Shown here: piece after piece, positions 1-64,000 of the stretch | Layout: every line of letters starts with the position of its first letter | Numbering within the stretch: position 1 is the first letter of the stretch | From: Bdellovibrionota bacterium | GTDB taxonomy: Bacteria > Bdellovibrionota_C > UBA2361 > CALJRW01 | Assembly (NCBI GenBank): GCA_041740355.1 | Contig: JBGSMD010000063.1 | Span: 53,002-117,001 of the forward strand | Direction: 5' to 3' | Length of the DNA stretch: 64,000 nt | The notes under the pieces: generated by a model | The model's input: the letters and a program-made list of their open reading frames with translations, nothing else | Told to the model about the DNA's origin: nothing | The model's database searches: none | Made by a program: the position numbers and the translations under genes

Positions 1-669
1 TTAAAAGATATTCATAAAATCTATCAAATGGGCGAGATTGAGGTTCCGGTCTTAAGAGGATTATCATTAAATATCGATCAAGGTGAAATGGTTGCCTTGA
101 TGGGCAGTTCGGGCTCTGGAAAAAGCACCTTAATGAATATTTTAGGATGCTTGGATCGGCCAACTTCGGGTAAGTATTGTTTAGATGGTGCAGATATTAC
201 TGATTACTCCAATGATCAACGGGCTAATTTAAGAAATAAAAAAATTGGCTTTGTGTTTCAGAATTTTAATTTGCTTCCCAGAACAAGTGCTCTGGAAAAT
301 GTAATTATGCCATTAGCCTACTCCGATGAAGTCATCTCGAAAGAAGAAGAAATTGAGAAAGCAAAAAAAATCCTAATTCGAGTGGGATTAGGCGATCGCT
401 TAGATCACTACACTTCGCAACTCTCTGGTGGCCAACAACAGCGCGTTGCTATTGCCCGAGCATTGATTAATAACCCTCCGGTGCTATTTGCCGATGAACC
501 AACTGGAAACCTCGACTCTAAGACAACAGCTGAAGTTCTCGAAATGTTTAAGGAGCTTCATGAAAAAGACCGAATAACAATCATTATTGTAACTCACGAA
601 GTAGAAGTCGCCTCACATACTGAAAAAATTATTCGTCTTAAAGATGGTCAAATTGAGGAGCAAGATTAA
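1..669 (+). CDS. ABC transporter ATP-binding protein (MacB/LolD-like), 5' end outside window
   Basis: Walker [13 protein letters not shown] signature LSGGQQQR and Walker B LFADEPT are present. The frame is open from position 1, so the N-terminus is truncated by the window edge. Confidence 0.85.
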
Positions 670-2033
670 TGAAGACTGCTCGTTTGCTTTTAACATCGAT
701 GACGGGATTGCGCCGAAACCTACTTCGAGCAACGCTCACCACATTGGGAATTATGATTGGTGTAGCCGCAGTAATTGCCATGGTTGAGATTGGTCAAGGG
801 TCAGCCAAGGTTGTGGCAAAAACAATTTCCTCCATGGGTTCTAACACCTTATTAATTATTCCTGGCACTGCGGCGAGTGGTGGTGTTAGCTTTGGAGCTG
901 GAAGTGTCATGACCCTTACACCTCAGGACGCCGAAGCATTAATTCGCGAAGCAACAACACTTCGCGCTGTCGCACCGATCGTGAGGACCAGAGGACAAGT
1001 TGTTTATGGAAATAAGAACTGGGTTCCCTCTTCTGTCACGGGAACCACTCCAACCTATCTCCAAGTTCAAAACTGGGAAGGATTAACTGCTGGTGAAATG
1101 TTTACAGAACAAGATGTTCGAAATGCTAGTAAGGTCTGTGTGATTGGCGCAACTATTGTAAAAGAATTATTTGATGGGGAATCTCCCATTGGCAAAGACC
1201 TTCGGGTACAAAATGTAGCGCTAAAGGTTGTGGGAGTCTTAAGTAGTAAAGGTGCCAACATGATGGGTATGGACCAAGATGATATTATTCTTGCTCCTTG
1301 GACAACAATAAAATCAAGAATCTCAGGAACATCAACAGCCAATACAAGTCAGGCAACAGTATCTACTAATACAGTTAATTCGATTAGCAATCTTTACCCC
1401 TCCACTGGTCTTGCCCTTTATCCGGCTGTTTCTGAAAATCAAACTGCGAATACTCCCTTAACGACAAAGTTAATTAATATTGACCAAATTATGACTTCCG
1501 CAAAATCCGCAGAAGATATTCCTGTCGCAATAGATCAGATTAATGAAATTATTCGCAATCGTCATAATCTGCGGACCGGTGAGGAAAATGATTTTAGTGT
1601 TCGTGATATGAGTCAAATGATTAAAGCTATGACTTCCACTACTGCTCTGATGACAAAACTTCTTCTTTGCGTTGCTATGATTTCATTACTTGTGGGTGGA
1701 GTTGGAATCATGAATATTATGTTGGTTTCAGTAACAGAAAGAACTAGGGAGATTGGCCTAAGGATGGCAGTTGGAGCAAGAGCTAAAGATATTCTTCTGC
1801 AATTTTTAGCAGAGGCAATTGTTCTCTGTTTACTTGGTGGTGCAATTGGAATTGCCTTTGGAAGAATTATTTCTATTTTAATTACGACTTTTCTGCAATG
1901 GCCAACACAAATGTCCGTGCCAGCAATCCTTGCTGCTGTAATAGTATCAGCTAGCGTTGGGATTATTTTTGGATTTTACCCAGCATGGAAAGCTTCTAAA
2001 TTAGATCCAATTGAGGCTTTAAGATATGAATAG
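669..2033 (+). CDS. ABC transporter permease, FtsX/MacB-type with large periplasmic domain
   Basis: N-terminal TM helix, a periplasmic domain of about 250 aa, and a C-terminal three-TM bundle (FtsX-like). ATGA start/stop overlap with the upstream ATPase gene. Confidence 0.8.
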   Translation: MKTARLLLTSMTGLRRNLLRATLTTLGIMIGVAAVIAMVEIGQGSAKVVAKTISSMGSNTLLIIPGTAASGGVSFGAGSVMTLTPQDAEALIREATTLRAVAPIVRTRGQVVYGNKNWVPSSVTGTTPTYLQVQNWEGLTAGEMFTEQDVRNASKVCVIGATIVKELFDGESPIGKDLRVQNVALKVVGVLSSKGANMMGMDQDDIILAPWTTIKSRISGTSTANTSQATVSTNTVNSISNLYPSTGLALYPAVSENQTANTPLTTKLINIDQIMTSAKSAEDIPVAIDQINEIIRNRHNLRTGEENDFSVRDMSQMIKAMTSTTALMTKLLLCVAMISLLVGGVGIMNIMLVSVTERTREIGLRMAVGARAKDILLQFLAEAIVLCLLGGAIGIAFGRIISILITTFLQWPTQMSVPAILAAVIVSASVGIIFGFYPAWKASKLDPIEALRYE

Positions 2034-3420
2034 ATTGTTATTACTTACTCTGATTTTCATTACCAGTTGTACCGTTGGTCCAAATTTTAAGTTACCAGAA
2101 ATTTCTGAGTCTGACACTTGGGCAACAATATCTAACAATCAACTTTCACAAACAAACACGACACTAACTTTTCAACATAATTGGTGGGAAAGTTATCACG
2201 ATCCAATTTTAAGCTCTTTAATTAATCGAGCCAAAGATTCTAATTTAGATCTAAAACAAGCAGTATCTAAAATTAGACAAGCTAGGGCGTCTCGAACAAC
2301 GATAGCTTCCAGTCTTTTCCCAAGTATTAATTCATCAGCAACATTTCAAGAAAGTGATTCTGACTTTAATGCGACTTCTAATAATTCAGGTTTATTCCAA
2401 GCAGGACTAGATGCCTCCTGGGAGTTAGATATTTTTGGAGGGATCCGTCGTAATATTGAATCCGCTGATGCTGAAATTATTGTTCAAGTTGAGAATCGCA
2501 ATGACTTGATTGTAACGCTGACTTCCGAAGTAGCACTTAACTATTTAAGCTTAAGAGGCTTTCAACAAGAGCTAGTAATTACAAATCTAAATTTAGCTGC
2601 TCAAAAAAAATCAGTTGATGTTACTGAAAAACTTTTTAATGCTGGATTTACTGGGAAATTAGATTATCTAAATGCTACGGCCCAACTAGCTACAACGGAG
2701 TCACAAGTCCCAAGCCTCGAAGCAAATATTCAAAAAACTATCTACACCCTTAGTGTTTTATTAGGATTAGAACCTGAAGTTTTAAATGCCGAACTTTTAC
2801 CACTTGGCACGATTCCTTCGGTTCCCGCAGAAATCGCAGTGGGACTTCCTTCTGAATTATTGAGACGTCGGCCTGACATTCGACAAGCTGAAGCAAGGCT
2901 TCATTCCGCAACTGCAAAAATTGGAGTAGCTGTTGCCGATCTATTTCCAAAGTTTACTTTAAATGGCTCAATAAATGTTCAGGCAAATTCCGCCTCTAAT
3001 CTAACGGCTGGAGATAATAGCTTTTGGTCTTTTGGGCCAGGAGTAAGTCTCCCTATTTTTAATGCTGGAAAATTAAGAGCAAATGTAAAAATTCAAGAAG
3101 AAATACAAGAACAAGCTTTAATTGAATATGAAAAAACTATTTTAAAAGCTCTTAAAGAAACTAATAGTGCATTAGTTGATTATCAACGAGAACAAGAGAG
3201 TCGTCTTACCTTGGAACAAGCAGTCAACGCTAATTTACAAGCAGTGGAGATAGCACAAGAACTCTATCGAACTGGACAAACCGATTTTCTAAACGTGCTT
3301 GTTACACAGAGATCACTATACTCTACGCAATCAGCTTTGATTCAAAGCACCAGGACCATTGCAACAAATTTAGTAGCTATTTATAAAGCCCTCGGTGGTG
3401 GCTGGGAAACGGGGAAATAA
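2026..3420 (+). CDS. Efflux outer membrane factor lipoprotein (NodT/TolC family)
   Basis: Lipobox LIFITSC. TolC-like alpha/beta repeat composition. 8-nt overlap with the permease gene, giving a tripartite MacAB-TolC-like operon. Confidence 0.8.
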   Translation: MNRLLLLTLIFITSCTVGPNFKLPEISESDTWATISNNQLSQTNTTLTFQHNWWESYHDPILSSLINRAKDSNLDLKQAVSKIRQARASRTTIASSLFPSINSSATFQESDSDFNATSNNSGLFQAGLDASWELDIFGGIRRNIESADAEIIVQVENRNDLIVTLTSEVALNYLSLRGFQQELVITNLNLAAQKKSVDVTEKLFNAGFTGKLDYLNATAQLATTESQVPSLEANIQKTIYTLSVLLGLEPEVLNAELLPLGTIPSVPAEIAVGLPSELLRRRPDIRQAEARLHSATAKIGVAVADLFPKFTLNGSINVQANSASNLTAGDNSFWSFGPGVSLPIFNAGKLRANVKIQEEIQEQALIEYEKTILKALKETNSALVDYQREQESRLTLEQAVNANLQAVEIAQELYRTGQTDFLNVLVTQRSLYSTQSALIQSTRTIATNLVAIYKALGGGWETGK

Positions 3421-3490
3421 TTTTCTTTCCTTTTTGAATCTGAGGAAATAAACTACATTTTTTGCCTAGCTAACAAAGATTAAATTAAAA

Positions 3491-4462
3491 TTAATCTCTG
3501 GAAACAGAAATTACATTTCGTGGTAAATACTTAGATGTCCAAGAACGTGTGATCGGACTTCCGGCTGGACCTTCCGTCACTTCTAAAGTTATTTCAATAG
3601 CTCTTATTTCCTGCCATTGTTGACTAGACGTAAATGACGAGAAGATTGTTCCATCTTGCATCTCAACTCGAACCTGAAAATCGGTGATATTATTAGCAAT
3701 ATTCATAAAGAAACTAGGGTCATTGGAATCCACTAACTGTAAGATGTTAGTTGTAGTATCGAGCTGAATTCTCCATTCTTCCAATAGGTAAACAGAAGCA
3801 TTAGCAGCTGAAAAATTATGTTGCCAGTTTCCACTACTGGCAGTCTTGAAAATACGGTATTGGTTGACCCCGGCAGATACTGACAAATTTTCTACGCTTT
3901 CAAAAGTTAAATATTCGCCAACAAGACTAGATGCGTCGAAAATATAGGCTTTTGCTTCTCCACTATCTTCGCCGGCTAAGTATGCCCCCCAAACATTAAA
4001 GTTATTGGCATTGACACTATGACCACAAGCCCCTGGCAATGGGGTCAGATTAGTGCTGACGTAAGAAAAGAATAAATTTCGGTCGGCACTAGTAGCTGTT
4101 AAATTTTGACATAATAATAAAACTTCTTCTAATAAATTTCTTCTTAAAGTTAAAACGTCTGGTGCTCCGCTAGCACCATTTTGTAATAGGAGTGCTGGGA
4201 AAACTGCTGGTAAATTTGCACCTAACAAACGTACCTCCGACGAAATCACGTCGAAAACTCCGCGTAATTCCTGATTGGCCCGAACATTCACTACGTCTTT
4301 GGCGTAAAGCTTTTTGAATGAAATAATTGAAGACAAAACTATCGAGCTGACCACTACTAAGATCGAGGTTGAAACTAAAATCTCGACTAAAGTCATCCCT
4401 TTAATTGAGTTTCGTGAGCACGCTTTCCACTTCATAAACTTCTTTACTATCATAAGTGACAA
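3491..4462 (-). CDS. Type IV pilin-like minor pilin / pseudopilin (prepilin N-terminal domain)
   Basis: N-terminus ...SIKG|MTLVEILVSTSILVVV carries the class III signal with Gly at -1 and Glu at +5. The true start is probably an internal Met (MKWKAC...). C-terminal domain is unknown. Confidence 0.6.
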   Translation of the reverse strand: MSLMIVKKFMKWKACSRNSIKGMTLVEILVSTSILVVVSSIVLSSIISFKKLYAKDVVNVRANQELRGVFDVISSEVRLLGANLPAVFPALLLQNGASGAPDVLTLRRNLLEEVLLLCQNLTATSADRNLFFSYVSTNLTPLPGACGHSVNANNFNVWGAYLAGEDSGEAKAYIFDASSLVGEYLTFESVENLSVSAGVNQYRIFKTASSGNWQHNFSAANASVYLLEEWRIQLDTTTNILQLVDSNDPSFFMNIANNITDFQVRVEMQDGTIFSSFTSSQQWQEIRAIEITLEVTEGPAGSPITRSWTSKYLPRNVISVSRD

Positions 4463-4826
4463 CTACTTTTAAATGTCTTGTTTCGCTAGTTGCTGTTGGA
4501 GGGCAATATGTCATATTACTACAATAAGTTACCACAACTTGATAAGTCCTAGCACCAAAAGTGATATTGATCGGTGCGTTAGAGGTAACAGTTGAAGGCA
4601 TAGTTGTTGTATTCTCCAATCTCATTTGGTCAAAAACTTGTTGTGCCGCAATCTGAGCTTCTGATTTAATTTCACCCAGTCTTAACATACTATTTGCTTG
4701 CATTACAGAAGTACTAAAAGTTGCCGAAACAATTCCAATAATTATTAAAGCAACCAATACTTCAATTAAGCTAAATCCTGAAGCACTGTTAAAATTTCTC
4801 CCTAAAAACTTTTGTTTTAAATTCAT
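4401..4826 (-). CDS. Type IV pilin-like protein (prepilin-type N-terminal cleavage/methylation domain)
   Basis: ...NSASG|FSLIEVLVALIIIGIVSA, with Gly at -1, Phe at +1 and Glu at +5, followed by a hydrophobic helix. Confidence 0.7.
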   Translation of the reverse strand: MNLKQKFLGRNFNSASGFSLIEVLVALIIIGIVSATFSTSVMQANSMLRLGEIKSEAQIAAQQVFDQMRLENTTTMPSTVTSNAPINITFGARTYQVVVTYCSNMTYCPPTATSETRHLKVVVTYDSKEVYEVESVLTKLN

Positions 4827-4859
4827 AACAATTAATTAATTACGTTTAGGGCTGCTTCG

Positions 4860-5315
4860 TTATGAGGCAGAAATTCCTCCACCTAGAAAGATTTCAATCT
4901 TCTTAGTAAGTCCAGTCGTATCAGTAATATAAAATTCTTCATTATTTGGAAAACCACGAGAGTCAATACAAACTGACCAAGTGGTCGTGGTAAAAGTTGC
5001 CCCCACTGGTAAATCAAAGGTTAAACGTTGATCGTCGACCCAAGCATCTGCGGAATCACATGATTTGCGATAACTAGCAACAACCTGCGAATTACCGTTG
5101 GGAATAAGTTGATAAGCTACTAAATTAGCAATTGATTTAGCCTTAGCTAATTTATAAACACTAAGGACTTGATCCGTTGCAGATTGAGTTGGGGATACTA
5201 AATCTTTTAAATTCAAAACAGCGATCAACGATAAAATTCCAACTAGAGACATTACTACAAGAAGCTCGGCTACAGAAAATGCTTTAACTTGTAAAAATCT
5301 ATCTAACATACTCAT
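4860..5315 (-). CDS. Type IV pilin-like protein / pseudopilin (FimT/GspH-like)
   Basis: ...LQVKA|FSVAELLVVMSLVGILSL. Glu at +5 and a hydrophobic helix, with Ala instead of Gly at -1. Confidence 0.6.
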   Translation of the reverse strand: MSMLDRFLQVKAFSVAELLVVMSLVGILSLIAVLNLKDLVSPTQSATDQVLSVYKLAKAKSIANLVAYQLIPNGNSQVVASYRKSCDSADAWVDDQRLTFDLPVGATFTTTTWSVCIDSRGFPNNEEFYITDTTGLTKKIEIFLGGGISAS

Positions 5316-5530
5316 TTATATCGGCCTAAAGCAGGATAACTTTAATTTTTAGCCCTTAAGTGCGAAAACCACCTCGAACGTACTTTTTAAAAAATTACTT
5401 GGAATTACAATCAATTAAGATACTCTATAGTATGTTTTATTTGCTAAAAATAGCTTATTTTTCGCATACTCATACTAATTTAATCAACTTCATGATTTTT
5501 ATCCAGAGAACGGGTGTCATTTGAGCGAAA

Positions 5531-6601
5531 CTAACCTTTTCCAGCAAGCGTACCACAGGCAGCACTAATATCAGCACCTCCCGAGTATCTTCTAACCACA
5601 GGCTGTTTTAAGTAAATATTCAGAGAATCTCGAAATACATTCATTTCTTCCTCAGTTGGTCTCTGGTAACGATTTGTAGCATCCGTTACTTCAATTAAAT
5701 CCAATCTAACTTGGGTGTCACCAATTAACTCCCCCAAAGCTTTTGCATCCTCCTCGTAAATGTTTTCACCACTAATGCAGACATATGCGAGCATAATTCT
5801 TTCCTTACGCTTCAGGGAATAACGTCTAGCCGCCGCAATAATTTCTTTAATTGGTGTTCTTGCCGCAACTGGTACTAAGCGCTGGCGCTTTTCATCCGTT
5901 GATGCACCGATACTAATTGACAGTCGAAATGGTCGCTCTTCGTCTATAAAGCGATTAATCTTATCTAACACTCCAACAGTACTTATTGTGATCGCCTTGG
6001 AACTAATTGCATTTAGTACTGGATAGCAAAGTAGTTCAGCCGAACGGAGAACATTTTCATAATTTAAAAATGGCTCACCCATTCCCATAAATACAGCTCC
6101 CGTGACAGTGCGTCCAGAAGCTTCGGCAATCTTTCGTGCTTGTTGCAGTTGATCTACTATTTCCCAACTTTTTAAGTTTCGTTGTTTTGGCATTCTTGCC
6201 GTTGCACAGAATGTACAAGCCATAACACAACCAACTTGCGAGGAAAGACAAACAGTAACGGAATTTTCTTTATGTAATGGAATAATTACTGTTTCCACGT
6301 TTAGGTCATCAGTAGTCTTAAAAAGTAGTTTTTGAAAACCATCAAGCTCAGAGGTAACTATCTTCACTAATTGCAATGATGGTAATTTTTCTAACTCAGA
6401 GGCTCGCTGATTACTTATGATTCCAACCTTCGCCCATTCTTGGGGATCTAAATGATACCTACCAAGCACCGCGCCCAATAAACGTGCCCCATTTTTTTGA
6501 TTAATACCAAATTTTTCTAAATTTTCTAAAAAAATCTTAGGTGCGTAGTCACGAGGATCTAATAAGTTAGGATTATTATTAATTTTTAAAGCAGAAGACA
6601 T
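5531..6601 (-). CDS. rlmN: Radical SAM 23S rRNA (adenine2503-C2)-methyltransferase RlmN (RlmN/Cfr family)
   Basis: CxxxCxxC radical SAM motif within SQVGCVMACTFCAT. C-terminal conserved Cys (ISAACGTL). Typical length of 356 aa. Confidence 0.85.
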   Translation of the reverse strand: MSSALKINNNPNLLDPRDYAPKIFLENLEKFGINQKNGARLLGAVLGRYHLDPQEWAKVGIISNQRASELEKLPSLQLVKIVTSELDGFQKLLFKTTDDLNVETVIIPLHKENSVTVCLSSQVGCVMACTFCATARMPKQRNLKSWEIVDQLQQARKIAEASGRTVTGAVFMGMGEPFLNYENVLRSAELLCYPVLNAISSKAITISTVGVLDKINRFIDEERPFRLSISIGASTDEKRQRLVPVAARTPIKEIIAAARRYSLKRKERIMLAYVCISGENIYEEDAKALGELIGDTQVRLDLIEVTDATNRYQRPTEEEMNVFRDSLNIYLKQPVVRRYSGGADISAACGTLAGKG

Positions 6602-6787
6602 AATTAATACTGAACAACTTCGATGAATTGATTAGCGCGACTTTGAATTTGTACTAGTCACTATTGATTGCAAATATTAAATTATAGGAACTTAGAGTTA
6701 CTGGCAAGCAAAGGGTGAACTTGAGTAAAATAAAAAACTTGGTATCCTCTGACAAGAGAGTTAATTTTGTTGTAAGTTGTTTGATTA

Positions 6788-8467
6788 ATGCCAAGTCCAG
6801 TTCCAAATAGTGGTTCCCCTGAAGATCGAGGCACAAACTCGGCTGAACCTACTAAGATCGAAACAAAAGAGATACAGCTTTATCCAACAGTCGTTAAGTT
6901 ACAGATTCCGACAAATATTTTTGAAGCTAGTGCTTGGGGCAATATCGCTATTAATCACTTCAATTATGATACGACTGCCTGTGAGCTAATTCACAGAGCC
7001 GAAAGTCAATTGCCGGCACTGACAGAACTTGGTGAGCATTTTTATGAAGTAATTAACCGATCAACTTACCAATTAAACAATATTAACGACAAAGAATGGT
7101 TGCGTTTTTTAGCTGCTGGACCAAACACGTTATTAACAAATACCTCCAATCAAGATACTGTTAATCCTGTAGATGTTGCTTACGCAAATATATTATTCTC
7201 TGCTAGTTGTCTTTGCAAAGCAGACGCTGTCCAAGACCATAGCTCTAATATTTACCAACGTTGGCGAGAAGCTGGTTTTGTTACCTGTGCTCATGCCATT
7301 ATTCAACTACACGAGTCTGTGAGATTTGATTCGATAGTGGGCCCAATGCCTGTAGTACAACTGAAAGAGAAGTTATTGGCTTTAGAAAGTGAGCACCCTG
7401 GTAGATCGCTGCGCTTAGAGCGCGCGGTAGATGAACTGATTCAAAGTTTTGACACGAGTACTGACCACCTTGCTAATATTATCAAGGAGCATGGTACTAT
7501 TGGGGATAAAATCTTCTCACTATCATCAGAGACAGTTACAAAAAACTTTGAAATTACTCGTCAGAACCACCAAATTTTTGGAACACTACAAGATCAAATT
7601 AGGGCTCAAACTACTCGGGACTCTTGGATTAATGCCGATGATCATCTGCCAAAGCTTGTGAATGCTGAAGGTGGACATTTATCATGTTTCCCTGATGCCA
7701 TCTTTCGAAGTGAGCACTTAAGAAAAGCCGCAATTGGGATGATTTGTGAAATCAATAAACAAGCAGATCAGATTATTTTGATGGGGACACGTTGGGTAGA
7801 TCCGCTAGTTAAATCTGATTTGCAAAAACGCTCCGCTCAGGATCTTGTTAATTTGATCCATTACTGGTTGGAAGATACAGATCCTAACATTACCTTAAAA
7901 TCACTCATGAACTTAACAGCAGAATCTGAATTGCTTAACGGTGTCTATACTTTTTTTAAACATTTAAAAAATAGTCATGCTAATTCTCGCGCCTCTCTCC
8001 AATTAAATATCAATCCAGATCTTACTAATCATTTTGACAAGGAAAAAGTTGTAATTATTGGTGATAATGAATGGACTAGTTTTTTTCATAATAATAAATA
8101 TGTTTCGATTTATTTAACAAACACCAGTGCCGAAAATAAACTTGATTTCTCTCGTCCTATTAGCGAGAACTCTGGTGTTAGTTATGTTAAAGCTGCAGTT
8201 TATAATGTGGCAAATGAACCCGATCGGGGCTGTGGTGCCTGGAAAAGTTGCTATGTTTCTGGACCTGGACTTCATCAAGTAATTTCATCTGTTAAGTGGG
8301 AAAATTTTACCGAACAATTCCATCATTTTACACGCACAGGATCAATTCAAAAGGACCAGCCACATTCTGATCGCCTTCACAATCATTACGTTTTTATCCA
8401 TCATCATGAACCTGAACGGAAAAGAGTAGCCCGAATGCAACCTAAAAATCGCTTTGTAAACACCTAA
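6788..8467 (+). CDS. Hypothetical protein (559 aa, no signal peptide, no recognisable domain)
   Basis: Long ORF with coherent codon usage. No motif recognised. Confidence 0.5.
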   Translation: MPSPVPNSGSPEDRGTNSAEPTKIETKEIQLYPTVVKLQIPTNIFEASAWGNIAINHFNYDTTACELIHRAESQLPALTELGEHFYEVINRSTYQLNNINDKEWLRFLAAGPNTLLTNTSNQDTVNPVDVAYANILFSASCLCKADAVQDHSSNIYQRWREAGFVTCAHAIIQLHESVRFDSIVGPMPVVQLKEKLLALESEHPGRSLRLERAVDELIQSFDTSTDHLANIIKEHGTIGDKIFSLSSETVTKNFEITRQNHQIFGTLQDQIRAQTTRDSWINADDHLPKLVNAEGGHLSCFPDAIFRSEHLRKAAIGMICEINKQADQIILMGTRWVDPLVKSDLQKRSAQDLVNLIHYWLEDTDPNITLKSLMNLTAESELLNGVYTFFKHLKNSHANSRASLQLNINPDLTNHFDKEKVVIIGDNEWTSFFHNNKYVSIYLTNTSAENKLDFSRPISENSGVSYVKAAVYNVANEPDRGCGAWKSCYVSGPGLHQVISSVKWENFTEQFHHFTRTGSIQKDQPHSDRLHNHYVFIHHHEPERKRVARMQPKNRFVNT

Positions 8468-8628
8468 CTGTTAATTAACAATATTTTAACCTAGTCCCTT
8501 AAGGGTAGCTTTAAGCCCTTTCACCATTGTACTAAACGAAATTAAAAACTAACTCTCAATGTCGTCTAGTATTTGGATGTCGATCGGGCTATTTTGAAAA
8601 ACAACTCTAGATCGGATAAAGTCCTCTC

Positions 8629-9162
8629 GTGCCCAATCATAAGCTCCATCGTAATTTTAATATTATCCTGCTCTGTCCGATCGTGGTTGCTTGTCTTTAT
8701 TATTACCTACAGATTGATCTTCGGATGCTTGGAATACTAACACTTGCCTTTATCTATGCTACTTTTTTTGCGCACCCGGACTTGGACTTAGCGAACCAAA
8801 TTAAGCTTTTTTCTTTCACTGGAATATTTACCCTACCATTTAGGATTTTTTATGCTCCCTTCATTAAGCACCGTAGCAAAATCAGTCATAGTCTCCTCTG
8901 GGGAACTCCCAGCAGAATACTTGCTCTAGTACTTTTTGCTCTTCTAATAACTTTTCTCTATCTCTGCTATCAGAAACTTGGCTCTACTGGTCTTCATAAA
9001 AACGACTTGGCAACAATCTGGCAAAAGGTATTAATCATTGCCAAAGTCGCTGGTGTAAGTTCTTGGCAGCTGGCTATTCAACATCAAACTGAAATTTTCT
9101 TTGCTATAGCTGGGTTTTATTTAGCAGATCTAGGGCACTTGCTACTCGATAAATTACGATAG
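8629..9162 (+). CDS. Hypothetical integral membrane protein
   Basis: Several hydrophobic helices. No recognisable motif. Confidence 0.45.
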   Translation: MPNHKLHRNFNIILLCPIVVACLYYYLQIDLRMLGILTLAFIYATFFAHPDLDLANQIKLFSFTGIFTLPFRIFYAPFIKHRSKISHSLLWGTPSRILALVLFALLITFLYLCYQKLGSTGLHKNDLATIWQKVLIIAKVAGVSSWQLAIQHQTEIFFAIAGFYLADLGHLLLDKLR

Positions 9163-9211
9163 TCAAAAAAAGATCTAGGAGATTCCAAAAAATAATGATA
9201 CTTATATCAGA

Positions 9212-10147
9212 ATGCCGATTGCCTTTAGCCCGCAAACTGCTGGTTTTACTTATCCTGATGAATTCTTGGGGGCAAATCTACCGCGTCCAGCTTACCACTT
9301 AGAAGCGTCTGCTTTCCAGCCGCAACCAAGTCAAAATCAACAATCCTGTTGTCCAAGTTATATTTTTCAAAACATCCTTACTTTCGAATCCCTTCCTGCT
9401 ATTGATTTAGAACAAGAACACAAGATTAGATTAATCGTGCCAACCGAAAAGATTACTTTCACAGGTCATCAATCTTATGGCCAAATTGAAATTATCGGAC
9501 AAGTTCATACTATTTATAATGAGGACACTCCAACCCTCAAGAAAATTGGAATCTGTCAGGAACAAGTCCTGCTTCATCTTCAAGCTAGAGCAACACAAAC
9601 AATTTTCGTTGAGGGACTTTGGAAAGATTTTCCCGCCCAGACCTACTCTCAAAGTCAATTTTCAGAATTTTGTTTCTACTTACTACCGAATGAGCATGCC
9701 AAAAATCATCAGCCACAAAACTTCAGCGGATTTATCAAAAACCTATTTCAGAACTTTCAGCCAGGTGCAGAATTTACTGAAGAACAAAAACTTTACTTGG
9801 GATTAATTGGAGCTCCTTATATTTACGCAATTTGTAATCCACAAGTTAGTTTAATGAAAACTATCTCATCTGAAGATGATTTGAGAATTCCTAAGCTGAT
9901 TGAACAGCATAAAAACAACTCAGAGACGGTTCATTTTTTACGTTTTGAATTACGAGAATACCTCGCGCTTCAAGAGGCAAAGAATTATCTAGAACGAAAC
10001 CCAGGGACTAGAGTTTCCATTGTCTACGGAAGCAGTCATGAGTTTCTCCCTCAGGCAGATAAGGTATTTCGTCAAAACACTCCAATAATTACCACCGTTA
10101 AATGGAGCTCGCTAGAAAACAAGCTAGGGTGGGACAATGCCGCCTAG
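9212..10147 (+). CDS. Hypothetical protein (311 aa)
   Basis: ORF only. Nested alternative-frame ORFs were judged spurious. Confidence 0.45.
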   Translation: MPIAFSPQTAGFTYPDEFLGANLPRPAYHLEASAFQPQPSQNQQSCCPSYIFQNILTFESLPAIDLEQEHKIRLIVPTEKITFTGHQSYGQIEIIGQVHTIYNEDTPTLKKIGICQEQVLLHLQARATQTIFVEGLWKDFPAQTYSQSQFSEFCFYLLPNEHAKNHQPQNFSGFIKNLFQNFQPGAEFTEEQKLYLGLIGAPYIYAICNPQVSLMKTISSEDDLRIPKLIEQHKNNSETVHFLRFELREYLALQEAKNYLERNPGTRVSIVYGSSHEFLPQADKVFRQNTPIITTVKWSSLENKLGWDNAA

Positions 10148-10227
10148 TTTTAAGTAATCCGTTAAAAGTGAATTTCAGCTGACAACCTTTCCGACACTCC
10201 AGTCGTCTAGTAAAATGAAGTCAATAC

Positions 10228-10689
10228 ATGAACTATAATCAACTGGTCGAAGAGCATTACGAAGCGGTATATAGATTTTGTTATTATTTTATGGGTTCTA
10301 AGCAAGATGCTGAAGACCTGACTCAAGAAGTCTTCATAAAAGCTAATAAAAAACTATCAACACTGCAATCAGAGTCCTCAGCTAAAAGCTGGTTACTTCA
10401 GATTGCCCGCAACAAGTGTATCGACCGGAAACGTTGGTGGAAAAGACTCTTTGCTTTAAAGGAGCAAGTTGGTGCAATCCAACTACAGAGCAGTCACTCT
10501 CCAGATATGAAAATCATGTTGGAGAAAGCACTGAACTTGCTTTCTGCTAGGCAAAAAGAAGTTTTCATTTGTAGACATTTTATGGACTACAGCACAGAAC
10601 AAACCGCGGAGCTTCTAGGAATTAATTCCGGGAGTGTAAAATCTCACCTGAGTCGCGCAATTGAAAAAATGAGTAAGGAATTGGAATAA
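10228..10689 (+). CDS. RNA polymerase sigma-70 factor, ECF subfamily
   Basis: Sigma-70 region 2 (DLTQEVFIKA...) and region 4 HTH (STEQTAELLGINSGSVKSHLSRA). Confidence 0.85.
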   Translation: MNYNQLVEEHYEAVYRFCYYFMGSKQDAEDLTQEVFIKANKKLSTLQSESSAKSWLLQIARNKCIDRKRWWKRLFALKEQVGAIQLQSSHSPDMKIMLEKALNLLSARQKEVFICRHFMDYSTEQTAELLGINSGSVKSHLSRAIEKMSKELE

Positions 10690-10694
10690 ATTAG

Positions 10695-11060
10695 ATGGAT
10701 AATGAATTAAAAGAGATTTGGAAAAATCATTTAAGTCCGAAAAAGCTAGAGCAACTAGAAATAGAATTAGCTGACGTAAAACACATTACTGTTCCAGTAA
10801 ATCTAAAAGTTAAACTTACTAACATTAAACGACCTAACTATTCTTTTCGCTATTCAGCTCTTGCACTTTCTGCGACTTGTATATTGATGTTGGTAATTTT
10901 TAATTTTAAACCTCAGGAAAATTATCAGGCAAGTTTAAGTTCCCCAAGAAACTCTTCGGAAAAAACAGAGCTTGATTCATTACTTAATTTCTATCTGGAA
11001 GATGACAATTTTAACTTTACACTTAGCGAGCTAAGTATTTTAGACGAAGAGGAACAATGA
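10695..11060 (+). CDS. Putative anti-sigma factor (single-pass membrane protein)
   Basis: Immediately downstream of the ECF sigma gene. One TM helix (ALALSATCILMLVIF). Call is by position only. Confidence 0.45.
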   Translation: MDNELKEIWKNHLSPKKLEQLEIELADVKHITVPVNLKVKLTNIKRPNYSFRYSALALSATCILMLVIFNFKPQENYQASLSSPRNSSEKTELDSLLNFYLEDDNFNFTLSELSILDEEEQ

Positions 11061-11506
11061 AAAAACTAATCCTAATTTTAATAGTGCTACTGACAATGGC
11101 TCCATTTGCCTTCGCTGAAGATTGGAACCGCAAGGGACCTCCAAAATTTGAGGGCAAATTTGATCCTGAGGATAAAGAAATTTATGCTCTGATGAAAGAT
11201 AAACATCAAGACATGATGAAAGAGATGGAGCAAATGATGGAAGAGCGAAAAAAACTAGGGGAGCTACTACGAAATCCAGAGACAAGTGATGAACAGATTC
11301 GTACACAATCTAAAGTTATTAACGATCAAATGCTAGCGATTAATAACAAAAGAACTGATGACATACTAAGCCTTAGAAAGAAACTTCCACCGGAAAAATT
11401 TAAAAAGCTCTTAGATCGCTTTGATGAAAAAAGAGATGAAATGCGTGATAAATTTAAAGGTAAATTTGATCGCTTTGGTAAAAATTCTCATTCCAAAAAC
11501 AATTAA
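11057..11506 (+). CDS. Periplasmic charged helical protein with signal peptide (Spy/CpxP/ZraP-like stress protein candidate)
   Basis: Signal peptide MKKLILILIVLLTMAPFAFA. K/E/D/M-rich helical body. 4-nt overlap with the anti-sigma gene. Confidence 0.45.
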   Translation: MKKLILILIVLLTMAPFAFAEDWNRKGPPKFEGKFDPEDKEIYALMKDKHQDMMKEMEQMMEERKKLGELLRNPETSDEQIRTQSKVINDQMLAINNKRTDDILSLRKKLPPEKFKKLLDRFDEKRDEMRDKFKGKFDRFGKNSHSKNN

Positions 11507-11730
11507 TCATACCTTCCCTGAGGTAGGGCTTTGCCCTACCTTCTTCCACTAAATCCTTAATAATTTATAATTATTTTCTTGTAACTAACTAATCAGACAA
11601 AACACTTATCTTTACATCTCGACTAAAAGTATCTTAGAATTTAGTTATCGTAACTCCAAAAAGTAATTTCCGTTGGGAATTATTTTTTGTCATAACTTTA
11701 AATCAAGCCTAAACTTCTTCAAAGAGATCA

Positions 11731-12507
11731 ATGTTAAGATTCCCAAAAATATTTTTTATACTTATTAGTATTTTATTAATTAGCATAATCTCTATCGGTT
11801 GTGGTGGTATTGGTAAATTATTAAAAGCGGATCCTGCTCCACCTTCAGGATTTATTGAAAATCCAGAACATTTAAAAGAATGGCGTGACCATGCACCTTT
11901 TCATGGTATTTGGTTTCAAGACAAAGAAAAATTTGATAAGACCAGAAGCAAATTTAAAACTATTTACTTTGCACCTGTTACAACTGATTTTCTGCAAGAG
12001 CAAGGTTGGTGGAGCTCATTAAACACCGTAGACTTTGAGGCCTATCAAAAAGAATTGCAGATGCTGGCTGATTATACAAAAAAATCCATGGACAAAGCAT
12101 TTGAGAATGATCCTAACAAGGTTCAAACTGTAGTTCAAACTCCAGGAGAAGATACCATTGTCTATAAAATTGCGATTGTCGAAGTAGTTGCAACCAAAGC
12201 TCACATTAATGCCATTGGATCTGTTTTAGGCGCCGTTGTTCCTGGCGGTGGATTAGTTAAGTCTTCTGCTAAAGGTAGTATTGCCATTGAAGTAAAAGTT
12301 TATGATGGTGAGAGTAATGAACTAATGATTACCTGGGCGGATCGCGAGCAAGATCCAAGTACTATTTTTAGCTTAGCTGACTTTAGTTGTTTTGATCATT
12401 CCAAAAAGAGTATTGATAACTGGGCGGAGCAGCTTGTGAAGCTTCACAACACCACAACAAAAGATCGCGTGGAAGACTCTTCTCCCTTCACTATTTTGCC
12501 TTATTAA
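11731..12507 (+). CDS. Lipoprotein, function unknown
   Basis: Signal plus lipobox ISIGCGG. Confidence 0.55.
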   Translation: MLRFPKIFFILISILLISIISIGCGGIGKLLKADPAPPSGFIENPEHLKEWRDHAPFHGIWFQDKEKFDKTRSKFKTIYFAPVTTDFLQEQGWWSSLNTVDFEAYQKELQMLADYTKKSMDKAFENDPNKVQTVVQTPGEDTIVYKIAIVEVVATKAHINAIGSVLGAVVPGGGLVKSSAKGSIAIEVKVYDGESNELMITWADREQDPSTIFSLADFSCFDHSKKSIDNWAEQLVKLHNTTTKDRVEDSSPFTILPY

Positions 12508-12758
12508 CTTTTGAATCGAATCAGAGTAATAGCAACTCCTTGTACTTAAGTTGGGACCGATAAACCTCACGAAATTTATATCTTTAACCACGGTTCTATT
12601 TTTTTTGATATTAACTACAGGCCACTAAATAGTTTGAGTTTTAAAAATTAGCTTTTAAATAGCTCCCTAAATAAATTAATTGAATAGAGGTTAGTCACTT
12701 TTGTTAATGACTAACCTCTATTTTTTATAATTAGTGGTCTCTAAACCACTAAAATTAA

Positions 12759-13472
12759 TTAACGGAAAAGCTTAGTTAGTTTTTCAGCATAATTACTAGA
12801 ATCAGGAGAAACTCGACCTTCTAATAATGCTACTCGATCAACTTTCATTCCATAATAGGAATCAAGATCAGCTTGTTCTTTTCCAATTTTGCTTCCACCA
12901 ATTGCTGCACCAGCAAATAATCCTTCAGTTCTTGTGAATGCAATTACCTTAGCAGTCTCTGTATCAACACTACTATCATAATTACCTGCTACTGCACTAA
13001 GATCCGTTCCAAGTACAAAGTCACCATTCTTTAAAGACTGAACAGCATCCTTGTTCATTAGAAATAAAACAACATCAGTTGATTTAGCGCCTACTTGTAA
13101 ACCAATATTTCCTTGATTCAAGGATAGAACTGCTGGTTGACTCCACTTAGCATCAGCATTCTTACAACTTACTAGTCCAACACCATGGGCACCACCAACT
13201 ACTACTGCAGCTGTTACTACATTTGGCAAAACGGCAACACATAGTGCGTCATTTTGTATTTTCATAGGAACTTCTTTTGACTCTCCTTTGATAATTGCAG
13301 CATATACTTCTGCAGACTGATCAATCATTTTATGAAAGTGTACCAAATCTTTAATCTCTTCTTTTTTGATTTCTGCAACTTCTTCCTTGCTTACTTTTTC
13401 ATGCTGTTCAGCAAAAGTAACTATTGGAAAAATTAGGGTGATTGATAAAATCAATCCAGTTATTTTATTCAT
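12759..13472 (-). CDS. SYLF (Ysc84/DUF500) domain protein with signal peptide
   Basis: SYLF-like core VVGGAHGVGLVSCKN...EGLFAGAAIGGSKI. The signal peptide starts at the internal Met MNKITGLILSITLIFPIVTFA, so the upstream ORF extension is rejected. Confidence 0.65.
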   Translation of the reverse strand: MNKITGLILSITLIFPIVTFAEQHEKVSKEEVAEIKKEEIKDLVHFHKMIDQSAEVYAAIIKGESKEVPMKIQNDALCVAVLPNVVTAAVVVGGAHGVGLVSCKNADAKWSQPAVLSLNQGNIGLQVGAKSTDVVLFLMNKDAVQSLKNGDFVLGTDLSAVAGNYDSSVDTETAKVIAFTRTEGLFAGAAIGGSKIGKEQADLDSYYGMKVDRVALLEGRVSPDSSNYAEKLTKLFR

Positions 13473-13739
13473 GATATAGGCCTTATTTATTATTAAATTT
13501 CTTGAATCACCAATTAATTCCCAGTTGCTCTTGAACGCTCTAGCCCGCATTGTTCATCAGTGCACGTAGCGAGGCAAGGAAGTTTGGTTTCAGTTTGGAC
13601 TAAAAAATGCGCAGTGAGACCGAGGTCTCGCGAGCATATTTTCGTTCAAAATGGAATCAAAATTCATTGCCGCAGTAGTGCCATATCGATGACACACTAT
13701 AATCTTAAACAACTTCTAAATCTCTTGTAAGTCATCGAG

Positions 13740-13768
13740 ATTAGAAAGAAATTTTATTTCTTTCTAAT
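13740..13768. promoter_or_regulatory. 13-bp perfect inverted repeat (attagaaagaaat-ttt-atttctttctaat) in a divergent intergenic region; candidate operator or bidirectional hairpin
   Basis: Read directly. Lies between the SYLF gene start and the tag start. Confidence 0.3.
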
Positions 13769-14031
13769 CACTGATGAATTATGCGAGCTAGTTAAGAATG
13801 CACAACAGTCACTAAGGACATGATAATTAAAAATAATTTCCTGAGTTAACTTTTAAAAATTAGCTGAAGTTCTATTATTTCTTGACCTACTATAATTTCT
13901 ATCTTTAGTTTGCTTTATGACCTTCATCATAGGATAGGCTATTAATACTGGCTTAATCGGTCTTGCCTTTAATGAATATTGGGGGTTAATATCCTTTTTG
14001 GTTGTTTTAAACGTTATTGATCAGTAATTAA

Positions 14032-14610
14032 ATGAATAAACTAACTCGTTGTACTTGGGTCGGGACCGATAAGCCTCATTATGAAAAATACCATGACGAA
14101 GAATGGGGAGTTTCTGTGTATGACGATCGGAAATTATTTGAATTTTTGATACTAGAGAGTGCCCAAGCAGGACTTAACTGGGAAACAATTCTTAAGCGAA
14201 GGACTGGCTATAAAAAGGCTTTCTGTAATTTTGACCCTAAAAAAGTTTCTAAACTTAGCGACCATCAATTAGAGAAACTTCTCTTAAACCCTGAAATTAT
14301 ACGTAATCGACTGAAGGTTTTTTCAACACGAAAAAACGCCTTAGTTTTCCTAGAAATCCAAAAAGAATTTGGCTCATTTAGCAATTATCTCTGGGCGTTC
14401 GTAAATAATCGAAAAGTTATTAATAAATGGAAGAATCTAGCCGATGCTCCAACTGAGTCTAAGGAAAGCCAGGCTATATCAAAGGATCTAAAGAAGCGCG
14501 GCATGACTTTTGTTGGTTCAACAATTATTTATGCTTATATGCAAGCAGTAGGTTTAGTAAACGATCATGTTACTGAATGCCATTGCTACAAGCGTTGTTG
14601 TAAACAGTAA
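14032..14610 (+). CDS. tag: DNA-3-methyladenine glycosylase I
   Basis: N-terminal CTWVGTDKPHYEKYHDEEWGV matches the Tag signature (C-x-W-...YHD-EWG). C-terminal zinc ligands (HVTECHCY...C). Confidence 0.85.
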   Translation: MNKLTRCTWVGTDKPHYEKYHDEEWGVSVYDDRKLFEFLILESAQAGLNWETILKRRTGYKKAFCNFDPKKVSKLSDHQLEKLLLNPEIIRNRLKVFSTRKNALVFLEIQKEFGSFSNYLWAFVNNRKVINKWKNLADAPTESKESQAISKDLKKRGMTFVGSTIIYAYMQAVGLVNDHVTECHCYKRCCKQ

Positions 14611-14613
14611 GCT

Positions 14614-15249
14614 ATGGAAAAAGTCATTTTACTTCATGGAATCTTACTGCATGATTACAACATGTCTTCTTTAGCAAAATATCTAAAAAATAACGGCTAT
14701 GAAGTTCTAAATATTTGCTACCCTTCACGTCGGTGTCCCATAAAAGATCTAACTCAGATTGTTAAAAGTAAAATTCTCGCTGATTTTCAGTCCGATCAAA
14801 AAATTAACTTAGTTGGATTTTCCATGGGAGGTCTAATTTGGCGTTCGATCTTAGCTGAAATGCAACCTAAAAATCTTGGTCGGTTAGTGATGATAGCTAC
14901 TCCTAACCAAGGTAGTGAAGTCGCTGATGCTCTACACTTAAATCCATTTATTAGATTCCTTTTTGGTCCAGCAATTAGCGATTTGCGAACGACCGCCGCC
15001 GATCAAATTCCTAGCATTAATAATCCACAATTAGAGTTTGGAATAATTGCTGGAAACATTCCTACCTCGCCACTTTTTAGCCGATATTTCACGGAAGAAA
15101 ACGATGGCAAAGTTTCAGTTGAGAGTTCGCATCACTTAGGAGAAAAAGACCATATTGTTTTGCCATTCGATCACACATTTGCACCATTTAACAAAAAAGT
15201 TCAGCAACAAACTCTACATTTCCTAAAAAACGGCAATTTTCAACATTAA
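14614..15249 (+). CDS. Alpha/beta hydrolase (lipase/esterase-like)
   Basis: GxSxG nucleophile elbow GFSMGG. Size of 211 aa. Confidence 0.65.
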   Translation: MEKVILLHGILLHDYNMSSLAKYLKNNGYEVLNICYPSRRCPIKDLTQIVKSKILADFQSDQKINLVGFSMGGLIWRSILAEMQPKNLGRLVMIATPNQGSEVADALHLNPFIRFLFGPAISDLRTTAADQIPSINNPQLEFGIIAGNIPTSPLFSRYFTEENDGKVSVESSHHLGEKDHIVLPFDHTFAPFNKKVQQQTLHFLKNGNFQH

Positions 15250-15307
15250 TTCTGACCATAGACTTGATATATTTGTAGATTAATTTAAAAATGCGACTTC
15301 AAATTAT

Positions 15308-15397
15308 GGAGAGGTGGCCGAGTGGTTGAAGGCGCAAGCCTGGAAAGTTTGTATACTAGAAATGGTATCGGGGGTTCGAATCCCCCTCTCTCCTCCA
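15308..15397 (+). tRNA. tRNA-Ser (anticodon GGA), class II long variable arm
   Basis: Acceptor ggagagg/tctctcc. Anticodon stem caagc/gtttg with loop cuGGAaa. Long variable arm. T-arm ggggg-ttcgaat-ccccc. CCA is encoded. Confidence 0.85.
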
Positions 15398-15428
15398 TTA
15401 ACTATTCACTACGTGAATAGTTAATGGA
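15394..15428. terminator. 16-bp perfect palindrome overlapping the tRNA-Ser 3' end (tccattaactattcac-tacg-gtgaatagttaatgga)
   Basis: Read directly. No T-run follows. Confidence 0.4.
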
Positions 15429-15672
15429 GCGCGCCGAAGCTCCGTAGGAGCGAAGGTGGGCTGATTGAATACAAAAATTTCATAGCCACGGCGTAGTCCG
15501 TCTTTGCGGAGCAAAGACGTAACGAAGACGGGCTGTTTGCGATCAAGTTATTTTACTCCAGCAGTGATTGAAACGAGCAAGTGATTTTTGTAGCCATAAC
15601 GCAGTTCTTCTTTGTGAAGCAAAGACGAAACCAAAACAATTGATACTTACACAAAATTATTTACAGGCTCCT

Positions 15673-17364
15673 TTATAGGACTGGTACATCCCCAGCACTA
15701 GCAGGAGTTTCATTATCACCAATATTGTTTGTATTACCATAACCGATACTACCAAACTCACCGCTACCCCAACACCTAACACTACCGGTATCCAGTAATA
15801 CACATGTATGAATACCTCCGGCGGCTAGTTGAACCACGGTGCCACCGACATTTACATTTCCGACACTTGCTGGAGTTTCATTGTCACCAATATTATTAGT
15901 ATTGCCATAGCCAAGCTGACCATTTAAGCCTCGGCCCCAACACCTAACATTTCCCGTATCTAGTAATGCACAGGTTTTCTTAAAACCAGTAGCTATCTGA
16001 ACTACGGTGCCTCCGACATTTACATTTCCGACATTGGCTGGAGTTTCATTGTCACCAATATTATTAGTATTTCCATAACCAAGCTCCCCATCCGAACCTT
16101 CGCCCCAGCATCTTACATTTCCCGTATCTAGTAATGCACAGGTGTGATTCCCTGAAGCGGCCAATTGAACTACATTGCCACCAATATTCACAGCCTCATA
16201 GATAAGAGGTCCAATAATGTCATAAGTGCCCCCATGGCCAAGTTGGCCATAATAACCATCCCCCCAACACTTAACATTTCCTGAATTAACCAAGGCACAT
16301 GTATGATTACTTCCTGCTACTATTTGAGTTACAGTTTCATTTTCAAAATTGTAATCTTGAATAATAACAGACTCAAAGTTAGCAGGAGCTTCATCGTCTC
16401 CAACATTAGTAGTATTTCCGTTGCCCAGTTGGCCATTTCGTCCATAACCCCAACATTTAACTTGTCCAGTATTTAAAAGTGCACAGGTATGATTTGAGCC
16501 AGCAGAGATTTGAGTAACAGTCCCGCCAACATTAACATCTCCAGCATTGGCAGGTGTTTCAAAGTATCCAACAGAAGCAGTACTACCATATCCAAGTACA
16601 CCATAGTTACCACTCCCCCAACACCTAACTTTACCTGTGTCAAGTAGGGCACAGGTATGACCCCCTCCAGTAGCGATATCAACGACATTCCCGCCAACAA
16701 TTACATCCCCAACGCTTGCTGGTGTTTCATCATCTCCAATATTATAATGTACAGGAACAGTTGCATATCCAAGTTTACCAATAAACCCCTCACCCCAACA
16801 TCTAACTGCTCCAGTATCTAGTAGAACACAAGTATGACTAAATCCTGCCGATATTTTTTGAACATCTAAAGGTATATTACATAAGTTAGAACAAGCATCG
16901 TCATTAATATTATTTCCATCATCACACTGTTCTCCAGACTGCTTGACTCCATCTCCACAAATAGGCGTTGTGCATATATTAGTACAGGAGTCCTCATTGA
17001 TCGTATTCCCATCATCACACTGTTCAGCAATATCAACATCAACTACACCATTCCCACAGGTATGATTACAAGCAACCAGTCCTGAGACATGAAGCTTCTG
17101 CATTTTTTTTGATTGATTATTATATTTATTAATTCCGGTTGAGGCGAACAACTTCTTAAAATTAGAACTTAGCTTCTTATAGGTAATAAATTTCTTTTTT
17201 TGAATCTTCCCTGGCTTCCAAGAACCATTAACGTTTTTACAAACATAATTTATACCATCCTTTTCAACGTTTACCGTCTGGGCAAAAGCCGCCCCGGAGA
17301 ATAAAAATAGGCAGACTAGCAAAGATGAGAAGATAAATTGAAATGAGTTTTTCATATGGATCAT
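15673..17364 (-). CDS. Secreted RCC1-repeat protein with N-terminal Myxococcus-type cysteine-rich repeats
   Basis: Signal peptide. Two CGNG...EQCDDGN...C...C...C units. At least 8 RCC1-like blades with HTCALLDTGxVxCWGxGxxGxLGYG. Confidence 0.8.
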   Translation of the reverse strand: MIHMKNSFQFIFSSLLVCLFLFSGAAFAQTVNVEKDGINYVCKNVNGSWKPGKIQKKKFITYKKLSSNFKKLFASTGINKYNNQSKKMQKLHVSGLVACNHTCGNGVVDVDIAEQCDDGNTINEDSCTNICTTPICGDGVKQSGEQCDDGNNINDDACSNLCNIPLDVQKISAGFSHTCVLLDTGAVRCWGEGFIGKLGYATVPVHYNIGDDETPASVGDVIVGGNVVDIATGGGHTCALLDTGKVRCWGSGNYGVLGYGSTASVGYFETPANAGDVNVGGTVTQISAGSNHTCALLNTGQVKCWGYGRNGQLGNGNTTNVGDDEAPANFESVIIQDYNFENETVTQIVAGSNHTCALVNSGNVKCWGDGYYGQLGHGGTYDIIGPLIYEAVNIGGNVVQLAASGNHTCALLDTGNVRCWGEGSDGELGYGNTNNIGDNETPANVGNVNVGGTVVQIATGFKKTCALLDTGNVRCWGRGLNGQLGYGNTNNIGDNETPASVGNVNVGGTVVQLAAGGIHTCVLLDTGSVRCWGSGEFGSIGYGNTNNIGDNETPASAGDVPVL

Positions 17365-17403
17365 TAAAAAAAGGATTAACTAACTTGTTAGGACTCGGAT
17401 CTT

Positions 17404-17515
17404 CTTGTTTAATCATTAAATAATACGGCGGCAGATAACTATCGACTCTTAAAGACTTAAACTTTAGAAATAATAATTAATGATTAGTTTGGATGAGACA
17501 ACTAAGATTTGAGAT
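17404..17515. repeat. Conserved 5' upstream element of RCC1 gene 1 (paralogous to 19437..19555)
   Basis: About 85% identical over roughly 110 bp to the region upstream of the second RCC1 gene. Confidence 0.5.
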
Positions 17516-17678
17516 TCAAGGTAAATCTCGAAACTCTAAGTGACTTTATTCACGGTTAAAAGCTGTGTCCTGACTAAATCAGACTATTTAGTTCCTAAAA
17601 ATTGCAGTTCGAAAATGGTGCCTTATAAAATAAATTTTCAAGCTACAAAATTAATATGGGACTCAAGTATCATAAGAA

Positions 17679-17706
17679 GTCTAATAGATTCTAAAAACTA
17701 TTAGAC
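17679..17706 (-). terminator. Hairpin (gtctaatag-N10-ctattagac) immediately 3' of the RCC1 gene 2 stop
   Basis: 9-bp perfect stem directly after the stop codon at 17731 on the minus strand. Confidence 0.45.
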
Positions 17707-17730
17707 TTCCAACTAATAATTTCTAGTTAC

Positions 17731-19401
17731 TTACAATACTGGCACATCGCCTGCACTAGCCGGCGTTTCGTCATCACCTATATCGTTGATATTACCATAT
17801 CCAAGATTACCCTCATCCCCATATCCCCAACATCTTACAGCACCAGTATCTAGAAGTGCACAAGTATGACTAACAATATAAGAAATTCTAGCATTTGAAG
17901 TAGTTATTTGAGTAACAGTGCCACCAACATTAATATCACCAACGCTAGCTGGAACCTCATTGTCTCCAATCGTTGTAAAATTTCCATAACCAAGTTGACC
18001 AGAACCTCCAAAACCCCAACACTTCACGGCACCAGTATCAAGTAGTGCGCAAGTGTGAGTTTTACCCGCAGATATTTGGGTTACCGTACCGCCAACATCA
18101 ACGTTATCAATACTTGCAGGTGTTTCATTGTCACCAACACTATATATATTACCGTAACCAAGTTGGCCCTCTTCGGCATATCCCCAACATTTTACTGCTC
18201 CAGTAGCTAAAAGCGCACAAGTATGATTATTGCCAGCAGATATTTGAGTTACTGTACCACCAACATTTATATCACCAACATTAGCTGGAGCCTCATTATC
18301 TCCAATAGTTTCAACATTTCCATAACCAAGTTGACCAGAACCTCCAAACCCCCAACACCTAACGGCACCATTATCAAGTAGTGCGCAAGTGTGACCACTG
18401 CCCACAGATATTTGAGTTACAGTACCGCCAACATCAACGTTACCAATACTAGCAGGTGTTTCATTGTCACCAATACTATTTGTATTACCGTAACCAAGTC
18501 GGCCATTTCCTCCATCGCCCCAACATTTTACAGCTCCAGTATCTAAAAGGGCGCAAGTATGCTTTCTACCAGCCGATATTTGAGTTACCGTACCGCCAAC
18601 ATCAACGTTACCAATACTAGCAGGTGTTTCATTGTCACCAATACTATTTGTATTACCGTAACCAAGTCGGCCATTTCCTCCATCGCCCCAACATCTTACT
18701 GCTCCAGTATCTAAGAGTGCGCATGTATGTTCTTCTCCCGCTGATACTTGAGTTATAGTACCACCTACATTCACATCTCCAACACTAGTTGGAGTTTCGT
18801 TATCTCCAATATTGATTACATTAGCATATCCAAGTTGACCAGAACCTCCATAGCCCCAACATTTAACATTACCAGTCTCCACAAGGGCACAGGTATGCGC
18901 ACCACCAGCGACTATTTCCAAGACTTTGTATAGACAAGTATTCGGACAAGTATCATCATCGTTACTATTCCCATCATCGCATTGTTCATCAGACTGGACA
19001 ATTCCATCACCACATTCTGGAAAATTACAAGAATTAGTACATAAGTCTGTGCTAACTAAATTCCCATCATCACACTGCTCACCCATGGATACGTCTAATA
19101 TTGTGTTTCCACAGGTATGACTACACGCAACTAACCCAGCTATATGCAGGTTCTTCATTTTTAGTGATTGCTTATTATATTTTTTTAAGGCAGTAGCTAC
19201 ATATAATTTCTTTAGATCTGATTGTAGTTTCTTGAAAGTTATAAATTTCTTTTTCTGGATTTTACCAGGTTTCCATGAGCCTTTAATTTGACTGCAAACA
19301 AACGTTTGTCCATCTTTAGTAACGGTAACTGTCTGTGCAAAAACTGAAGATGATAAACAAAAGAATACACAAGCGGATAATAATGAAAGCCTAATTTTCA
19401 T
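17731..19401 (-). CDS. Secreted RCC1-repeat protein with Myxococcus-type cysteine-rich repeats (tandem paralog)
   Basis: Same architecture as 15673..17364 and highly similar. Repeated HTCALLDTGAVxCWG blades. Confidence 0.8.
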   Translation of the reverse strand: MKIRLSLLSACVFFCLSSSVFAQTVTVTKDGQTFVCSQIKGSWKPGKIQKKKFITFKKLQSDLKKLYVATALKKYNKQSLKMKNLHIAGLVACSHTCGNTILDVSMGEQCDDGNLVSTDLCTNSCNFPECGDGIVQSDEQCDDGNSNDDDTCPNTCLYKVLEIVAGGAHTCALVETGNVKCWGYGGSGQLGYANVINIGDNETPTSVGDVNVGGTITQVSAGEEHTCALLDTGAVRCWGDGGNGRLGYGNTNSIGDNETPASIGNVDVGGTVTQISAGRKHTCALLDTGAVKCWGDGGNGRLGYGNTNSIGDNETPASIGNVDVGGTVTQISVGSGHTCALLDNGAVRCWGFGGSGQLGYGNVETIGDNEAPANVGDINVGGTVTQISAGNNHTCALLATGAVKCWGYAEEGQLGYGNIYSVGDNETPASIDNVDVGGTVTQISAGKTHTCALLDTGAVKCWGFGGSGQLGYGNFTTIGDNEVPASVGDINVGGTVTQITTSNARISYIVSHTCALLDTGAVRCWGYGDEGNLGYGNINDIGDDETPASAGDVPVL

Positions 19402-19436
19402 AAATTTTTCTCAAATTTGAAGTGCTAAAAAATCGC

Positions 19437-19555
19437 ACTTATTAATCGTTAAATAATACGGCAGGTAGATAACTATCGGATCACCAAGTCTTAGACTTTA
19501 GAAAAGATAATTAATGATTAGATTGGATGAAGGAAAGAAGATTAAAGCTTCTTAG
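19437..19555. repeat. Conserved 5' upstream element of RCC1 gene 2 (paralogous to 17404..17515)
   Basis: Direct comparison of the two upstream regions. Confidence 0.5.
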
Positions 19556-19686
19556 ATACCAAGAAGAGTAACAAGCACTCCTTAAACTGTCCTGAAAGTT
19601 AAGAATATGAAGTAAACAACCGAGTCTACTTCAGGCTTTAACTCCACACCTAACAATCTAATATTACTAATTAAAATGATTTATGA

Positions 19687-20103
19687 TTGAATAAGTGTAT
19701 AATAAACTATACACTTAACTCAATGAAAAGATCTCTTCCTTCTCATCTTAACACAACTAACCTCGCAATTATCCGATGTCTCTACCTAAGCGACTTCCCA
19801 GTTCCACTTCGTGAAATCGCTTATCGAACTAATCTTCAGATTAGAACTGTACAACTGATCTTAGAAAAATTTTTGAAAGAAAAAATTGTTCGAAAAAAAC
19901 GGAAAGGGCAACGGACTTCCTATACTATTAATAAAGAAGATCCCTACATTATTTTGCTTAACGAATTTATCGAGAAGCAAAATATGATGGAACTAAATCT
20001 GGCATCTCAAGAATATTCTGAAAGAGCTACTAATGCTCTACCCAATATTGTCAAAATGTATGAATTAGTAACTAGAGGTAAGAGAGATTATGAATCTAGA
20101 TGA
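19687..20103 (+). CDS. Small winged-helix DNA-binding protein (putative transcriptional regulator / antitoxin candidate)
   Basis: HTH-like segment LREIAYRTNLQIRTVQLILEKFLKEKIVRKKRKG (recognition helix plus basic wing). A probable true start is the internal Met MKRSLPS. 14-nt overlap with the next gene. Confidence 0.45.
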   Translation: MNKCIINYTLNSMKRSLPSHLNTTNLAIIRCLYLSDFPVPLREIAYRTNLQIRTVQLILEKFLKEKIVRKKRKGQRTSYTINKEDPYIILLNEFIEKQNMMELNLASQEYSERATNALPNIVKMYELVTRGKRDYESR

Positions 20104-20725
20104 TATTTTTGAATATGCTGTTAAAGAACTACATGAGCGTAAATGTAAATTTGCCGTTGCTGGCGGAATAACTTCGTCTGTCTATCGCAGCGAAGTTAGA
20201 TTAACGATGGATGCAGACATACTGATCTATTCTGGAAGCGACTCTCAAAAAATTGCTGAAGAAATTTTAAACAAAATAAATTATTCTGTTTCTTCTGCAA
20301 CGATTGCTAATCTTTCCCCCGCTCCGCGAATGAATAAGAAATCTCTACCAACCCTGATTATTGTTGGCCGACCTAAAGATAAGGGAGATATTGGACTAGA
20401 TTTCATTCTCCCTGATATGCCGTGGTTCCCAAAGGCAATAAGTCGCGCGCAAGATAATTTAATTGATTTTGGGTTTGGAAAAATCCCCTGTTTAACAATT
20501 GAAGATTTTATTATTTCTAAGTTATTTGCTTATCAACTAGCTCCCAAGAGAATCAAAGATCTAGACGATCTAACTTCTGTCTTTCAAAAAAAATCAAAGC
20601 TAGATCTTTCCTATCTTTGCGCTGAGTTAGAAAGATTAAAGATTGGAATACCAAAAGAACTCTATCAAATCGCACCGAAGGCACTACGAGTTCTTAGTAA
20701 AAGAATGAAGATCTCCTCTAAATGA
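20090..20725 (+). CDS. Minimal nucleotidyltransferase (Pol-beta superfamily; AbiEii/MNT-like toxin candidate)
   Basis: NTase signature hG[GS]...DxD is present as FAVAGGITSSVYRSEVRLTMDADILI. 211 aa. Confidence 0.5.
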   Translation: MNLDDIFEYAVKELHERKCKFAVAGGITSSVYRSEVRLTMDADILIYSGSDSQKIAEEILNKINYSVSSATIANLSPAPRMNKKSLPTLIIVGRPKDKGDIGLDFILPDMPWFPKAISRAQDNLIDFGFGKIPCLTIEDFIISKLFAYQLAPKRIKDLDDLTSVFQKKSKLDLSYLCAELERLKIGIPKELYQIAPKALRVLSKRMKISSK

Positions 20726-20726
20726 A

Positions 20727-20954
20727 CTATCTATCCTTATAGAGTTCCCTCTCCAAGCTCTCCGCCACCTTTAAAATATCAGGCGAATAAGTTTTCGCTT
20801 TAACCGCAGCTTTAATGGCAGCAATCTTAGCTTTTCTTTCAGGAGTTAATTCAGGAGTAAAGCTAACTTCAATTTCTTCAACAAGTTTAGGAATTAAAGA
20901 TCTAGCATTAGACGAAGTGATACTTTGTGGAGATTTTTTTGCGGTGTTTTTCAT
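20727..20954 (-). CDS. flgM: Anti-sigma-28 factor FlgM
   Basis: C-terminal sigma-28-binding motif KIAAIKAAVKAKTYSPDILKVAESLERELY. The true start is at the internal Met MKNTAKK (76 aa). The longer ORF extension is rejected. Confidence 0.7.
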   Translation of the reverse strand: MKNTAKKSPQSITSSNARSLIPKLVEEIEVSFTPELTPERKAKIAAIKAAVKAKTYSPDILKVAESLERELYKDR

Positions 20955-21232
20955 TTTCTTTTTATAAGGCACAAGTTGACTAAGTTTCTTCAAATAGTTA
21001 GCTATAAATTTACTGACGCAAATAAAAATATTGCCTTCAATAAATGTTATGCTTAGATTTTGCTGACCTGTAACCCTATCTGAACACAAGAATAACACTT
21101 GGGGCCCAAAGCCCCAAGCTATAACCATTTGAAAAAGTGAAAAAAACCTGTAATTTACTATCGGTGCAATAATTAGCTAGCTTGAGTACTTTTTTAGATA
21201 TTTTATATTTCTTTTAACCACCTAATATTACA

Positions 21233-21697
21233 ATGAAAATAAAATTAATCTGTGGTTTTAAGTTAAAACAGGAAGAACTGTTTCAATTAGAACAATCATA
21301 TCTAAAACGTCTTAAAAACGAGTATCGGCTAGAGATTGTCGAGGTCCCTTACACAAAGAATCAGTCTGCTGATGAGATTAAGAGCCGACATCCAGCGGAA
21401 CTACTCGCCAAATCCTCACCATCAGCCTTTAAAGTGCTTTTAGCGGAAGATGGCAAATCAATGACTACCAATCAACTAGCAAGTATAGTTGATGAGAAGA
21501 AGCTAACTGGCCTAAATGAGTTACATTTTTTTATTGGTGGGCCATACGGAATTGCCAAAGATGCTTATCCTTTGTTTAATTTAAAATTAAACATTTCGTT
21601 AATGACATTCACCGCAGAATTTTGTAGGTTGATCATCATTGAACAAATTTATCGCTTGCAATGTATCAGTTTAGGCGTTCCGTATCATAAAGAGTAA
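21233..21697 (+). CDS. rlmH: 23S rRNA (pseudouridine1915-N3)-methyltransferase RlmH
   Basis: SPOUT motifs IGGPYG and C-terminal PYHKE, comparable to NHPYHRE in E. coli RlmH. Confidence 0.85.
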   Translation: MKIKLICGFKLKQEELFQLEQSYLKRLKNEYRLEIVEVPYTKNQSADEIKSRHPAELLAKSSPSAFKVLLAEDGKSMTTNQLASIVDEKKLTGLNELHFFIGGPYGIAKDAYPLFNLKLNISLMTFTAEFCRLIIIEQIYRLQCISLGVPYHKE

Positions 21698-21701
21698 ACA
21701 T

Positions 21702-22163
21702 ATGTCAGCAAAAACAAAGCCTACAAACTTAGTACTAAAGTCGATTACCGGGGATAAAGATCCTGTTCGACTTATTGAAGATTTTATTCAAGACCTGGGC
21801 TTTGATGCCGAAGAATGTTTAAACATTCGTAGCGCTGAGACTTGTCGTTGGGTTGTTCCTCTTAATGATGAAGTTCAATTAGAGCTACTCCTAGAAAACA
21901 TTAAACAAGTCTTTGGAACTATTCTTTACATGGGTGTTAACCTAACAACTGTTCCTTTAAAAGATACTCAAAATTTTTTAATTCATGCTCTGGAAACTGC
22001 TGACTCCTTAATTGGAGTTAAGGTCAGCGTTGTTGGTCATTTCTTGGTATTAAGTAGCACTGCTAATCTACATGATAAAAACATCTCCGATATTAATTAT
22101 CAAATGACAGAATTGTTACAACAAAGCGCTTGGTATCAAGGTGCCCTAACAAATAACGATTAG
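21702..22163 (+). CDS. Hypothetical protein (153 aa; YbjN-like size)
   Basis: ORF only. Confidence 0.4.
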   Translation: MSAKTKPTNLVLKSITGDKDPVRLIEDFIQDLGFDAEECLNIRSAETCRWVVPLNDEVQLELLLENIKQVFGTILYMGVNLTTVPLKDTQNFLIHALETADSLIGVKVSVVGHFLVLSSTANLHDKNISDINYQMTELLQQSAWYQGALTNND

Positions 22164-22924
22164 TAACACCGCAAAAAAAACTTATTTAATTCTTTAATAT
22201 AAAAATCAGTATTCAGATGATGAATATTATGTCCCGCATCAGACGCAATTATTAGCTTTGAATCAGGAATTATTTTCTTTACCTCTCTCGCAATCCCTAC
22301 GAACTTGGAATCTTTTTCACCATTAACCAGGGCTACTGGGCAAGTAATCTTACTTAAATCTTCCCAGTAACTTGGCATCTTTCCAGGAGAAAGATCTTCT
22401 AGAATTTTGGCTATTTGAATTGGATCATGTTCAAGTTTTTCAGAAACTATATTTTTTTGCATTTCTTCACTTAGGGCAAAAATTGGATTTTGATACCAAC
22501 TCTTAAGGAATTCTTCAAATCCAGAATCTCGAATCTGATCAGCGAGGTGTCGATCTAAGATTAATCTTTCTTCTCTTTCTTTAGAATCAGCTATCCCAGG
22601 ATTCAAGCTTTCTAAAAACAAACCGGAATAAGTCTTAGGAGATTTTAAATACAAACCTAATGCAAGTCTTGCTCCTAGTGAATAACCTACTAGAATTTTT
22701 TGCTTAGAGGGAATTGTTAGAAGTTGATCGTTCAAGGAATTTAAAAAGTCTTGATATTCTATCGCTTCACTAGTTGGAACCTCAGAGAATAGGTCAACTG
22801 AGTAAACAGCATAAGGTACATTAAGATTTTTGATGATATCAGCAAAATCTTCGGTCTTACTTAAGAAACCGGGAATAAAGATTATTCCCGTTGAGTGCTG
22901 ATTGGCGAGATGCTTAATTAGCAT
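22160..22924 (-). CDS. Alpha/beta hydrolase, probable SHCHC synthase MenH
   Basis: GxSxG motif GYSLGA. Translationally coupled downstream of menD. Confidence 0.6.
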   Translation of the reverse strand: MLIKHLANQHSTGIIFIPGFLSKTEDFADIIKNLNVPYAVYSVDLFSEVPTSEAIEYQDFLNSLNDQLLTIPSKQKILVGYSLGARLALGLYLKSPKTYSGLFLESLNPGIADSKEREERLILDRHLADQIRDSGFEEFLKSWYQNPIFALSEEMQKNIVSEKLEHDPIQIAKILEDLSPGKMPSYWEDLSKITCPVALVNGEKDSKFVGIAREVKKIIPDSKLIIASDAGHNIHHLNTDFYIKELNKFFLRCY

Positions 22925-24636
22925 TGCTGGAAAAATTCACTAGCTTGTAATCCATTGGTCACAATTTCTGTAAACGTGCTGGAGTTTGTTTGCTTAATTT
23001 TAGATAATCTTGCTTCTAGCTCACTTAAACTCTGAACTCGTGCGAAATCTAATTTAAAAGATTCGGCTATCTTTAGATAATCAAAATTATGAGTGTTAGT
23101 TAGCAAGGAATTAACGACAGGTTCCTTCAGTAAATTAAATACTGCTCCCCCTGAATTATTAACTAAGACTAAATGAAACTTATCCTTAGGTAAGAGAGAA
23201 AGAGCTGTTAAATCATGATTTAAAGCTTGGTCCCCAATAAACAAATAGGTTACTTGATCACTAGCATCTCTGGCTCCCAGAGCGGAGGAAAGAACACCAT
23301 CAATTCCCACACACCCGCGATTAGATCGAACCGTAATGTTTTTATCTTTAAATTCAGCAAAAAATTCTAATTCACGAAAGATTAGACTAGAAGAATGGTA
23401 AACCAAGGAATTAGCAGGAATACTTTTAATGAGATGATAAATTGCAGAAGCTTCTTGATACTCACTTGCAAAATCTAACTTAGATTTCTCTGATTGCTCT
23501 GCTTCTTTTTTGTGCCAATTATCTGAATATTTAGCATCCTCTTTTACTAATAACTTGTATTCTAAAGCCTTAGTATAATCAGCAAGGCTTACAAAAAAGT
23601 GATAATCAAAGTTAATCAATTCATTTTCAACAGCATCTTGTCTTTGATTTGATTCTGAAAATAAATACTTGGGACATTCTTGCTTTGATAAAAACTTCCT
23701 CAAGTTTTCAGAGACTATTCTATCTCCAAAATATAGAATTAAATCCGGATTAAAATCATCAGAAATATCTTTTAAATATAAGTTATAAAGTGATAAAGCT
23801 TGTGATCTGCCGCGTAAGTTAGAATCAATATCAGCAAGGATTGGCGCTTTGATTTTTTGAGCTAATTGATTCAATGTTTGCGCATTTGCCGGCGTTTGCG
23901 GTCCAGCAATAATTAATGTTTTTTTAGATAGGCTTAAATCATTGGCTAGCAGATCGAGCGAACCTAAATCAGGAACTGGCTGATAATTAATAAATGTTCG
24001 AAATGGCCTTTTTCTTGCTGCCCAAGTAGTCAGAATATTTCTTTGTTCAGACGATACTTGATTAAAATCAAAGGAGTCTAAAGTATAAGGTTTACGGTAA
24101 ACAAGATTTAAATGAACAGGCCCAGCTGGTAAAGTCTTGGCTGTCTGAACTAGTTGATCCAAATTAGCTAACAGCGCATCAGCAGAAAACTCATCTGACA
24201 AAGCTGGTAGATTTAAATTTAACTTAGAAAATTCCTGGTAAAAATTTACTTGATTTACAGTTTGATTAGCACGAGAGTTTTGTAATTCCCAAGGCCGGTC
24301 ACAAGTAATAATAATTAAAGGAGCCTGATCATAAAAAGCTTCCATCACTCCCGGTAATAAATTCCCTAGTGCTGTTCCTGAAGTAACTAATAAAACAACA
24401 GGATGCTTAGTTGTCTTGGCAAAAGCCTTTGCCCAAAAAGCTAATTGTCTTTCATCATTAAAAAGTTTGATATTGGTTTTGGGGTGTTGGTGGATGGCAT
24501 TAAGTAGGGGTAACATCCGCGCGCCTGGAGCAACCGCATATTGTGTAACATCTAAGCGGTACAGTTCTTCCACAATTAGCCTACTCGCTAAGTCTTGAAA
24601 CCCTTTTAAATCAGTAAATAATTTTTGTTCTAACAT
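22918..24636 (-). CDS. menD: 2-succinyl-5-enolpyruvyl-6-hydroxy-3-cyclohexene-1-carboxylate synthase MenD (ThDP-dependent)
   Basis: ThDP-binding fold with a GDQALNHD-type motif. 572 aa. Menaquinone gene context. Confidence 0.8.
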   Translation of the reverse strand: MLEQKLFTDLKGFQDLASRLIVEELYRLDVTQYAVAPGARMLPLLNAIHQHPKTNIKLFNDERQLAFWAKAFAKTTKHPVVLLVTSGTALGNLLPGVMEAFYDQAPLIIITCDRPWELQNSRANQTVNQVNFYQEFSKLNLNLPALSDEFSADALLANLDQLVQTAKTLPAGPVHLNLVYRKPYTLDSFDFNQVSSEQRNILTTWAARKRPFRTFINYQPVPDLGSLDLLANDLSLSKKTLIIAGPQTPANAQTLNQLAQKIKAPILADIDSNLRGRSQALSLYNLYLKDISDDFNPDLILYFGDRIVSENLRKFLSKQECPKYLFSESNQRQDAVENELINFDYHFFVSLADYTKALEYKLLVKEDAKYSDNWHKKEAEQSEKSKLDFASEYQEASAIYHLIKSIPANSLVYHSSSLIFRELEFFAEFKDKNITVRSNRGCVGIDGVLSSALGARDASDQVTYLFIGDQALNHDLTALSLLPKDKFHLVLVNNSGGAVFNLLKEPVVNSLLTNTHNFDYLKIAESFKLDFARVQSLSELEARLSKIKQTNSSTFTEIVTNGLQASEFFQQC

Positions 24637-26714
24637 TACTCTTTTAATTTGTCTGCAATTTGCACAATTCCATTTAAGCCTGAACGTTTAAAGACTTTCT
24701 CTTTAAGATCATTCTTAGGCTTTTTATTCCTCATGTTAAAGGAAGTAATATAATCCTCATCTATTGGGTCAATCTCAAAATCATATTTTGTTTCACCGAT
24801 TTCATTCCCCGATATTACTTCTACTGGAATATCTTCCACAAATCTACTCGGTGCCCGATAATAGCCGCCGTAACCGAAACTGGACATGGCTGAGGCCATA
24901 CTGCGCTGCTGGGCGTAGGTTAAAAAGAGTTGTTCCCTGGCTCGGGTGATTCCCACGTAACAAAGCCTTCTTTCTTCATCAATAGAATTTTCATCAATGG
25001 AACGACTGTGAGGGACTAGCCCTTCTTCTAGTCCAGTAAAAAATACTACAGGAAATTCTAGTCCCTTAGCCATGTGCAAAGTCATGAGTGATACAAAATT
25101 TGCTTCATTATCCTCCACGTTACCATTACTTTGATCAACTGCTGTCATTAAAGCGACGTGATCCAAAAATTCAGCCAATGAATCTTCTTTAGCAGAAAAT
25201 CCTTCCGCCACGGCAACTAATTCGGCAATATTTTCTTTGCGATCCTGATCTTTATCATCATCAGTTAAATTTAATTCGAGGTACTTAGTTTTCTCAAGGA
25301 TATCACGAACATTTTCTGCGACTGTTATTTGATCTTTGCGATCTTGCCAACTCTTAAGCATAATCACAAAATCAAGTAACTTGCGATTAGTGATATCAGC
25401 TTTCAATAAATACTCCCAAGCCGAAAGTCCTTGGATCTCTGCTTGATCAATAATGTTCTGTAAAGTTTGTGCTCCAATCCCACGTCGTGGAACATTGATA
25501 ATTCGGATTAATGCTTGCGTGTCTGAAGGATTATGGATTAAACGTAAGTAAGCTAAGATGTCTTTTACTTCTTTGCGTTCATAGAACTTAAAGCCACCAA
25601 AGATCTTAAATGGAATCTTCGCTCGAAGAAATGCTTCCTCTAATGCTCGTGACTGCGCGTTGGTACGGTAAAACACAGCATAGTCTTTAAAGCTACGTCC
25701 CTCAGTCATCAAATCTTCAATTTGCCTAACTACAAAATTAGCTTCTTCACTTTCATTATAAAAACTTTTAAATTCGATTAGTGCACCGTCGTTAGAGTCG
25801 GTCCAAAGCTTCTTCGCCTTGCGGTGCATGTTTTTAGAGATAATACCATGTGCCGCATCAAGAATATTCTTAGTAGAGCGATAGTTTTGCTCTAATTTTA
25901 TAGTCACAGTATTTGGATAATCTTTTTCAAAAGATAAAATATTAGTTATATCTGCACCACGAAAAGCATAAATTGACTGGTCGTCATCTCCTACTACCAA
26001 TAAATTATTTTTAGGTTGAGCTAGGTGTTGAATGATATCGTATTGAATTTTATTAGTATCTTGAAACTCATCCACTAAGATAAACTGTAATTGATTCTGA
26101 TAGAGTCGGCGGACATCGGGATGATTATTTAAAAGTTTCAAGCAGTTAAAAATTAAATCCGAAAAATCCATGGCATTATTTTGCATTAATGCTTTCTGGT
26201 AGGCATCGTAAACATCTGCTACATTATTTTTCTTATCTGCGTAATCAGGCTGGAACTCTTCAGGACCAATAAATTTATTCTTTAAGCTATCAATGACATT
26301 TAAGTAATAACTCGGTGTGACTTTATTATTATTTAAGCCCAACTTTTTTAGAATTTGCTTCATCAGGCTTTGGCCATCATTGGTGTCATAGATCACAAAT
26401 CCAGTTTTATAGCCCAATAATGGAGCGTGCCGACGAAGAATTCGCAGAGACATGGAATGAAAAGTTGAAATCCAAAGTTGCTTCGACTGGGGACCCAATA
26501 AATTCTCCAACCTCTCGCGCATTTCATTGGTAGCCTTATTAGTGAAAGTTACGGCCAAGATTCGATCTGGGCTAACACCATGTCGATTTACTAAATTCGC
26601 AACTCGATTAGTTAGGACTCTAGTTTTGCCAGTTCCAGCACCTGCTAGAATTAGGATTGGCCCGAGGTGATGATCTACTGCTTTTTGTTGTTCGGGATTA
26701 AGAGAGGTGGACAA
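24636..26714 (-). CDS. UvrD/PcrA/Rep-family ATP-dependent DNA helicase
   Basis: Motif I AGAGTGKTRVL, motif II LVDEFQDTN, motif VI VGITRAREQL. 692 aa. Confidence 0.85.
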   Translation of the reverse strand: MSTSLNPEQQKAVDHHLGPILILAGAGTGKTRVLTNRVANLVNRHGVSPDRILAVTFTNKATNEMRERLENLLGPQSKQLWISTFHSMSLRILRRHAPLLGYKTGFVIYDTNDGQSLMKQILKKLGLNNNKVTPSYYLNVIDSLKNKFIGPEEFQPDYADKKNNVADVYDAYQKALMQNNAMDFSDLIFNCLKLLNNHPDVRRLYQNQLQFILVDEFQDTNKIQYDIIQHLAQPKNNLLVVGDDDQSIYAFRGADITNILSFEKDYPNTVTIKLEQNYRSTKNILDAAHGIISKNMHRKAKKLWTDSNDGALIEFKSFYNESEEANFVVRQIEDLMTEGRSFKDYAVFYRTNAQSRALEEAFLRAKIPFKIFGGFKFYERKEVKDILAYLRLIHNPSDTQALIRIINVPRRGIGAQTLQNIIDQAEIQGLSAWEYLLKADITNRKLLDFVIMLKSWQDRKDQITVAENVRDILEKTKYLELNLTDDDKDQDRKENIAELVAVAEGFSAKEDSLAEFLDHVALMTAVDQSNGNVEDNEANFVSLMTLHMAKGLEFPVVFFTGLEEGLVPHSRSIDENSIDEERRLCYVGITRAREQLFLTYAQQRSMASAMSSFGYGGYYRAPSRFVEDIPVEVISGNEIGETKYDFEIDPIDEDYITSFNMRNKKPKNDLKEKVFKRSGLNGIVQIADKLKE

Positions 26715-26847
26715 AATCTTGCTCGTTATTTAAAAATTTCTTTTTAGCCTAATAAGATAACTTAATTTACCCCATCTAGTAAATGTTATCGCAATTTAAG
26801 CCAAAAAGTTCAGTTAAGAGTAAGAGTTTGAAGCTTTTTTAAAAGTA

Positions 26848-27024
26848 CTAAAAGGTTCTCTTTGCAACCTTCTGAAAAGCCAAGGATCTCTTTACACATA
26901 ATGGATCACTGTAATCGGAAAAGTGCTGGCTTTTTAAGTCCTGCACAAAAAGGATTACTAAGTAAACTAAAGTGCCAAGCAGCGCTAAAGTGTCTAGGCT
27001 AAAGATTGTAGTTAAGTATGTCAT
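26848..27024 (-). CDS. Possible small membrane protein (58 aa)
   Basis: Short ORF with one TM helix. A GAGG lies 7 nt upstream of the ATG. Weak call. Confidence 0.2.
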   Translation of the reverse strand: MTYLTTIFSLDTLALLGTLVYLVILFVQDLKSQHFSDYSDPLCVKRSLAFQKVAKRTF

Positions 27025-27046
27025 GTTAAAACCTCGTCTAAAATTA

Positions 27047-27085
27047 TAAACCCTCCGCAGATGAAATTTGCGGAGGGTGAGTGTC
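27047..27085. repeat. Partial copy (5' hairpin only) of the roughly 250-bp structured repeat family
   Basis: aaaccctccgcagatgaaatttgcggagggtgag matches the first 40 nt of the elements at 30688 and 37861. Confidence 0.45.
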
Positions 27086-27308
27086 ACCTGAGTCTTGTTC
27101 TCAGGTTCTAGGATATTTCTATATCAAAGCTTTATGTCTTTCAAGTATATTTCTATGTTTTAGTTAAATTCTATAAAAATGTTCTAATGCACGATCTCCC
27201 TGAGAACTTAGCAATAGAAATTAGTGAGTATTTTAAGGTAGTTATGAATTCTTGTAATTTAAGCACAATATCATAAGATACAAGCTCTTAACTTAATACT
27301 CAGTTCGC

Positions 27309-28568
27309 ATGAAGAATAACTTATCAATTTGGTTCATTCGCCTCAGGTGGTTTGCCTTCATAGCGCAGATTATTATCCTTGCTTCAACGGTTTTATTTTT
27401 TAAGGTTGAAGTTAACTGGCAAAAGATTGCCCTAATCTTATCCGCACTTCCCCTTTCCAATATCATCACAACCCAATTTCTAGTTAAAAAATTTTCGGCC
27501 CAAGCAATTACTATTTGTTTAATTTTTTTAGATACTATTATTTTATCGGCAATTCTTTATTTGTCTGGCGGACCTGCTAATCCTTTTACGATTGTATTTC
27601 TACTGCACCTAGTTCTAACTGCAGTCTTACTCGATGAGCGTTGGACTTGGGTTATGGCACTCACAACCTGTGCCGCTTATGTCTTTTTATTTTTCTTCTC
27701 TCCAGAGACTGGAAGCGATCATCAACATCATCATGGATCTTCAAACTCTTTTTCCTTACATTTATATGGAATGCTATTTGCTTTTATTACCGTAGCAGTT
27801 CTTGTTGCTTATTTTCTAAATAAGATTATTACCGAACTTCGGTTAAAAGAATTGCGACTTCAAAAACTGGAACAGTTAGCTGTAAATAGCCAACGTTTAG
27901 CATCATTAGTAACTATAACAGCAGGAACCGCTCACGAACTAGGAACTCCATTAAGTACTATTGCCGTAGTCTGTAAGGAGTTAGAACTAGAGCTCAAAAA
28001 TCTAAATCCCTCGCCAGAAATTTTAGAAGATCTGCATTTAATTCAGCAAGAAGTGGGTCGTTGCAAAGATTACCTGTCAAATTTATCAGAGAAAACTGGC
28101 GATCTTACGGGAGAAACTCATCAAAGTATTTCGGCAAGAGATTTAATAAGTCAGATTATTGCTCCACTTTATAACAAAAACCATCGATTTGAAATTGAAG
28201 GTTCAGCAGATCATATTTTAAATTTAATCCCTGTGAAATCCCTAACAATTGCTATTAGAGCTCTAGTTAAAAATTCTCTAGATGCTTCAAGTGGGAGTAT
28301 TAAGAATGTTACCATTCGCCATCAAATAATTAATAATTATAATCAAATCGAAATCATAGACTTTGGCTTGGGGATGGATCCGGAAACATTAGAAATGATT
28401 GGGGAACCATTTTTCTCTCAAAAAGATAGCAAAGATGGTTTGGGTTTAGGAGTTTATTTATCAAAACTTGTTGCCAACCAAATTGGTGGAGAGCTAACTT
28501 TCACTTCTACAATATCCCAAGGCACTTGTGCTAAATTTCGATTTCCAGTAATTCCCTGTAAAGCATGA
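27309..28568 (+). CDS. Membrane sensor histidine kinase (RegB/PrrB-like)
   Basis: Five to six N-terminal TM helices. H-box ITAGTAHELGTPLSTI. G-boxes DFGLGMD and GLGLGVYLSK. Confidence 0.75.
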   Translation: MKNNLSIWFIRLRWFAFIAQIIILASTVLFFKVEVNWQKIALILSALPLSNIITTQFLVKKFSAQAITICLIFLDTIILSAILYLSGGPANPFTIVFLLHLVLTAVLLDERWTWVMALTTCAAYVFLFFFSPETGSDHQHHHGSSNSFSLHLYGMLFAFITVAVLVAYFLNKIITELRLKELRLQKLEQLAVNSQRLASLVTITAGTAHELGTPLSTIAVVCKELELELKNLNPSPEILEDLHLIQQEVGRCKDYLSNLSEKTGDLTGETHQSISARDLISQIIAPLYNKNHRFEIEGSADHILNLIPVKSLTIAIRALVKNSLDASSGSIKNVTIRHQIINNYNQIEIIDFGLGMDPETLEMIGEPFFSQKDSKDGLGLGVYLSKLVANQIGGELTFTSTISQGTCAKFRFPVIPCKA

Positions 28569-29104
28569 CCGCCAAGAACCTACGAAATACAATCTTAACT
28601 ATTGATGATGATGGAATTTTTCGTGATCGATTAACCAAAGCTTTTGCTAAAAGAGGGTTAATCGCTGAGCAGGCAGAAAATAGTACGGAAGCATTAAAGA
28701 AAATTAAAGAATTAAATCCAGACTTAATTGTTCTCGATCTGAAGCTTGGTAATGAATCAGGGTTAGATTTAATTACTGAAATCCTAGTTCTCTGCCCCAA
28801 AACTAAAATTGTGATGCTTACTGGATATGGCACAATCGGCACGACGGTTGAGGCAATGAAAAAAGGTGTGGTAAATTATTTAACAAAACCAGTTGATGCT
28901 GATACAATCTTAGCTGCTTTTCTAGGAGAGATAAAAGTTAATTCTACAACAGGAATTCCCCCACTCCACCAAATAGAATGGGACTATATTCAAAAAATCA
29001 TTGAGCAGTGCGAAGGTAATATTACGAAAGCATCTAAGTTATTGGGATTACACAGGCGCTCATTGCAAAGAAAAATGAAAAAAAGTCCTGGCTCCCTAAA
29101 ATAA
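28565..29104 (+). CDS. Response regulator, RegA/ActR/PrrA family (receiver plus Fis-type HTH)
   Basis: Receiver with DD...D...K. C-terminal HTH ITKASKLLGLHRRSLQRKM, very close to the RegA MHRRTLQR motif. ATGA overlap with the kinase gene. Confidence 0.8.
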   Translation: MTAKNLRNTILTIDDDGIFRDRLTKAFAKRGLIAEQAENSTEALKKIKELNPDLIVLDLKLGNESGLDLITEILVLCPKTKIVMLTGYGTIGTTVEAMKKGVVNYLTKPVDADTILAAFLGEIKVNSTTGIPPLHQIEWDYIQKIIEQCEGNITKASKLLGLHRRSLQRKMKKSPGSLK

Positions 29105-29260
29105 CTTATTGTTAGTAGTTGAATTAAGCTGCGACAATCTGTCGCGTTGACTTTAAAGTTCCCCTTAGGCATATCTACGACTCAGAATACATACAACCAA
29201 TGTCCTCTAGAGGGATTATCCATTGGTTTAACTAATACAAACTTTTTAAGTATTTAAATA

Positions 29261-29701
29261 ATGAAAAATAAATTATTCCCTGTTATGTCGGCAGCACTTC
29301 TTAGCTTACTTTTTCTTTCCGCCTGCGGAGGAAGTAGCTCCAATGATAAAAGTGTCATAATCGAAGGGGATCTAAATCAAGGGGCAAGCTCTGACCATAA
29401 GTTATTCAAACATTCCGAAGGTGAGCACATTGGAGAAGTTGAAATCTGTGCCTTAGGTGAATGTTCGACCACTAATACTGAAGGAGAATGGGGTTTTGCG
29501 ACTTCGGAGGATCTAAACGGCAATGAAGTTTCTTTTAAATTTACGGGTCATGGCATTGATACGACAACAATCGTAAAAATTCCAGATGCTGAAGAAAATG
29601 TATTAATCAAATTTGTGCATAGTGCCAATGTTGTGACTATTGCTGAAATGTTAGTTGATGGACAGGAAGATCATTCTAATCATGACCACGCTCACGAATA
29701 G
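29261..29701 (+). CDS. Lipoprotein with C-terminal His-rich tail (metal-binding candidate)
   Basis: Lipobox LSACGG. C-terminus HSNHDHAHE. Confidence 0.5.
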   Translation: MKNKLFPVMSAALLSLLFLSACGGSSSNDKSVIIEGDLNQGASSDHKLFKHSEGEHIGEVEICALGECSTTNTEGEWGFATSEDLNGNEVSFKFTGHGIDTTTIVKIPDAEENVLIKFVHSANVVTIAEMLVDGQEDHSNHDHAHE

Positions 29702-29708
29702 TTCTACA

Positions 29709-30686
29709 ATGAAAAAATTTGTTCTGGGTATCTTTTTTACTTCCTTGTTATTCGCAACTAGCGCTTGGGCTTGCGACCCTTGCGCAATATTTAATGCCGC
29801 TAGGCTTGATGGACATGAGCCCAACAGTTGGCGAGTTTCACTAGGAGAGCAGTATACTAATTTTAAAAAAGGGAAAAGTTACCCAGAAAATTCCTTTCGC
29901 AATAAGGAGTTGGTTAAAGGATTTAGTAATACCCAGTTTGCTCTGTCCTATGATTTTAGTGAAGTTTTAGGACTACAACTAAGTATTCCCTTAATCTCTC
30001 GCTATGTTGAAGAAATCAAAGACTATCAAACTTCCAACAATTGGGATGCCGGCCTTGGTGATATTAGTCTAATAGCTTCTTACTCCCCAGTTCATATTAA
30101 AAAGTTAGACTGGACAGTGCTAACTGGTGTTTCTGCTGGAATAAAATTACCGACTGGAGACACAGGTGTATTAGAAGAAATTAGTGCTGACCCAGATGCG
30201 CAAGTAAAAGCTCAGTTTTTAAAGCACCACCCAGTTGGCTCTACCTCTGGTGGACGCGCCTTAACTTATGGATCAGGATCTTATGATTATATCATGGGAG
30301 CAAACAATTTACTTCGATATCAAAACTTTTTATTACTAAGCAATATTCAATATACGATCCGCACTGAAGGTGATTTTAATTACGAATTTGATAATGATTT
30401 AATTTGGGCCGTACTTCCAGCCTACTATCTTTTATTAGAACATGACTACACTGTGGCTAGTGGTCTAGGCCTTTCTGGCGAACATAAAGGTAAAGATCGA
30501 TTAGCTGGTAGCGAACTTGATGGTTCAGATATTTCTAATATCTACTTAGGACCTGAGTTAATCTTAAGCTTTAAAGGTAAATATTCTGCACAAATTGGAT
30601 TTGATTTTCGGGTCTCCAATAAAGATCGCGAAGCCGATATTGTGCCGGAGAATAGAGTACGAGCCAGTTTGGCTTATCGTTTTTAA
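29709..30686 (+). CDS. Outer-membrane beta-barrel protein (putative)
   Basis: Signal peptide MKKFVLGIFFTSLLFATSAWA. Alternating amphipathic strands. C-terminal ...LAYRF aromatic terminus. Confidence 0.5.
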   Translation: MKKFVLGIFFTSLLFATSAWACDPCAIFNAARLDGHEPNSWRVSLGEQYTNFKKGKSYPENSFRNKELVKGFSNTQFALSYDFSEVLGLQLSIPLISRYVEEIKDYQTSNNWDAGLGDISLIASYSPVHIKKLDWTVLTGVSAGIKLPTGDTGVLEEISADPDAQVKAQFLKHHPVGSTSGGRALTYGSGSYDYIMGANNLLRYQNFLLLSNIQYTIRTEGDFNYEFDNDLIWAVLPAYYLLLEHDYTVASGLGLSGEHKGKDRLAGSELDGSDISNIYLGPELILSFKGKYSAQIGFDFRVSNKDREADIVPENRVRASLAYRF

Positions 30687-30687
30687 A

Positions 30688-30916
30688 CTCTCCACAGATG
30701 AAATTTGCGGAGGGCGAGCGTAGTCTTAGCTTGTTTATCGGACGTAGCATTTGCGAAGTCTGAAACCAAGTTACGCCGTAGAAGACAAAACTGATACTCA
30801 CCGCTCTTTGTGCATTCGGTTTAGTATTATTTTCTCCGGCAAAACCCTTTTTGCAACAGGATTTTACTCGCTCACTTTGCTTTTCATTTTTTCTCAAAAA
30901 TGAAAAGCGGTGAGTA
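30688..30916. repeat. Structured MITE-like repeat, copy B (about 230 bp)
   Basis: Shares these blocks with the 37861 copy: 5' hairpin ccctccgca...tgcggaggg, conserved gacgtagcatttgcgaagtctgaa, atactcaccgct ... agcggtgagtat inverted repeats, and a 12-bp AT hairpin cttttcatttttt/aaaaatgaaaag. Confidence 0.6.
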
Positions 30917-31333
30917 TATAGTATCGTTTTCAATCTAGTCGCTTGGTATATTAAATGCGTAGCACTTGTAGCGACCCTAGGGGGGTGCTTAGGTTAAAAT
31001 GCTTATTGCATAAGCATTTTAACTTGGGAAAACAAATATACTATAGTCATCCCAATAAATAATTTCCGCTAGGAAATTATAAAACAGATCATGACTATAG
31101 AAGCGACCAGCGGGAGCCAAAAGATAAATAGTAAACCCAACTTTAAAAAACAGAGTTAAACCATCGGTTTATCTATAAACTTAGATCCTTAAATTACTTC
31201 AGGGTAAAAAAAATAAGGGTCAGCAAAAGTCTTAGTTAATCTATTTATCGGAAATCTATTTTTGGGTTTACTATATAATCCGAGATACGCAAAAAGTAAT
31301 TCCCAATGGAAATTACTTTTTGGGCTCACTATA

Positions 31334-32221
31334 CTAAAAAATAACTGCTGGATCACGTCGATAAACACGCTCTTGTTCTAATAAATAATTTTCATCTCCA
31401 GCTAGGTTAACAATCTGACGCATGACATCGCGATATTCTGATTTCTGATCACTGCTTAATAAAAAAAGATTTTGTCTTAGCTTAGACTGAGACTCTCTGT
31501 TGTAAGTGATTTGCTGTCTTATTTGCTCTAACTTTTCAATTCTTTCAGCTTTATCCATCGTCATCAAATCGACAATACCATCAATCAGGATTCCTGCCGC
31601 TTTAGCCGTAGATTCTTGTAATTCTCTTCTTTGAAGAAAACTACCAATCTCTTTTGAGTACTCTTCTCTTAGTTGTTTTGTGTTTGAACCAAATGCTTCG
31701 AGTGGAATGACTAAAGTATATCTTTCTGATAAATCAGAAAATGCCGTTAATAATTTATTTATTTCAAGTAAATTATTATAAATTAATTTTTTTAGTTCAC
31801 CAGCAATACTGGCATCCATTAACATTATCTCAGAAATTTCAATTAATTTTTCTGGATTAGAAGTCGCTCTTTGAATACTCTTAGCAATCTCTTCAAAGTC
31901 ATTTCTACTTAATAGATCCTTTAAACGCTGAGCCTCAGCGGGACTATCTGCAATAACTTCTAAAATTAATTTTAAGTTTTCGGGGTCCATTTTTCGTAAA
32001 CTCTCTCCGCGATTATTGGTAAGATAAGTGACAGCTTCACGTAAATTATCAAAATTTCTGTTAAGATTCTGTAAAGTTTCCTCAGTCGTCTTACGATCAA
32101 CCACAGTAAAATGATCCTTGGCATTTGTTAATTCGCGCACTAAGTTATTAAGCCCATCCTGCTGGATAATATCGCGTGGATTTAGAGTAGGGTTTCTTTC
32201 TTGTTGGATCGGATTTGGCAT
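31334..32221 (-). CDS. Hypothetical protein (295 aa, helical/charged)
   Basis: ORF. A palindrome aaaagtaattccc-aat-gggaattactttt lies directly 3' of the stop. Confidence 0.45.
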   Translation of the reverse strand: MPNPIQQERNPTLNPRDIIQQDGLNNLVRELTNAKDHFTVVDRKTTEETLQNLNRNFDNLREAVTYLTNNRGESLRKMDPENLKLILEVIADSPAEAQRLKDLLSRNDFEEIAKSIQRATSNPEKLIEISEIMLMDASIAGELKKLIYNNLLEINKLLTAFSDLSERYTLVIPLEAFGSNTKQLREEYSKEIGSFLQRRELQESTAKAAGILIDGIVDLMTMDKAERIEKLEQIRQQITYNRESQSKLRQNLFLLSSDQKSEYRDVMRQIVNLAGDENYLLEQERVYRRDPAVIF

Positions 32222-32357
32222 AGAGTTAGTGGGGCAAGAGTATACTTAGAATTACTATCACCATTTGTTAACAAATTGCTTCAGCTTAGGAATTAAACAA
32301 GAGCCAGCAAATATCTAGGATATACAGATACTTATAGCGTTTAGAAACTCTACAAGC

Positions 32358-33110
32358 TTACTTTTTGAGTTCTTTAGTTGGTAGGAGCTTTTGACTAAGG
32401 CCATCTAATTCCTTATTAAGGCCAGTCGGAGTTAATAAATCTTTATTCAGTAGGATAAATAATTTCTCAGAAAGCTCTACCAAACTTTGTTTCTGTAATA
32501 TGTCTAGGCCCAGATGAGCGGTCTCTTGTCCCACATCTTTGTGGTTCAATCGAAGTAGAATTTGAAACTGCCCAACTCTAGTTAGCAGTCTTTTTGATGC
32601 TTGATACTGCTCAGCAATTGTTTTTCCAGAGCAAGCAGTTAAGCCAATTAAATTATCATCAACTTTTCCTAAACGTCCAAGCTCACGTTCGTCACCTACT
32701 CCACCGCCCCATTCTTCTACGGCAAAAGTAACCGCTAAACTTTTTTCCGGTAGCGGCGCATTGCGATCTTTGTTTTTGGCAATTGTCGCCCCAAACATAT
32801 AACCATCGCGCGTACTATGGCCAACAGCTCTCCATGATACAAGAAATGGAGAAACACAGAACCAACCCTTTCCTTGCTTTTCAATCGAAAGAAAAAACTC
32901 CCAAAGCGAATTGAATTCATCTTTTAACATTTGAAAATGCTCTGACCAAAGAGCATAGTTTAAACTTAGATCCTCTTGCATGTTTTTTAAACGTTGCTCT
33001 TCGGAGACATTCATCATGTCTAAAAGATTAGCAAACTCTTGTGTTGGAGATCGACGGCGAGTGAGATTTTTTATACTATTAATTAGATCTTTGGTTTTTG
33101 ATTCACTCAT
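32358..33110 (-). CDS. Hypothetical protein (250 aa)
   Basis: ORF only. Confidence 0.45.
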   Translation of the reverse strand: MSESKTKDLINSIKNLTRRRSPTQEFANLLDMMNVSEEQRLKNMQEDLSLNYALWSEHFQMLKDEFNSLWEFFLSIEKQGKGWFCVSPFLVSWRAVGHSTRDGYMFGATIAKNKDRNAPLPEKSLAVTFAVEEWGGGVGDERELGRLGKVDDNLIGLTACSGKTIAEQYQASKRLLTRVGQFQILLRLNHKDVGQETAHLGLDILQKQSLVELSEKLFILLNKDLLTPTGLNKELDGLSQKLLPTKELKK

Positions 33111-33263
33111 AAATTATATCTTGCTGCTGGTCTATGTCTAGGAATGAAAGTCCTTATAATCTTATAACAAGAGTGCCATTATTTTACTAGTTAAGCTATC
33201 TTATGGTGCCAAGGATTGGCTCAAATTCATATTGCTTAATATCTACAAATTGCTAATCTAATA

Positions 33264-33620
33264 TTGCCTCCACTCTACTGGGCTCTGATTATGATGAGAA
33301 TTACTACTGGTTTACTAGACTTCGCCGATACTTGCTTTGGAGCAAAAGCTCATCGTGAGTTTGATCAAAAAATTTCCGAATTAAAAAAAGCATTTCCAGA
33401 GCCTTTCTCGATTGAAAGACGTAGGGAAGATGGAGAAACATTCATTCGAATTCAATTTGCTGAGCCTCACGATTCCAAAATAGATCTTGTTGAACTTGAA
33501 AAACAAATTAGAAAAGCAACGGGTAGCCTACCGGTTAGATTCGTATTTACTAGCTATCGTTCTATTTCTAAATTATTTGCAGAACTCGCAGCGCTAGCTC
33601 AAGATCCTAAACCTAATTAA
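33264..33620 (+). CDS. Hypothetical small protein
   Basis: ORF only. Confidence 0.35.
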   Translation: MPPLYWALIMMRITTGLLDFADTCFGAKAHREFDQKISELKKAFPEPFSIERRREDGETFIRIQFAEPHDSKIDLVELEKQIRKATGSLPVRFVFTSYRSISKLFAELAALAQDPKPN

Positions 33621-33623
33621 GAC

Positions 33624-35549
33624 TTAAAGATCTACCTCTAACCGATGTGCATTCTCCTGAATTAATTGAAATCGATCTCCTGTTTCCTTACCCAGTAAAC
33701 TTTCTAAGGAAGCATTAACTTCAAATTCATCAACAATATCAATCTGCAACAAGCTTCTTGTCTTTGGATCCAAAGTCGTAGACCAAAGTGTACTTGGATT
33801 CATCTCCCCTAGACCTTTAAAGCGAGTAACTGTAATTTTACGACTAGCAAACTTCTTTACCAACTTCTCTTTATCTTGGTCATTATAAGTCCAATGAGTT
33901 TCTTCTTTATTACCCACGCCTAACTTTACTCGGTAAAGAGGTGGTAATCCTAAATAAACATGGCCATTCTCAACAAGCTTCTTCATGTATTTATAAAAGA
34001 AAGCCATCAGTAATGTAGCAATGTGCATTCCATCCGAATCAGCATCGGTTAAAATAATAACTTTGGAATATCTTAATTTTTTCAAATCAAGACTCTCACC
34101 CATTCCACAACCTAGCACCGCGACAAGATCCATTAGCTCAATATTAGCTGTCACTTTATTACTAGCCGAAGCTACCGTATTCATCACTTTGCCGCGTAAT
34201 GGAAAAATAGCTTGAGTTTTACGATCTCGTCCTTGCTTAGCAGAACCACCCGCCGAATCTCCTTCCACGATAAATAATTCAGACTTATTTGCCTGAGTAC
34301 TAGAGCAATCGGCTAATTTTCCCGGTAAATTTAATCGTCTAGCTGCACCAATTTTTCTGGAGACACTTTGTGATGCCTGACGCGCAGCTTGTCGGGCACG
34401 CGCAGACAATGTAATTCTTTCAATAATTTGATTAGCTACAGCCGGCTGTGAGTTAAGAATGTTTTCTAAACTCCGAGCAACATTTTCCACCGGGGCTGTG
34501 ACTTCCACATTATTTAACTTATCTTTAGTCTGTCCTTGAAACTGTAATTGAGCAACAGAACCAGGAACATTAATGGAAACAATAGCAATTAATCCTTCGC
34601 GAAAATCATCTCCGGTTAATTTAATTCCTTTTAGTTTTACATCATGAACATTAATGTAATTACGAATAGCCTTTGACAAACCATTCTTAAAGCCATCTTC
34701 ATGACTTCCACCCTGAGGCGTAGGAATTCCATTCACAAAAGAAAGAATCTTACTCTGAGTTGATTCCGTCCAAGCAAAAGCTAACTCCACTTTGATACTT
34801 TGATTACTATCAAAATAAAAACTTTCCTTACTAATGGAAGTCATCTTATAACGCTCTAAAAGCATATCTAAATATGCTTTTACGCCATCTTGAAAACAAT
34901 AGGTTTTAACTGTAGCTGCGAGATTATCTTTATAAATAATTTTAAGCCCTTTATTTAAAAAGGCTTTAACTTCCACTAGATGCTCAATTTCAGAACTAGC
35001 AAATTTAGTTAATTTAAAAATTTCAGAATCAGCTTGAAAGTAAATTTTTGTTCCCGTTCTTTTAGTGGCAGTTCCTTTTTGCAACTTCGTCAAAGGCTTA
35101 CCTCGACTATACTCTTGAGTCCAAACAAAACCATCGCGAGCAACTTCAGCAATCAATTTAGAGGAAAGAGCATTAACCACCGAGGAGCCAACTCCATGTA
35201 ATCCACCAGCAGAGGCATAGCTATCGTCGGAAAATTTACCCCCGGCATGAAGTGTTGTTAAAATAATTTCCAGTGCTGGCTTTTTCATTTTTGGGTGGAT
35301 ATCAACGGGGATACCACGTCCATTATCAGCAATGCTGATACCTTGAGCATCTCGATCTAGCTCCACGATGATTTCAGTTGCATGTCCATTCATCGCTTCA
35401 TCAATTGAGTTGTCAAGAATTTCTTTTACTAAGTGATGTAAACCAACAGAGTCAGTTCCACCAACATACATACCAGGTCGGTGCCTCACTGGATCTAAGC
35501 CTTCTAAAACATCAATACTGGAAGCGCTATAATTTTTACTTTTTGTCAT
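33624..35549 (-). CDS. parE: DNA topoisomerase IV subunit B (ParE; GyrB-family ATPase/TOPRIM, short form)
   Basis: GHKL ATPase motifs (EILDNSIDEA, GLHGVGSSVVNALS). TOPRIM EGDSAGG. PLRGK. 641 aa with no GyrB insert, paired with a 752-aa A subunit. Confidence 0.75.
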   Translation of the reverse strand: MTKSKNYSASSIDVLEGLDPVRHRPGMYVGGTDSVGLHHLVKEILDNSIDEAMNGHATEIIVELDRDAQGISIADNGRGIPVDIHPKMKKPALEIILTTLHAGGKFSDDSYASAGGLHGVGSSVVNALSSKLIAEVARDGFVWTQEYSRGKPLTKLQKGTATKRTGTKIYFQADSEIFKLTKFASSEIEHLVEVKAFLNKGLKIIYKDNLAATVKTYCFQDGVKAYLDMLLERYKMTSISKESFYFDSNQSIKVELAFAWTESTQSKILSFVNGIPTPQGGSHEDGFKNGLSKAIRNYINVHDVKLKGIKLTGDDFREGLIAIVSINVPGSVAQLQFQGQTKDKLNNVEVTAPVENVARSLENILNSQPAVANQIIERITLSARARQAARQASQSVSRKIGAARRLNLPGKLADCSSTQANKSELFIVEGDSAGGSAKQGRDRKTQAIFPLRGKVMNTVASASNKVTANIELMDLVAVLGCGMGESLDLKKLRYSKVIILTDADSDGMHIATLLMAFFYKYMKKLVENGHVYLGLPPLYRVKLGVGNKEETHWTYNDQDKEKLVKKFASRKITVTRFKGLGEMNPSTLWSTTLDPKTRSLLQIDIVDEFEVNASLESLLGKETGDRFQLIQENAHRLEVDL

Positions 35550-35581
35550 ATCTATTTTTAATACTCTTACTAATTTGAAGC

Positions 35582-37838
35582 TTAATCTTCAATTCCTACA
35601 ACTTCTGATTTCACAGGTAATTTATTTCCCTTCAACCCACGACCAGTTTTCTTAATTTCTTTCAAACTGATCTTTTTATTTTTTAGATCTTTCATTACCA
35701 AGGTGATCTCGCGATCCTTACTCCAAGATACTGCTAAAGCTAATGAGTCTCCTTTCTTAAAACCCATTAAGCTGATTCCTACAGCCGGAGCATTTCGTTC
35801 TTGGACTTCATTCTTATTAATAGTTATGGCGTATCCTTCTCTGGAAATTAAGCTGATCAACTTATCTGGCTCAATGATTGTTCTGAGTTGATCTTCCCCT
35901 TTTAATTTCATGATTCGTTTACCATTACGTTTCACATCGGCTAAACCTTCAATTTTTGTTTGGAATCCTAAGCCATTAGAACTAATTAGAATAAATTCTT
36001 GTCCTTCGGCCAGATAGAACTGGTAATCATTAATATGTCCTAAATCTAAATCAGATAATAATCCGTAGCTGGAAACAATCTTTTCCCCATCTTTAAACTT
36101 CAGGTGTTTCTGAATTGGATCTCCATACCCGCTAGAAGAAGGGAAATCTGTCACAGCCATGCTGTAAACATTTCCTAAGCTAGTAAAGAATACAACTCGG
36201 TCAAGTGTATTTAGTGGATGAGCGACCAATAAAGAATCACCTTCTCGTAAGCGACTAACTACAGGGTCATTTCCTTGACGAATTCGTTTAATCCAACCAT
36301 CCGTACTAACTAAGGCAAAGACTTCTTCTTTGACAACAAAGTCATCAGCTTGAATTTCAAACTGGACGTGATCTTTCAGGATTTGAGATTTACGGTTATC
36401 ACCAAATTCTTTAGCAACATGTTCTAAGTCAGCTTTAACTGTTTCGGCAATTTTCTTAGCACTATCAAGGATTTTTTGAATCTCTGCTAATCTTTTTAAT
36501 TTCTCTTTTTGCTCAGCACGAATCTCTTCGATGTTAGTCCTAGAAAGTTGATAAATCCTTAAGTCAACAATTGAGAAAGATTGAATTTCTGTTAACTTAA
36601 AATGCGCCCGTAATTTTTCTGCAGCATCTGACCTTCCATCACTGCGGCGAACAATCTGAATAGCTTTATCTAGGTCAGCAAAAATCAAGACAAAACCTTC
36701 CAGGATGTGTAGCCGTGCTAGTAAATTTTTCTTTTCAAATTCCAATCGACGACGAACAATGCCTTTTCTAAAATCAAGGAAATGTTGCAACATTAACTTG
36801 AGCGACATTGGCATTGGCACAGTCACTTTATTTTTATCAGGTGCCAGTGCTGTTAAGTTCACATTAAAGTTCTGCTCTAGTGGAGTATTCTTAAACAGAT
36901 AGGCCATAACGTTTTGGACGTCTGAGTCAGCTTGCAACTCAAGTACTACACGGACATCGGTAGTTGACTCATCACGAATATCCACTAACTGTGGGACTTT
37001 GCGATTTATAATTAAATCAGCAATTTTTTCAACCAACTGAGATTTGTTAACCATGTAAGGAACACTTGTAATCACAATCTGTTTCTTGCCTCGGTTTTCT
37101 TTTTCCTCTTTCCAATCGGCACGCATCTTAATTGGACCACGTCCTGTTTCGTAAATCTCTTCTAGCTCTTTTTTAGTGTTGAGAATCTGACAGCCTGTTG
37201 GAAAGTCGGGACCTTTTAATGCTGCGACTAACTTAGAATTAGGCACTTCCGAATCTTCTAATTGTAATAATAAGGCCTTAACAACATCTCTTAAATTATG
37301 TGGTGGAATACTTGTTGCCATACCAACAGCAATTCCAGTAGCGCCATTTACCAATAAGTTTGGTAATCGACTTGGCATGACCACTGGCTCTTTCTTAGAG
37401 GCATCGAAGGTATCACGAAAATCAACTGTTTCTTGATCGATCTCTCCCAATACTTCTAAGGCAATTGGAAGCAATTTAGCTTCAGTGTAACGATATGCTG
37501 CTGCTGAATCTCCATCCATCGATCCAAAATTACCTTGCCCATCAACTAGGCAGTAACGCATGCTAAAATCTTGCGCCATGCGAACCATCGCTTCGTAACA
37601 GGCAACGTCTCCGTGTGGATGATAGTTACCAAGAACTTGCCCAACAATTGTTGCTGACTTTTTATAACTAGAAGTTGGTTTCAGATTTAAGTCGTGCAAC
37701 ATGGCATAAAGAATTCTTCTTTGAACAGGTTTAAGCCCATCACGAACATCGGGAAGTGCTCGCCCGGAGACAACACTAAGTGCGTAGGTCAGGTAACGAT
37801 CCTGTGCTTCCTGTCGAAAAGGTGTGCTAATAATAGTC
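35582..37838 (-). CDS. parC: DNA topoisomerase IV subunit A (ParC; GyrA family)
   Basis: Active-site region RYTEAKL and the GyrA-type N-terminal domain. The start is set at the internal Met MTIISTPF because the longer ORF extension reads into the repeat element. Confidence 0.75.
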
Positions 37839-37860
37839 ATATACTGCTTGGAATTGAATA

Positions 37861-38116
37861 AACCCTCCGCAGATAACTTGCGGAGGGCGAGCGTAATCTT
37901 GGCTTTTTTACCAGACGTAGCATTTGCGAAGTCTGAAGCCAAGTTGCTCCGTAGAAGATAAAACCAATACTCACCGCTGATTTGCGTAGGGTTTGGTAGT
38001 ATTTTCTTCAGCAAAATCTGTCTCCCTCTTTCGCCAAAGCTTCAGAGGACAATTCGCCAGGATTTTGCTCGTTCACCTTACTTTCATTTTTTATAAAAAA
38101 TGAAAAGCGGTGAGCA
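37861..38116. repeat. Structured MITE-like repeat, copy C (about 256 bp)
   Basis: See copy B. Lies between the parC start and sspB. Confidence 0.6.
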
Positions 38117-38296
38117 TCTTATAATAATATCAGATAGTTATAGCGAGGGTGAGCTCAAGCTTTAATTTTATGATGATCTTAATTTAAACAAGAAGACCTG
38201 TTCCGTAAAGGGGGTCTTACAAATAGTCTTAATTTCTCAAAAAACACTGCTACTTCATAATTTGAAAATACTAGCCATGTAGGTTAGTTTAGCCCT

Positions 38297-38788
38297 ATGA
38301 CATTTTCCAGAACGGATGAAAAATACCAGACTTTAGAGACTCACCTAAGCCAGGATCAGTATTTAATGGTACATCTAAACCCTACTTACCCTGGTGTTTT
38401 AATACCAGAGAATTTTCTTGCTTCACCAACTCTTACACTAAAGTTAAGTTATAATTTTCAAGGAGTTACCGTTATCACCCCAGAATTAATTACGGCAGAA
38501 CTTATGTTTAATGGTAAACATTTTTCCTGCCGAATTCCACTGGCAGCGATTTGGGGTTGCACAACTATTGCTGAGAAAAACTTCATTTGGCCAGAAAGTC
38601 TTTCAGCAAATTCCTATGAGAGTTTAGCCACAGAAATGGAAAGTATTAAAAAACCTAAGTTAGCTGTTAATAAACAAGAAGATATTTCTACACCCTCTTC
38701 TAATCTTAAGAAAATTGAATCTGATCCCAAGCAGGAGGAACCAGTAGCAGAAAATAAAAAACGTCCAAACCTCACTCGAATTAAATAA
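38297..38788 (+). CDS. sspB: Stringent starvation protein B (ClpXP adaptor SspB)
   Basis: SspB-like core (LNPTYPGVLIPENF...IPLAAIWGCTTIAEKNF), an acidic linker, and the C-terminal ClpX-binding tail RPNLTRIK, comparable to RPALRVVK. Confidence 0.65.
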   Translation: MTFSRTDEKYQTLETHLSQDQYLMVHLNPTYPGVLIPENFLASPTLTLKLSYNFQGVTVITPELITAELMFNGKHFSCRIPLAAIWGCTTIAEKNFIWPESLSANSYESLATEMESIKKPKLAVNKQEDISTPSSNLKKIESDPKQEEPVAENKKRPNLTRIK

Positions 38789-38813
38789 CCAATAGAAGAT
38801 AGCTGTTGAAGAA

Positions 38814-41150
38814 ATGATTAATTTAAAAGTTTTGATTGGCTCAACTAAGATTAATTATAATCTTATATCTTTAATTCTAGCTCTTACTTGTGTCCATCTG
38901 AGCATTTCACAAATAATTTCTAGTGAACCAATAAGTGGCTGGGACACTCCAGGGCATCTCTACTTAACATATAAGATGCAAGAATTCTTAGGATTAGGAA
39001 CCTGGTTTGGCTATGATTCAAGCTGGTTCTCAGGCACAGCTCTCTTTGTGCTGTATCCACCACTAACATATATATTAATTAACATATTACATCTTATAAC
39101 TTTCTCTTCTGATCTAACTTATAGTTTTAACCTATTTATTTACCTTCAAGCTCAATTATTAGTAATAATTTTTTACTGGATAACAAAATATATTTTAGGT
39201 GTCGAATATCGGAAATATGTGATGTTGGTGCTCACCTTAATGTTACATACAAACATTATCTATTCGACCCACTTTATAGGATTAGCAGGATTATTTTACG
39301 CAGGCTTTCTATCAAATTGTACAGGGCTAATTCTATTCTTGCTGCTATTTGCACAAATCAGAAAACTGGAATTAAACATTATTAGCTCCTCTTATACTTC
39401 AATATTAATATTGAGCTTGATTTTACTTAACCATATAATCTCAGCAATATTTACTTTAATATTTATATCAATTTACTTAGCCCTTCAGGGAAATTCAAGG
39501 GTAGCGAAAAAATGGTTTGCTGTTATCGCAGTCGCTTCGCTGGTTGCTTCCCCTTATTACTGGATATTTATTGCCAATCTAGAATTTTCATCCTCAGAAG
39601 CTATCGGGCTTCACGGATCTTTTCCCGATCCCTTATTAGTCCTCTTTCCAAATCTTAATATTGAACATTTTGTGAATATGTTTAATGCCGAATTTAGCGA
39701 TACCTTCAGTTTTTTTAACTATAAAATCGAGTTGCCATTAATCATCAGTCAATTTCCATATTATGCGCTGATTGCTTTTTATTTTGGAATTAAAGGAAGT
39801 CTTCTAATTGTTAAAAGTCAAAAAAAACTACTGGGGTTTCTTTTTACAATTACTATCCTCTTCATATTCTTACCTCGCGCTTACTTAACAAACCTAACTA
39901 GCCTGACAATCCACTACTATCGCTTTACTGGCCTGCTGAGTTTCATGTTTATTTTTATAATTGCCTCTGGGATTAAACATTCTGACTACACACATAGCAA
40001 TTTGAAAAAAATACTCGGAGGTATATTTCTTGCTCTGATTTTACTACTAACAACGTCGTATCAGATGCTTTTCATTAGTGATTCTAGACATCAAGAATTT
40101 AAGCTACACCTGAGCGATTATCAAGGATATCAAAACCTAGATAAGGTTGCTAAATACCTTAAAGAGAACAATCTAACTGCAGGTGTTGCAATTGAGCAAA
40201 GCTATAATTTCCTCCTACAAGTCGGTTCCCTTCATGCCGTTTCATATCTTTTCCCGCATAAGTATAAAATCCCAATCAAGACTGGACTACTAGCTGAGTC
40301 AGCTTATTACTCGTCATTAATTAATCCCACTTTAGGTCTTCAAACAAATCACATGGTTTGGGGAAGTAAAGAATTATACCTTTTTAACTATTTTAATAAC
40401 CCAAAAAAAAATCCGAATTTATTTATTGAGAAGCTAAGGCTTTTAGGAGTAAAAGTATTAATCACAACAGATCGGGACAGCTTCAAAAAAATTAAAACCC
40501 TAACTCTTCAAAATCGTTTTCTAGTACTAAATAAAAAGATTGCTAATTATGCTATATTTGTTTTGCCAGAGTTGTCCCTAAAGAAAACCAACTCAATCAA
40601 GCCCCGATATCTATTTTTTGATTCAAAAGAATTAGCATTCAAAATGTTTTTTAGAGACTGGTTTGCTTATGATTCAACGATTAATTTTAACCTAGTATAC
40701 GATTACTTCAATTTGACTCAAAAAGATCCTAGCTTATTAAGTCAATTTTCAGGATTAGTCTTTTCCGCTGAGAATACAAATTCTTGTCTTAAGAATTACG
40801 AAAAGCTGAAGAGCTTGCAAGGTGATCTGAATGAAAAGTTAATCCCCTTAATTGATCAACAAAACCAGCAGCAAGAAAACCCAGCAATCCAAAAGCATAA
40901 GAGAGACTTTTATGATTTAGATATTATTTTCTTGGGTAAGAAGTGTTTTAAAGATCCGAACTGGAAAGTTAAGTGGATTAAAACAAATAATCCAGAAGAG
41001 AGAATGGCAAAACTAACAAAACTAGTTCAAAAAAATAAGCTAAAAATTCTCGTTAATAATAGACTGATTAATACGGAAGATACGTTTAGCCCACTAAATG
41101 GTAATAATTCATTTATCCAAACCCCGTTTTTTACTCTAAAGGTTAGGTAG
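38814..41150 (+). CDS. Large polytopic membrane protein with C-terminal soluble domain (GT-C-fold glycosyltransferase-like, uncertain)
   Basis: At least 12 predicted TM helices in the first 420 aa. First extracytoplasmic loop carries SGWDTPGH. A C-terminal soluble domain of about 350 aa. Strongly AT-rich codon usage. Confidence 0.5.
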   Translation: MINLKVLIGSTKINYNLISLILALTCVHLSISQIISSEPISGWDTPGHLYLTYKMQEFLGLGTWFGYDSSWFSGTALFVLYPPLTYILINILHLITFSSDLTYSFNLFIYLQAQLLVIIFYWITKYILGVEYRKYVMLVLTLMLHTNIIYSTHFIGLAGLFYAGFLSNCTGLILFLLLFAQIRKLELNIISSSYTSILILSLILLNHIISAIFTLIFISIYLALQGNSRVAKKWFAVIAVASLVASPYYWIFIANLEFSSSEAIGLHGSFPDPLLVLFPNLNIEHFVNMFNAEFSDTFSFFNYKIELPLIISQFPYYALIAFYFGIKGSLLIVKSQKKLLGFLFTITILFIFLPRAYLTNLTSLTIHYYRFTGLLSFMFIFIIASGIKHSDYTHSNLKKILGGIFLALILLLTTSYQMLFISDSRHQEFKLHLSDYQGYQNLDKVAKYLKENNLTAGVAIEQSYNFLLQVGSLHAVSYLFPHKYKIPIKTGLLAESAYYSSLINPTLGLQTNHMVWGSKELYLFNYFNNPKKNPNLFIEKLRLLGVKVLITTDRDSFKKIKTLTLQNRFLVLNKKIANYAIFVLPELSLKKTNSIKPRYLFFDSKELAFKMFFRDWFAYDSTINFNLVYDYFNLTQKDPSLLSQFSGLVFSAENTNSCLKNYEKLKSLQGDLNEKLIPLIDQQNQQQENPAIQKHKRDFYDLDIIFLGKKCFKDPNWKVKWIKTNNPEERMAKLTKLVQKNKLKILVNNRLINTEDTFSPLNGNNSFIQTPFFTLKVR

Positions 41151-41153
41151 TAG

Positions 41154-41312
41154 CTAGTTATAATTCATTTTATCTGCTGTAAATTTTAATTTTTGTGAGC
41201 TAGCTCTTCCCATAGCAGTTACGGCAACGATGGTTACGATAGCGATTAACGCAACAAGTAGTCCATACTCAACTAATGATGCCCCTTTTTTATTTTTATT
41301 TATTTTTTTCAT
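41154..41312 (-). CDS. flp: Flp/Fap-family type IVb prepilin (52 aa), absent from the supplied ORF track
   Basis: MKKINKNKKG|ASLVEYGLLVALIAIVTIVAVTAMG carries the Flp processing motif G/xxxxEY plus a hydrophobic helix. Confidence 0.7.
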   Translation of the reverse strand: MKKINKNKKGASLVEYGLLVALIAIVTIVAVTAMGRASSQKLKFTADKMNYN

Positions 41313-41363
41313 ATTCTTCTTTATTGGGTTTCCCCGTTAAATACGCCTGATTGATAAATCTAG

Positions 41364-41960
41364 TTAAATATCTAATTTTTTGCAATTAAGATGGAAATTA
41401 TTAGGTAAATCTACAGTTAGTGTAAACTGATATGCGCCTGCTACTGCTATATTTAATTTAATATTCTGACTGTTTTCGCCATTGAAAAGTGTAAAATCTT
41501 GATTCAAAGTAAGATTAGATCCCTCTTGTTCGAATCCAAATACAAAAGGGCTAGTCCAATCTTGATCTGCGATTTTAAATTCATACTCTCCGGGAATTAA
41601 GGGTAATACTACTCGATAGTTATTCCCGCCAACTGGCAAAAGCTGATTATAAGCTCCCGCTTTCCAATTCTCAATTCGATTAACACGAAGAAACACATTA
41701 CGATCAATACTTTTTATTGGATTATTAGCACTATTTTCTTGCGTAATTGGATTAAAATAAACTACAACGGCCAATAATAAGATTACAAGAAAAATTATCC
41801 CTCCAAAAATCTTGGCATAAGATTCCATCTTTTTCCTAAACCTATATTGTTCTGCGAATTTTTTTAAATTAGCAGTGCTTCTTGATCGAACCGAATCTTG
41901 AATAACATCGCCCAGACCTAATTGATCCTGTCTTTTAAACGTTCTTTTATTAAATATCAT
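41364..41960 (-). CDS. Hypothetical membrane-anchored protein with beta-rich C-terminal domain
   Basis: Single TM (IFGGIIFLVILLLAVVVYF). C-terminal domain rich in beta strands. Upstream of flp on the same strand. Confidence 0.4.
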   Translation of the reverse strand: MIFNKRTFKRQDQLGLGDVIQDSVRSRSTANLKKFAEQYRFRKKMESYAKIFGGIIFLVILLLAVVVYFNPITQENSANNPIKSIDRNVFLRVNRIENWKAGAYNQLLPVGGNNYRVVLPLIPGEYEFKIADQDWTSPFVFGFEQEGSNLTLNQDFTLFNGENSQNIKLNIAVAGAYQFTLTVDLPNNFHLNCKKLDI

Positions 41961-42185
41961 AACTAGCTAAGTTTATCAGATAACGAATTAGAATTACAGA
42001 TAAGATCTACTGTAAAGTATCAAATATTATCGGTTTATTCGTTACAAGCTAATCACAACAACCACAGGGCCCCTAATGAAAGGGATCAGAATGACCTGAT
42101 TATTCAATCCATTTGAATTATCTTTACAATTAGAAAATGGATTAATTCGATACAAACGTTATGAATTGTTAGCACTCTGGTTTAG

Positions 42186-43604
42186 GTGTATATTTATATT
42201 TGGTTGGTTTGTGCAACCTATCGATTAGAACATATTAAAAAAGACAAACGGACCCAATCAGCAATCTTAGTAATGAACCTACTGCAAAAACTCTCCTCCC
42301 GTGAAAACTTTTTAGCAATCCTTGATATTTTAAAAAGTAAAAAAAAATCAAAATCTTGGATTCTACAATCTGCCCCGATTGAAAAATCAATATCGCTTGC
42401 TTGGTGTATTTATAACCAAGACTTACTTATCAAGTATTATTTAAAAAACTTAAGAAATCATTCCTATCGCCCACAAGTAAGAATTAAAATGACTATTTTT
42501 ATAGATAAACAAAGGATTATCTATAATATTAACTGGGTTGATAAAATTATGGACTATGCCCTGACTAAACTACTTTTTGATGTCAGTGCGGAATTTTTCT
42601 CCGATCAATTATTTTCCTATCGCCAAGGATTTTCTAATAAAAAAGCAGTAAAAAGCCTCTGTAAATATATCAAGAATAATCAAGGCTCAGAGATCTACAT
42701 TGCCAAACGAGATATTAAATCATACTTCGATAATATTAATAGCGGGATTTTAACCTCACAAATTAAGGAGAAATGTGGCGAGCAAGATTCCTTTTTTTGG
42801 AAACTTTTAAGTAGTTTCTTACAACCAGAATATTATGATCCGGAGCTAGATCTTCAGGAGCAACTACTTCTAGGAATACCAACTGGATCTTGCATCTCTA
42901 ACTTTGCTGCGAATTTTTATTTGCACGACCTTGATCATTTAGCTGTAAACAATTTAGACTTTTATGTTCGCTATGGAGACGATATAATTTTTGCTGATCG
43001 GGATAAGGATAAGCTAAATCAGCTTCTTAATACTTATCAAGAAAAAATTTTGGAACGCGATCTTAAATTCCACCCAGACAAAGATCTATTCCTGAAAATC
43101 GGACCAACTTTAGCAAGCTCCAAAGATTCGCCCTATCAAAGCAAAAAAGTATTTGATTACCTAGGTTACCAAATTAGCGACGAAGGACTTATCTTCCTAA
43201 AGTCTTATAAATTTAAAAAACTAAAAAAGGATATTAAGAGTAGACTATTCAACTCCTATCGCACATATTACCGTGCTGGACTAAGTAAGGATCTGCAAAT
43301 GTCTAATCTGATTAAAGACCTAAATGGTACGATGCGAGATTTAAATTACTATAATCATTTCGCCGATCTTGTCCTATTCACGACTGATAAACCACGACTT
43401 AAGGAATTTGATATTTGGATTGCTCAAACAATTATTGCCATGACTCATAACTGTTCTCGCGCTAATGCGTTTGGGAAAATTTCCTACAGACAAATACGCG
43501 AGGCAGGTCTATTCTCGATTCTAAATTACAAGAATATTTATCCTAGAAGAAATGAAGTTCTCCGATCTACAAAAAATCTCCAAAGCAGATCAGCAACGAC
43601 GTAA
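42186..43604 (+). CDS. Reverse transcriptase domain protein (RNA-directed DNA polymerase; no retron/DGR/group II hallmarks seen)
   Basis: RT motifs: YRPQVRI..IDKQ (motif 1), SYRQGFS (motif 2), YIAKRDIKSYFDNI (motif A), GIPTGSCISNFAANFYL (motif B'), YVRYGDDIIF (motif C as YGDD), FDYLGYQIS (motif E). The listed ORF begins with GTG. An internal ATG at 42273 is an alternative start. Confidence 0.8.
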   Translation: MYIYIWLVCATYRLEHIKKDKRTQSAILVMNLLQKLSSRENFLAILDILKSKKKSKSWILQSAPIEKSISLAWCIYNQDLLIKYYLKNLRNHSYRPQVRIKMTIFIDKQRIIYNINWVDKIMDYALTKLLFDVSAEFFSDQLFSYRQGFSNKKAVKSLCKYIKNNQGSEIYIAKRDIKSYFDNINSGILTSQIKEKCGEQDSFFWKLLSSFLQPEYYDPELDLQEQLLLGIPTGSCISNFAANFYLHDLDHLAVNNLDFYVRYGDDIIFADRDKDKLNQLLNTYQEKILERDLKFHPDKDLFLKIGPTLASSKDSPYQSKKVFDYLGYQISDEGLIFLKSYKFKKLKKDIKSRLFNSYRTYYRAGLSKDLQMSNLIKDLNGTMRDLNYYNHFADLVLFTTDKPRLKEFDIWIAQTIIAMTHNCSRANAFGKISYRQIREAGLFSILNYKNIYPRRNEVLRSTKNLQSRSATT

Positions 43605-45786
43605 TCTTGTCCGTAAAGGACTAGAGCAGTATGATCTCAGATCCTACTTACGCTACTTAAGGTATCGAATTAAATGGCCAATACTTTTTAAGTTACTTTC
43701 TCGACTAATTGTTATTGTTGAAGTGATTCTAATTCAACAACTATTTACTTATAATATTTTTGCAGACTTAACTCTCTATATTTTCATTATTTTTATCAGT
43801 CGAAGCGCCCTAAAAGGTATTACTCAATACTATCGTGTGCAACTAATGCCCCTAGCGACGGCAAAAAACATTTCTGGCCTAAATATCGCCCTAAGTAAGG
43901 CTCTGATCATAAACATCTTTTCTGCCTTTTTATTAGCCTTGGTCATTAGCATTCTTTGTCTACTCTTAGATTTATCGGATCAGTTAAACACTTACTTTAT
44001 AATTTCCTGGTGCTTATTAATCCCGCTAGAGCAAATTACCACGCAGCTTTGGAATACCGTCTATCTTAATACCCGACTAAGGCGAAGTGCCTTGATTACT
44101 TTCATTTGCCGCATGCTTCCAATCATTTCACTATTAGCTTTTAGCAGCTTGATTGGCCCCCTAAGTTACATTCTGGGTACATTTATGGCGAGATTATTAG
44201 AAAGTTTTTACTTATCGCGTGTCGCAATTTTAGCATTAAAGTTCAAATTTACATTAAAGAAGAAATCGAGCAGTTTGTTACAAGTTATCGGACAGTATTT
44301 TAAAAATCAAAAGGCGCGCCAATACCTTTACTTTAATGCCATCCTACCCTGTTATTTTTTGGGTCTTGGATTAATCATCTTTGAACGGGGAGTCGGTACC
44401 TGGATTACAAATATTATTTATTTTTTTATTTTAAATTTTGCAGTTTTTTTTACTACACAAATTTCACGCTCAATTCAATTTGACATCTACTCCTGCTTTA
44501 AAAAAGGGCAGGTAAAAAAAGCAACGTTCTTAGGCAAAAGAATTGTAAAATATACTTTGAACTTTGCTGTAATTCTAGCAGCTAGCTTTATCTATTTACT
44601 CTTAAATTCCAAAAGGTTTTACCTTTTCATACCAATTAGCTTAGAATATTTTCTATTAATCTTACCCTTGGCAGTAATTGCTCAAACGTTTTTTTTTTCG
44701 ATCTATGCCCAAATCCAATCCCTAGCAATCGATCGTTATTTCACCAAGCTAATCTTCATTAGCTTCCTCCTAATAGGCTTACCAATTCAGTTCCTTCTAT
44801 TTCATTATTACCTCGCAAATCTACAAGCGATCTACTGGACTGAAATCCTTCTCTTTGTGTTTGTAGGTACACTATTATATTTAAATTTGAACTTTAATCT
44901 CAGTCCCTTTTTAATAAAGTATATCAAAAGAGAGCGGAAGGCTCTGCCCCTGTGCCAACCAACTGCACTCCAATTAGAGCTCCGAACTAAATATATCAAA
45001 ACTGGCTCAGCTTATCTTTACATATTATCTTATTATGAGCGGGATGCTTTCTGGGAACGCATTAAGTATTCACTTCCCCAAACAAAAGATTTCTTAATTA
45101 CCCGGTACTCTGCTGGGCTCTTCCTGCTTTCATCTCATCAACCACTGACGGATCTTGATTTTCGCAACCTAAGCTTTGTTGCCAAAAAGCAAATAGATTT
45201 AAGCCAAGAGCTACTGCAGACTTTACTGGATATTTATACTTTTTACTATTCTCTAGAATTTAGAAATAGCTCATTCCAAAAAATACGTAATAAGTTCTAT
45301 CTTAATAGATCCATCAAAGAAGAATTGTATCAGTTAGCGGAATTAAAGAGGCCAGTAGATCAAATAATATCAGAGTTGCTTGGAGCTCCTAGGATCGTCT
45401 TCAAAAATGGTAAAATTTCTTGTTTGGGCAAAGTCAGTAATAAACTTTATAATTTTGCTTTGAACCAATATTTTTATCCTGACAATAACTTGGCTCCCGC
45501 AATTCAAGGATCCCAATTAACAATCAGAATTAATAATACGGAAACAATTAGTTTCGACTTAAGGCACTTGAATAGTTACCTAATTGGACAAGTTAATAAA
45601 AAGATTTTTTTCCTCAATCAATATTATTATTTTAAGAATATTATTGATCCCCATTTGCCATATGCAGCTAGCATTCAAGATTATTTAATAGCACGGAGAC
45701 TGATTCATAAACATACCCGTCGCTGTAAAACGAGAAAGGCTGACCATTTAGCAGATCTCAATTTTTATAATCATAAATTAGTATGA
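43552..45786 (+). CDS. Polytopic membrane protein (about 12 TM, MOP-flippase-like topology) with a 290-aa C-terminal soluble domain
   Basis: Hydrophobicity pattern. Overlaps the RT gene by 53 nt. AT-rich. Confidence 0.55.
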   Translation: MKFSDLQKISKADQQRRNLVRKGLEQYDLRSYLRYLRYRIKWPILFKLLSRLIVIVEVILIQQLFTYNIFADLTLYIFIIFISRSALKGITQYYRVQLMPLATAKNISGLNIALSKALIINIFSAFLLALVISILCLLLDLSDQLNTYFIISWCLLIPLEQITTQLWNTVYLNTRLRRSALITFICRMLPIISLLAFSSLIGPLSYILGTFMARLLESFYLSRVAILALKFKFTLKKKSSSLLQVIGQYFKNQKARQYLYFNAILPCYFLGLGLIIFERGVGTWITNIIYFFILNFAVFFTTQISRSIQFDIYSCFKKGQVKKATFLGKRIVKYTLNFAVILAASFIYLLLNSKRFYLFIPISLEYFLLILPLAVIAQTFFFSIYAQIQSLAIDRYFTKLIFISFLLIGLPIQFLLFHYYLANLQAIYWTEILLFVFVGTLLYLNLNFNLSPFLIKYIKRERKALPLCQPTALQLELRTKYIKTGSAYLYILSYYERDAFWERIKYSLPQTKDFLITRYSAGLFLLSSHQPLTDLDFRNLSFVAKKQIDLSQELLQTLLDIYTFYYSLEFRNSSFQKIRNKFYLNRSIKEELYQLAELKRPVDQIISELLGAPRIVFKNGKISCLGKVSNKLYNFALNQYFYPDNNLAPAIQGSQLTIRINNTETISFDLRHLNSYLIGQVNKKIFFLNQYYYFKNIIDPHLPYAASIQDYLIARRLIHKHTRRCKTRKADHLADLNFYNHKLV

Positions 45787-47513
45787 AATCCAAAAGTTTA
45801 ATCTACTTTATTTTCATTTTACTAAGCTTAATTATTGGACTATCGCTCCACGCTGAGAGAATCGAAATACCTCTTTACGTTCTACGAAAAGCAATTACTT
45901 GTTCTAGTGTTCAAGAGAAAACATTGGAAGTTGTTTTCCAAAACAAGTCTTATTTGATCGCATTTGACCATATTTACAGTACTCCCGTTATTAATGCAGG
46001 TTTAGTCTGTCAACGTTTGATCCGCTACTTAAAAGCAGCGCCTTCGCCCAATTTAATCATCCCTATCTCCAAAAAATATACCAAGTTCGGCCATGATATT
46101 TATGTCGATGAATCAGGATTTTTAGAAAAAGCTTGCCTAGAACAAGGGCTTTGTAAGCGAAACATCTTGGATACTTTTAAGCCCAAAAAAATACTCCGTG
46201 AATGTCATGGGAAAATTACACTAAACGGCTTATTGGCAAAATCTCGTCCCAAAATTCCTGGCTATCAAACAAAAATCATTAAAGATGTTACAATTAAAAT
46301 TCACCCATTTCATCCATTTATCAATATTCTAAATGAATACCTTCAAGATCCAATTTTAAAGGAAATTCATGCCTCTACTATGTCAATTGGTAATCAAGCC
46401 CTAGACGATATTTCTGCCAGCACGCAAAGCTACAATAAAAAGGCTGTAATTAATTATGATGCCGGAATTTCATTGTTCAATTCTCAACAAGGCCAAATTG
46501 CTAAGGCTATTACTAAGTCACCTAAAGTTCATTTTTTACCAATGACCAGTGGTAATAATTTTAGCCAATTTTATCACATCAAATTTATTGCTAGCCCACA
46601 AACTAACAAGTCAATGTTGGCCTCAATGAATTTAGCCTCAGTAGATCGAACAGCATATCTCGACCTAAATTTTTTCTTTGAGGATCCTACTATTCGCGAT
46701 GAGTTTTTATCCATCTCAAATAATAATAATCGAAGATTTTGTGATTATTCTGAAGATTATGACTGCTTAGCAAATTTTTATGATGAAAGATCAAAATCCC
46801 ATATTCCACTGGTAATAAATAGAAGTTGTCCGACAAGCAATACCGAAACTACTATCAAAAGATCTGGTTACTTTGTAAACTCCGAAGATGATGATCTCAA
46901 ACAATTTGTGATAAACTTTATTAATCAAGCAAAACAAGAAATCATTGTAACTTCCTACAAGTTAACAGAAAGAGCCATTGCCAAGGCCTTATTAAACAAG
47001 CAGCAAGAAGGGCTTAAAGTTCACGCCATGTTAGCCTTTAAATCTCCCGCATTGGGCGAATTGAAAAGCCATTTCTACTCGGGGGAAGTTGTTAAGGAAG
47101 AGTATCCTTTTCCTCACATGAAAATTATTATTATCGATCGCCGACTAATGCTATTTGGAACTGCGAACTTCACGATTAATGCTTTAAATAATACAACTGA
47201 ATTAATTGGAGTTACTGATAATCAGCAAGCAATTAAAACAGCGTTAGATCATGTCGCAGTTTTTACACAGTCCAAAGATCTGGCCTTAAGTAAAAACATT
47301 TCCAATACTCCTAAGCAGAAAAATTATGTAGCAGTGACGAGCTCTACGCAGATCAAACCAGTGAATTTACCTTTTACTAAACCGCTTGAGCAGAAATGGT
47401 TATCAAACTACCGAGAGGTAACAAAGGAAGGCGAAAAATTATTAGATAAGTGTGATTTAAGGCACCTTATTTTTATAACTAAGGCAACTTATTTGGAATG
47501 TCTTAAAAAATAA
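45783..47513 (+). CDS. Secreted phospholipase D / HKD-superfamily protein (two-domain, second HKD intact)
   Basis: Signal peptide MKSKSLIYFIFILLSLIIGLSLHA. Canonical HKD HMKIIIIDRRLMLFGTANFT (HxK-x4-D-x6-G-x-x-N). A degenerate first motif YHIKFIAS lies about 185 aa upstream. ATGA overlap with the preceding gene. Confidence 0.6.
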   Translation: MKSKSLIYFIFILLSLIIGLSLHAERIEIPLYVLRKAITCSSVQEKTLEVVFQNKSYLIAFDHIYSTPVINAGLVCQRLIRYLKAAPSPNLIIPISKKYTKFGHDIYVDESGFLEKACLEQGLCKRNILDTFKPKKILRECHGKITLNGLLAKSRPKIPGYQTKIIKDVTIKIHPFHPFINILNEYLQDPILKEIHASTMSIGNQALDDISASTQSYNKKAVINYDAGISLFNSQQGQIAKAITKSPKVHFLPMTSGNNFSQFYHIKFIASPQTNKSMLASMNLASVDRTAYLDLNFFFEDPTIRDEFLSISNNNNRRFCDYSEDYDCLANFYDERSKSHIPLVINRSCPTSNTETTIKRSGYFVNSEDDDLKQFVINFINQAKQEIIVTSYKLTERAIAKALLNKQQEGLKVHAMLAFKSPALGELKSHFYSGEVVKEEYPFPHMKIIIIDRRLMLFGTANFTINALNNTTELIGVTDNQQAIKTALDHVAVFTQSKDLALSKNISNTPKQKNYVAVTSSTQIKPVNLPFTKPLEQKWLSNYREVTKEGEKLLDKCDLRHLIFITKATYLECLKK

Positions 47514-47520
47514 AAGAAAA

Positions 47521-47650
47521 AAGAGTTGGGCGGAATTTAACGCTTACCTGCTCTATAATATCTGCCGTCAGAACCTGCACCTTTCTCCGAAGGCGTATTT
47601 ACAGATCCCCCTTGCGTTTGGAGAAGCCCGAAGGCGACAACCCAACTCTT
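47521..47650. other. Structured intergenic element bounded by a 10-bp inverted repeat (aagagttggg ... cccaactctt) with internal hairpins
   Basis: Read directly. Lies between convergent genes (PLD-like and nuoI). Could be a bidirectional terminator or an ncRNA. Confidence 0.3.
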
Positions 47651-47730
47651 AATTTAATATTACCATAGCAATTTAACGATAAACAATGATTTATTTTTAA
47701 AGTTCTAAGAAAGGAATGTAATTAAAAGTT

Positions 47731-48309
47731 TTAGTTCGACTCAACCTTTTGCATTTTCTTCATGTGGATTTGATAAAGCTCTTCTTTGCCATAATCTTCT
47801 AACTCACGTGAGCGACTCATTAAGGTTTCTTTATCTTCAATATAAAGTCTTGGATCCGGATGGTGGACTTCGGGGTGAAGTCCCGTGTCCATTCGAATGG
47901 CATCTACTGGGCAGGCTTCCACACAAAAACCACAATAGATACAAAGCAAAGTATCAATCTCATATCGTCTCGGGAACTTTTCAATTTCAGGATCATCGTG
48001 CTCTGCCGCTTCAATGTAAATACACTTTGCCGGACAAGCAGTTGCACAAAGAAAACAGGAGGTACATTTAACACTACCTTCCGATGTAAGAGTTAAACGA
48101 TGACGACCCCGATATCGCTCTGGGTAATCACGGCGCTCATTGGGATATTGAATCGCAACATCAGCAGCAATATTTTTGGCGAGACCAACTGTATGTAAGA
48201 CATGTAAGGAAAAATTCTTAGCAAGCTTGGTGAAAGTGAAGGCAACACCCTTAGCTACCTCAATCAGGTAGATCTTTTCCCAAAAATTCATTTCTTCACG
48301 ACGTCTCAT
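47731..48309 (-). CDS. nuoI: NADH-quinone oxidoreductase subunit I (2x[4Fe-4S] ferredoxin)
   Basis: Two CxxCxxCxxxCP motifs (CTSCFLCATACP, CIYCGFCVEACP). NuoI-type N-terminal extension. Confidence 0.85.
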   Translation of the reverse strand: MRRREEMNFWEKIYLIEVAKGVAFTFTKLAKNFSLHVLHTVGLAKNIAADVAIQYPNERRDYPERYRGRHRLTLTSEGSVKCTSCFLCATACPAKCIYIEAAEHDDPEIEKFPRRYEIDTLLCIYCGFCVEACPVDAIRMDTGLHPEVHHPDPRLYIEDKETLMSRSRELEDYGKEELYQIHMKKMQKVESN

Positions 48310-48378
48310 AAGGCAAATTTATAGCCTATTTTTTAAGTGGGAACAACAAGCTCTGGAACATGCAATTAATAAGAATTC

Positions 48379-50532
48379 TTAAAATTCTTGATGATGGCTC
48401 TTGCCTCGGGGCTCGTTCCGATAGGTTCGATCTTTGGGACTTGGCTTACTCGGCTTATGATTTGCTTCTCCTCGTAATAATCCACCAAGCTTCTGTCTCA
48501 CCATTTGAGGCCCATTAGTTTGATACCATTTGGCACTTACTCTAACCCCAAAATGGATCAGTGGGATGAGCTTTGGTTTTTCAGGATCTTTATAAGAAAC
48601 AACATCAAAGGGCATACCACTTACTAAGCGAGTGCCCCGAGGCAAAATGGAACTTCGATCTAAAATCCTTTGTAAATTATCCTGACTTCCCGCGGCGAGA
48701 TAAACAGTGCCTTTGTCAGTTTTTTTAGAACTAAAAAGTGCGTCACAACCAGACCAGATTGATTCTAGGACTGCTTGATGAATTGTCTCGTCCATATGAC
48801 GAATTGGATATTTTTCTAAGTCTAATTTAAATCTGCGAAGTAAAACTTCCTTAAGTTCGGTACAACGTCTCATACTAACAGAGTCAATACCACATTTGGC
48901 TTGTGACTCGGGAGACATGCCAATTGCCGACTGAAATACCAAAGCTTGCGCGATAGCATCAGAATCCTTTTCGTCATCACAAAGTATCTTCCAATCTTTA
49001 CTACTACTATTTACAACACCACCATTTTCTTGAACGACAGCAACATCAATTGCCAAGCGAAGAATTTCGAAATCCTCATAGGCAACAGACTTTTGTTGTG
49101 CCGTGATTAACATCTTTCCAATTCGAACATCCACTGGCAGATTCGCAACAGCCTTTCCTTCTGTTGTAATATGCCCTTTTGGTCCACATAAATTTAAATT
49201 TTGCAGAACCCTGAAAGTTTCATCCATTCTTTTTTTGGTAATCCTACTTGGAAATGGCAAGCGCTCAATAGCTTCGCGATTTGGCAGAACTGGACTACTG
49301 ATTAATCGTAGAAATAAACTTTCCAACCTAGAATTTTGAATATCCGCTGGTGGTTCAGGGTCTAAATAACGATGCGGTGTTTCGCCATGATAAATAAATT
49401 TTCCCGGATGAGTCCTTCCGGCGCGTCCTTTTTCTTGAGTAAAATTAAATTTAGAAATCGCCATCAATCTTAAACACGGCACGCCATTCTCAACTACAAT
49501 CCGCTTAACTAATCCAGACATAATGACTAAGTCGATATCTGGAATTGTAATACTTGCTTCGGCAACGTTTGTAGCCAAAACAATTTTTGGTACATCATAT
49601 TTCGCCATTGTTCTTTGCTGCTCCGCAGAGGAAAGCTTAGAATGCAGAGGCATAACAGCAGCGGACATCCCTTCTTTCGCTAAGGCGGCATTTATTGCAG
49701 TTTCCATCTGACTAATCTCATGTTTTCCAGGAAGAAAAATGAGCGTATTTTCACCACGCCTCACAGCGTCGACAGCATCCGCTAAAATAGATTTACCTTT
49801 CTCTCTTTCGTCTACTCGAAAAGTTCGACCAGGAACCTTGATCACTGGAGTGGCAAGACCAAAGACTTTTCTCACTTTATCGGTATTCAGTGTTGCCGAC
49901 ATAATCACTAATTTAGGCTTAGGGCCTTTAGGATTCTGAAGCTCTTGAAGGAACATGGCTAGTAATGTTTCCATGTACATGTTTTTTTCGTGAGCTTCAT
50001 CAATCACATAAACGGTACCTTGATCCGAACCTCTATGCCCACCTAATTTTTGTGCTAAAAGTAAACCATCTGTTAAATATGTTACCTTACTAAGCGCATT
50101 GCAGCATTTGCCGAAACCATGCTGAAAGCCGACTTCCTCTCCAAGTTCTGTGCTGTTCTTAGCTGAGACGTAGGTTGCTAAGTTAACAGCCGCCATTCGA
50201 CGAGGTTGTGTCACCACGACTCGATAACCAAGATCGGCCAGAAACATTGGTACTTCGGTGCTTTTCCCAGAACCAGTTTCTGCTTGAATTACAGTCACGT
50301 TATTATTTAATACCGCACGCTGAATTCTGGCTTTGTAGGCCATGATTGGCAGCTCGCCATTTGTTGTAATAGGTTCAATTTTTGGTTTTACAATATCGCG
50401 AGCAGGAAATCGACCTTGGATTTCACGTGGATTTGGGAAAGTAATCCGGGGGATATGATACTGTGTATGTTTAGGCTGATTTCTTTTACTGTCCCTTAGG
50501 GCTCTTCCACCCTGAGTATTAACTCCTGCCAT
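48379..50532 (-). CDS. ATP-dependent DEAH-box helicase (HrpB/HrpA family)
   Basis: Walker A TGSGKST. DEAH box VIDEAHE. SAT. Motif VI QRAGRAGR-like (EKGRAGRT). Confidence 0.8.
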   Translation of the reverse strand: MAGVNTQGGRALRDSKRNQPKHTQYHIPRITFPNPREIQGRFPARDIVKPKIEPITTNGELPIMAYKARIQRAVLNNNVTVIQAETGSGKSTEVPMFLADLGYRVVVTQPRRMAAVNLATYVSAKNSTELGEEVGFQHGFGKCCNALSKVTYLTDGLLLAQKLGGHRGSDQGTVYVIDEAHEKNMYMETLLAMFLQELQNPKGPKPKLVIMSATLNTDKVRKVFGLATPVIKVPGRTFRVDEREKGKSILADAVDAVRRGENTLIFLPGKHEISQMETAINAALAKEGMSAAVMPLHSKLSSAEQQRTMAKYDVPKIVLATNVAEASITIPDIDLVIMSGLVKRIVVENGVPCLRLMAISKFNFTQEKGRAGRTHPGKFIYHGETPHRYLDPEPPADIQNSRLESLFLRLISSPVLPNREAIERLPFPSRITKKRMDETFRVLQNLNLCGPKGHITTEGKAVANLPVDVRIGKMLITAQQKSVAYEDFEILRLAIDVAVVQENGGVVNSSSKDWKILCDDEKDSDAIAQALVFQSAIGMSPESQAKCGIDSVSMRRCTELKEVLLRRFKLDLEKYPIRHMDETIHQAVLESIWSGCDALFSSKKTDKGTVYLAAGSQDNLQRILDRSSILPRGTRLVSGMPFDVVSYKDPEKPKLIPLIHFGVRVSAKWYQTNGPQMVRQKLGGLLRGEANHKPSKPSPKDRTYRNEPRGKSHHQEF

Positions 50533-50763
50533 ACGACCACTTCCTCTTTACGACAAAACATTTCTAAAAACTCGGTAAGTTTTGAAATGTTTTTGGTTAA
50601 ATCTGGAAGAAAAAATCTGCAAGTCTAACCCTACTAAGATTCAATCTTATTAAAAGTTCTATATTGAATATGATCACTAAGCAAGATTTATTATTTTGTG
50701 TTTAGCTAAAAAAAATGTTGACAGAAAAATCAAAAGTTCAAGATTTTAAGTGAATGATTCTTT

Positions 50764-50895
50764 AGTTATGACAAAAAGTAATTTCCAAATATTTCAAAGG
50801 TAGTTTTTTGTCATAACTATATGATATTATTATCCCTCCGGGGGATAGTAAGCCCCAAAAAGTAATTCCAAACAGAAATTACTTTTTAGGCTTAC
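50764..50895. repeat. About 135-bp nested-hairpin repeat element, copy 1
   Basis: 13-bp inverted repeat gttatgacaaaaa/tttttgtcataac, then agtaagcc...ggcttact enclosing aaaagtaatt...aattactttt. About 80% identical to 54004..54140. Confidence 0.55.
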
Positions 50896-50915
50896 TAAAT
50901 TTGTCCTTGATTAAA

Positions 50916-51806
50916 CTACAAACACTCTTGTAATTTTTTTAGTAACTTCATTGCGGCAACTGGAGTTGGTCCACAGATCAAATGATAACCAACCACATAA
51001 TCTTTGCAAGCAACAGCAATGTCTCGACATAATTTAAAAGAAAACTCTCCAAGATCAGCTTCTGGATCTGCTTCCGCCATCGCAATTAGCTCCGGTGAAA
51101 TTTTAATTCCGGGAACATTTTGAAAAGCCAAAGCATTGCGCCCCTTGCGAAAAGGTAAGAGTCCAAGAAAAAGTGGCACTCCAACTTCGCTAGCTGCTTT
51201 GAAAAAACCAACAGCTTGATCAACATCAAAGACTGGTTGACTGAGTGCATACTGCGCTCCAGCTAATTTTTTCTTTTCTAACTTTCTAAGTTCTGGTCCT
51301 GGGTTGCGAACATTTGGATTCACAACACAACCAGGGATGATAGCCGGCGCACCTTCTAGATCATTCCCGGCTAAATCCTTGCCAGCATTAAGAGTCTTAA
51401 TGGTATCTAGTAATCCCACAGAGTTAACTTCGAACACACCCTTACAATCTTTGTTATCACCAACACTGATCGCATCACCAGTTAGGGCGATAATATGATT
51501 AACCCCCAAACTACCAGCGGCAAGCAACTCTCCTTGCATGGCAATTAAATTACGATCTCGACAGGAGAGGTTAACCATCGTCTCAACTCCATAACGCTCT
51601 TTAAGTTTAGAAGCGAAGACAATTGGGTTCATCCGCATGCGAGCTAGAGCCGAATCGGTAACATTTAAATAATCAATTTGGCCAAGATACTTATCAAGCC
51701 TAGCAAACACCTCATCTGAGGAAATTCCCCGAGGGGGATTCACTTCTAGGCAGAATAGCTTTTTATTTTCTTGAAAATTTAAGGATTTAGGGGAGAAATT
51801 GCTCAT
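50916..51806 (-). CDS. metF: 5,10-methylenetetrahydrofolate reductase (MetF-like)
   Basis: LEVNPPRG...NVTDSA...NLSCRD...HIIALTGD matches the MetF pattern (FSFEFFPPRT...SVTYGA...HLTCID...ALRGD). Confidence 0.7.
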   Translation of the reverse strand: MSNFSPKSLNFQENKKLFCLEVNPPRGISSDEVFARLDKYLGQIDYLNVTDSALARMRMNPIVFASKLKERYGVETMVNLSCRDRNLIAMQGELLAAGSLGVNHIIALTGDAISVGDNKDCKGVFEVNSVGLLDTIKTLNAGKDLAGNDLEGAPAIIPGCVVNPNVRNPGPELRKLEKKKLAGAQYALSQPVFDVDQAVGFFKAASEVGVPLFLGLLPFRKGRNALAFQNVPGIKISPELIAMAEADPEADLGEFSFKLCRDIAVACKDYVVGYHLICGPTPVAAMKLLKKLQECL

Positions 51807-51971
51807 TTCTGAGTAAATAATACAGAGAGGGCGAAAAGTCTATTAGCCACTGATAGTTAGCTATCTGAGTAAATTCTGTTATTTGAAAAAGACCTTAATG
51901 GAGATTATACTCAAAAAGCATTGTAATCTTCGAAAAATGAAAGTATACAATATGACGTGTCATTTTAAACA

Positions 51972-52592
51972 TTGTGTATTTTCATGAGCTTACAAGTTGA
52001 AGTTTTTTATTCCTTTCAGAGTCCTTACTCTTACCTAGCCTTAGAGTCGATCTATAATCTAGAAAAAAAGTATGATATCGACCTTTTGTGGCAACCATTT
52101 TCTGCTAAAGCTAGCGGTCAACAAGCTCCCTCAGGGATGACTGTCTTGCCTGAAAAGTTCTCCTATCTTATTGAAGATACTAAGAGATTTGCTACTAAGA
52201 TGAATTTACCGCTGGAATTTCCAGAAAATTGGCCTAATGAAGAATTCGATCCAGGTCGAGTTTGTCGTGGAGCACTCGTTGCAAACGATCTTGGTGTCCT
52301 AATGGAATATAACTATAAAGTTTTTCAGTGTTGGTGGGGAGAAGGTCGCGATCCAAATACAGACGAATTTACTTCTGAACTATGTGAAGACTTAGACATT
52401 GAACTAGGTGATTACATCAGTAAGTCTTCTGCTAGTGAAATCCGTCAAAGACTGAAAGCTATTTACCACCGTGGACGTAAAATGGGTGTATTTGACACTC
52501 CAACTATTGTTATCAACCAAGAAAGATTCTACGGAATCGACAAAGTTCCATATGTTGATGAATATCTTAAATCTCTTAACTTAGGGATTTAA
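51972..52592 (+). CDS. DsbA-like thioredoxin-fold protein, 2-hydroxychromene-2-carboxylate isomerase family
   Basis: N-terminal FYSFQSPYSYLA, with SPYS in place of CxxC as in HCCA isomerases. The start is probably the internal Met MSLQVEV. Confidence 0.6.
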   Translation: MCIFMSLQVEVFYSFQSPYSYLALESIYNLEKKYDIDLLWQPFSAKASGQQAPSGMTVLPEKFSYLIEDTKRFATKMNLPLEFPENWPNEEFDPGRVCRGALVANDLGVLMEYNYKVFQCWWGEGRDPNTDEFTSELCEDLDIELGDYISKSSASEIRQRLKAIYHRGRKMGVFDTPTIVINQERFYGIDKVPYVDEYLKSLNLGI

Positions 52593-52598
52593 TCGCAC

Positions 52599-53318
52599 GT
52601 GCCCTCCCGAATCTTTGTTAACTCACTTAATAGTTGGCAAAGCGGTGAGGGCATTTTATTATCTAAAGATCAGACACATTACCTTACTAGGGTTCTTCGC
52701 CTTAAGGAATCAGATCAAATTGAAGTGGTTAATAAATCCACTGCCCAAGTATTTTTAGCTGAGCTTCTTCCGGCGGAAAGCACAGCGATCCTTACCTCTG
52801 AAATTTCAAACTCCAAATTTAACACTAAATTAAATCTAATTTTTGCTTACTGCAAAAGTGATAAGAATGAATTAATAATAGAGAAAGGCACGGAACTAGG
52901 AGTTGATAATTTTATTATCTATCAAGCAAAACACTCCATCGCCAAGCTAAGTCCCAATAAGTCAGAACGTTTAGAAAAAATTGCCGAAGCTGCTTCTTGC
53001 CAGAGCAAAAGAAACACCCTACCCAAGATACACTTAGCGGAGAGTCAAACGAAATTACACACAAGCTTACAGGCTTTAACGATTGGAAGATCGCTCTCAC
53101 TAATCGCCTCGTTGGAAGTAAAGCAATTACCCATACCAAACAATATAAGCGACTACTTAACAATTAATTTTGCAGTTGGACCAGAAGGTGATTTCACCAC
53201 AGAGGAGTACAAACTTTTTAAAGATTTTGGATTTCTGCCGATTAGCTTAGGTAGAAATATTCTAAGATCAGAGACAGCCGCAATTGCTGGGATCTCCTAC
53301 ATAAATATTCTCAGATAA
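52599..53318 (+). CDS. rsmE: 16S rRNA (uracil1498-N3)-methyltransferase RsmE
   Basis: RsmE/SPOUT C-terminal motifs (VGPEGDFTTEE, ISLGRNILRSETAAI). Confidence 0.8.
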   Translation: MPSRIFVNSLNSWQSGEGILLSKDQTHYLTRVLRLKESDQIEVVNKSTAQVFLAELLPAESTAILTSEISNSKFNTKLNLIFAYCKSDKNELIIEKGTELGVDNFIIYQAKHSIAKLSPNKSERLEKIAEAASCQSKRNTLPKIHLAESQTKLHTSLQALTIGRSLSLIASLEVKQLPIPNNISDYLTINFAVGPEGDFTTEEYKLFKDFGFLPISLGRNILRSETAAIAGISYINILR

Positions 53319-53320
53319 GA

Positions 53321-53803
53321 TTAAGTTATATTTTGGTAATCTAAAACCTTAAAAAGCTCCTTCATTTTTTGATATCGATAATCAAAAATGTTCTTAAGCT
53401 GATTCTTTACCAACAACTCTCTCGCTATTTGACCAAAGATGCCACAAGGCATTCCATAATGAACTAAATCTTCTACCACCAAGCCTTGATCTGTTTTTCT
53501 AAATGAATGTTGATGGTGCCAAAACTTATAAGGTCCAAAGCGCTGCTCATCTATAAAATACTCCCGATCTTTAACCTGGGTAATTTCCGTCACCCATTGC
53601 ATTGGGATTCCAAGTAAAGGATAGACTCGATACTCTATTATCTTGCCAGGATATATTCTTCCATCTTCTGCGCCAGATATAAATTTAAAGTTTAAAAACT
53701 CAGGTGTAATAATCTTCAGATTCATCGGATTACTAAAGAAGTCCCAAATAGTTTCCAGATCTTCATTTAGGATAAATCTTTCTTTGATCTGATAAATTTT
53801 CAT
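53321..53803 (-). CDS. SRPBCC (START/Bet v1-like) family protein
   Basis: Size and polyketide-cyclase-like pattern. Weakly recognised. Confidence 0.5.
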   Translation of the reverse strand: MKIYQIKERFILNEDLETIWDFFSNPMNLKIITPEFLNFKFISGAEDGRIYPGKIIEYRVYPLLGIPMQWVTEITQVKDREYFIDEQRFGPYKFWHHQHSFRKTDQGLVVEDLVHYGMPCGIFGQIARELLVKNQLKNIFDYRYQKMKELFKVLDYQNIT

Positions 53804-54003
53804 AAAATATTGCTTTGATTATAATACTAGCCACTTTACTGATGAATCTTTTCAAATAAAGATTACTTACTAAATTAAGTATCTATGACGTAAGAACTAG
53901 ATTAAATTGCACAACTTTTCTTAGATTAGGATATTCAAATTCAATCGCTGTCCAAGTAAATTTGCAAACTGCCAAAAAGTGTATCGCTGCGGATGAGTTT
54001 TAT

Positions 54004-54140
54004 AGTTATGACAAAAACTAATTTCCGAATATTTAAAAATTAGTTTTGTGATTTTTGTCATAACCGTATGATTTTATAACGCTTGCGGGGGATAGTAAGC
54101 CCCAGAAAGTAATTCCTATTGGAAATTCCTTTCTGGACTT
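54004..54140. repeat. About 135-bp nested-hairpin repeat element, copy 2
   Basis: See 50764..50895. Confidence 0.55.
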
Positions 54141-54407
54141 ACTATAGTATATTTATTTTGCTCAGATTCTAAGTTTATTTTATAAGGTCTAGAGACTTAT
54201 GCGAACCCCTTGGGTCACATCAAGCACTTTATGCTTGAGATACGAGGCAACCAGATCTTATTAAGGAAAGTTTCAATGTCGCCTAGTATATTCTTGGATT
54301 TAGACTAAAGCTGGACTATTTGAGCTTAAAAATTAATGTTTGTTAAATATAATGTCGAACAATTATTAGCTTTCAAATTTAACTTAAACGACTTAATAAA
54401 TACAAAA

Positions 54408-54961
54408 ATGAAACTCCAAAACTCTAAAGCTCTAAAGCTCAACATAGATTTACCTTAGTTGAGCTTTTAGTAGTTACTGCAATTATTGGTATCCTAGCCT
54501 CAGTCAGTGTGGCCAACTATGATGAATATAAAGCTAAGGTAAATGATACTCGGGCTGAGTTAACTGGTAGAAATTTAATTACGGCGGGAGAAGTCCACTT
54601 GAATGATTTAAGAGATCTACAATCGACGAATTCCCTGACATCGTCAGTTGCCTATAGCCCAATGGAGGGTAATGAATATTTAACATCAGGAGGACATTCT
54701 CTAGACATCAGATCCCTAATCTCACCAGCCCTACTTCAAGGAAACGATCTATTCTTTAATATGATGGTCGAAATGCGCAGCGCATCTCATGCCGCTAGCA
54801 GTGCAGGATTAAGAGAAAGTATTCTAATTAATATTCTAGCTTGTGGAGGAAATAATCTTTTCCATATGAATCATACGAACTTATATAATCACAATACAAT
54901 TCACCTAGATAGCTCCCCAGGAAGTACAGTTCCGGCATTAAGATCTATGTTCTGCGGTTAG
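54408..54961 (+). pseudogene. Type IVa pilin-like gene with 5' frameshift at an 8-bp tandem duplication (ctctaaag x2)
   Basis: ATG at 54408 gives MKLQNSKALKLNIDLP-stop. The mature-pilin frame (FTLVELLVVTAIIGILASVSVANYDEY..., with two C-terminal Cys) is offset by +2. Removing one ctctaaag copy restores a single frame. Confidence 0.5.
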
Positions 54962-55070
54962 TTTCTAAATAGCTTGTATTGTTAAGTTATTTTAAAGATC
55001 GATAATTTTACCTCTCTAACGACTTGTAAATAGGTATTAAATTTGCTAATTATCCCAGTCTACAAAGTTT

Positions 55071-55143
55071 GCCCAGATAGCTCAGTTGGTAGAGCAAAGG
55101 ACTGAAAATCCTTGTGTCGACGGTTCGATCCCGCCTCTGGGCA
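55071..55143 (+). tRNA. tRNA-Phe (anticodon GAA), CCA not encoded
   Basis: Near-identical to E. coli tRNA-Phe (GCCCAGATAGCTCAGTTGGTAGAGC...ACTGAAAATCC...TTCGATCC). Anticodon loop cuGAAaa. Confidence 0.85.
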
Positions 55144-55173
55144 CTTTTTCACAATTTTATTGTGAAAAAGTGC
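55141..55173 (+). terminator. 15-bp perfect-stem hairpin overlapping the tRNA-Phe 3' end, with a U-run inside the stem
   Basis: gcactttttcacaat-ttt-attgtgaaaaagtgc, read directly. Confidence 0.5.
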
Positions 55174-55331
55174 ATAGCTATTTTCGTAGAAAATAGCTGG
55201 GCCATACATCTAAAGGATGTTGCATAATAATTTTGAGTCATAGATACAGTCTTTTTCTTAACCTAATTCTCAAAATTATTGGGCTACTTTCGCCTAGCGA
55301 AATAAAGTGCATAGTAATTTTCTGAAAGAAA

Positions 55332-55429
55332 ATTACTGGGCAATTACCAGAATGGTGTTGCATAGCTATTTTCGAAGAAAATTACTGGGCAATTACCAGA
55401 ATGGTGTTGCATAGCTATTTTCGAAGAAA
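55332..55429. repeat. Exact 2 x 49-bp tandem duplication within a larger array of hairpin units
   Basis: attactgggcaattaccagaatggtgttgcatagctattttcgaagaaa is repeated twice head to tail. Confidence 0.8.
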
Positions 55430-55705
55430 ATAGCTGGGCATTATCCGAAGGATAATGTTTAGTAGTTCTTCCTAAAACTACTAAACCCGAGCACCGCGAG
55501 GGTTAATAATTCTGATCTCAGAATTATTAAGCAATCATCCGCAGGATGATGCTAAGTAGTTTAAGGAAAAGCTACTTGGCACCGAGTTCTTTAAAATTCA
55601 AAAGAAAACACTGAACCCTAAGCAAACATAATCTAACCCCACTTGCTCAAAACCTACTAATAATAACGACTAGGTACTACCTCACCCCTTTTTCCTCCCC
55701 CACTC

Positions 55706-56734
55706 TTGCGCTATGCTACCCCCATGTCCTCTAAAGAAATAATTGAAAAAATTAAAGTGCTGGCAACTCAACCAACACCCCCTCGACAAATCGCAATAAT
55801 TGCTAGCGATCGCATACTCCGAGAACGCACATTAAATAGCTTTGCGGAAGAACTAAAACTCCAAGCAGAGGGTAAATGGAAATATGATATTAAGCGAATT
55901 AAATTATCTCAAGCCAAAGACCAGGATTTAAAAACTTTTATCTTTGAATCTAATGCCCAATCTTTTTTTTCTAAGAAACAAATTTTCTTAATTGAAGAAC
56001 TAGAAAAAGTTAGCGGTCCACAAACAGATATTTTGCTAAGCTTATTTAAGCAAAGACAAACTGAAAATTATTACTTTTTTCTGGGCACCGGGTTACTCAG
56101 TACTAGTCGTTTAATGAAGCAATTTAAAGAGCAGAACTCTGTAATCACACTGCCCAATTTGAAACTGCCGGAATTTAAAAATTGGATCAAAGGAGAGTTT
56201 AATTCTAAAAATCTTTTGCCTGAGCCTAGAGTGATTGATCATCTAGCTCAAAGCTGTGAGCTTTTAACTGACATCGCCCTAGCTAAGATTGAGCAACTAG
56301 AATTATTTGCAGATACTCAGAAAATCACACTTAGTATGGCAGAAGATCTTTTTCCAAGTGAGCTAGCTTTAAAGAAGTTTGCTTGGTTAGATGCCATCTC
56401 CTCTGGCAACAAGCTATTAGCTCAAAAGCTTGTTAGTCAAGCACTGTCTGAAGGTAAAGAAGCACTAGGGCTGACTGCACTTATTCAAGGTAATTACTTA
56501 AATTATTATTTAATTATCTCCCTTCGAAATCAGGGTTACTCTCAACAACAAATTAAAGCTTCCTTGAAAATAGAACCCTGGCTTTTCGATTTACAATATT
56601 CCACAGCTTCCCAAAAAGACTTAAAAAGATTAATTAAAGACTTAAAAGTACTCGTACTCGCTGATAGTAAATTAAAAAATAAGTCTCTAGGTAGCGAAGC
56701 TGTTTTGCACGAACTAATTAATTCTTTATCTTAA
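55706..56734 (+). CDS. holA: DNA polymerase III subunit delta (HolA)
   Basis: Size of 342 aa and a three-domain clamp-loader delta pattern. Located in a tmk-holB neighbourhood. Moderately recognised. Confidence 0.6.
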   Translation: MRYATPMSSKEIIEKIKVLATQPTPPRQIAIIASDRILRERTLNSFAEELKLQAEGKWKYDIKRIKLSQAKDQDLKTFIFESNAQSFFSKKQIFLIEELEKVSGPQTDILLSLFKQRQTENYYFFLGTGLLSTSRLMKQFKEQNSVITLPNLKLPEFKNWIKGEFNSKNLLPEPRVIDHLAQSCELLTDIALAKIEQLELFADTQKITLSMAEDLFPSELALKKFAWLDAISSGNKLLAQKLVSQALSEGKEALGLTALIQGNYLNYYLIISLRNQGYSQQQIKASLKIEPWLFDLQYSTASQKDLKRLIKDLKVLVLADSKLKNKSLGSEAVLHELINSLS

Positions 56735-56744
56735 ACATCGACTA

Positions 56745-57665
56745 ATGATCAATTTTGGAAAACTCCTGCTGTTTGCATTTATCCTAATTACTCAACAAGC
56801 TTGTGCTCAATATTCCAAACAAGAGATACAACAAGCTAAGGTAACAACTCTAAGTTACGAACAAAAACTCAAAACTCTTCCTACCCTCCCTAAAGGTTAT
56901 AACTTTAAAGGGTGGAATTATGTTGCCGCTCGGTTAATTCAAGATGGCGTACCAGAAAGAGAAGTTATTAAATTCTATACTCACCCGAAGCTTCCTAGAT
57001 TTGAACCAGTAACTTTTAGTTTGAAACCGAAGGAAGGTGCGGGGATGTATCAGGGGTTTCTTAGTAAAAAGAACTTTGCCTTAGGAAGACAATTTATTAA
57101 CGAGAACAAAAGAATCTTTGACCGAGTAACTAGCAAGTATCAAGTTCCCGCCGAAGTAATCGCTGCAATACTCCTCGTAGAATCGTATTATGGCAAAAAC
57201 ACTGGAAAGGAAGTGATTGCTTACCGCCTGTCACGTTTAGCTAACATTAGTGATCCAATAAATTTAAAGCAAAATTTAGTCCGATTAAAGAAGGATGACC
57301 GCCGGGTTACTTGGGAACAAGTAGTTAACCGTGCTCAGTACTTAGAAAATACCTTTTTACCAGAAATTATTGCGGCTTTTGATATTTGTAAGGTCAATAA
57401 TATCGACCCTTTTGATTTTCTAGGATCCTCAGCAGGAGCCTTTGGTTGGGCACAGTTCTTACCTAGTTCCTATCTAAAATATGCAGTTGATTTTGATGGT
57501 GACGGCAAGCGTTCCCTTTACAACAAAGCTGATGCAATTGCCTCGGTCGCTAATTATTTTCAGGCTCATGGCTGGGGTAAATTACCTGATCATGATGTTA
57601 TCTGGAAATATAATAAGAGCGAACCTTATATTAAAACAGTATTAGGGCTAGCTAAAGGATTTTAG
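56745..57665 (+). CDS. Lytic murein transglycosylase (MltB/Slt35-like)
   Basis: Signal peptide. Catalytic Glu context LLVESYYGKNTG. GAFGWAQFLPSSY is typical of MltB. Confidence 0.75.
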   Translation: MINFGKLLLFAFILITQQACAQYSKQEIQQAKVTTLSYEQKLKTLPTLPKGYNFKGWNYVAARLIQDGVPEREVIKFYTHPKLPRFEPVTFSLKPKEGAGMYQGFLSKKNFALGRQFINENKRIFDRVTSKYQVPAEVIAAILLVESYYGKNTGKEVIAYRLSRLANISDPINLKQNLVRLKKDDRRVTWEQVVNRAQYLENTFLPEIIAAFDICKVNNIDPFDFLGSSAGAFGWAQFLPSSYLKYAVDFDGDGKRSLYNKADAIASVANYFQAHGWGKLPDHDVIWKYNKSEPYIKTVLGLAKGF

Positions 57666-57852
57666 ATAAACTTTCAGCCTTTTGCGGGTCTCGAAAGAAA
57701 AAATTGTTAAAATACTCGCGGTAAGACTTGTACACCTGCGTTTTTACCCTTTTTTTCTTTCGACTGCCACTCAAACTCTAAACGGATATTTTATTGATTT
57801 CTTGTGCAAAAAGATACTGTAAACATGTTATTTTTCTTGCTATACTTTTTTT

Positions 57853-58230
57853 ATGTCTACTAAAATTGTCAAAAATGTTCTCGTTGTCGAAGATGATGCT
57901 GATGCACGCCATCTATTAACTATGATGTTACAAACTCTTGGTTATAATCCTATTGGGTTTGACTCTGGTCAATCTTGCTTAGCGAAAGCTGCTGAACTTA
58001 ATGTGTCAATTATTCTTCTGGATGTGATGATGCCGGGAATGAATGGCTATCAACTTTTAGAGCAACTTAAAAAATTAAGACATTTAGCTAAGGTTCCAGT
58101 AGTAATGGTCACAGCTAAAGACCAAGATGATGATATCATGGCCGGCTATCAACATGGCGCGGACTATTACATTACAAAGCCCTATACCATGAACCAGATT
58201 CAATACGCCTTGGAATTATATGCTGGTTAA
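57853..58230 (+). CDS. Single-domain response regulator (CheY-like receiver)
   Basis: VLVVEDDADARHLL, phospho-acceptor LLDVMMPGMNG, and the conserved K. No output domain. Confidence 0.75.
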   Translation: MSTKIVKNVLVVEDDADARHLLTMMLQTLGYNPIGFDSGQSCLAKAAELNVSIILLDVMMPGMNGYQLLEQLKKLRHLAKVPVVMVTAKDQDDDIMAGYQHGADYYITKPYTMNQIQYALELYAG

Positions 58231-58894
58231 ACCTTCCCAAATTAAATCTTTAAAGAAACCAAATGGTTTTATTGTTATAGAAGGTGTTAATGGTGCAGGA
58301 AAGAGTTCACTTCTAAAAAAAATTTCGAAGTATCTGAAATCCAAAAAAAAACAATTCCTGCTTACGAGAGAACCAGGAAGCGGAGCATTAGGAAAGGACC
58401 TGCGAGAATTAGTTTTAAACAATACCGAGAAACTTCCTCCCTTAGCTGAATTATTTTTATTTGCCGCTGATCGTAATTATCATGTTAACAAAATTATCCT
58501 ACCGGCTTTAAAGAAGAAAAAATTAGTTATTTCTGATCGCTACTATTATTCCACGACAGCCTTCCAGGGTTATGGTCGAAAAATTGATCTAAAGAGTATT
58601 AATGTAATCAATCAACTAGCGATTGAAGATCTTCAACCAGATCTAGTTTTATTACTGGATCTTGATCCACTAATCGGACTTCAAAGAAATCGCAAAAGTG
58701 ACAAAGAGCGAGATAGTTTTGAAGAAGAAGAGCTCAGCTTTCATCAGAAAATTCGTCAGGGATTCTTAAAGCAAGCAAAGTCCTTGCCAGAAAAGTTTGT
58801 ACTGATCGATGCTTCGCAAAGTGCCGATCAAGTCTGGAAAAATACCAAAAAGATTTTGGACTTATACTTACATCAACTAAAGACAATTAAATGA
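58220..58894 (+). CDS. tmk: Thymidylate kinase
   Basis: P-loop IVIEGVNGAGKSS. DRY motif ISDRYYYS. Confidence 0.85.
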   Translation: MLVKPSQIKSLKKPNGFIVIEGVNGAGKSSLLKKISKYLKSKKKQFLLTREPGSGALGKDLRELVLNNTEKLPPLAELFLFAADRNYHVNKIILPALKKKKLVISDRYYYSTTAFQGYGRKIDLKSINVINQLAIEDLQPDLVLLLDLDPLIGLQRNRKSDKERDSFEEEELSFHQKIRQGFLKQAKSLPEKFVLIDASQSADQVWKNTKKILDLYLHQLKTIK

Positions 58895-59841
58895 TTATTG
58901 GTCATCAGGCGATCCGAAAAATTTTAAATAAATTATATACGGAAGCAAAATTACCTCATGCTATAATGCTTGCTGGTAGTGCTGGAATCGGCAAAAAATT
59001 AGTTGCGGAGGAAATTGCACAGTCTTTAGTTTGTATTAATAATGTTTATGGTGGCTGTGGATCTTGTACTAACTGCTTACCATTCCTAGCTAGGAACTAC
59101 CCTGATATTCACCGACTAGATTGTCAGGATAAAGAACAAGTTAGCGCTGAAGCAATTAGACAGATTATTAACTTACTCTCACTAAAAGCTTTTGGCGGAC
59201 AAGCGCGTATCCTGATTTTTGAAAATGCCGAGTCACTTTCTGTTACCAGCTGTAATATTTTATTAAAGTCACTTGAGGAACCAAGACCGAATACTTATTA
59301 CATTCTAATATCAGCGAACCCTTCTTTTATTCCAATTACAATTCGCTCCAGATGTCAGACTTACTACTTGCCTGATCTAACAGACTTAGAATTAGAACAA
59401 ATCATTGCCGGTAGCGATTTAAATAATCAACTCCCCGATAATCTTACTTGGGAATCAATTTTACAGTATTCCTCTGGTAGCTTAGTAAGTATTCATAAAA
59501 TCATTGAAAAACCTGAGCTCTGGGCCAAAACTAAGTCTTTCTTAAGTGATTTTTTCACTGGCAAAGTCTACTCTTTAGTCGAAACAATCATGCCTTTTAA
59601 AAAAGATAGAGAAGGCTTGATTGATTTTCTTTTTTTTGCAGAAATTATTACTAGACGACAGATGTTGCTTCAAAAGAGTCCTGAAAAACAGCAGATGTTT
59701 GCTCTGTTGCTTAATAATCTCCTCCTTTCTAAATACTACATTACACAAAGAAATATTCATGCCATTAGCCTCTTAAGTGCAATATTCGCCGATACCAACT
59801 TCAATTTGGAGCAGGAAGATATTGAAAATTATCTGACCTGA
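58891..59841 (+). CDS. holB: DNA polymerase III subunit delta' (HolB)
   Basis: AAA+ motif LAGSAGIGK. Zinc module CxxC...CxxC (GGCGSCTNC). SRC motif ITIRSRCQ. ATGA overlap with tmk. Confidence 0.8.
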   Translation: MIIGHQAIRKILNKLYTEAKLPHAIMLAGSAGIGKKLVAEEIAQSLVCINNVYGGCGSCTNCLPFLARNYPDIHRLDCQDKEQVSAEAIRQIINLLSLKAFGGQARILIFENAESLSVTSCNILLKSLEEPRPNTYYILISANPSFIPITIRSRCQTYYLPDLTDLELEQIIAGSDLNNQLPDNLTWESILQYSSGSLVSIHKIIEKPELWAKTKSFLSDFFTGKVYSLVETIMPFKKDREGLIDFLFFAEIITRRQMLLQKSPEKQQMFALLLNNLLLSKYYITQRNIHAISLLSAIFADTNFNLEQEDIENYLT

Positions 59842-59904
59842 AAAGCTTAACTGCTTAGTCCGATACTAATGACAAGAAATAGTTTCTAAGATAAACTCCC
59901 CTCC

Positions 59905-60282
59905 ATGGAAATAGAAAACACTCCCGAAATAACAGCCGAACCAGTTAAAGCTAATTTAATTTCAATTGATGACTTTGCAAAAATCGAATTGCGAGTTGCT
60001 GAAATTTTATCAGCCGAACCACTCCCAAAATCTAATAAGCTGATGAAGCTTCAAGTTACTCTGGGCGAAGCGCTGGGCCAAAGACAAGTACTAGCGGGAA
60101 TTGCTAAGCACTACACTCCGGAAGATTTAGTAGGTCGTAAAATAATTATCATAGCGAATCTACAGCCAGCAAAGTTAATGGGCGAAGAGTCTCAAGGTAT
60201 GCTTTTAGCGGCGGATGGCATTGATGATATTATTTTACTTGCACCATCAAAGGATGCTCCAGTTGGTGCCAGAGTTAGATAG
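59905..60282 (+). CDS. tRNA-binding domain protein (CsaA / MetG C-terminal-like, EMAP-II fold)
   Basis: Myf-domain pattern DFAKIELRVAEILSAEP...KLMKLQVTLGE...GRKIIIIANLQPAKLMGEESQGMLLAA. Confidence 0.7.
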   Translation: MEIENTPEITAEPVKANLISIDDFAKIELRVAEILSAEPLPKSNKLMKLQVTLGEALGQRQVLAGIAKHYTPEDLVGRKIIIIANLQPAKLMGEESQGMLLAADGIDDIILLAPSKDAPVGARVR

Positions 60283-60284
60283 TC

Positions 60285-61064
60285 ATGATTATTGATTCCC
60301 ACATTCATCTGATAAGCCAAGAATATCGGGAACAACTTCCTGAGTATTTGTCGGAAGCCGAAGATCTTGGCGTTAAAGCATTTATTAATATTGGTGCCGG
60401 GACAGGTTTAGACTCGGCGGAAGAATCAGTGAAACTTGCTGAGAAATATTCTAATGTTTTTGCAGTCGTGGGAATTCATCCACTAGAAGTTAGTAATAAA
60501 ATTGAGCTGGAAACAATTAAAGATCAAGTCCAACATCCAAAAGTTGTTGCTATTGGCGAAACAGGACTCGATTACTATTATCAGAAAGATAATGCCAAAG
60601 ACCAAATTAAAGTTTTTCGTCAGCAAATTGAATTGGCGCATGAATATAAAAAACCACTAGTGATTCATTCTCGAGATGCCGCCGATGTTTGTTTACAGAT
60701 TTTAATTGAAATGGAAGCTAAGCTAGTTGGTGGGGTCTTTCACTGCTTTAGTGAAGATGCCGCCTTTGCTGAAAAACTGGCCGATATTAATTTTATGGTA
60801 TCCTTCCCAGGAGTAATTACCTTTAAAAATGCTGATAAAACAAGAACTGCCGTAAAAGAAATTCCAATTAAGCAAATAATGCTAGAAACAGATGGTCCGT
60901 ATTTAGCCCCTGAACCTTATCGCGGGAAACTTTGCAAGCCTTCATATATTGCTGAGACTGCTAAAAGATTCGCCGAATTAAGAAATTTATCTACTCCGGA
61001 GTCTAATAAAATAATTTATAATAATACTATTAACTTTTTTCGCCTGCCATTAAAAACAATTTAA
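60285..61064 (+). CDS. tatD: TatD-family metal-dependent hydrolase
   Basis: N-terminal IDSHIHL, ETGLDYYY, and C-terminal LETDGPYL motifs. Confidence 0.85.
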   Translation: MIIDSHIHLISQEYREQLPEYLSEAEDLGVKAFINIGAGTGLDSAEESVKLAEKYSNVFAVVGIHPLEVSNKIELETIKDQVQHPKVVAIGETGLDYYYQKDNAKDQIKVFRQQIELAHEYKKPLVIHSRDAADVCLQILIEMEAKLVGGVFHCFSEDAAFAEKLADINFMVSFPGVITFKNADKTRTAVKEIPIKQIMLETDGPYLAPEPYRGKLCKPSYIAETAKRFAELRNLSTPESNKIIYNNTINFFRLPLKTI

Positions 61065-61068
61065 TTCC

Positions 61069-61863
61069 ATGAAAGTCAGCTTACACAACTTTGGAAATTT
61101 TAAACTAGATGGTGGCACCATGTTTGGTCCGGTCCCCAAACCTGTCTGGTCAAAACTTTGTCCAGCGGATCAACAAAATCGTATATTAATGGCCTCCAAT
61201 ACTTTATTAATTGAAACAAACGATCGTCGAATAATTCTTGATCTAGGAATGGGCAGTAACTTCACTGATAAGATTAAAGAGCGCTACGCAGTTACCGATC
61301 GATTGGAAATTTCAAATCCTGAAACAATTACAGATATAATCTTTACTCATTTACACTTTGATCACACTGGTGGATTGTTTGTAATGGATAATAACCAAAC
61401 AAAAGCTATTTACCCCAATGCTCGCTACCATCTTCAAAAGCAACAATGGGAAGAAGCACAAAAACCAAGTCTAAAAGAAAGTAATGCTTACAATGCTGAG
61501 GATCTTAATTTCCTTAGTAAGCAAAAGTTGAACCTCATCCAGGGAGAAAGGGAAATCATTCCGGGGATCACAAGTGTGATCTCTAATGGTCATACGCGAG
61601 GATTACAATGGTTAAAAATTAGAACAAATCGTTTAACAATCGCTTTTGTCAGTGATCTAATTCCGACCTCACATCACTTAAACTTAGCCTATCACATGTC
61701 CTATGAAATTAATGCTGAAGTACTTTTACAAGAAAAGCAAAGGTTTCTAACGGAAGCAATTAGAGAAAAATATTTAGTAGTCTTTCAACACGATCCAAGT
61801 TTTGTGGTTGGTCAAATCATCCAAAATGCTGGTGAATATCAATTAATGAAAGGCACCTTATAA
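61069..61863 (+). CDS. MBL-fold metallo-hydrolase
   Basis: HxHxDH motif THLHFDHTGG. Confidence 0.7.
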   Translation: MKVSLHNFGNFKLDGGTMFGPVPKPVWSKLCPADQQNRILMASNTLLIETNDRRIILDLGMGSNFTDKIKERYAVTDRLEISNPETITDIIFTHLHFDHTGGLFVMDNNQTKAIYPNARYHLQKQQWEEAQKPSLKESNAYNAEDLNFLSKQKLNLIQGEREIIPGITSVISNGHTRGLQWLKIRTNRLTIAFVSDLIPTSHHLNLAYHMSYEINAEVLLQEKQRFLTEAIREKYLVVFQHDPSFVVGQIIQNAGEYQLMKGTL

Positions 61864-61873
61864 AAATTAAAAA

Positions 61874-62191
61874 ATGAAAGAAATAACACCTAAAGATTTA
61901 AAGACAATGCAGGCTGCGGATGAAGATTTTATCTTAATTGATGTCCGCGAAGAATCAGAAAAAGCTGTTGCGGATATTGGTGGCATACTAATACCACTTA
62001 GTACCTTACCAATGAATCTACCCGAAGCTGATAAGAATCAGAAGATTATTGTCTACTGTAAGAGTGGTGGAAGAAGTGGAAAAGCTACGGAATATTTAGA
62101 GCAAGTAGCAGGATTTACTAATGTCCACAACCTAAAAGGTGGGATCCTTGCCTGGTCCGATCAGGTTGATCCAAGTGTTAAAAAGTACTAA
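61874..62191 (+). CDS. Rhodanese-like sulfurtransferase (single domain)
   Basis: Active-site loop YCKSGGRSGKA. Confidence 0.75.
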   Translation: MKEITPKDLKTMQAADEDFILIDVREESEKAVADIGGILIPLSTLPMNLPEADKNQKIIVYCKSGGRSGKATEYLEQVAGFTNVHNLKGGILAWSDQVDPSVKKY

Positions 62192-62272
62192 TGTGGTATT
62201 CTCCTCTTTTGTGACGCACTGCATTACTGTAGTAAATTGTCTTTGAGACAGGCGTCTCAAAAGGGAAGAATC

Positions 62273-62345
62273 TACGCTAGTAGCTCAATTGGTAGAGCAT
62301 CGGATTCCAAATCCGAGGGTTGGGGGTTCAAGTCCCTCCTGGCGT
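62273..62345 (+). tRNA. tRNA-Trp (anticodon CCA)
   Basis: Acceptor acgctag/ctggcgt. D-arm gctc...gagc. Anticodon stem tcgga/tccga with loop uuCCAaa. T-arm ggggg-ttcaagt-ccctc. Confidence 0.8.
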
Positions 62346-62417
62346 GTTCTCCCCTTTTGGGTCACACGGCATCGAACCATTTAAATACCTCGATGTATTG
62401 TGACCCAAAAGGGGAGA
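62346..62417 (+). other. 20-bp perfect inverted repeat (ttctccccttttgggtcaca ... tgtgacccaaaaggggagaa) with a 33-nt loop between tRNA-Trp and nuoB; terminator or attenuator candidate
   Basis: Read directly. The loop contains a second small hairpin catcga...tcgatg. Confidence 0.45.
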
Positions 62418-62497
62418 ATGGGGTTAAAATACAACTACATATTTACTATAGAAAAAATAAATATAATAAAAGCGAATTAATCGCGTCTAAGACAATT

Positions 62498-63052
62498 ATG
62501 AAATCCCAAGAAGGAATTAGTTTTTTTCACTCACAACTTGATGCCACCATCGGCTGGGCACGTAAGTATTCTCTATTCACGTATCCTTTCGTAACAGCTT
62601 GTTGTGGCATGGAATACATGGCTGTTAGCTGTGCGCATTACGATACAGATCGATTCGGAGCAGCGTTACCAAGATTTACACCTCGCCAATCAGATTTATT
62701 AATGGTTGTAGGAACTGTAAACCATAAACTTGCTCCAGTATTACTTCGAGTTTATGAACAAATGGCGGAACCTAAATATGTTGTTGCATTTGGTGCCTGT
62801 GCCTCTTCTGGTGGGTTTTACGACAACTACACTACGGTAGCCGGCATTGATAAAATTATTCCTGTAGATATGTACATCCCTGGTTGTCCACCAAGACCGG
62901 AAACAGTTTTAGATGCTTTAATTAAACTTCAAGAAAATATTAATAATTCTCGCCAACCACTTGTTCCAAGTCATGGTGGCACTCAACCTAGACCTGAGCT
63001 TCCAGAATTACTGGGTGAACCTATTGATTCTAAACTAACTAGAGTCCTTTAA
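62498..63052 (+). CDS. nuoB: NADH-quinone oxidoreductase subunit B (NuoB, 20 kDa Fe-S subunit)
   Basis: CCxxE...C...C cluster ligands (ACCGMEYMAV, GACASSGGFY, IPGCPPRPE). The start is set at the internal Met because the upstream ORF extension covers the tRNA and the hairpin. Confidence 0.8.
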   Translation: MKSQEGISFFHSQLDATIGWARKYSLFTYPFVTACCGMEYMAVSCAHYDTDRFGAALPRFTPRQSDLLMVVGTVNHKLAPVLLRVYEQMAEPKYVVAFGACASSGGFYDNYTTVAGIDKIIPVDMYIPGCPPRPETVLDALIKLQENINNSRQPLVPSHGGTQPRPELPELLGEPIDSKLTRVL

Positions 63053-63065
63053 TTACTCTTAATTT

Positions 63066-64000
63066 CTAAATAATTCCTAAGGTTTCATTTAGAAATTTCG
63101 CCACTGGCATAATTGTTACCCCGGACTCGTTGCGCATTTCAGTACCAAGATACAATAAGTAAGCCTTCGCTTGAGGGTAATCTTGTTTAAATAATTTTAA
63201 GCCCTCAAGATCACCACTGCGATATGTAGTTGCCCGCTTCACCTCAATCGCATGAAATCCTCTCTCTCCGTAAAGGACAAAATCAACCTCTTGCTTCTCA
63301 CGAGTTTGCCAAAAAAATATCTGGTACCCTAAGTCTTGATTATCATTAATTGCCTTTAGTTGCTGAAATACAAGTGTCTCTAGGGCAATCCCTTCTATTT
63401 CAGAATTGTGATCTAGTGGCCCAAGTGGTCGAATTGCACGATAAACACCTGAGTCAAAGAAATAAAATTTTGGGTGGCTAATAAGTTTTCGTTGTGCTTT
63501 CCTAGTAAAGACAGGCAAACGACAAGCAATTAATAAATCCTCTAAGAGAGTAAAATAGTTAGTCACAACTTTTCGCTCGACAGCACACTCGGCAGCAACA
63601 TTTGTAATATTTAAAACTGATCCTTGGGAGAAAGAAGCCGCTTCTAAAAACCTAGCAAAGCCTGACAAATTACGAACTAATCCTTCCTGTAATACCTCTT
63701 CTTTTAAATAAGTTGCAACATAACTTTTCAAATAATCTTTAGGACTTGGTTCAGAGAATATTGCCGGTAAAAATCCAAACTCTAGTGAAAAATTTAAGTT
63801 GAAATCTGCTTTAAGTTCTAGGATAGTTAATGGATGAAAATTTTTACTATATGCTCGGCCAGCTAAAAGATTAACCCCTTTAGATCGTAATTTTCGAGCA
63901 CTAGAACCAGTTAAAAGAAAATTGTATTTTTTTTCTTCGATTAATCGATGAACGGTATTTAATAGGTTGGGAACTTTTTGAATTTCATCAATTAAAATAA
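63066..64000 (-). pseudogene. AAA+ ATPase with DUF4143 C-terminal domain, frameshifted; N-terminus beyond window end
   Basis: C-terminal part in one frame (ORF 63066..63731, TTG start). An AAA-core frame (ILIDEIQKVPNLLNTVHRLIEEKKYNFLLTGSSARKL...HPLTILEL) runs from 64000 down to about 63780 in a different frame. An apparent 1-nt deletion near 63783 (ctaggtttgga versus the expected cta-gag-ttt-gga) joins them. Confidence 0.5.

Follow-up and report, generated by a model that had tools for sequence, protein, structure and literature searches.

A conserved gene pair from a Bdellovibrionota bacterium as a putative autoregulated toxin–antitoxin module: a MenT1-like DUF1814 nucleotidyltransferase with an ArsR-type winged-helix partner

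What kind of system is encoded by two overlapping genes, one for a small winged-helix protein and the next for a nucleotidyltransferase (NTase), in a 64,000-nucleotide stretch of contig JBGSMD010000063.1 from a Bdellovibrionota bacterium (the window; coordinates below are positions in it, on the + strand unless noted)? The original prediction was an AbiE-like or MNT-type toxin–antitoxin (TA) pair, perhaps a minimal or divergent one. The question bears on the toxins of the DUF1814 superfamily (AbiEii, MenT), which are actively studied, block translation by extending tRNA 3' ends and are now thought to be switched off through antitoxin-induced auto-phosphorylation. So far, the antitoxins known for these toxins belong to COG5340, COG4861 or DUF6088, alongside the very small MenA1. 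An additional antitoxin architecture, unrelated to these, on the most minimal form of the toxin would test the generality of the phosphorylation mechanism, and such a minimal pair would also reveal how little protein suffices to trigger phosphorylation. Our analysis indicates that the locus is probably a self-contained, autoregulated two-gene TA module that belongs to the DUF1814 (AbiEii/MenT) superfamily and has an antitoxin of a type not described before; we found no description of this module in the open-access literature, searched for DUF6036 and for antitoxins of the DUF6088 or ArsR type that act with DUF1814 toxins.

The two predicted open reading frames both exist and share 14 nt, the stop of the first lying past the start of the second. 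The maximal upstream frame (19687–20103, 138 aa) begins at a TTG, which is probably the wrong start, and the 138 aa given earlier for this protein need correcting: gene callers place the start at ATG 19723, homologue N-termini line up at the Met of this codon in the partner alignment (A3), and the partner is thus most likely a 126-aa protein encoded at 19723–20103. Since a TTGAAT-type hexamer recurs in homologous loci, the TTG at 19687, earlier read as a start codon, is almost certainly the first triplet of a –35 box. The NTase gene (20090–20725, 211 aa) starts with ATG and is preceded, 11 nt upstream and within the 3' end of the partner gene, by a Shine–Dalgarno-like AGAGGT (20073–20078) seen in the sequence and in the Shine–Dalgarno scan. 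Comparison of the two genes with their orthologues in GCA_031385045.1 (dS ~0.7) yields a dN/dS of 0.19 for the partner gene and 0.09 for the NTase gene, and hence both are real, functional genes under purifying selection and not chance open reading frames. Downstream, the convergent FlgM of the original prediction was recovered as a FlgM-like frame whose stop lies 1 nt from that of the NTase. In base composition the pair does not stand out (GC 35.4% vs. 36.7%), and the only related genome available has it at the same site, so that mobility is suggested only by its patchy distribution. A role as syntenic core, which would have spoken against a TA module, is only weakly touched by this shared site, given that the contexts are unrelated in all other lineages.

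Assignment of the second protein to the AbiEii/DUF1814 family was borne out. It scores 33.3 bits with Pfam AbiEii (PF08843), for which the cut-off is 22.5 (E = 6.4e-8; profile positions 11–175 of 238), and matches no minimal-NTase or HEPN model in Pfam, NCBIfam or PADLOC, so that of the three families proposed for an HMM search (DUF1814/AbiEii, MNT and HEPN) only the first was found. Most NTase homologues carry a precomputed PF08843 match, and PADLOC AbiEii models match 27 of 29 family members. In a profile search of the PDB the best match is MenT1 (8an4, E = 5e-8), with residues 3–183 aligned to residues 3–171, and the AlphaFold2 (AF2) model (pLDDT 90.8) has MenT1 structures as its top Foldseek matches (8an5, 8an4 and 8rr5; TM 0.62–0.73); both searches thus place its compact, two-lobed ~200-aa fold closest to MenT1. 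With 33 bits the Pfam match is modest, and the NTase shares only 17–18% identity with MenT1; both points count against a TA reading.

All four DUF1814 motifs, as defined by Dy et al. 2014 (PMC3985639), are present in the NTase. Motifs I and II (20162–20218) were sought as hG[GS]-x(~15)-DhD in which an Arg stands four positions ahead of the first Asp, and the protein has A24-G25-G26, 14 residues and then D41-A-D43 within R37-L-T39-M-D41-A-D43, which aligns to RFTRDVD of MenT1. The peptide quoted in the original prediction as the Pol-beta NTase signature, FAVAGGITSSVYRSEVRLTMDADILI, was indeed found, with G25-G26 at 20162–20167 and D41-A-D43 at 20210–20218. The third catalytic acidic residue is D104 (20399–20401), opposite the VDLL motif of MenT1 in the alignment. 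Motif III, sought as a Lys between hydrophobic residues (KLxAa..R), is K144-L-F-A-Y ... R154, and motif IV (+DxxD) is K156-D157-L-D-D160, together spanning 20519–20569 and likewise aligned to MenT1. Across 120 family members G25, G26, R33, R37, T39, D104, K144 and D160 are invariant and D41, D43, R154 and D157 occur in at least 90%; the catalytic Asp residues, whose absence on alignment would have told against the prediction, are therefore in place. Residues T39 (the auto-phosphorylation site), D41, K137 and D152 of MenT1, whose roles are described in PMC11375011, correspond in the PDB profile alignment to T39, D41, K144 and D160 here, and T39 is therefore, as judged by alignment, the putative equivalent of the site at which MenT1 is auto-phosphorylated. 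Sequence and predicted fold together identify the 211-aa protein as a genuine NTase of the DUF1814/AbiEii superfamily.

A winged helix had been proposed for the first protein, and profile, AF2 and Foldseek analyses agree on an ArsR/SmtB-like winged helix-turn-helix (wHTH) at residues ~11–69 (19753–19929), whose recognition helix (residues 40–52) contains R41, T42 and Q44. An hmmsearch of the partner profile against the PDB found CzrA, SmtB and CadC at E = 6e-5 to 4e-3, and in Foldseek CzrA and SmtB superpose on the AF2 model (pLDDT 85) with an rmsd of ~2 Å over 75–81 columns. The AF2 secondary structure continues as one long C-terminal helix of 52 residues (74–125; 19942–20097), in a model of a monomer built from nine sequences, so that this helix may in reality fold back. 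The helix carries a weakly conserved R..Y...A...L.F pattern in alignment A3, and we propose that it could serve both dimerisation and toxin binding. In the PDB the partner has no match beyond the wHTH and none for the C-terminal helix, and no Pfam family exceeds its gathering threshold for the window protein or 19 homologues, ArsR-type scores falling below threshold. Residues of the alpha3N or alpha5 metal- or ligand-sensing sites are missing: alignment A3 shows no conserved Cys/His/Asp ligand set, with only L20 invariant and R30 nearly so. The partner resembles no validated antitoxin, and could be only a repressor. In word-index searches the partner alone as query returned itself and its orthologue, and a 19-sequence profile only nine proteins; because protein searches found so few relatives, the partner family was assembled from DNA loci.

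These related loci, retrieved with a 9-sequence alignment, show that the pair is conserved as a bicistronic module and laid out like a TA operon, as had been suggested, and it recurs as a unit in ~45 loci. In nearly all of them a partner homologue of 119–135 aa lies directly 5' of the NTase gene, with an overlap or gap of –29 to +39 nt, and the loci span Oligoflexia/Bdellovibrionales, Nitrospira, Bradymonadales, Spartobacteria, Kiritimatiellae and others, with unrelated neighbouring genes. Divergence of the partner is correlated with that of the NTase (r = 0.87; Mantel test, 0 of 5000), the partner evolving faster (mean identity 29%, compared to 47% for the NTase). One metagenome-assembled genome has two copies of the module (L019 and L024). 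The NTase gene is disrupted in two homologous loci: L005 has a TGA in frame, and L024 a frameshift of 1 nt. No relatives were found in IMG/VR viral contigs, PLSDB plasmids or INPHARED phages. The subfamily amounts to ~110–250 clusters at 50% identity among 1.84 billion representatives and is known only from uncultured lineages, a modest size and a range that limit its ecological weight.

Upstream of the pair we find a regular promoter and operator layout. The –35 hexamer TTGAAT (19687–19692) and the –10 hexamer TACACT (19710–19715) are accompanied by an operator-like palindrome, TAAGTGTATA-N6-TATACACTTA (19692–19717, unstranded), whose 10-nt arms are 100% complementary and which was found once in the window; its 20-bp core GTGTATAATAAACTATACAC (19695–19714, unstranded), a TGT-N12-ACA site, covers the promoter spacer and the –10 box, the latter being also the right half-site. 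Among the homologous loci from genomes, 17 of 19 have TTGAnn exactly 17 nt 5' of the –10 box and a promoter score of at least 8, compared to 6.5% of 138 control gene starts, and the order –35, exactly 17 nt, –10, 5–9 nt and start codon holds in nearly every locus, including those from metagenomes. In most of these 19 loci an equivalent palindrome ends 1–8 nt 5' of the start codon, with a palindrome score of at least 9 in 14/19 as against 1.7% of random windows. The relative with 89% identity has the identical –35 hexamer and left half-site, even though ~45% of synonymous sites differ. A generic promoter scan missed the proposed promoter because TTGAAT/TACACT fits only 8 of 12 positions; it was recognised only through the comparison across loci. 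An Rfam scan of 19300–21300 gave nothing credible. Since the –10 box lies only 7 nt from ATG 19723, the spacing suggests a leaderless or near-leaderless partner mRNA. In the upstream scan a Shine–Dalgarno core of at least 4 nt occurs in none of 28 partner genes, compared to 14 of 28 NTase genes.

The operator also covaries with the partner. Base 5 of the half-site changes with residue 44 of the recognition helix, Gln to Glu tracking A to C: Glu is present in all six loci with a TGTCTAA half-site and in none of 24 others, a count that ignores phylogeny and may reflect as few as about three lineages. This readable helix–base covariation and the regular promoter, operator and predicted leaderless design, kept across phyla, make direct experiments easy to design.

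In the mechanism we propose, the MenT1-like NTase would be a toxin acting on tRNA, so that aminoacylation is blocked and translation halted. A dimer of the partner would bind the 20-bp TGT-N12-ACA palindrome over spacer and –10 box and repress the leaderless bicistronic transcript, and its C-terminal helix would bind and neutralise the NTase. Neutralisation might occur by occlusion of the active site as with MenA1, by induced Thr39 auto-phosphorylation as in MenT1, MenT3 and AbiEii, or by both. The biological role may lie in phage defence, or in addiction or the stress response.

Other explanations differ in how much of this they would change. One that overlaps the proposed TA module and is compatible with it, and that we regard as possible but on the unlikely side, is a primary function in AbiE-type abortive infection, in which a phage depletes or inactivates a labile repressor-antitoxin and the freed NTase stops translation. 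AbiE and SanaTA, both DUF1814 systems, are reported to be anti-phage (PMC3985639; bioRxiv 10.64898/2026.01.19.700257), and the module in one locus (L026) adjoins a DUF6088 plus AbiEii pair and an MmeI restriction-modification gene, a context like that of a defence island. Housekeeping genes, however, flank most loci, PADLOC calls no defence system for the module, the window lacks phage-related context, and AbiE of S. agalactiae protected against none of 32 coliphages (bioRxiv 10.64898/2026.01.19.700257). A more distant reading, which we consider doubtful, is that the NTase is non-toxic, modifying small molecules or antibiotics like ANT(2'')-Ia or LnuA or taking part in RNA repair, under a wHTH protein that is a transcription factor only and possibly ligand-sensing. 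Foldseek does list ANT(2'')-Ia and LnuA among the structural matches (TM 0.46–0.53), the fold class of the partner includes ligand-sensing repressors (ArsR, MarR), and the pair is stably placed in two related genomes with no link to mobile elements found; sequence models, on the other hand, assign the protein to AbiEii/DUF1814 and not to resistance NTase families, motifs III and IV, specific to DUF1814, and the phospho-acceptor Thr are invariant or nearly so, and the partner alignment shows no ligand set. Moreover, a TA module fits the overlap of the two genes in one bicistronic unit, the faster evolution of the upstream partner, the presence of multiple copies in a genome and the patchy spread across phyla.

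The two system types offered in the original prediction fared poorly, and we find it very improbable that the locus is either an MNT-HEPN pair or a canonical AbiEi/AbiEii module. A wHTH protein does precede the NTase, and the N-terminal part of PADLOC PDC-M05A resembles the partner wHTH in 17/19 members. For MNT-HEPN one expects a HEPN partner with an Rx4-6H motif beside a minimal NTase of ~100–140 aa, whereas neither protein here matches HEPN or NTP_transf_2 in Pfam, NCBIfam or PADLOC, and the NTase, with 211 aa, matches AbiEii rather than minimal-NTase models. AbiE in the strict sense fails on the partner: none is significant for AbiEi in Pfam and one of 19 matches an AbiEi model in PADLOC (E = 0.0085), and the 126-aa protein has no AbiEi C-terminal domain, its C-terminus being a single helix in the model. 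PDC-M05A itself was considered as the identity of the partner and rejected, the similarity being one of wHTH domains only, since PDC-M05A belongs to an NTase+HEPN candidate system (PMC12988326). It is just as hard to believe that the pair is a decaying remnant with no current function, as the disrupted NTase genes of L005 and L024 might suggest, because both window genes are intact, with dN/dS values of 0.19 and 0.09, all catalytic residues are present and promoter and operator are conserved.

Among the known systems closest to the locus is MenAT1 of Mycobacterium tuberculosis (MenT1 Rv0078A, MenA1 Rv0078B; PDB 8AN4, 8AN5 and 8RR5). The putative TA module shares with it a compact ~200-aa DUF1814 NTase, for which MenT1 is the best match by sequence and by fold, the equivalents of T39, D41, K137 and D152, invariant or nearly so in the family, and an upstream antitoxin gene whose product probably engages the toxin through a helix; MenT1 having 196 residues and being the nearest solved relative, the earlier description as a minimal or divergent variant was apt. 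The NTase differs from MenT1 by its low identity (17–18%) and by a subfamily-specific N-x-x-DFGFG motif that takes the place of L120 and L123 in the MenA1-binding pocket of MenT1, so that the toxin–antitoxin interface probably differs from that of MenAT1. As described in PMC10435456, MenA1 has 68 aa and lacks a DNA-binding domain, which sets it apart from the 126-aa partner with its ArsR-type wHTH and operator.

Like AbiE of Lactococcus lactis and Streptococcus agalactiae, MenAT4 and MenAT3 (with its COG4861 antitoxin), the pair is bicistronic with the wHTH protein first and the DUF1814 NTase second, and as in AbiE there are inverted repeats in the promoter and motifs I–IV in the NTase, the AbiE-type operon layout thus being present. 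Antitoxin-induced auto-phosphorylation takes place at the conserved Thr or Ser, T65 in AbiEii and S78 in MenT3 (PMC11375011; bioRxiv 10.64898/2026.01.19.700257). AbiEi and MenA4, however, are COG5340 antitoxins of ~200–300 aa in total with a large C-terminal domain that the partner lacks, and AbiEii has ~290 aa, compared to 211 for the NTase. Their operators differ too: that of AbiE is a pair of 23-bp repeats upstream of a gene that has a leader and a ribosome-binding site (PMC3985639), in contrast to a single 20-bp palindrome over the –10 box of a predicted leaderless gene.

SanaTA of Shewanella sp. ANA-3 (DUF6088 antitoxin of 136 aa, DUF1814 toxin of 313 aa) likewise has a small ~130-aa antitoxin upstream of a DUF1814 NTase. 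Identity of the partner with SanaA/DUF6088 was rejected, hhalign against SanaA (NC_008573 21935–22342) giving a probability of 0.2%, and DUF6088 is absent from the 25 Pfam families listed, of 49 matched in all, for the partner set; the NTase profile aligns to SanaT over motifs I/II only, and the toxin is 100 residues shorter. With MNT-HEPN and PDC-M05 the module shares an NTase and a small partner in a two-gene cassette, but it has no HEPN protein, its NTase belongs to another family, and in MNT-HEPN the roles of toxin and antitoxin are the other way round. To the ArsR/SmtB repressors (CzrA, SmtB, CadC) the partner is related by fold and by profile match over residues ~3–85, and their expected mode of action is that of a dimer on a palindrome overlapping the promoter; unlike them, it has no conserved metal-ligand residues, an extra helix of ~50 residues and a gene obligately linked to that of the NTase. 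More tentatively, with a confidence that falls a little short of even, we suggest that the 126-aa protein founds a new family of DUF1814 antitoxins, a fourth MenA/AbiEi-type solution in which an ArsR-type winged helix plus a long helix would shut a leaderless promoter through its –10 box and neutralise a MenT1-like tRNA NTase, perhaps by triggering Thr39 auto-phosphorylation although it has no kinase-like domain. Were this so, the operator with its Gln/Glu-to-A/C switch would offer a compact and portable model of repressor–operator co-evolution.

The original prediction of two overlapping genes held, with a partner ORF at 19687..20103 (+; at most 138 aa, from a TTG start) and a nucleotidyltransferase (NTase) ORF at 20090..20725 (+; 211 aa, ATG start) that share 14 nt, and the GG...DAD peptide quoted there was found in the 211-aa protein. 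The 138-aa length proposed for the partner, however, probably has to be revised: a conserved -35 hexamer begins with TTG 19687, whereas public gene calls of the identical partner protein and of its orthologue start at ATG 19723, giving 126 aa, and the N-termini of 18 partner homologues align at this Met. Both genes are under purifying selection, the dN/dS of the partner relative to the orthologous pair in MAG GCA_031385045.1 being 0.19 and that of the NTase 0.09 (dS ~0.7), and the base composition of the pair is ordinary.

The sequence of the NTase identifies it as a MenT1-type DUF1814 enzyme whose active site is complete. Its Pfam AbiEii (PF08843) score is 33.3 bits (cut-off 22.5), and several PADLOC AbiEii models match it weakly; 27/29 family members match a PADLOC AbiEii model. 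A database search yielded 240 homologues, nearly all of 200-230 aa, with AbiEii, DUF6036 or DUF2204 as precomputed matches. When 1.84 billion representatives were searched exhaustively with a profile, 111 clusters passed E <= 1e-30, 252 passed E <= 1e-10 and 1900 passed E <= 1e-3. The lengths of these relatives indicate no fusion proteins, and hence the group is a discrete, fairly small clade inside a large superfamily. In an alignment of 120 sequences, G25, G26, R33, R37, T39, G93, D104, E138, D139, K144 and D160 are invariant and D41, D43, R154 and D157 are kept in at least 90% of the sequences. The conserved residues comprise all four motifs that Dy et al. (2014) defined for DUF1814: I/II (G-G ... 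R-x-x-x-D-x-D), III (K with hydrophobic residues on either side, then R) and IV (+DxxD; K156-D-L-D-D160 in the window protein), and every DUF1814/AbiEii feature that a sequence can reveal is present in the putative toxin.

MenT1 (Rv0078A, 8AN4) was the top match when PDB sequences were searched with a profile (E = 5e-8, alignment over the full length), and MenT1 structures ranked first (TM 0.62-0.73) in Foldseek comparisons with the AlphaFold model of the NTase (pLDDT 90.8, pTM 0.89), MenT3/TglT, JHP933, ANT(2'')-Ia and LnuA scoring lower. With the MenT1 PDB chain numbering, which is off by one, corrected to the published numbering, T39, D41, K144 and D160 of the NTase correspond to MenT1 T39, the auto-phosphorylation site, and D41, K137 and D152, which are catalytic or NTP-binding (PMC11375011). 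A subfamily signature, N123-x-x-D126-F-G-F-G130, aligns to the MenT1 segment holding L120 and L123, part of the MenA1-binding pocket, and might point to a natural site for a different antitoxin interface.

The 126-aa partner is a winged helix-turn-helix (wHTH) protein. It is annotated publicly as a hypothetical protein without a Pfam domain, and nothing on its family turned up in the searchable literature. It matched none of the AbiEi, HEPN, MenA or SanaA models in Pfam, NCBIfam or PADLOC, the best matches being to wHTH families below threshold (DUF7342, HTH_Crp_2, ArsR and the wHTH part of Csa3). A 19-sequence profile run against the PDB aligned the ArsR/SmtB repressors CzrA, CadC and SmtB with residues 3-85 (E = 6e-5 to 4e-3). 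The AlphaFold model (pLDDT 85) has helices at 11-22 and 29-36, a recognition helix at 40-52, a beta-hairpin wing at 56-69 and one helix from residue 74 to 125; in Foldseek, CzrA and SmtB superpose on the wHTH only (rmsd ~2 A). No metal-ligand residues are conserved in the partner alignment. Kinship with SanaA, the 136-aa DUF6088 antitoxin found in Shewanella ANA-3, was rejected when the profile of the partner was compared with it directly (probability 0.2%). The PADLOC candidate-defence model PDC-M05A (N-terminal positions ~17-90) matches the partner wHTH in 17/19 aligned loci (best E = 5e-10); PDC-M05 is described as an NTase+HEPN module enriched in Archaea (PMC12988326), and a related wHTH therefore appears fused to the NTase in PDC-M05.

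A conserved palindrome overlapping the core promoter precedes the partner gene. In the window it is a perfect inverted repeat with 10-nt arms, TAAGTGTATA-N6-TATACACTTA (19692-19717), that occurs only once; the -35 hexamer TTGAAT (19687-19692) lies 17 nt 5' of the -10 hexamer TACACT (19710-19715), itself 7 nt 5' of ATG 19723. In most of 19 loci the end of a similar palindrome lies 1-8 nt 5' of the start codon, with a score of at least 9 in 14/19 versus 1.7% of random windows. The remarkably regular promoter layout (TTGAnn, exactly 17 nt, TACAAT/TACACT, 5-9 nt, start codon), in which the -10 hexamer doubles as the right half-site of the palindrome, scores at least 8 in 17/19 loci versus 6.5% of 138 control starts from other genes of these loci, and recurs in metagenome loci and in the homologous locus L005. 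The window and the relative with 89% identity to it share the stretch TTGAATAAGTGTATAA unchanged, though synonymous sites differ by ~45%. A Shine-Dalgarno core is found upstream of 0/28 partner genes versus 14/28 NTase genes, and a Shine-Dalgarno-like AGAGGT lies 11 nt 5' of the NTase start in the window. The bicistronic mRNA would thus be leaderless, and an occupied operator would cover the -10 box.

The 20-bp site shared by the loci is TGT-N12-ACA, and its half-sites are TTGTACAA, TTGTATAA, TTGTCTAA or TTGTTCTA. Position 44 of the recognition helix is Glu in 6/6 loci with the left half-site TGTCTAA versus 0/24 others, and Gln in 20/22 loci with TGTA[C/T]AA-type sites; this covariation, in counts that ignore kinship and may represent as few as ~3 lineages, is what should show for a protein-operator pair. 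At two Verrucomicrobia-type loci (L011, 2638-2676, and L028, upstream of 4649) the right TGTCTA half-site is shifted by ~8 bp and the site is TGTCTATAT-N10-ATATAGACA, abutting the start codon, instead of having TGT-N12-ACA spacing, which may be an alternative operator geometry.

We examined 21 genome loci and 20 metagenome loci with an NTase relative, besides several more from exact-protein look-ups. Nearly all those with enough upstream sequence have a partner homologue of 119-135 aa directly upstream of the NTase (overlap or gap of -29 to +39 nt). Hosts include Oligoflexia/Bdellovibrionales, Nitrospira/Nitrospirales, Bradymonadales, Spartobacteria, Kiritimatiellae and unclassified 'Deltaproteobacteria'/Pseudomonadota MAGs; flanking genes are unrelated from locus to locus, and one MAG (SJ607) carries two copies (L019 and L024). 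Collections of plasmids, phages and viral contigs yielded no relatives. Partner and NTase are inherited and evolve together: across 28 loci their pairwise identities correlate (r = 0.87; Mantel 0 of 5000), the partner diverging faster (mean identity 29% versus 47%), as is usual for an antitoxin relative to its toxin.

L005 (3640-4642) and L024 (4001-4668) have their NTase genes disrupted at one and the same point, just 5' of the invariant VGR, by an in-frame TGA at ~codon 90 in L005, where the partner ORF continues in frame into the NTase, and by a 1-nt frameshift in L024, where the partner is intact and the second copy in the MAG, L019, is unbroken. Such breaks may represent either mutations that inactivate the toxin or errors of MAG assembly; broken NTases beside recognisable partner genes are mildly consistent with a costly toxin. 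At another locus (L026, 4633-10615) the module adjoins a second, SanaTA-like DUF1814 pair of canonical size, DUF6088 (206 aa) plus AbiEii (348 aa), together with a DUF2779 gene and an MmeI-family restriction-modification gene, surroundings that look like a defence island.

In the one closely related genome, GCA_031385045.1, the pair occupies the same site next to flgM. The convergent FlgM-like ORF of the original prediction is indeed there (20727-21128, -), its stop codon 1 nt from that of the NTase; it scores 23.4 bits with Pfam FlgM, just under the cut-off of 25, and its maximal ORF is 133 aa versus 75 aa called for the orthologue. No terminator was found between the two genes, so flgM transcription may run antisense into the putative toxin-antitoxin operon; two terminator-like hairpins with T-runs (19608-19633 and 19548-19566, -) just upstream of the promoter, in a segment non-syntenic with the relative, could halt such leftward transcripts before the RCC1-repeat gene. 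Synteny resumes at 19660, ~27 nt 5' of the -35 box. To its left, 15399-19660 stands where the relative has a single DUF2238 gene and holds two tandem paralogous RCC1-repeat genes (15673-17364 and 17731-19401, -; ~560 aa each), whose products have an N-terminal signal-like segment, Cys-rich DUF4215 repeats and a seven-bladed RCC1-like propeller; this exchange marks the region just left of the promoter as a variable spot. Elsewhere, 12520-14024 (~1.5 kb) is missing from the otherwise collinear relative (between positions 5075 and 5079 of its locus, L002), and a 153-aa ORF (21702-22163, +) directly 3' of an RlmH-like SPOUT methyltransferase gene is kept there and has no Pfam match.

By analogy with published MenT1/3/4 and AbiEii, the NTase would add NMPs to tRNA 3' ends, arresting translation, and the partner would neutralise it through direct binding, most plausibly via its long C-terminal helix; in the MenAT1 pair, it is an amphipathic helix of MenA1 that docks onto MenT1. 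Auto-phosphorylation of the invariant T39 may be favoured as well when the partner binds, and the anatomy of the control region suggests that a partner dimer represses the leaderless operon. The main alternative, a non-toxic NTase merely controlled by a repressor, appears improbable to us given the DUF1814-specific motifs, the operon layout, the faster evolution of the partner, the patchy, multi-copy distribution and the absence of a conserved ligand site in the partner. A primarily anti-phage role would be compatible with a toxin-antitoxin function, but the surroundings in the window lend it no support.

The two-gene module is real, functional and conserved, and is probably a DUF1814 toxin-antitoxin variant that pairs a MenT1-like putative toxin with a novel ArsR-type wHTH-helix putative repressor/antitoxin, under an unusually clear promoter-operator-leaderless architecture. 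Such toxins had been annotated as a class before; what is new, the partner family and the way it is regulated, is an incremental advance. Of the AbiE-like or MNT-type assignment made originally, the placement of the toxin in DUF1814/AbiEii stands by Pfam and motifs, but AbiE proper is ruled out, there being no COG5340 antitoxin, as is MNT-HEPN; so are MenAT1, whose MenA1 has 68 aa and no DNA-binding domain, and SanaTA, since no DUF6088 protein is present. Compared with these four systems, the module in the window probably works alike but is distinct in the architecture of its putative antitoxin and in its regulatory design.

Follow-up and report, generated by a model that had tools for sequence, protein, structure and literature searches.

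What is the structured sequence of about 240 bp that recurs between the genes of this uncultivated member of the Bdellovibrionota: a mobile element, a small RNA or a regulatory leader of the genes beside it? The question is raised by positions 30688-30916 of the 64,000-nucleotide stretch of DNA analysed here (the window), where the original prediction recognized an intergenic repeat family of two full copies and one partial copy, and offered two readings of it, a MITE-like mobile element or a set of paralogous sRNA genes. The evidence assembled here leads us to favour, with a probability of roughly one half, a lineage-specific, non-autonomous and non-coding insertion element of the MITE-like kind.

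The repeat family itself is confirmed. Its two full members, copies A and C, match each other with a BLAST E value of 8e-49 and are identical in 196 of 238 alignment columns (82%), and an nhmmer profile built from the two sequences recovers them from the window at E values of 1e-82 and 1e-93. The third locus aligns with profile positions 2-58 (nhmmer E value 2.7e-9); only about 41 nt of it (27047-27087) belong to the element, the rest being ancestral flank that is also present in a related genome. All three copies have the same orientation and lie inside 11 kb, and they make up two full and one partial copy in the 67 kb of this genome that were read, namely the window and the Logan contig L026. 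No other copy was detected by nhmmer in the rest of the window, the reverse transcriptase locus described below included, and no further copy lies in the 3 kb past the window end that are covered by Logan contigs of run SRR28170465. The contigs of this run agree with the window at 100% identity, and one spans 37965-38125, the right 160 nt of copy C, so that at least this part of the copy is no artefact of the window's assembly; the breaks between Logan contigs are uninformative on repeats, since some of them fall inside parC. Copies A and C differ by 27 transitions and 15 transversions, substitutions that look neutral, as well as by one indel of 29 nt, one of 2 nt and two of 1 nt. The surrounding DNA is AT-rich (about 36% G+C over 26-39 kb), and the closest named homologues of its parC gene come from MAGs annotated as Oligoflexia or Bdellovibrionales. 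The positions of the copies and of their structural blocks are collected in Table 1.

Table 1. Copies of the repeat, their structural blocks and the direct repeat flanking copy A (window positions).
Feature	Position	Strand	Remarks
Copy A, full element, 238 bp	30684-30921		between the stop codon of the plus-strand gene 29655-30686 and a mosaic of other small palindromes
Copy C, full element, about 265 bp	37859-38123		in the divergent parC / sspB-like intergenic region, 19 nt upstream of the true parC start
Truncated copy (TAAAC, GC hairpin, TGAGTGT)	27047-27087		23 nt ahead of the start (27024) of a 58-aa minus-strand ORF, which is followed by uvrD
GC hairpin, copy A	30688-30714	minus	then TTTAAAAA on the minus strand; terminator-like
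GC hairpin, copy C	37863-37887	minus	9 perfect pairs, then TTTATTCAATT; terminator-like, just before the parC ATG
GC hairpin, truncated copy	27051-27077	minus	then TTTATAATTTT on the minus strand
Invariant 24-nt block, copy A	30741-30764		small hairpin GAC-GTA-GC-ATTT-GC-GAA-GTC
Invariant 24-nt block, copy C	37914-37937		
Central arm ATACTCACCGCT, copy A	30794-30805		partner 30906-30917
Right arm AGCGGTGAGTAT, copy A	30906-30917		local pairing also possible, extending the AT hairpin
Central arm, copy C	37967-37978		
Right arm AGCGGTGAGCAT, copy C	38106-38117		odd position: G-U on the minus strand, A.C mismatch on the plus strand
AT-rich hairpin, copy A	30879-30908		13 perfect pairs
AT-rich perfect palindrome, copy C	38082-38105		12 + 12
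29-nt insertion, copy C only	38024-38052		folds into its own small hairpin
9-bp direct repeat TATCGTTTT, left of copy A	30675-30683		ancestral gene sequence (TATCGCTTT in the relative); possible target-site duplication
9-bp direct repeat TATCGTTTT, right of copy A	30922-30930		

Several blocks that had been described for the repeat recur as expected. The 24-mer GACGTAGCATTTGCGAAGTCTGAA, singled out before as a conserved block, is exact in copies A and C, with 0 occurrences expected by chance, and the AT hairpin was found in both full copies by an inverted-repeat search. The 9-bp hairpin CCCTCCGCA-loop-TGCGGAGGG is exact in copy C and at the third locus but imperfect in copy A, where it reads CTCTCCACA...TGCGGAGGG and contains one mismatch and one G-U pair. 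Rather than the 5' hairpin that it had been called, it is better read as a terminator-like 3' hairpin of the minus strand, a GC stem followed by TTTAT; this pentamer is found after the hairpin on the minus strand in all three copies, and the plus strand has CGAGCG there. None of the three hairpins passed a terminator scan with a simple consensus; as we read them, they have short T-tracts, and the loop measures 9 nt in copy A and in the remnant. The 12-nt inverted pair ATACTCACCGCT / AGCGGTGAGTAT is present in both copies, but only in copy A is it complete (12/12, arms 100 nt apart), copy C having 11/12 with the arms 127 nt apart.

The ends of the unit are another matter. Terminal inverted repeats had been claimed, yet the inverted-repeat search returned internal pairs only, and the 12-nt pair is not terminal because one of its arms lies in the middle of the element. 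At the true ends we could discern by eye only a weak subterminal match of 6-7 in 8-9 positions, at differing offsets, between CCCTCCGC and CTCACCGC. All three copies start with TAAAC, which is either part of the repeated unit or a preferred target. The 9-mer that bounds copy A on both sides might be a target-site duplication; in the window as a whole, 0.3% of pairs of 25-nt segments at the same spacing share a 9-mer. The repeat at copy A could instead extend an internal inverted repeat (pair I4). No flanking direct repeat or target-site duplication was seen at copy C or at the remnant.

The repeat does not encode a protein. When the reading frames of copies A and C were compared, no conserved ORF was found: the only frame common to both is broken by the 2-nt indel, the indels are not multiples of 3, and by our count changes in the shared frame fall 5, 4 and 3 times on codon positions 1, 2 and 3. 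A small protein or type I toxin was rejected on account of this broken frame and the absence of a third-position bias. The parC ORF had been suspected of a false N-terminal extension, and it does read through copy C and is 58 codons too long: on the minus strand it runs for 810 aa from a TTG at 38014, whereas the true ATG at 37840 gives 752 aa, and its homologues have about 752 aa. The repeat is in this respect a caution for gene callers.

Comparison of insertion presence and absence in relatives, which had been proposed as a check, was carried out on about 90 kb of contigs (L002-L008), among them those of the nearest relative (L002 and L003) and of two outgroups (L005 and L007); neither BLAST nor nhmmer found a copy of the repeat in them. 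The nearest relative has a parC gene that is 95% identical in amino acids and about 78% in nucleotides, and its coding DNA is about 75-81% identical, so that it must be regarded as a different species; parC of the outgroups is 66-69% identical. At the parC site, the intergenic region of the relative and of both outgroups measures 157-194 bp and lacks the element, and both of its flanks align to the window; parC and its divergent sspB-like neighbour are 157 bp apart in the relative as against 457 bp in the window. Because the element is missing there from the relative and from both outgroups, copy C is a gain in the window's lineage. Its junction can be read as a clean insertion (TAAAC, element, ATAATAATATC in the window; TTAAC followed by GCAATAATATC in the relative) or as one in which the element replaces 7-8 nt. 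At the site of copy A, two convergent genes abut in the relative (L002), and the window has 647 additional bp, composed of copy A, of other small palindromes totalling about 370 bp, and of a terminator-like hairpin (31290-31336). At the remnant site, the relative has unrelated sequence of similar length. As the relative belongs to a different species, what these comparisons demonstrate is that copies were gained or lost at some time after an old split; they do not demonstrate recent mobility. Between the full copies lie 7 kb with parE, parC and syntenic genes that the relative has as well, for which reason direct repeats bounding a genomic island were rejected.

The same two intergenic regions hold further features. 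In the parC / sspB-like region, a second insertion of about 44 nt with respect to the relative (38209-38254) is unrelated to the repeat family. The sspB-like gene is preceded, at 38255-38299, by what by eye appears to be TTGAAA-17 nt-TAGTTT ending 6 nt before the ATG, a motif kept in the relative (TTGAAA, 17 nt, TACTTT); its position suggests a leaderless mRNA and a promoter style that is missed by a consensus scan. Next to copy A, 15 nt to its right, lies a unit of about 107 nt (30937-31043) that is 76% conserved in the relative at a different locus (L003:1748-1854). It has inverted ends GGTATATT ... AATATACT and a 15-bp hairpin whose pairing is kept through 6 double changes (GGTTAAAATGCTTAT/ATAAGCATTTTAAC vs GGTACTCAGCCTTAT/ATAAGGCTGAGTAC), and Rfam contains no match to it; it may be a small RNA or a second mobile palindromic unit, and it is better supported by covariation than the repeat. 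From the other small palindromic repeats in the copy A intergenic region it follows that this genome accumulates such elements. The terminator-like hairpin there is one of four copies of a bidirectional palindrome, AAAAAGTAATTCC-loop-GGAAATTACTTTTT (11640-11703, 31290-31336, 50856-50902 and 54103-54149), and around two of them 50754-50897 and 53993-54144 are 79% identical over 152 nt. Elsewhere in the window, two adjacent minus-strand paralogues (15673-17364 and 17731-19401) contain tandem 168-nt (56-aa) repeats over 15655-19100, with 8-13 units and 62-87% identity. The tRNA at 55071-55143 is followed, within 55141-55442, by an exact 49-bp tandem duplication (55326-55423) and related repeats of 32-64 nt, and the tRNA at 62274-62346 by a 72-nt imperfect palindrome (62347-62418). 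A DUF7342 / AbiEii nucleotidyltransferase pair at 19687-20725 is a type IV toxin-antitoxin candidate.

The repeat was not found in any of the public databases searched. Rfam 15, applied to the whole window at gathering thresholds, returned 3 tRNAs only, and at E values up to 10 it gave no family for the two copy regions, the best overlapping match scoring 24.7 bits against a threshold of 50; a known RNA family was rejected on this basis. A group II intron fragment was rejected as well. A 20-mer from the invariant block had one chance match, in coding DNA of Lacihabitans, among one genome per GTDB species, and two chance matches in JGI metagenomes; 17-18-mers of three blocks retrieved nothing from IMG/VR except the seed itself, and BLASTN in distant mode gave no match among plasmids and phages. 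A six-frame translation of both copies (as a joined query) had no match at E 10 among 5.8 billion predicted proteins. Had ORFs been miscalled on homologous elements in assemblies of Logan, ENA or NCBI, this search would have picked them up. To judge from public data, the family therefore occurs in this organism alone. The literature on Bdellovibrio repeats yielded nothing relevant.

The strong folding of both copies would also fit a functional RNA and in so far counts against an insertion element. In each copy, either strand folds far better than shuffled sequences do (z -4.8 to -7.5; -5.1 and -6.0 for the minus strands of copies A and C), which follows from the partial self-complementarity of the element, as seen from reverse-strand self-matches in nhmmer. 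When the structure of one copy is projected onto the other, only 8-10 of 17-19 changed pairs can still form, with no difference between the strands, and RNAalifold finds one or two double changes between the two sequences. From two sequences there is thus no evidence of a selected RNA structure, nor of a strand preference, with the exception of one position in the 12-nt pair of copy C, which is G-U on the minus strand and A.C on the plus strand and so favours the former. This position would speak for paralogous sRNA genes, in which an RNA would run on the minus strand from about the CTCACCGC end to the GC hairpin as its Rho-independent terminator, and so would the presence of hairpin and TTTAT at the same end of all three copies, the end of the repeated unit 4 nt past the stem, about where such a transcript would stop, the good minus-strand folding of both copies, and a weak -10-like hexamer (TACTAT in A, TATAAG in C) noticed by eye at equal distance upstream of CTCACCGC. 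However, no sigma-70-like site was found on the minus strand upstream of copies A and C, with a consensus that may not be this phylum's, and the sequences flanking the two copies are unrelated, so that the repeated unit carries no shared external promoter; an sRNA gene with an external promoter of its own is therefore not supported. Given also that the relative and the outgroups lack the element, whereas an sRNA gene should be conserved there, that Rfam knows no such family even at E 10, that only about 50% of the changed pairs are kept, the minus strand faring no better than the plus strand, and that the hairpins failed the terminator scan, the sRNA half of the original prediction appears unlikely. 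A further alternative would make the element a cis-acting leader or attenuator, the 5' UTR of parC or of the 58-aa ORF and uvrD, in which alternative pairings decide on termination. In support of this, start codons on the minus strand follow 19-23 nt after the end of copy C and of the remnant, the AGCGGTGAG arm can pair either locally or with a partner 100-127 nt away, and a central segment of copy C (37980-37994) can compete for an arm of the terminator hairpin (pair I1). Since the ancestral part of the parC-sspB intergenic region, where the parC promoter is to be expected, now lies upstream of the element, copy C is probably transcribed within the parC leader. Yet copy A is upstream of no minus-strand gene; opposite it is the 3' end of a convergent gene, and it lies downstream of genes on both strands. 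Copy A does not conserve the competing pairing of copy C, and of the proposed sensing body nothing is left in the remnant. None of the relatives examined has the element upstream of parC, and hence it is not part of a conserved parC control; a riboswitch or attenuator should always precede the gene that it regulates and be conserved in relatives, and the repeat does neither. A regulatory leader thus strikes us as distinctly improbable.

Other alternatives start from the reverse transcriptase gene (42186-43604), which is situated 4 kb from copy C in company with genes for a 744-aa protein and for a PLD-like nuclease. The repeat might be a template or guide RNA of a retroelement, either a retron or DRT ncRNA for this enzyme or SINE-like re-inserted copies of an RNA, and an exact common end at the terminator side, the truncation of one copy from the opposite end and the 9-bp repeat flanking copy A would all suit such an origin. 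But the relative has the reverse transcriptase operon beside sspB and parC without the element, which suggests that the operon may work without it; neither copy adjoins the reverse transcriptase (copy A is 11 kb away), whose locus holds no further copy in the nhmmer search of the window, and copy C and the remnant lack a flanking repeat. A retron or DRT-RNA role was rejected in view of this distance and of the relative's operon, and a DGR template/variable repeat pair was excluded because the substitutions are not adenine-specific, all types occurring, and both copies are intergenic. Of the readings weighed here, a link with this reverse transcriptase is the one we can credit least. Scarcely more credible is a mobile RNA module in place of a DNA transposon, that is, a terminator-capped structured RNA of about 240 nt that would spread in SINE-like fashion through an RNA intermediate, possibly with the help of the orphan reverse transcriptase, or that would serve an enzyme encoded elsewhere as a portable regulatory or guide RNA. 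It is allowed for by the shared boundary 4 nt past the stem, the opposite-end truncation, the 9-bp repeat and the strong predicted folding, and we consider it very unlikely.

The reverse transcriptase operon merits description in its own right. It extends over 42186-47513 and comprises the reverse transcriptase (PADLOC best RT_UG26, E 9e-33; Pfam RVT_1), the 744-aa protein, which matches no family, and a PLD/DrmC-like nuclease of 576 aa; the relative has a conserved counterpart (L002 2015-7276), and the operon looks like an uncharacterised defence system based on a reverse transcriptase. Between the sspB-like gene and this operon, 38814-41960 encodes three proteins: one of 778 aa, which matches no family, a Flp/Fap pilin of 52 aa whose gene was called on the Logan contig, and one of 198 aa. 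The relative's homologue of the 778-aa protein is found elsewhere on its contig, and this block has therefore been rearranged or inserted.

We return to the insertion element as the preferred explanation, with which the absence of the repeat from the syntenic sites of relatives agrees, and with which the missing terminal inverted repeats and a flanking repeat at one copy only do not. In its favour are further the neutral-looking substitutions, the low share of changed pairs that are kept, the unrelated flanks of the copies, the solo end fragment at the third locus, the other palindromes beside copy A and the 9-bp repeat there; the small number of copies and the lack of a transposase among the ORFs scanned count against it. 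The mobile unit would be about 240 bp long, with TAAAC and the 9-bp GC hairpin at one end, a partly self-complementary body that includes the conserved small hairpin, and at the other end the AT-rich hairpin nested in a GGTGAG/CTCAC stem. It would have been copied into AT-rich intergenic sites after the split from the nearest sequenced relative, and one copy would later have been trimmed to its hairpin end. The window ORFs scanned include no transposase, and no TnpA, TnpB or IscB either, nor does the window contain a RAYT gene; since no transposase is found in the window, the copying enzyme is presumably encoded elsewhere in the genome. As terminal inverted repeats and a consistent duplication are lacking, we assign it to no class of transposition. 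Each copy would bring with it a terminator-like hairpin on the minus strand (GC stem, then TTTAT), which copy A would set between two convergent genes and which copy C and the remnant would set 19-23 nt before the minus-strand starts of parC and of the 58-aa ORF before uvrD. In front of start codons the hairpin would provide a structured leader, with a possible damping or insulating effect on transcription. If this reading is true, the repeat adds one more small intergenic family in a barely studied phylum of predatory bacteria, is usable as a strain marker, and provides an example of a terminator-like hairpin inserted directly before an essential topoisomerase gene. The detection of a discrete RNA, or of many genomic copies with a defined insertion signature, would define a new class of Bdellovibrionota element.

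Small intergenic repeats have been described in a variety of bacteria, and the repeat shares features with several of them. As expected of MITEs, it is short and non-coding, lies in AT-rich intergenic DNA and is present or absent at orthologous sites, here between species; inverted repeats at the exact ends, another mark of MITEs, were not found in copies A and C. The Correia/NEMIS elements, the MITEs of Neisseria, occur in hundreds of copies, with clear terminal inverted repeats of 26 bp and a duplicated TA. The present repeat resembles them in being small (100-300 bp), non-coding and intergenic, in forming stable hairpins and in differing in presence between related genomes, and like them it may be transcribed together with its neighbours and place terminator or promoter signals beside genes. 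It differs from Correia elements in that its ends are not inverted repeats, a flanking repeat accompanies one copy, and only two full copies and one partial copy are known. ERIC/IRU and the bcr1 repeats of the Bacillus cereus group are intergenic imperfect palindromes of 120-160 bp or more, without coding capacity, that occur in transcribed regions, vary in presence between strains and spread in an unknown or poorly defined manner. The repeat is likewise imperfectly palindromic, intergenic and non-coding, yet it has no sequence similarity to them, is longer and modular (GC hairpin, body, AT hairpin), and belongs to a single uncultivated lineage of the Bdellovibrionota. REPs are 20-40 nt long, occur hundreds of times and are associated with a RAYT gene; unlike them, the full element measures about 240 bp, although the 41 nt at 27047-27087, a GC hairpin unit standing alone, are reminiscent of a single REP, and the palindrome mosaic of the copy A region recalls the REP/BIME type of organization. 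Omega-RNA-type families (HEARO, IS605-orfB) gave no match in Rfam at E 10, provided that the Rfam copy used holds them. The PATEs derived from IS200/IS605 elements differ from the repeat in that its end hairpins are unrelated to each other (GC-rich vs AT-rich) and that copy A has a flanking direct repeat. The likeness to PATEs nevertheless extends to the lack of terminal inverted repeats and to subterminal hairpins at both ends; moreover, the TAAAC that precedes all three copies could be a target of the kind such elements use, and the junction of copy C can be read as just such a clean insertion, free of a duplication.

Follow-up and report, generated by a model that had tools for sequence, protein, structure and literature searches.

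A rare bacterial system in which a stand-alone reverse transcriptase is encoded with a predicted MOP-fold membrane protein, a putatively exported phospholipase D-superfamily protein and a structured RNA

In a 64,000-nucleotide stretch of DNA from a Bdellovibrionota bacterium, hereafter the window, we identified a set of genes spanning about 5.5 kb that, judging from sequence comparisons, is a real, conserved and very rare bacterial system. It comprises a stand-alone reverse transcriptase (RT), a large membrane protein (M), a protein of the phospholipase D superfamily (PLD) and, as its predicted fourth part, a structured non-coding RNA (ncRNA). These four parts are conserved together, and their substitution patterns place them under purifying selection. 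Both the catalytic residues of the polymerase and the two H-x-K motifs of PLD are preserved, in the window as well as in most family members. The papers searched yielded no account of such a system.

Organization of the locus

The system and its immediate neighbors are laid out in the window as follows:

41364..41960, minus strand: upstream neighbor, a divergent gene
42166..42194, plus strand: promoter-like TTGTTA-17-TATATT from a consensus scan, upstream of the RT start
42273..43604, plus strand: RT, 443 aa (the mechanical ORF opens at GTG 42186)
43552..45786, plus strand: M, a 744-aa membrane protein with no HMM match
45783..47513, plus strand: PLD, 576 aa, with a signal peptide, PLD superfamily
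47521..47650, plus strand: structured ncRNA, from conservation, RNAalifold, a covariance model and shared helix order
47731..48309, minus strand: downstream neighbor, convergent, 4Fe-4S NuoI-like

The three protein-coding genes lie on the same strand and are coupled, as an earlier note on this DNA had claimed, by overlaps that amount from the ORF coordinates to 53 nt between RT and M and 4 nt between M and PLD; the latter must read ATGA, because an ATG start overlaps a stop codon there. The isolation of the unit claimed in that note is likewise borne out by the divergent gene upstream and the convergent gene downstream, and no integrase, transposase or endonuclease domain is present at the locus, in agreement with its reading of the flanks. 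Both ends of the unit as first drawn had to be revised. At the 5' end the GTG at 42186 was replaced by the ATG at 42273 as the start of the RT, because orthologs open with MNLLQ, DNA similarity to a relative runs from 42271 and the promoter-like site lies at 42166-42194; promoter-like sites are fewer in the upstream region than in its shuffles, which makes this last point weak evidence. At the 3' end the unit extends beyond 47513, as the conserved structured RNA continues at 47521-47650.

The AT-richness of the locus had been taken as a sign of horizontal acquisition. While the GC content of the RT, M and PLD genes (32-35%) is below that of parC/parE (37-42%), it equals that of the adjacent membrane-protein genes (32-33%), and since these are equally low it provides no evidence for such an acquisition. 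In both related genomes available the system sits in the parC-nuoI interval, and in comparison with the closest relative RT, M and PLD are more diverged than their flanks and rearranged in position. At most loci the neighbors are envelope genes, such as those for Flp/TadE/TadG pili, GT87 and other polytopic membrane proteins, and CapK-type proteins, and no neighbor common to all loci was found. Genes for a HigB-like toxin, an HNH protein and an HI1420-type antitoxin surround the system at L003. In the window no known defense gene adjoins it, PADLOC recognizing only the generic RT and PLD domains.

Linkage and rarity of the system

At each of the 13 distinct loci an M homolog immediately follows the RT gene, even where M is only 15-25% identical, and the two genes mostly overlap (loci examined: the window, L002, L003, L006, L007, L009, L010, L012, L013, L014, L015, and L018 with L016). 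PLD adjoins the RT-M pair or sits close by in 11 of the 13, and in L010 M and PLD are fused into a single protein of 1316 aa. The search for the triad in other genomes thus lends strong support to the view that this is an uncharacterized RT-associated three-gene system and not a chance neighborhood. The contrary proposal, that three unrelated genes merely share an operon, has a negligible probability: their co-occurrence has been kept across proteins with identities of only 15-25%, one lineage has an M-PLD fusion and a shared ncRNA goes with the genes, so that it is refuted by the comparative data. The earlier note had also entertained envelope genes merely sharing an operon with the RT; the mere sharing falls with the same data, whereas an envelope role is kept alive by the neighboring genes.

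The genes are under selection (pN 0.17-0.27 against a saturated pS of 0.75-0.77), and the system is rare. Only 26 representatives of the M family occur among 1.84 billion proteins, nearly all of 700-780 aa; a scan of a genome collection returned only the one relative already known, metagenome scans with the ncRNA pattern and the M alignment gave no match, and no homolog was found on plasmids or in viral contigs.

The reverse transcriptase

The RT matches RVT_1 at 1.4e-19. Its motif A reads RDIKSYFD (D147, Y151), motif B GIPTG, with T in place of the Q usual in most RTs, motif C YGDD (D236, D237) and motif E DYLG, after which a thumb-like region forms the C-terminal end. Motifs A, B, C (YGDD) and E are kept across nine family members, which confirms these four of the motifs reported earlier. 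The protein is 71% and 52% identical to its orthologs (pN 0.17 and pS 0.75 in an ortholog comparison) and 24-30% identical to more distant relatives. A tyrosine is present in the C-terminal tail of most family members; because it is missing in some, protein priming is neither supported nor excluded.

Among solved structures the family profile matches the DRT9 RT best (1.7e-28, profile positions 34-393 of 431), followed by the group II RT GsI-IIC. All nine family members match UG26, Drt9 and UG17 models at 1e-28 to 1e-33 (the best UG17 value being 1.6e-28), that is, several UG groups at similar E-values. With the PADLOC models, for which no cut-offs are given, the window RT scores 112 bits for UG26 (model positions 68-390 of 398), tied with the generic RT at 112, then 88 for UG17 and about 84 for Drt9. 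The profile-HMM check proposed in the earlier note brought it to no curated threshold of the retron, group II or Drt3a families. Hence, as placed by these model scores, the RT appears to represent a previously unclassified family closest to the DRT9/UG26/UG17 and group II RTs.

The affinity to group II RTs raises the prospect of a decayed group II intron or another mobile retroelement with cargo genes, which we hold to be very improbable. The RT does align, with 107 bits, to the RT/maturase model TIGR04416 for the greater part of its length (model positions 37-331 of 353), a span that makes the reported absence of a group-II-type thumb (X) domain doubtful, and GsI-IIC is its second-best solved relative. 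However, the score lies far below the 300-bit cut-off, Rfam scans give no intron RNA domains even at E up to 10, as the earlier note had anticipated, no integrase, transposase or endonuclease domain is encoded, and there is one copy per locus with the RT always tied to M. The sub-threshold score, the missing intron RNA and the RT-M linkage largely refute this reading.

A retron assignment was rejected, in line with the earlier note: the RT scores 34 bits with the retron_St85_RT model against a cut-off of 235 and 17.5 bits with the TIR-retron model against 600, and neither an Rfam retron RNA nor an msr/msd was found. Diversity-generating retroelements (DGRs) were likewise discarded, again as first suggested, no DGR repeat having been found and the ncRNA being single-copy in the window even with A positions masked.

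The membrane protein and the PLD protein

A structure model gives M a 12-TM domain of the MOP/MATE fold (residues ~30-450), followed by a cytoplasmic alpha/beta domain (residues ~460-720) of unknown fold, and thereby bears out the earlier description of M as MOP-like. Fold matches of the model include the Wzx and MurJ flippases. Residues E57, R175, P190 and D311 are invariant across the family, with the invariant Arg, Glu and Asp lying within the membrane domain. M is thus predicted to share its 12-TM fold with MOP transporters (MATE, Wzx, MurJ) but differs from them in lacking any sequence-model match (none in Pfam, NCBIfam or PADLOC at E up to 0.1), in its extra cytoplasmic domain of ~290 aa and in being encoded with an RT in every locus examined. 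Nine other family members gave no Pfam match at E up to 0.01. A word-indexed homology search with M, as a single sequence or an alignment, recovered only the 58% ortholog, low-complexity membrane words saturating the index.

The PLD protein has the following features:

residues ~1-24: signal peptide, conserved in the family
N-lobe: H265-x-K267...S281-M-N283
C-lobe: H445-x-K447-x4-D452-x6-G459-T-x-N462, the canonical HKD motif

The signal peptide and conserved cysteine pairs of the disulfide type belong to a protein that we predict to be extracytoplasmic. In the L010 fusion the former signal peptide forms an internal TM segment. The C-lobe matches PLDc_2 with 60.2 bits against a cut-off of 27, and its residues H445, K447, D452, G459 and N462 are conserved family-wide. 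The earlier note described a two-domain HKD protein with a signal peptide; the signal peptide and the C-lobe stand as described, while for the N-lobe the H-x-K...SSMN motif is conserved in eight of nine proteins, PLDc_2 matches are faint (E 0.24-0.26 in two of six N-lobes, at the correct position) and an hhalign profile-profile comparison of the two lobes gave nothing.

The nearest named relatives of the C-lobe are the single-HKD nucleases NucT, Nuc and DrmC, at 40-47 bits against equivalog cut-offs of 133-351 (on PLD the NucT models reach 31-42 bits against 211-351, and DrmC 40 against 133). Nuc and NucT are exported enzymes, like PLD. With its 576 aa PLD differs from all three in having a divergent second HKD lobe, as well as an N-terminal region of ~150 aa and a C-terminal extension, and there are no DISARM genes at the locus.

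The structured RNA

Whereas no RNA structure had seemed evident in the earlier note, a conserved pseudoknotted ncRNA belongs to the system. It is ~130 nt long in the window (~130-200 nt for the system) and has these elements:

47521-47530 pairing with 47641-47650: P1, terminal helix
47571-47577 pairing with 47602-47608: PK, pseudoknot helix
47582-47588 (pyrimidine-rich) pairing with 47620-47626 (purine-rich): P3
47589-47601: conserved joiner GAAGGCGUAUUUA, beside the pseudoknot
47626-47635: P4, hairpin

The ncRNA is far better conserved than the coding DNA of RT, M and PLD, with 93% identity over 87 nt to a relative saturated at synonymous sites and 92% over 26 nt to one whose proteins share 39-52%. 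RNAalifold and a covariance model support the fold, and nine copies from eight loci share the helix order P1, PK, P3, P4; the eight strand segments have identical order and spacing in eight of these, the ninth (L018) having been fitted by eye. The covariation table rests on a hand alignment, used because MAFFT could not align the distant copies, in which 139 of 150 cells from five copies are pairing and all four helices show compensatory changes. Built only from copies of the window clade, a covariance model detects the two L014 copies (E 0.004) and ranks the L013 ncRNA first in 60 kb (E 0.066). In most copies the joiner, which adjoins the pseudoknot, contains a conserved run of U. Across loci the ncRNA is located either 3' of the operon or in divergent orientation to it. 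In the window the covariance model finds one copy only, and no second copy appears even with A positions masked.

No Rfam family matches the ncRNA, either in the whole window at the gathering threshold or in 41900-47800 at E up to 10; the scan for msr/msd-like RNA suggested by the earlier note thus gave no retron RNA, the conserved RNA at 47521-47650 standing in its place. A loose pseudoknot scanner was uninformative (856 matches), and a strict one returned only two of the known copies, plus about six other sites in 341 kb. No ncRNA was found for the L006/L007 clade; a long inverted repeat 3' of PLD in L006 was rejected as it does not fit the architecture; the fit of L015, judged by eye, is loose. 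The intergenic region ahead of the RT (41961-42272) was also dismissed as an ncRNA site, not being conserved in L002, where the gap is 44 nt.

Comparison with known RT systems

In DRT9 an RT and its ncRNA synthesize poly-dA, with a protein as primer and a U-tract as template (PMC12483538). Like the present system DRT9 (UG28) combines a stand-alone RT, of ~450-500 aa, with a structured ncRNA, of ~150 nt, and its conserved templating U-tract (PMC12483538) has a counterpart in the joiner U-run of most copies here. The Drt9 score of ~84 bits, however, is no better than that of several other RT models; the DRT9 ncRNA lies upstream on the same strand, whereas ours is 3' or divergent and not recognizably related; and DRT9 needs no protein partner, while the RT here has two envelope proteins as obligatory neighbors. 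DRT10 consists of an RT, an ncRNA and a SLATT membrane effector (10.64898/2026.06.29.735271). As in DRT10 (UG17), RT, ncRNA and membrane protein are encoded together and all nine RTs match the UG17 model; in place of a 2-3-TM SLATT pore the partners are a predicted 12-TM MOP-fold protein and an exported PLD, and the RT is no UG17 member by any threshold applied. UG26, of class 2 UG/Abi, gives the window RT its highest PADLOC score, tied with the generic model; nine of its 35 members adjoin a Vsr-type endonuclease gene, with no mention of a MOP or PLD partner (PMC9226505). A dedicated structured ncRNA encoded with the RT is a feature shared with UG/Abi class 2 RTs (UG26, UG28/DRT9, UG17/DRT10); no Rfam family matches the ncRNA, which is not recognizably the RNA of those systems. 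Retrons offer a further parallel in combining an RT, effector proteins and an ncRNA closed by a long terminal helix (compare the a1/a2 pairing), and control in toxin-antitoxin style is plausible for both; in contrast to retrons, the ncRNA is built around a pseudoknot where they have an msr/msd stem pair, and it follows the third gene instead of preceding the RT on the same strand.

Possible functions

The reading we favor, giving it a little less than an even chance, is that the membrane effector pair is under the control of an RT-ncRNA module resembling those of DRTs and retrons, and probably serves phage defense. If DRT9, DRT10, DRT2 and retrons are a guide, the RT would bind the ncRNA as scaffold and template, with the conserved GNAGGC-AUUU joiner beside the pseudoknot as the leading template candidate, and the complex would generate a DNA product in the cytoplasm. 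M, as an inner-membrane protein of the MOP/MATE fold, could read the presence, absence or alteration of this product with its cytoplasmic C-terminal domain and switch an envelope module, namely transport through M and/or activity on phospholipid or nucleic acid of PLD, which would be a Sec-exported phosphodiesterase working on the outer side of that membrane and physically linked to M. Phage infection would then lead to envelope damage or cell arrest, a defense of the abortive-infection type. This is consistent with the DRT9 and DRT10 precedents of an RT with an ncRNA, with the toxin, antitoxin and HNH genes near the L003 system and with the greater divergence and rearrangement of RT, M and PLD against the closest relative. 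It sits less well with the lack of an adjoining defense gene in the window, the envelope genes next to most loci, a parC-nuoI position that in two related genomes looks stabler than a typical defense island, and the lack of homologs on plasmids or in viral contigs. Moreover, MOP proteins are normally substrate exporters and not switches, and we know of no defense system with a Sec-exported enzyme and a MOP-fold transporter as its effector.

Given that the neighbors are mostly envelope genes, an envelope function stays alive as the main rival, which we judge unlikely but worth serious consideration. Here M would export or flip an anionic, phosphate-containing substrate that PLD processes or transfers (transphosphatidylation) at the outer face, and the RT-ncRNA would make an exported short DNA or DNA conjugate or regulate the pathway, yielding a surface polymer, extracellular DNA, or DNA uptake and turnover. 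The MOP fold of M, with Wzx and MurJ flippases among its matches, the invariant Arg, Glu and Asp in its membrane domain and the export of PLD, whose nearest named relatives Nuc and NucT are periplasmic or secreted nucleases, all fit this scheme; so do the recurring Flp/Tad pilus, GT87/polytopic and capsule-type neighbors, the stable position in two related genomes and the one lineage with PLD fused downstream of M via a TM segment, which would place PLD at the outer face beside the transporter. Yet its extreme rarity and patchy distribution set the family apart from core envelope machinery, no neighbor is conserved across all loci, and to our knowledge no envelope pathway uses a reverse transcriptase, nor are MATE and Wzx cavities known to pass nucleic acids. 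In a further, improbable scheme the RT-ncRNA complex would synthesize DNA, either as such or conjugated to protein or lipid, M would move it across the inner membrane and PLD would cut or transfer it at the outer face.

The signal peptide and disulfide-type cysteine pairs of PLD, and the fact that PLD-type phospholipases serve as antibacterial effectors, would also suit an antagonism or addiction module, to which we assign only a slight probability. PLD would be a secreted or periplasmic toxin (phospholipase or nuclease), M its exporter or an immunity or gating partner, and the RT-ncRNA product an antitoxin or regulator as in retron triads, with no dedicated phage sensing; the coding overlaps imply a fixed stoichiometry. 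A precedent is the RT-made msDNA of retrons, an antitoxin against a host toxin (PMC12483538). No secretion-system genes are consistently linked, and the M-PLD fusion, by which PLD is anchored in the membrane of the producing cell itself, speaks against a diffusible toxin. The module overlaps heavily with the favored defense model, and sequence alone cannot separate the two.

Conclusions

Domesticated bacterial RTs, which make msDNA and carry out de novo gene synthesis in DRT2, poly-dA synthesis in DRT9 and telomerase-like repeat synthesis in DRT10, have repeatedly revealed unexpected biochemistry. To these the present system adds an RT family that is new to the classification and a new, well-defined ncRNA, with an effector pair, a MOP-fold transporter and an enzyme on the far side of the membrane, for which we know of no precedent. 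Since its parts are compact (~5.5 kb) and clearly delimited, the questions it raises are directly testable by cloning. If it functions in defense, it would show how a signal from a cytoplasmic RT crosses the membrane; should it serve export, reverse transcription would for the first time be tied to the cell envelope. Were DNA itself exported, reverse-transcribed DNA would occur in the periplasm, on the surface or outside the cell, with a possible tie to Flp/Tad pili, a surface polymer or DNA exchange.

Organization of the locus

The ORF list bore out the arrangement described in the earlier note, namely three overlapping genes on the same strand, with a divergent gene upstream and a convergent one downstream:

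42186/42273-43604, + strand: reverse transcriptase (RT; ORF list)
43552-45786, + strand: 744-aa membrane protein (M), overlapping the RT by 53 nt (ORF list)
45783-47513, + strand: 576-aa phospholipase-D-superfamily protein (PLD), overlapping M by 4 nt (ORF list)
Upstream of the unit, divergent: 198-aa protein gene (ORF list)
Downstream of the unit, convergent: 4Fe-4S (NuoI-like) gene (ORF list and domain search)

The RT had been started at a GTG at 42186; the real start is the ATG at 42273, because three lines of evidence concur: all RT orthologs begin with MNLLQ at this codon, DNA similarity to the nearest relative begins at 42271, and a promoter-like site lies at 42166-42194. The GC content over the three genes is 32-35%, which is below that of parC/parE and equal to that of the adjacent membrane-protein genes; hence, the AT-richness, formerly seen as consistent with horizontal acquisition, is uninformative on origin. 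Elsewhere in the window the 10-mer CAGAACCTCC occurs three times on the + strand (18000, 18336 and 18840; spacing 336 and 504 nt), always inside a 556-aa minus-strand ORF (17731-19401), suggesting that the encoded protein is internally repeated.

The reverse transcriptase defines a small family

The RT matches RVT_1 (1.4e-19) and has only eight detectable relatives in an index of 5.8 billion proteins. A nine-member alignment showed that the catalytic residues are kept (motif A RDIKSYFD, motif C Y-x-R-Y/F-G/S-D-D, motif E DYLG), and that motif B is G-I-P-T-G in place of the P-Q-G of most RTs. The latter form is found in group II, retron and retroviral RTs, and its glutamine touches the incoming nucleotide; to judge from the motif, substrate handling in this family may differ from that of other RTs. 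In PADLOC, the UG26 model and one for RTs in general lead with ~112 bits each, followed by RT-Cas1, UG17 and Drt9, and the NCBIfam Drt3a model gives 64 bits against a cut-off of 200. Among solved structures the family profile best matches the DRT9 RT over almost its full length (1.7e-28; 9ioa/9nlv/9vku, codes assigned via the DRT9 papers), with the GsI-IIC group II RT second (4.7e-25) and Cas6-RT-Cas1 third. These affinities suggest a position between the class 2 UG/Abi RTs and the group II-like RTs, with membership in neither by the thresholds applied.

Several established identities were considered and set aside. A group II intron is rejected on an RT score far under the cut-off (NCBIfam group II RT/maturase, 107 bits versus 300) and the absence of intron RNA in an Rfam scan at E up to 10, and a retron on similarly low scores (34 bits versus 235) and an RNA of another kind, as the earlier note had anticipated for both. 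For a diversity-generating retroelement, no second, variable copy of the ncRNA was found even with adenines masked. A mobile element is likewise rejected, since gene content at the locus includes neither integrase nor transposase, in agreement with the earlier reading.

A MOP-type membrane protein and an exported HKD protein

M has no match in Pfam, NCBIfam, PADLOC or the PDB sequence set, and searching all 1.84 billion representatives with HMMER recovered only 26 relatives; nearly all are 700-780 aa long and share 15-25% identity with M of the window. An AlphaFold2 model built from an alignment of 25 of these 26 is confident (pLDDT 87.1, pTM 0.86) and upholds the proposed MOP-like N-terminal half with a soluble C-terminal domain: residues ~30-450 are predicted to adopt the MOP-superfamily transporter fold, and residues ~460-720 an alpha/beta domain without a recognisable relative. 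E57, R175, P190 and D311 are invariant throughout the family.

The PLD protein had been described as a secreted, two-domain HKD protein. Its signal peptide is conserved and its C-terminal lobe is canonical (H445-x-K447-x4-D452-x6-G459-T-x-N462; PLDc_2 60 bits versus a cut-off of 27), so that this part of the description stands. For the N-terminal lobe the picture is mixed: an H-x-K followed by S-S-M-N is present in eight of the nine family members and faint HMM support for an HKD lobe falls at the correct position in two of six N-lobes (E ~0.25), but profile-profile comparison of the two lobes gave no match. Its closest named matches are NucT and Nuc, both nucleases, and DrmC, all scoring far under cut-offs. 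Numerous cysteines are conserved pairwise, consistent with an oxidising, extracytoplasmic site.

A conserved structured RNA accompanies the unit

The ~130 nt 3' of the PLD stop codon (47521-47650) share 93% identity over 87 nt with the closest relative, in which synonymous sites are saturated, and a 26-nt block is 92% identical in the relative whose RT is 52% identical. RNAalifold recovered a 10-bp closing helix with compensatory changes together with internal helices. Compared with shuffled sequence, folding is improved on the plus strand (z -2.4) and unremarkable on the minus strand (z -1.1). The region yielded no Rfam match at E up to 10; where the earlier note had proposed scanning for an msr/msd-like ncRNA, there is a conserved structured RNA of another kind.

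A hand alignment fitted to the structure, comprising five copies (the window, L002 and L003 from other contigs, and two tandem copies in locus L014), has pairing bases in 139 of 150 cells. Compensatory double changes occur at 8 of 10 positions in the closing helix P1, 3 of 7 in the pseudoknot helix PK, 6 of 10 in P3 and 2 of 3 in the hairpin P4. The strand order P1-5', PK-5', P3-5', PK-3', P3-3', P4 hairpin, P1-3' recurs with similar spacing in eight copies, and a ninth, in L018, was judged by eye to fit; in all copies P3-5' is pyrimidine-rich and P3-3' purine-rich. With a covariance model from the window clade alone, the two L014 copies were recovered at E 0.004 in 701 nt, and the L013 copy was the top hit in 60 kb, at E 0.066. 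In controls, closing stems of at least 10 bp occurred in 11% of random 300-nt windows and the strict pseudoknot pattern at about six unrelated sites in 341 kb, so that no single helix is decisive; their combination is. L010, L012, L013 and L018 carry the element upstream of the RT, on the strand opposite to it, and the remaining element-bearing loci have it 3' of PLD, on the PLD strand; L015 fits only loosely, and none was found in L006 and L007. The joiner between P3-5' and PK-3' (47589-47601) carries a G-N-A-G-G-C ... A-U-U-U motif in most copies and is the best candidate for a template or RT-contact site.

The tandem copies of L014 (4789-4942 and 5152-5288, within 4789-5450) differ by compensatory changes, with repeats of GGTGAGTG(N)CACCG-like units after each. 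The L013 copy (2363-2546, minus strand) has a long purine tract, AGAGAGAGAGCAGGAGGAGAGAGAGAGCAGCAG, in its variable 5' part.

Conservation and genomic context

The triad singled out in the earlier note recurs in other genomes, with the RT upstream of M throughout and PLD usually near. All three genes accompany the 71% and 52% identical RT orthologs, and in eight further contexts, two reached via distant RTs (L006, L007) and six via distant M proteins, M always has the RT directly before it. PLD comes after M in L009, L014 and L015, is convergent with it in L013 and L018, and in L006 precedes the RT by ~1 kb; none is present within the short L012 contig. In L010 M and PLD are fused as a single 1316-aa protein, in which what was the signal peptide of PLD is now an internal hydrophobic stretch (residues 717-735). 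This fusion ties the two functionally and fixes their topology, with the C-terminal domain of M inside the cell and PLD outside.

Relative to the closest relative, RT, M and PLD are 71%, 58% and 62% identical (ParE 96%, ParC 95%); their non-synonymous divergence is 0.17-0.27 with synonymous sites fully saturated, implying purifying selection on all three. Their pS is 0.75-0.77 (42273-47513) versus 0.61-0.67 in parE, parC and a 778-aa protein gene (33624-41150), which could reflect older alleles acquired via recombination or a different codon bias. In both genomes the unit lies between parC and nuoI. A block (38814-41960; L008 13732-16836) made up of the gene for this 778-aa protein, which has 10 TM segments, a small flp-like gene and the gene for the 198-aa protein is upstream of the unit in the window and downstream in the closest relative, which also has an extra GT87 gene; one of the two, unit or block, has moved.

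Pilus genes, for Flp pilin or the assembly proteins TadE/TadG, occur within one to three genes of the system in four contexts (window ~41150-41364, a putative flp gene by DNA similarity to L002; L002 16009-16167; L003 9707-9922; L010 12064-14560). In L013 (914-2320, minus strand) and L018 (81-1508, minus strand) the ncRNA is followed on the same strand by the gene for a protein of ~470 aa and about nine TM segments (33% identity, E 5e-71), whose sole Pfam signal is a faint EpsG/Wzy-like match (E 0.66) and which may be a fifth component in this sub-clade. In the RT clade that is most distant, both members have a divergent TSCPD-domain gene upstream of the RT (L006 3394-3759 and L007 129-509, both minus strand). 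No M homolog was found in searches of plasmids and viral contigs. The loci span 31% to 58% GC, indicating diverse hosts. A single sequencing run, SRR28170465, the source of L009, L012 and L017, contains the system in three different versions, one being the copy of the window and two having M proteins 25% and 22% identical to that of the window.

Functional considerations

RT, M, PLD and the ncRNA are conserved together, with the polymerase and HKD catalytic residues intact; the RT and the C-terminal domain of M lie in the cytoplasm, and PLD, which can be tethered to M, has an extracytoplasmic location. To our knowledge, domesticated RT-ncRNA-effector systems of known function are nearly all anti-phage, and we therefore rank defence by abortive infection first, as a tentative reading by analogy held with slightly less than even confidence. 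MOP proteins are exporters; M could thus be a true exporter, with PLD processing its substrate on the outer side of the membrane. The recurrent Flp/Tad pilus, GT87-type or other polytopic, and capsule-type neighbours and the stable position of the locus in the two available relatives also favour such export, which we rank as the main rival, less probable than defence.

Under the preferred defensive reading, the closest parallels are DRT9, in which an RT uses an ncRNA as scaffold and template to make protein-primed DNA (PMC12483538), and DRT10, which combines RT, ncRNA and a membrane effector (10.64898/2026.06.29.735271). The present system shares with both the pairing of an RT with an ncRNA, and with DRT10 also a membrane partner; retron logic is similar. 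By analogy, an RT-ncRNA particle would generate a DNA product, the state of which would be sensed by the cytoplasmic domain of M, and M would in turn switch on the envelope module. In the literature we found no description of an RT coupled with a transporter of MOP type and a PLD protein, and the two main RT surveys (PMC9226505, PMC8632793) report no such linkage; the ncRNA is without a matching RNA family. The system is of a kind already known, an RT with an ncRNA and an effector, in which all three elements (RT family, ncRNA, effector pair) are new.

Follow-up and report, generated by a model that had tools for sequence, protein, structure and literature searches.

Type IVa pilins (PilA/PilE; PF07963, TIGR02532) share a short hydrophilic leader, a mature protein with Phe1 and Glu5 and a hydrophobic alpha1-N of about 21 residues, a fold of alpha1 and beta-sheet, and a C-terminal Cys pair. 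The leader ends in Gly at position -1, the prepilin peptidase site, which a review describes as invariant in bacteria and "absolutely critical" (PMC4471445). The pilin gene studied here, once its reading frame is repaired, shows all of the former features, with a leader of about 11 residues, an alpha1-N of 21 residues and a fold that is a prediction; it differs from type IVa pilins in having Arg in place of the invariant Gly(-1), a start codon that is out of frame, an orphan head domain and no assembly genes nearby. It lies in a stretch of 64,000 nucleotides of a Bdellovibrionota bacterium, here called the window.

In Neisseria, the opa genes carry CTCTT coding repeats in the signal-peptide region and are subject to phase variation. 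Contingency loci depend on longer repeat arrays for high slippage rates. Like opa, the window pilin has a short direct repeat in its leader-coding region that sets the frame of a gene for a surface structure; unlike opa, it has two full 8-mer units and no long array, shows no heterogeneity in repeat number between the two assemblies compared, and would still be defective at the cleavage site when in frame. With respect to genomic position, a parallel is offered by P. aeruginosa pilA, which lies beside tRNA-Thr as a pilin gene in a hypervariable slot next to a tRNA gene. As in that slot, the window pilin immediately precedes a tRNA gene and sits in a segment that varies from one related genome to another, but it has no adjacent pilB, pilC or pilD.

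We propose that the locus at 54408-54961 is a type IVa-type pilin pseudogene, specific to its lineage, that carries two lesions and was inactivated recently, a reading to which we give a probability of about 75%. Its features are as follows.

54326..54353, plus strand: sigma-70-like promoter candidate, TTAAAA-16-TATAAT (10/12), about 55 bp upstream of the ATG at 54408
54408..54458, plus strand: leader frame in its present state, of which only the first 7-8 codons are the original prepilin leader
54422..54440, plus strand: 8-bp tandem duplication tract, the frameshifting lesion, CTCTAAAG CTCTAAAG CTC, 19 nt
54446..54448, plus strand: AGA codon, which puts Arg in place of the required Gly at position -1 of the class III signal peptide; one transition from GGA
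54449..54961, plus strand: mature pilin coding region, 170 codons and TAG, with Phe1 and Glu5 (54461-54463)
54509..54961, plus strand: 150-aa fragment with a GTG start, without leader or transmembrane half of alpha1; the public protein P0001 is identical in sequence

The ATG at 54408-54410 (plus strand) opens a frame of 16 codons, MKLQNSKALKLNIDLP, which is closed by the stop codon TAG at 54456-54458 (ATG AAA CTC CAA AAC TCT AAA GCT CTA AAG CTC AAC ATA GAT TTA CCT TAG); this is the short, terminating leader frame that the sequence-only reading had described. The pilin frame (+2) is open from 54428 to 54961, ends in a TAG at 54959-54961, and reads SSKAQHR-FTLVELLVVTAIIGILASV...FCG* or, in longer form, SSKAQHR-FTLVELLVVTAIIGILASVSVANYDEYKAKVNDT...MFCG. 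Relative to the pilin frame, the ATG at 54408 is in the +1 frame; conversely, the pilin lies in the -1 frame relative to that ATG. Between the upstream stop TAA at 54425-54427 and the GTG at 54509, the pilin frame contains no ATG, GTG or TTG; the gene is thus not translatable from a start codon as a single ORF, its first pilin-frame start being this GTG, inside alpha1. Because no start codon precedes it, ORF callers and the public annotation (P0001) both give the 150-aa C-terminal fragment, the only part of the gene that the ORF track had been said to contain, and this 150-aa ORF is a by-product of the frameshift in annotation. The leader/alpha1 junction peptides predicted for the locus are (K)AQHRFTLVELLVV... 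or ...ALKAQHR..., and the predicted mature N-terminus is FTLVELL.

No Shine-Dalgarno sequence was found upstream of the ATG at 54408, which is uninformative because just 5 of the 38 long ORFs in the window have one. The promoter candidate is the top-scoring site between 53800 and 55750, a region in which nine promoter-like sites were found and 6.9 were expected from shuffles, a number not above chance; it is a weak, putative assignment.

The two CTCTAAAG copies (54422-54429 and 54430-54437) are exact, and the period-8 identity runs three bases further. The added 8 nt amount to a +2 change of frame. No other perfect period-8 tract in the window is as long; since tracts this long occur at a mean of 0.04 per window in 200 Markov-1 simulated windows (bare two-copy tracts, 1.35), the duplication is real and not an effect of composition. 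When one CTCTAAAG copy is removed, the ATG at 54408 comes into frame with the pilin, giving a 181-aa ORF, MKLQNSKAQHR|FTLVELL..., with a leader of 11 residues, a typical length (the median leader of 153 pilin relatives is 9 residues). Both the perfect 8-bp duplicate in the leader and the fusion of the leader and pilin frames by deletion of one copy, as claimed from the letters alone, were therefore borne out. The possibility of an assembly error, raised with those claims, was checked against the Logan assembly of the public run SRR28170465, whose contig L001 (1010 bp) has no mismatch to window positions 54098-55107 and reproduces both CTCTAAAG copies. This contig comes from an independent assembler, possibly working on the same reads as the window assembly, and is silent on minority alleles; its identity argues against an assembler artefact.

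Several lines of evidence place the product among the type IVa pilins, as its canonical N-terminus had suggested to the sequence-only reading. The repaired product scores above the cut-offs of Pfam PF07963 N_methyl (24.8 bits; gathering cut-off, 21.2) and TIGR02532 IV_pilin_GFxxxE (21.6 bits; cut-off, 16.3), while its top NCBIfam similarity is to the Myxococcus-type PilA, far under the equivalog cut-off. In the 21-residue hydrophobic stretch of alpha1-N, FTLVELLVVTAIIGILASVSV, 20 of the 21 residues are hydrophobic or small, and Glu5 is present. The only two Cys of the mature protein, Cys132 (54842-54844) and Cys169 (54953-54955), form the C-terminal D-region pair typical of type IVa pilins of diderm bacteria and would be joined by the D-region disulfide. 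The predicted fold is that of a pilin, with an extended alpha1 lying against an antiparallel beta-sheet. When 1.84 billion representatives were searched exhaustively with HMMER, 721 matches were returned at E <= 1e-3, essentially all of them across alpha1 (query residues ~5-90), the head domain being matched only by the 150-aa fragment itself. In an alignment of the window protein with 19 others, F1, E5 and the C-terminal Cys are invariant at identities to the window protein of 24-33%, and the profile of these 20 sequences matches solved major pilins, namely Geobacter PilA-N, Myxococcus PilA, P. aeruginosa PAK, Neisseria PilE, Thermus PilA4/5 and E. coli PpdD.

The coding signal of the pilin frame is that of the host, with a mean log2 codon LLR of 0.198 (0.10-0.37 in 24 window genes and about -1.1 in its own off-frames). 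The 170 mature codons contain no stop in the pilin frame vs 18-20 in the off-frames, and at local composition the probability of 177 open codons is about 5e-6. Judged by these sequence features, the locus is, or until very recently was, a bona fide, host-adapted type IVa-type pilin gene.

At the cleavage site, the leader does not end in Gly: the codon at -1 is AGA (Arg), and there is no GGN codon between the ATG and Phe1 in any frame. Among the 153 nearest pilin matches, the residue at -1 is Gly in 146, Ala in seven and Arg in none, and it is Gly or Ala in all 19 aligned subfamily members. That Arg rather than Gly would occupy -1 even after repair, as had been noted beforehand, is thus correct, and a revertant of the duplication would still give an unprocessable prepilin because the residue stays Arg. 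The window's own pilin-like genes (3491-5315, minus strand) read ...SASG|FSLIE, ...IKG|MTLVE and ...QVKA|FSVAE; with Gly or Ala at -1 in these, nothing suggests an unusual peptidase specificity here.

These three genes encode proteins of 151 aa (FSVAELL after Ala(-1)), 141 aa (G|FSLIEVL) and 323 aa (G|MTLVEIL), the latter two ORFs overlapping by 62 nt. The cluster looks like a minor-pilin or pseudopilin operon adjoining a radical-SAM gene, with no assembly genes nearby. Elsewhere in the window, 27309-29104 encodes a histidine kinase whose transmembrane domain gives a weak PilS-like match and which is not followed by a pilin gene; beside it lies a short response regulator with a receiver and a Fis-type HTH and without an AAA+ domain. 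On the minus strand, 15673-17364 and 17731-19401 are tandem paralogues whose products, of about 560 aa, combine RCC1 repeats (beta-propeller) with Cys-rich DUF4215 domains, which is unusual in a bacterium.

A check of orthologues, proposed with the sequence-only reading, yielded none. A word-indexed protein search and the exhaustive HMMER search gave only the same 150-aa fragment and generic alpha1 matches, and at the DNA level no relative of the head domain turned up in a scan of metagenome contigs. An uncharacterised metagenomic pilin subfamily (P0008, P0010, P0025, P0027, P0028, P0114, P0123, P0126 and others) has in common with the window pilin the alpha1-C motif S(V/I)AN(Y/F)xEYKxxxND, the lack of Pro22 and an 'HCxG'-like motif about 35-45 residues before the C-terminal Cys, and its members, at 150-190 aa, are close to it in size. 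Unlike the window pilin, they are encoded by intact ORFs and carry Gly or Ala at -1, and the likeness past alpha1 is weak. The neighbours of P0008, P0025 and P0114, on short contigs, gave no pilus-related Pfam match. The resemblance of SSKAQH to the P0008 leader MSSKLQHIEKG was considered as a sign of another ancestral start and set aside as uninformative, the repaired NSKAQH having the same residues.

The gene is flanked by the following genes, which are of the housekeeping kind.

51972: DsbA-like gene, on the upstream side
52599: RsmE gene, on the upstream side
53321-53803, minus strand: 160-aa protein of unknown function, on the upstream side
55071..55144, plus strand: tRNA-Phe (GAA), which bounds the variable slot of the pilin gene on the right
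55706: holA, on the downstream side
56745: SLT transglycosylase gene, on the downstream side

An Rfam scan of 53700-55800 detected the tRNA only, and no pilus assembly gene (peptidase, ATPase, platform or secretin) was found among the window ORFs scanned. Both holA and RsmE have a single close relative, at 69% identity, in the same sister genome (GCA_031385045.1), and identity falls to 44-45% for the next RsmE relatives; a search of genome contigs with RsmE, as far as representatives were reached, gave a single unrelated 30% match, from Lichenibacterium. The lineage is sparsely sampled. Nucleotide homology to the sister genome runs through the 160-aa gene to 53804 and begins again at 55039, 32 bp before tRNA-Phe, and no counterpart of the pilin gene and promoter region is present in the assembled parts of that genome. 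The sister assembly breaks at the slot, with a gap between contig JANNBC010000035 and the start of JANNBC010000031: contig L007 runs into an IS110-family transposase, and contig L005 begins 230 bp upstream of tRNA-Phe. In a more distant relative (L009), tRNA-Phe directly follows RsmE, and three unrelated genes precede holA. From the comparison with the sister genome and L009, the pilin gene therefore occupies a variable slot upstream of tRNA-Phe. The slot is bracketed by repeated palindromic elements (53993-54149 and 55141-55490), and the pilin gene looks accessory and dispensable.

Straight after tRNA-Phe, at 55141-55490, we observed an array of REP-like palindromic units with the core TGCATAGCTATTTTCG(A/T)AGAAAATAGCTGGGCA. 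Within this array, 49 bp are perfectly duplicated in tandem (55326-55374 and 55375-55423), and a perfect hairpin of 15 bp (55141-55173) overlaps the 3' end of tRNA-Phe. One REP-like unit is kept after tRNA-Phe in the sister genome (L005, 331-366), and the contigs of both public assemblies break at the array. The 53993-54149 element, upstream of the pilin, belongs to a second dispersed, partly palindromic family of intergenic repeats, with about 79-83% identity between copies (the others at 50754-50897, 31290-31336, 31029-31075 and 11646-11702); contig L001 begins within the 53993-54149 copy.

Just upstream of the pilin promoter candidate, 54145-54300 forms a structured element of about 150 nt, which contains three palindromes (e.g., GCGACCCCCAAGGGTCGC and CAAGCGCTTCGCGCTTGA) and carries TAGTATAT at both ends. 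It has one copy in the window and two in the sister genome (L007, 11865-12035 and 1310-1475, both on the reverse strand), with a mean column identity of 81% in the three-sequence alignment. One of the sister copies adjoins the IS110 transposase and, with respect to the flanking 160-aa gene, is oriented the other way round. No Rfam family matches the element, which may be a MITE or a small RNA. Two observations concern pilin-like sequences in the sister genome. At L005 1-56, a contig end 175 bp upstream of tRNA-Phe, an ORF running off the contig, of which 17 codons are available, terminates in ...KATNYFKCDGAGRKTMV*; given the Cys near its C-terminus and its position, it might represent the end of another pilin allele. 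At L007 4043-4201 lies an annotated 52-aa Flp/Fap pilin gene (PF04964), in a region that is otherwise syntenic with ~47.5-48.4 kb of the window.

In the proposed course of events, the ancestral prepilin would have had about 181 aa, with the 11-residue leader MKLQNSKAQH-G, an alpha1 beginning with FTLVE and a beta-sheet head closed by the Cys132-Cys169 disulfide. One lesion, the CTCTAAAG duplication in the leader, puts the start out of frame, so that ribosomes starting at the ATG at 54408 stop after 16 codons. The other is the AGA (Arg) codon at -1, which would have arisen by a single transition from the Gly codon GGA, with the consequence that even a revertant of the duplication would yield a prepilin that prepilin peptidase should not cleave and that would not enter a filament. 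The data demonstrate the duplication, the frame relations, the Arg codon, the assignment to the pilin family and fold, the native codon usage and the lack of relatives. The ancestral GGA is inferred from conservation in the family; which of the two changes came first, and that the gene is not expressed, are inferred as well. The inactivation would be recent because the gene body is free of stops and has host-like codon usage, and an ORF that is pristine apart from two independent null-type changes bears the mark of a young pseudogene. Two observations weigh on the other side: the 170-codon body is fully intact, as it would be in a gene still in use (e.g., after reversion or recoding), and a plausible promoter and an AT-rich start context devoid of a Shine-Dalgarno sequence, like that of other window genes, have been kept.

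A phase-variable pilin, in which the CTCTAAAG units serve as a slipped-strand switch with one copy ON and two copies OFF, would explain why one unit fewer exactly restores the frame, and it fits a tract within the leader-coding region, where changes in unit number leave the mature protein unaltered, an intact body with native codon usage and the retained promoter-like site. As in a contingency locus, the number of units sets the reading frame; however, the tract consists of two full units and 3 nt (about 2.4 units, 19 nt) and not of the many-unit array needed for high slippage, the ON state would still have Arg(-1), which should block processing, the sole second assembly (L001, possibly from the same reads) is also in the two-copy state, and our searches returned no orthologue or paralogue with a similar tract. 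We consider such a switch unlikely. The sequence-only reading had offered a reversible switch and a fixed pseudogene as alternatives, of which Arg(-1), the ~2.4 units, the two-copy state in the second assembly and the lack of an orthologue favour the pseudogene and speak against the switch. A sequencing or assembly artefact, with a single CTCTAAAG copy and an intact ORF in the true genome, is very unlikely: assembly errors do sometimes cause frameshifts in otherwise intact genes, and both assemblies may share one read set, but no platform or assembler typically errs by duplicating 8 bp exactly in tandem, the second assembler (Logan, SRR28170465) agrees without a mismatch over 1010 bp, and the Arg(-1) defect, being independent of the duplication, would remain.

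The -1 relation of the pilin frame to the ATG, together with the intact body and its native codon usage, would also suit a recoded gene, in which a -1 shift in the duplicated tract, e.g., by tRNA-Lys slipping from CUA_AAG to AAA, gives MKLQNSKALKAQHR-FTLVE...; A_AAG is a slip-prone site for tRNA-Lys in some bacteria. On the same reading, the product would be an uncleaved, membrane-anchored pilin-like protein with a role outside filaments. Yet 54408-54458 contains no X_XXY_YYZ heptamer, only the single-tRNA A_AAG context, the 93 nt downstream (54438-54530) fold at -18 kcal/mol, no better than shuffles (z = -0.34), no Shine-Dalgarno-like stimulator lies upstream, and neither the arrangement, in the homologues found, nor Arg(-1), in the 153 relatives, occurs elsewhere; the chances of recoding and of such a product are both slim indeed. 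Extremely unlikely is a silent pilin cassette (pilS-like) acting as a recombination donor for an expressed pilin locus: the sequence is non-expressible, has an intact variable head and is flanked by repeats, but silent cassettes lack a promoter and the conserved N-terminal coding region, whereas the window gene has its N-terminus and a promoter-like site, and no protein, including those of the genome's own public proteome, shares the head domain, leaving no recipient locus. We give scarcely any credence to the 150-aa product from the GTG at 54509 as the functional protein in its own right; gene callers do report this ORF, but it starts in mid-alpha1 without a signal peptide, membrane anchor or Shine-Dalgarno sequence, and the 27 in-frame codons upstream encode a textbook pilin alpha1-N, which indicates a truncation.

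There is also a faint chance that the gene is alive, as a low-frequency switch or through a -1 slippage site, and yields an uncleavable 'anti-pilin' that deliberately does without the peptidase site (Arg at -1) and is kept leader-on in the inner membrane, where it might, e.g., regulate the pilus machinery or act as its decoy. Should an uncleavable protein of the pilin type be expressed, or the duplication work as a switch, this would be of interest for type IV filament research; no finding here points there.

The gene derives from a type IV pilin and works like one, but it lacks both Gly(-1) and a translatable ORF and should be classed as a pseudogene of the pilin family rather than as a functional pilin. 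As a pseudogene, the locus is a clean case of early gene death, in which a small duplication and a cleavage-site substitution have struck a pristine, host-adapted ORF in a variable slot beside a tRNA gene of a sparsely sampled, AT-rich lineage. It has little import beyond annotation, where the public 150-aa hypothetical protein call should read 'type IV pilin family pseudogene, frameshifted'.
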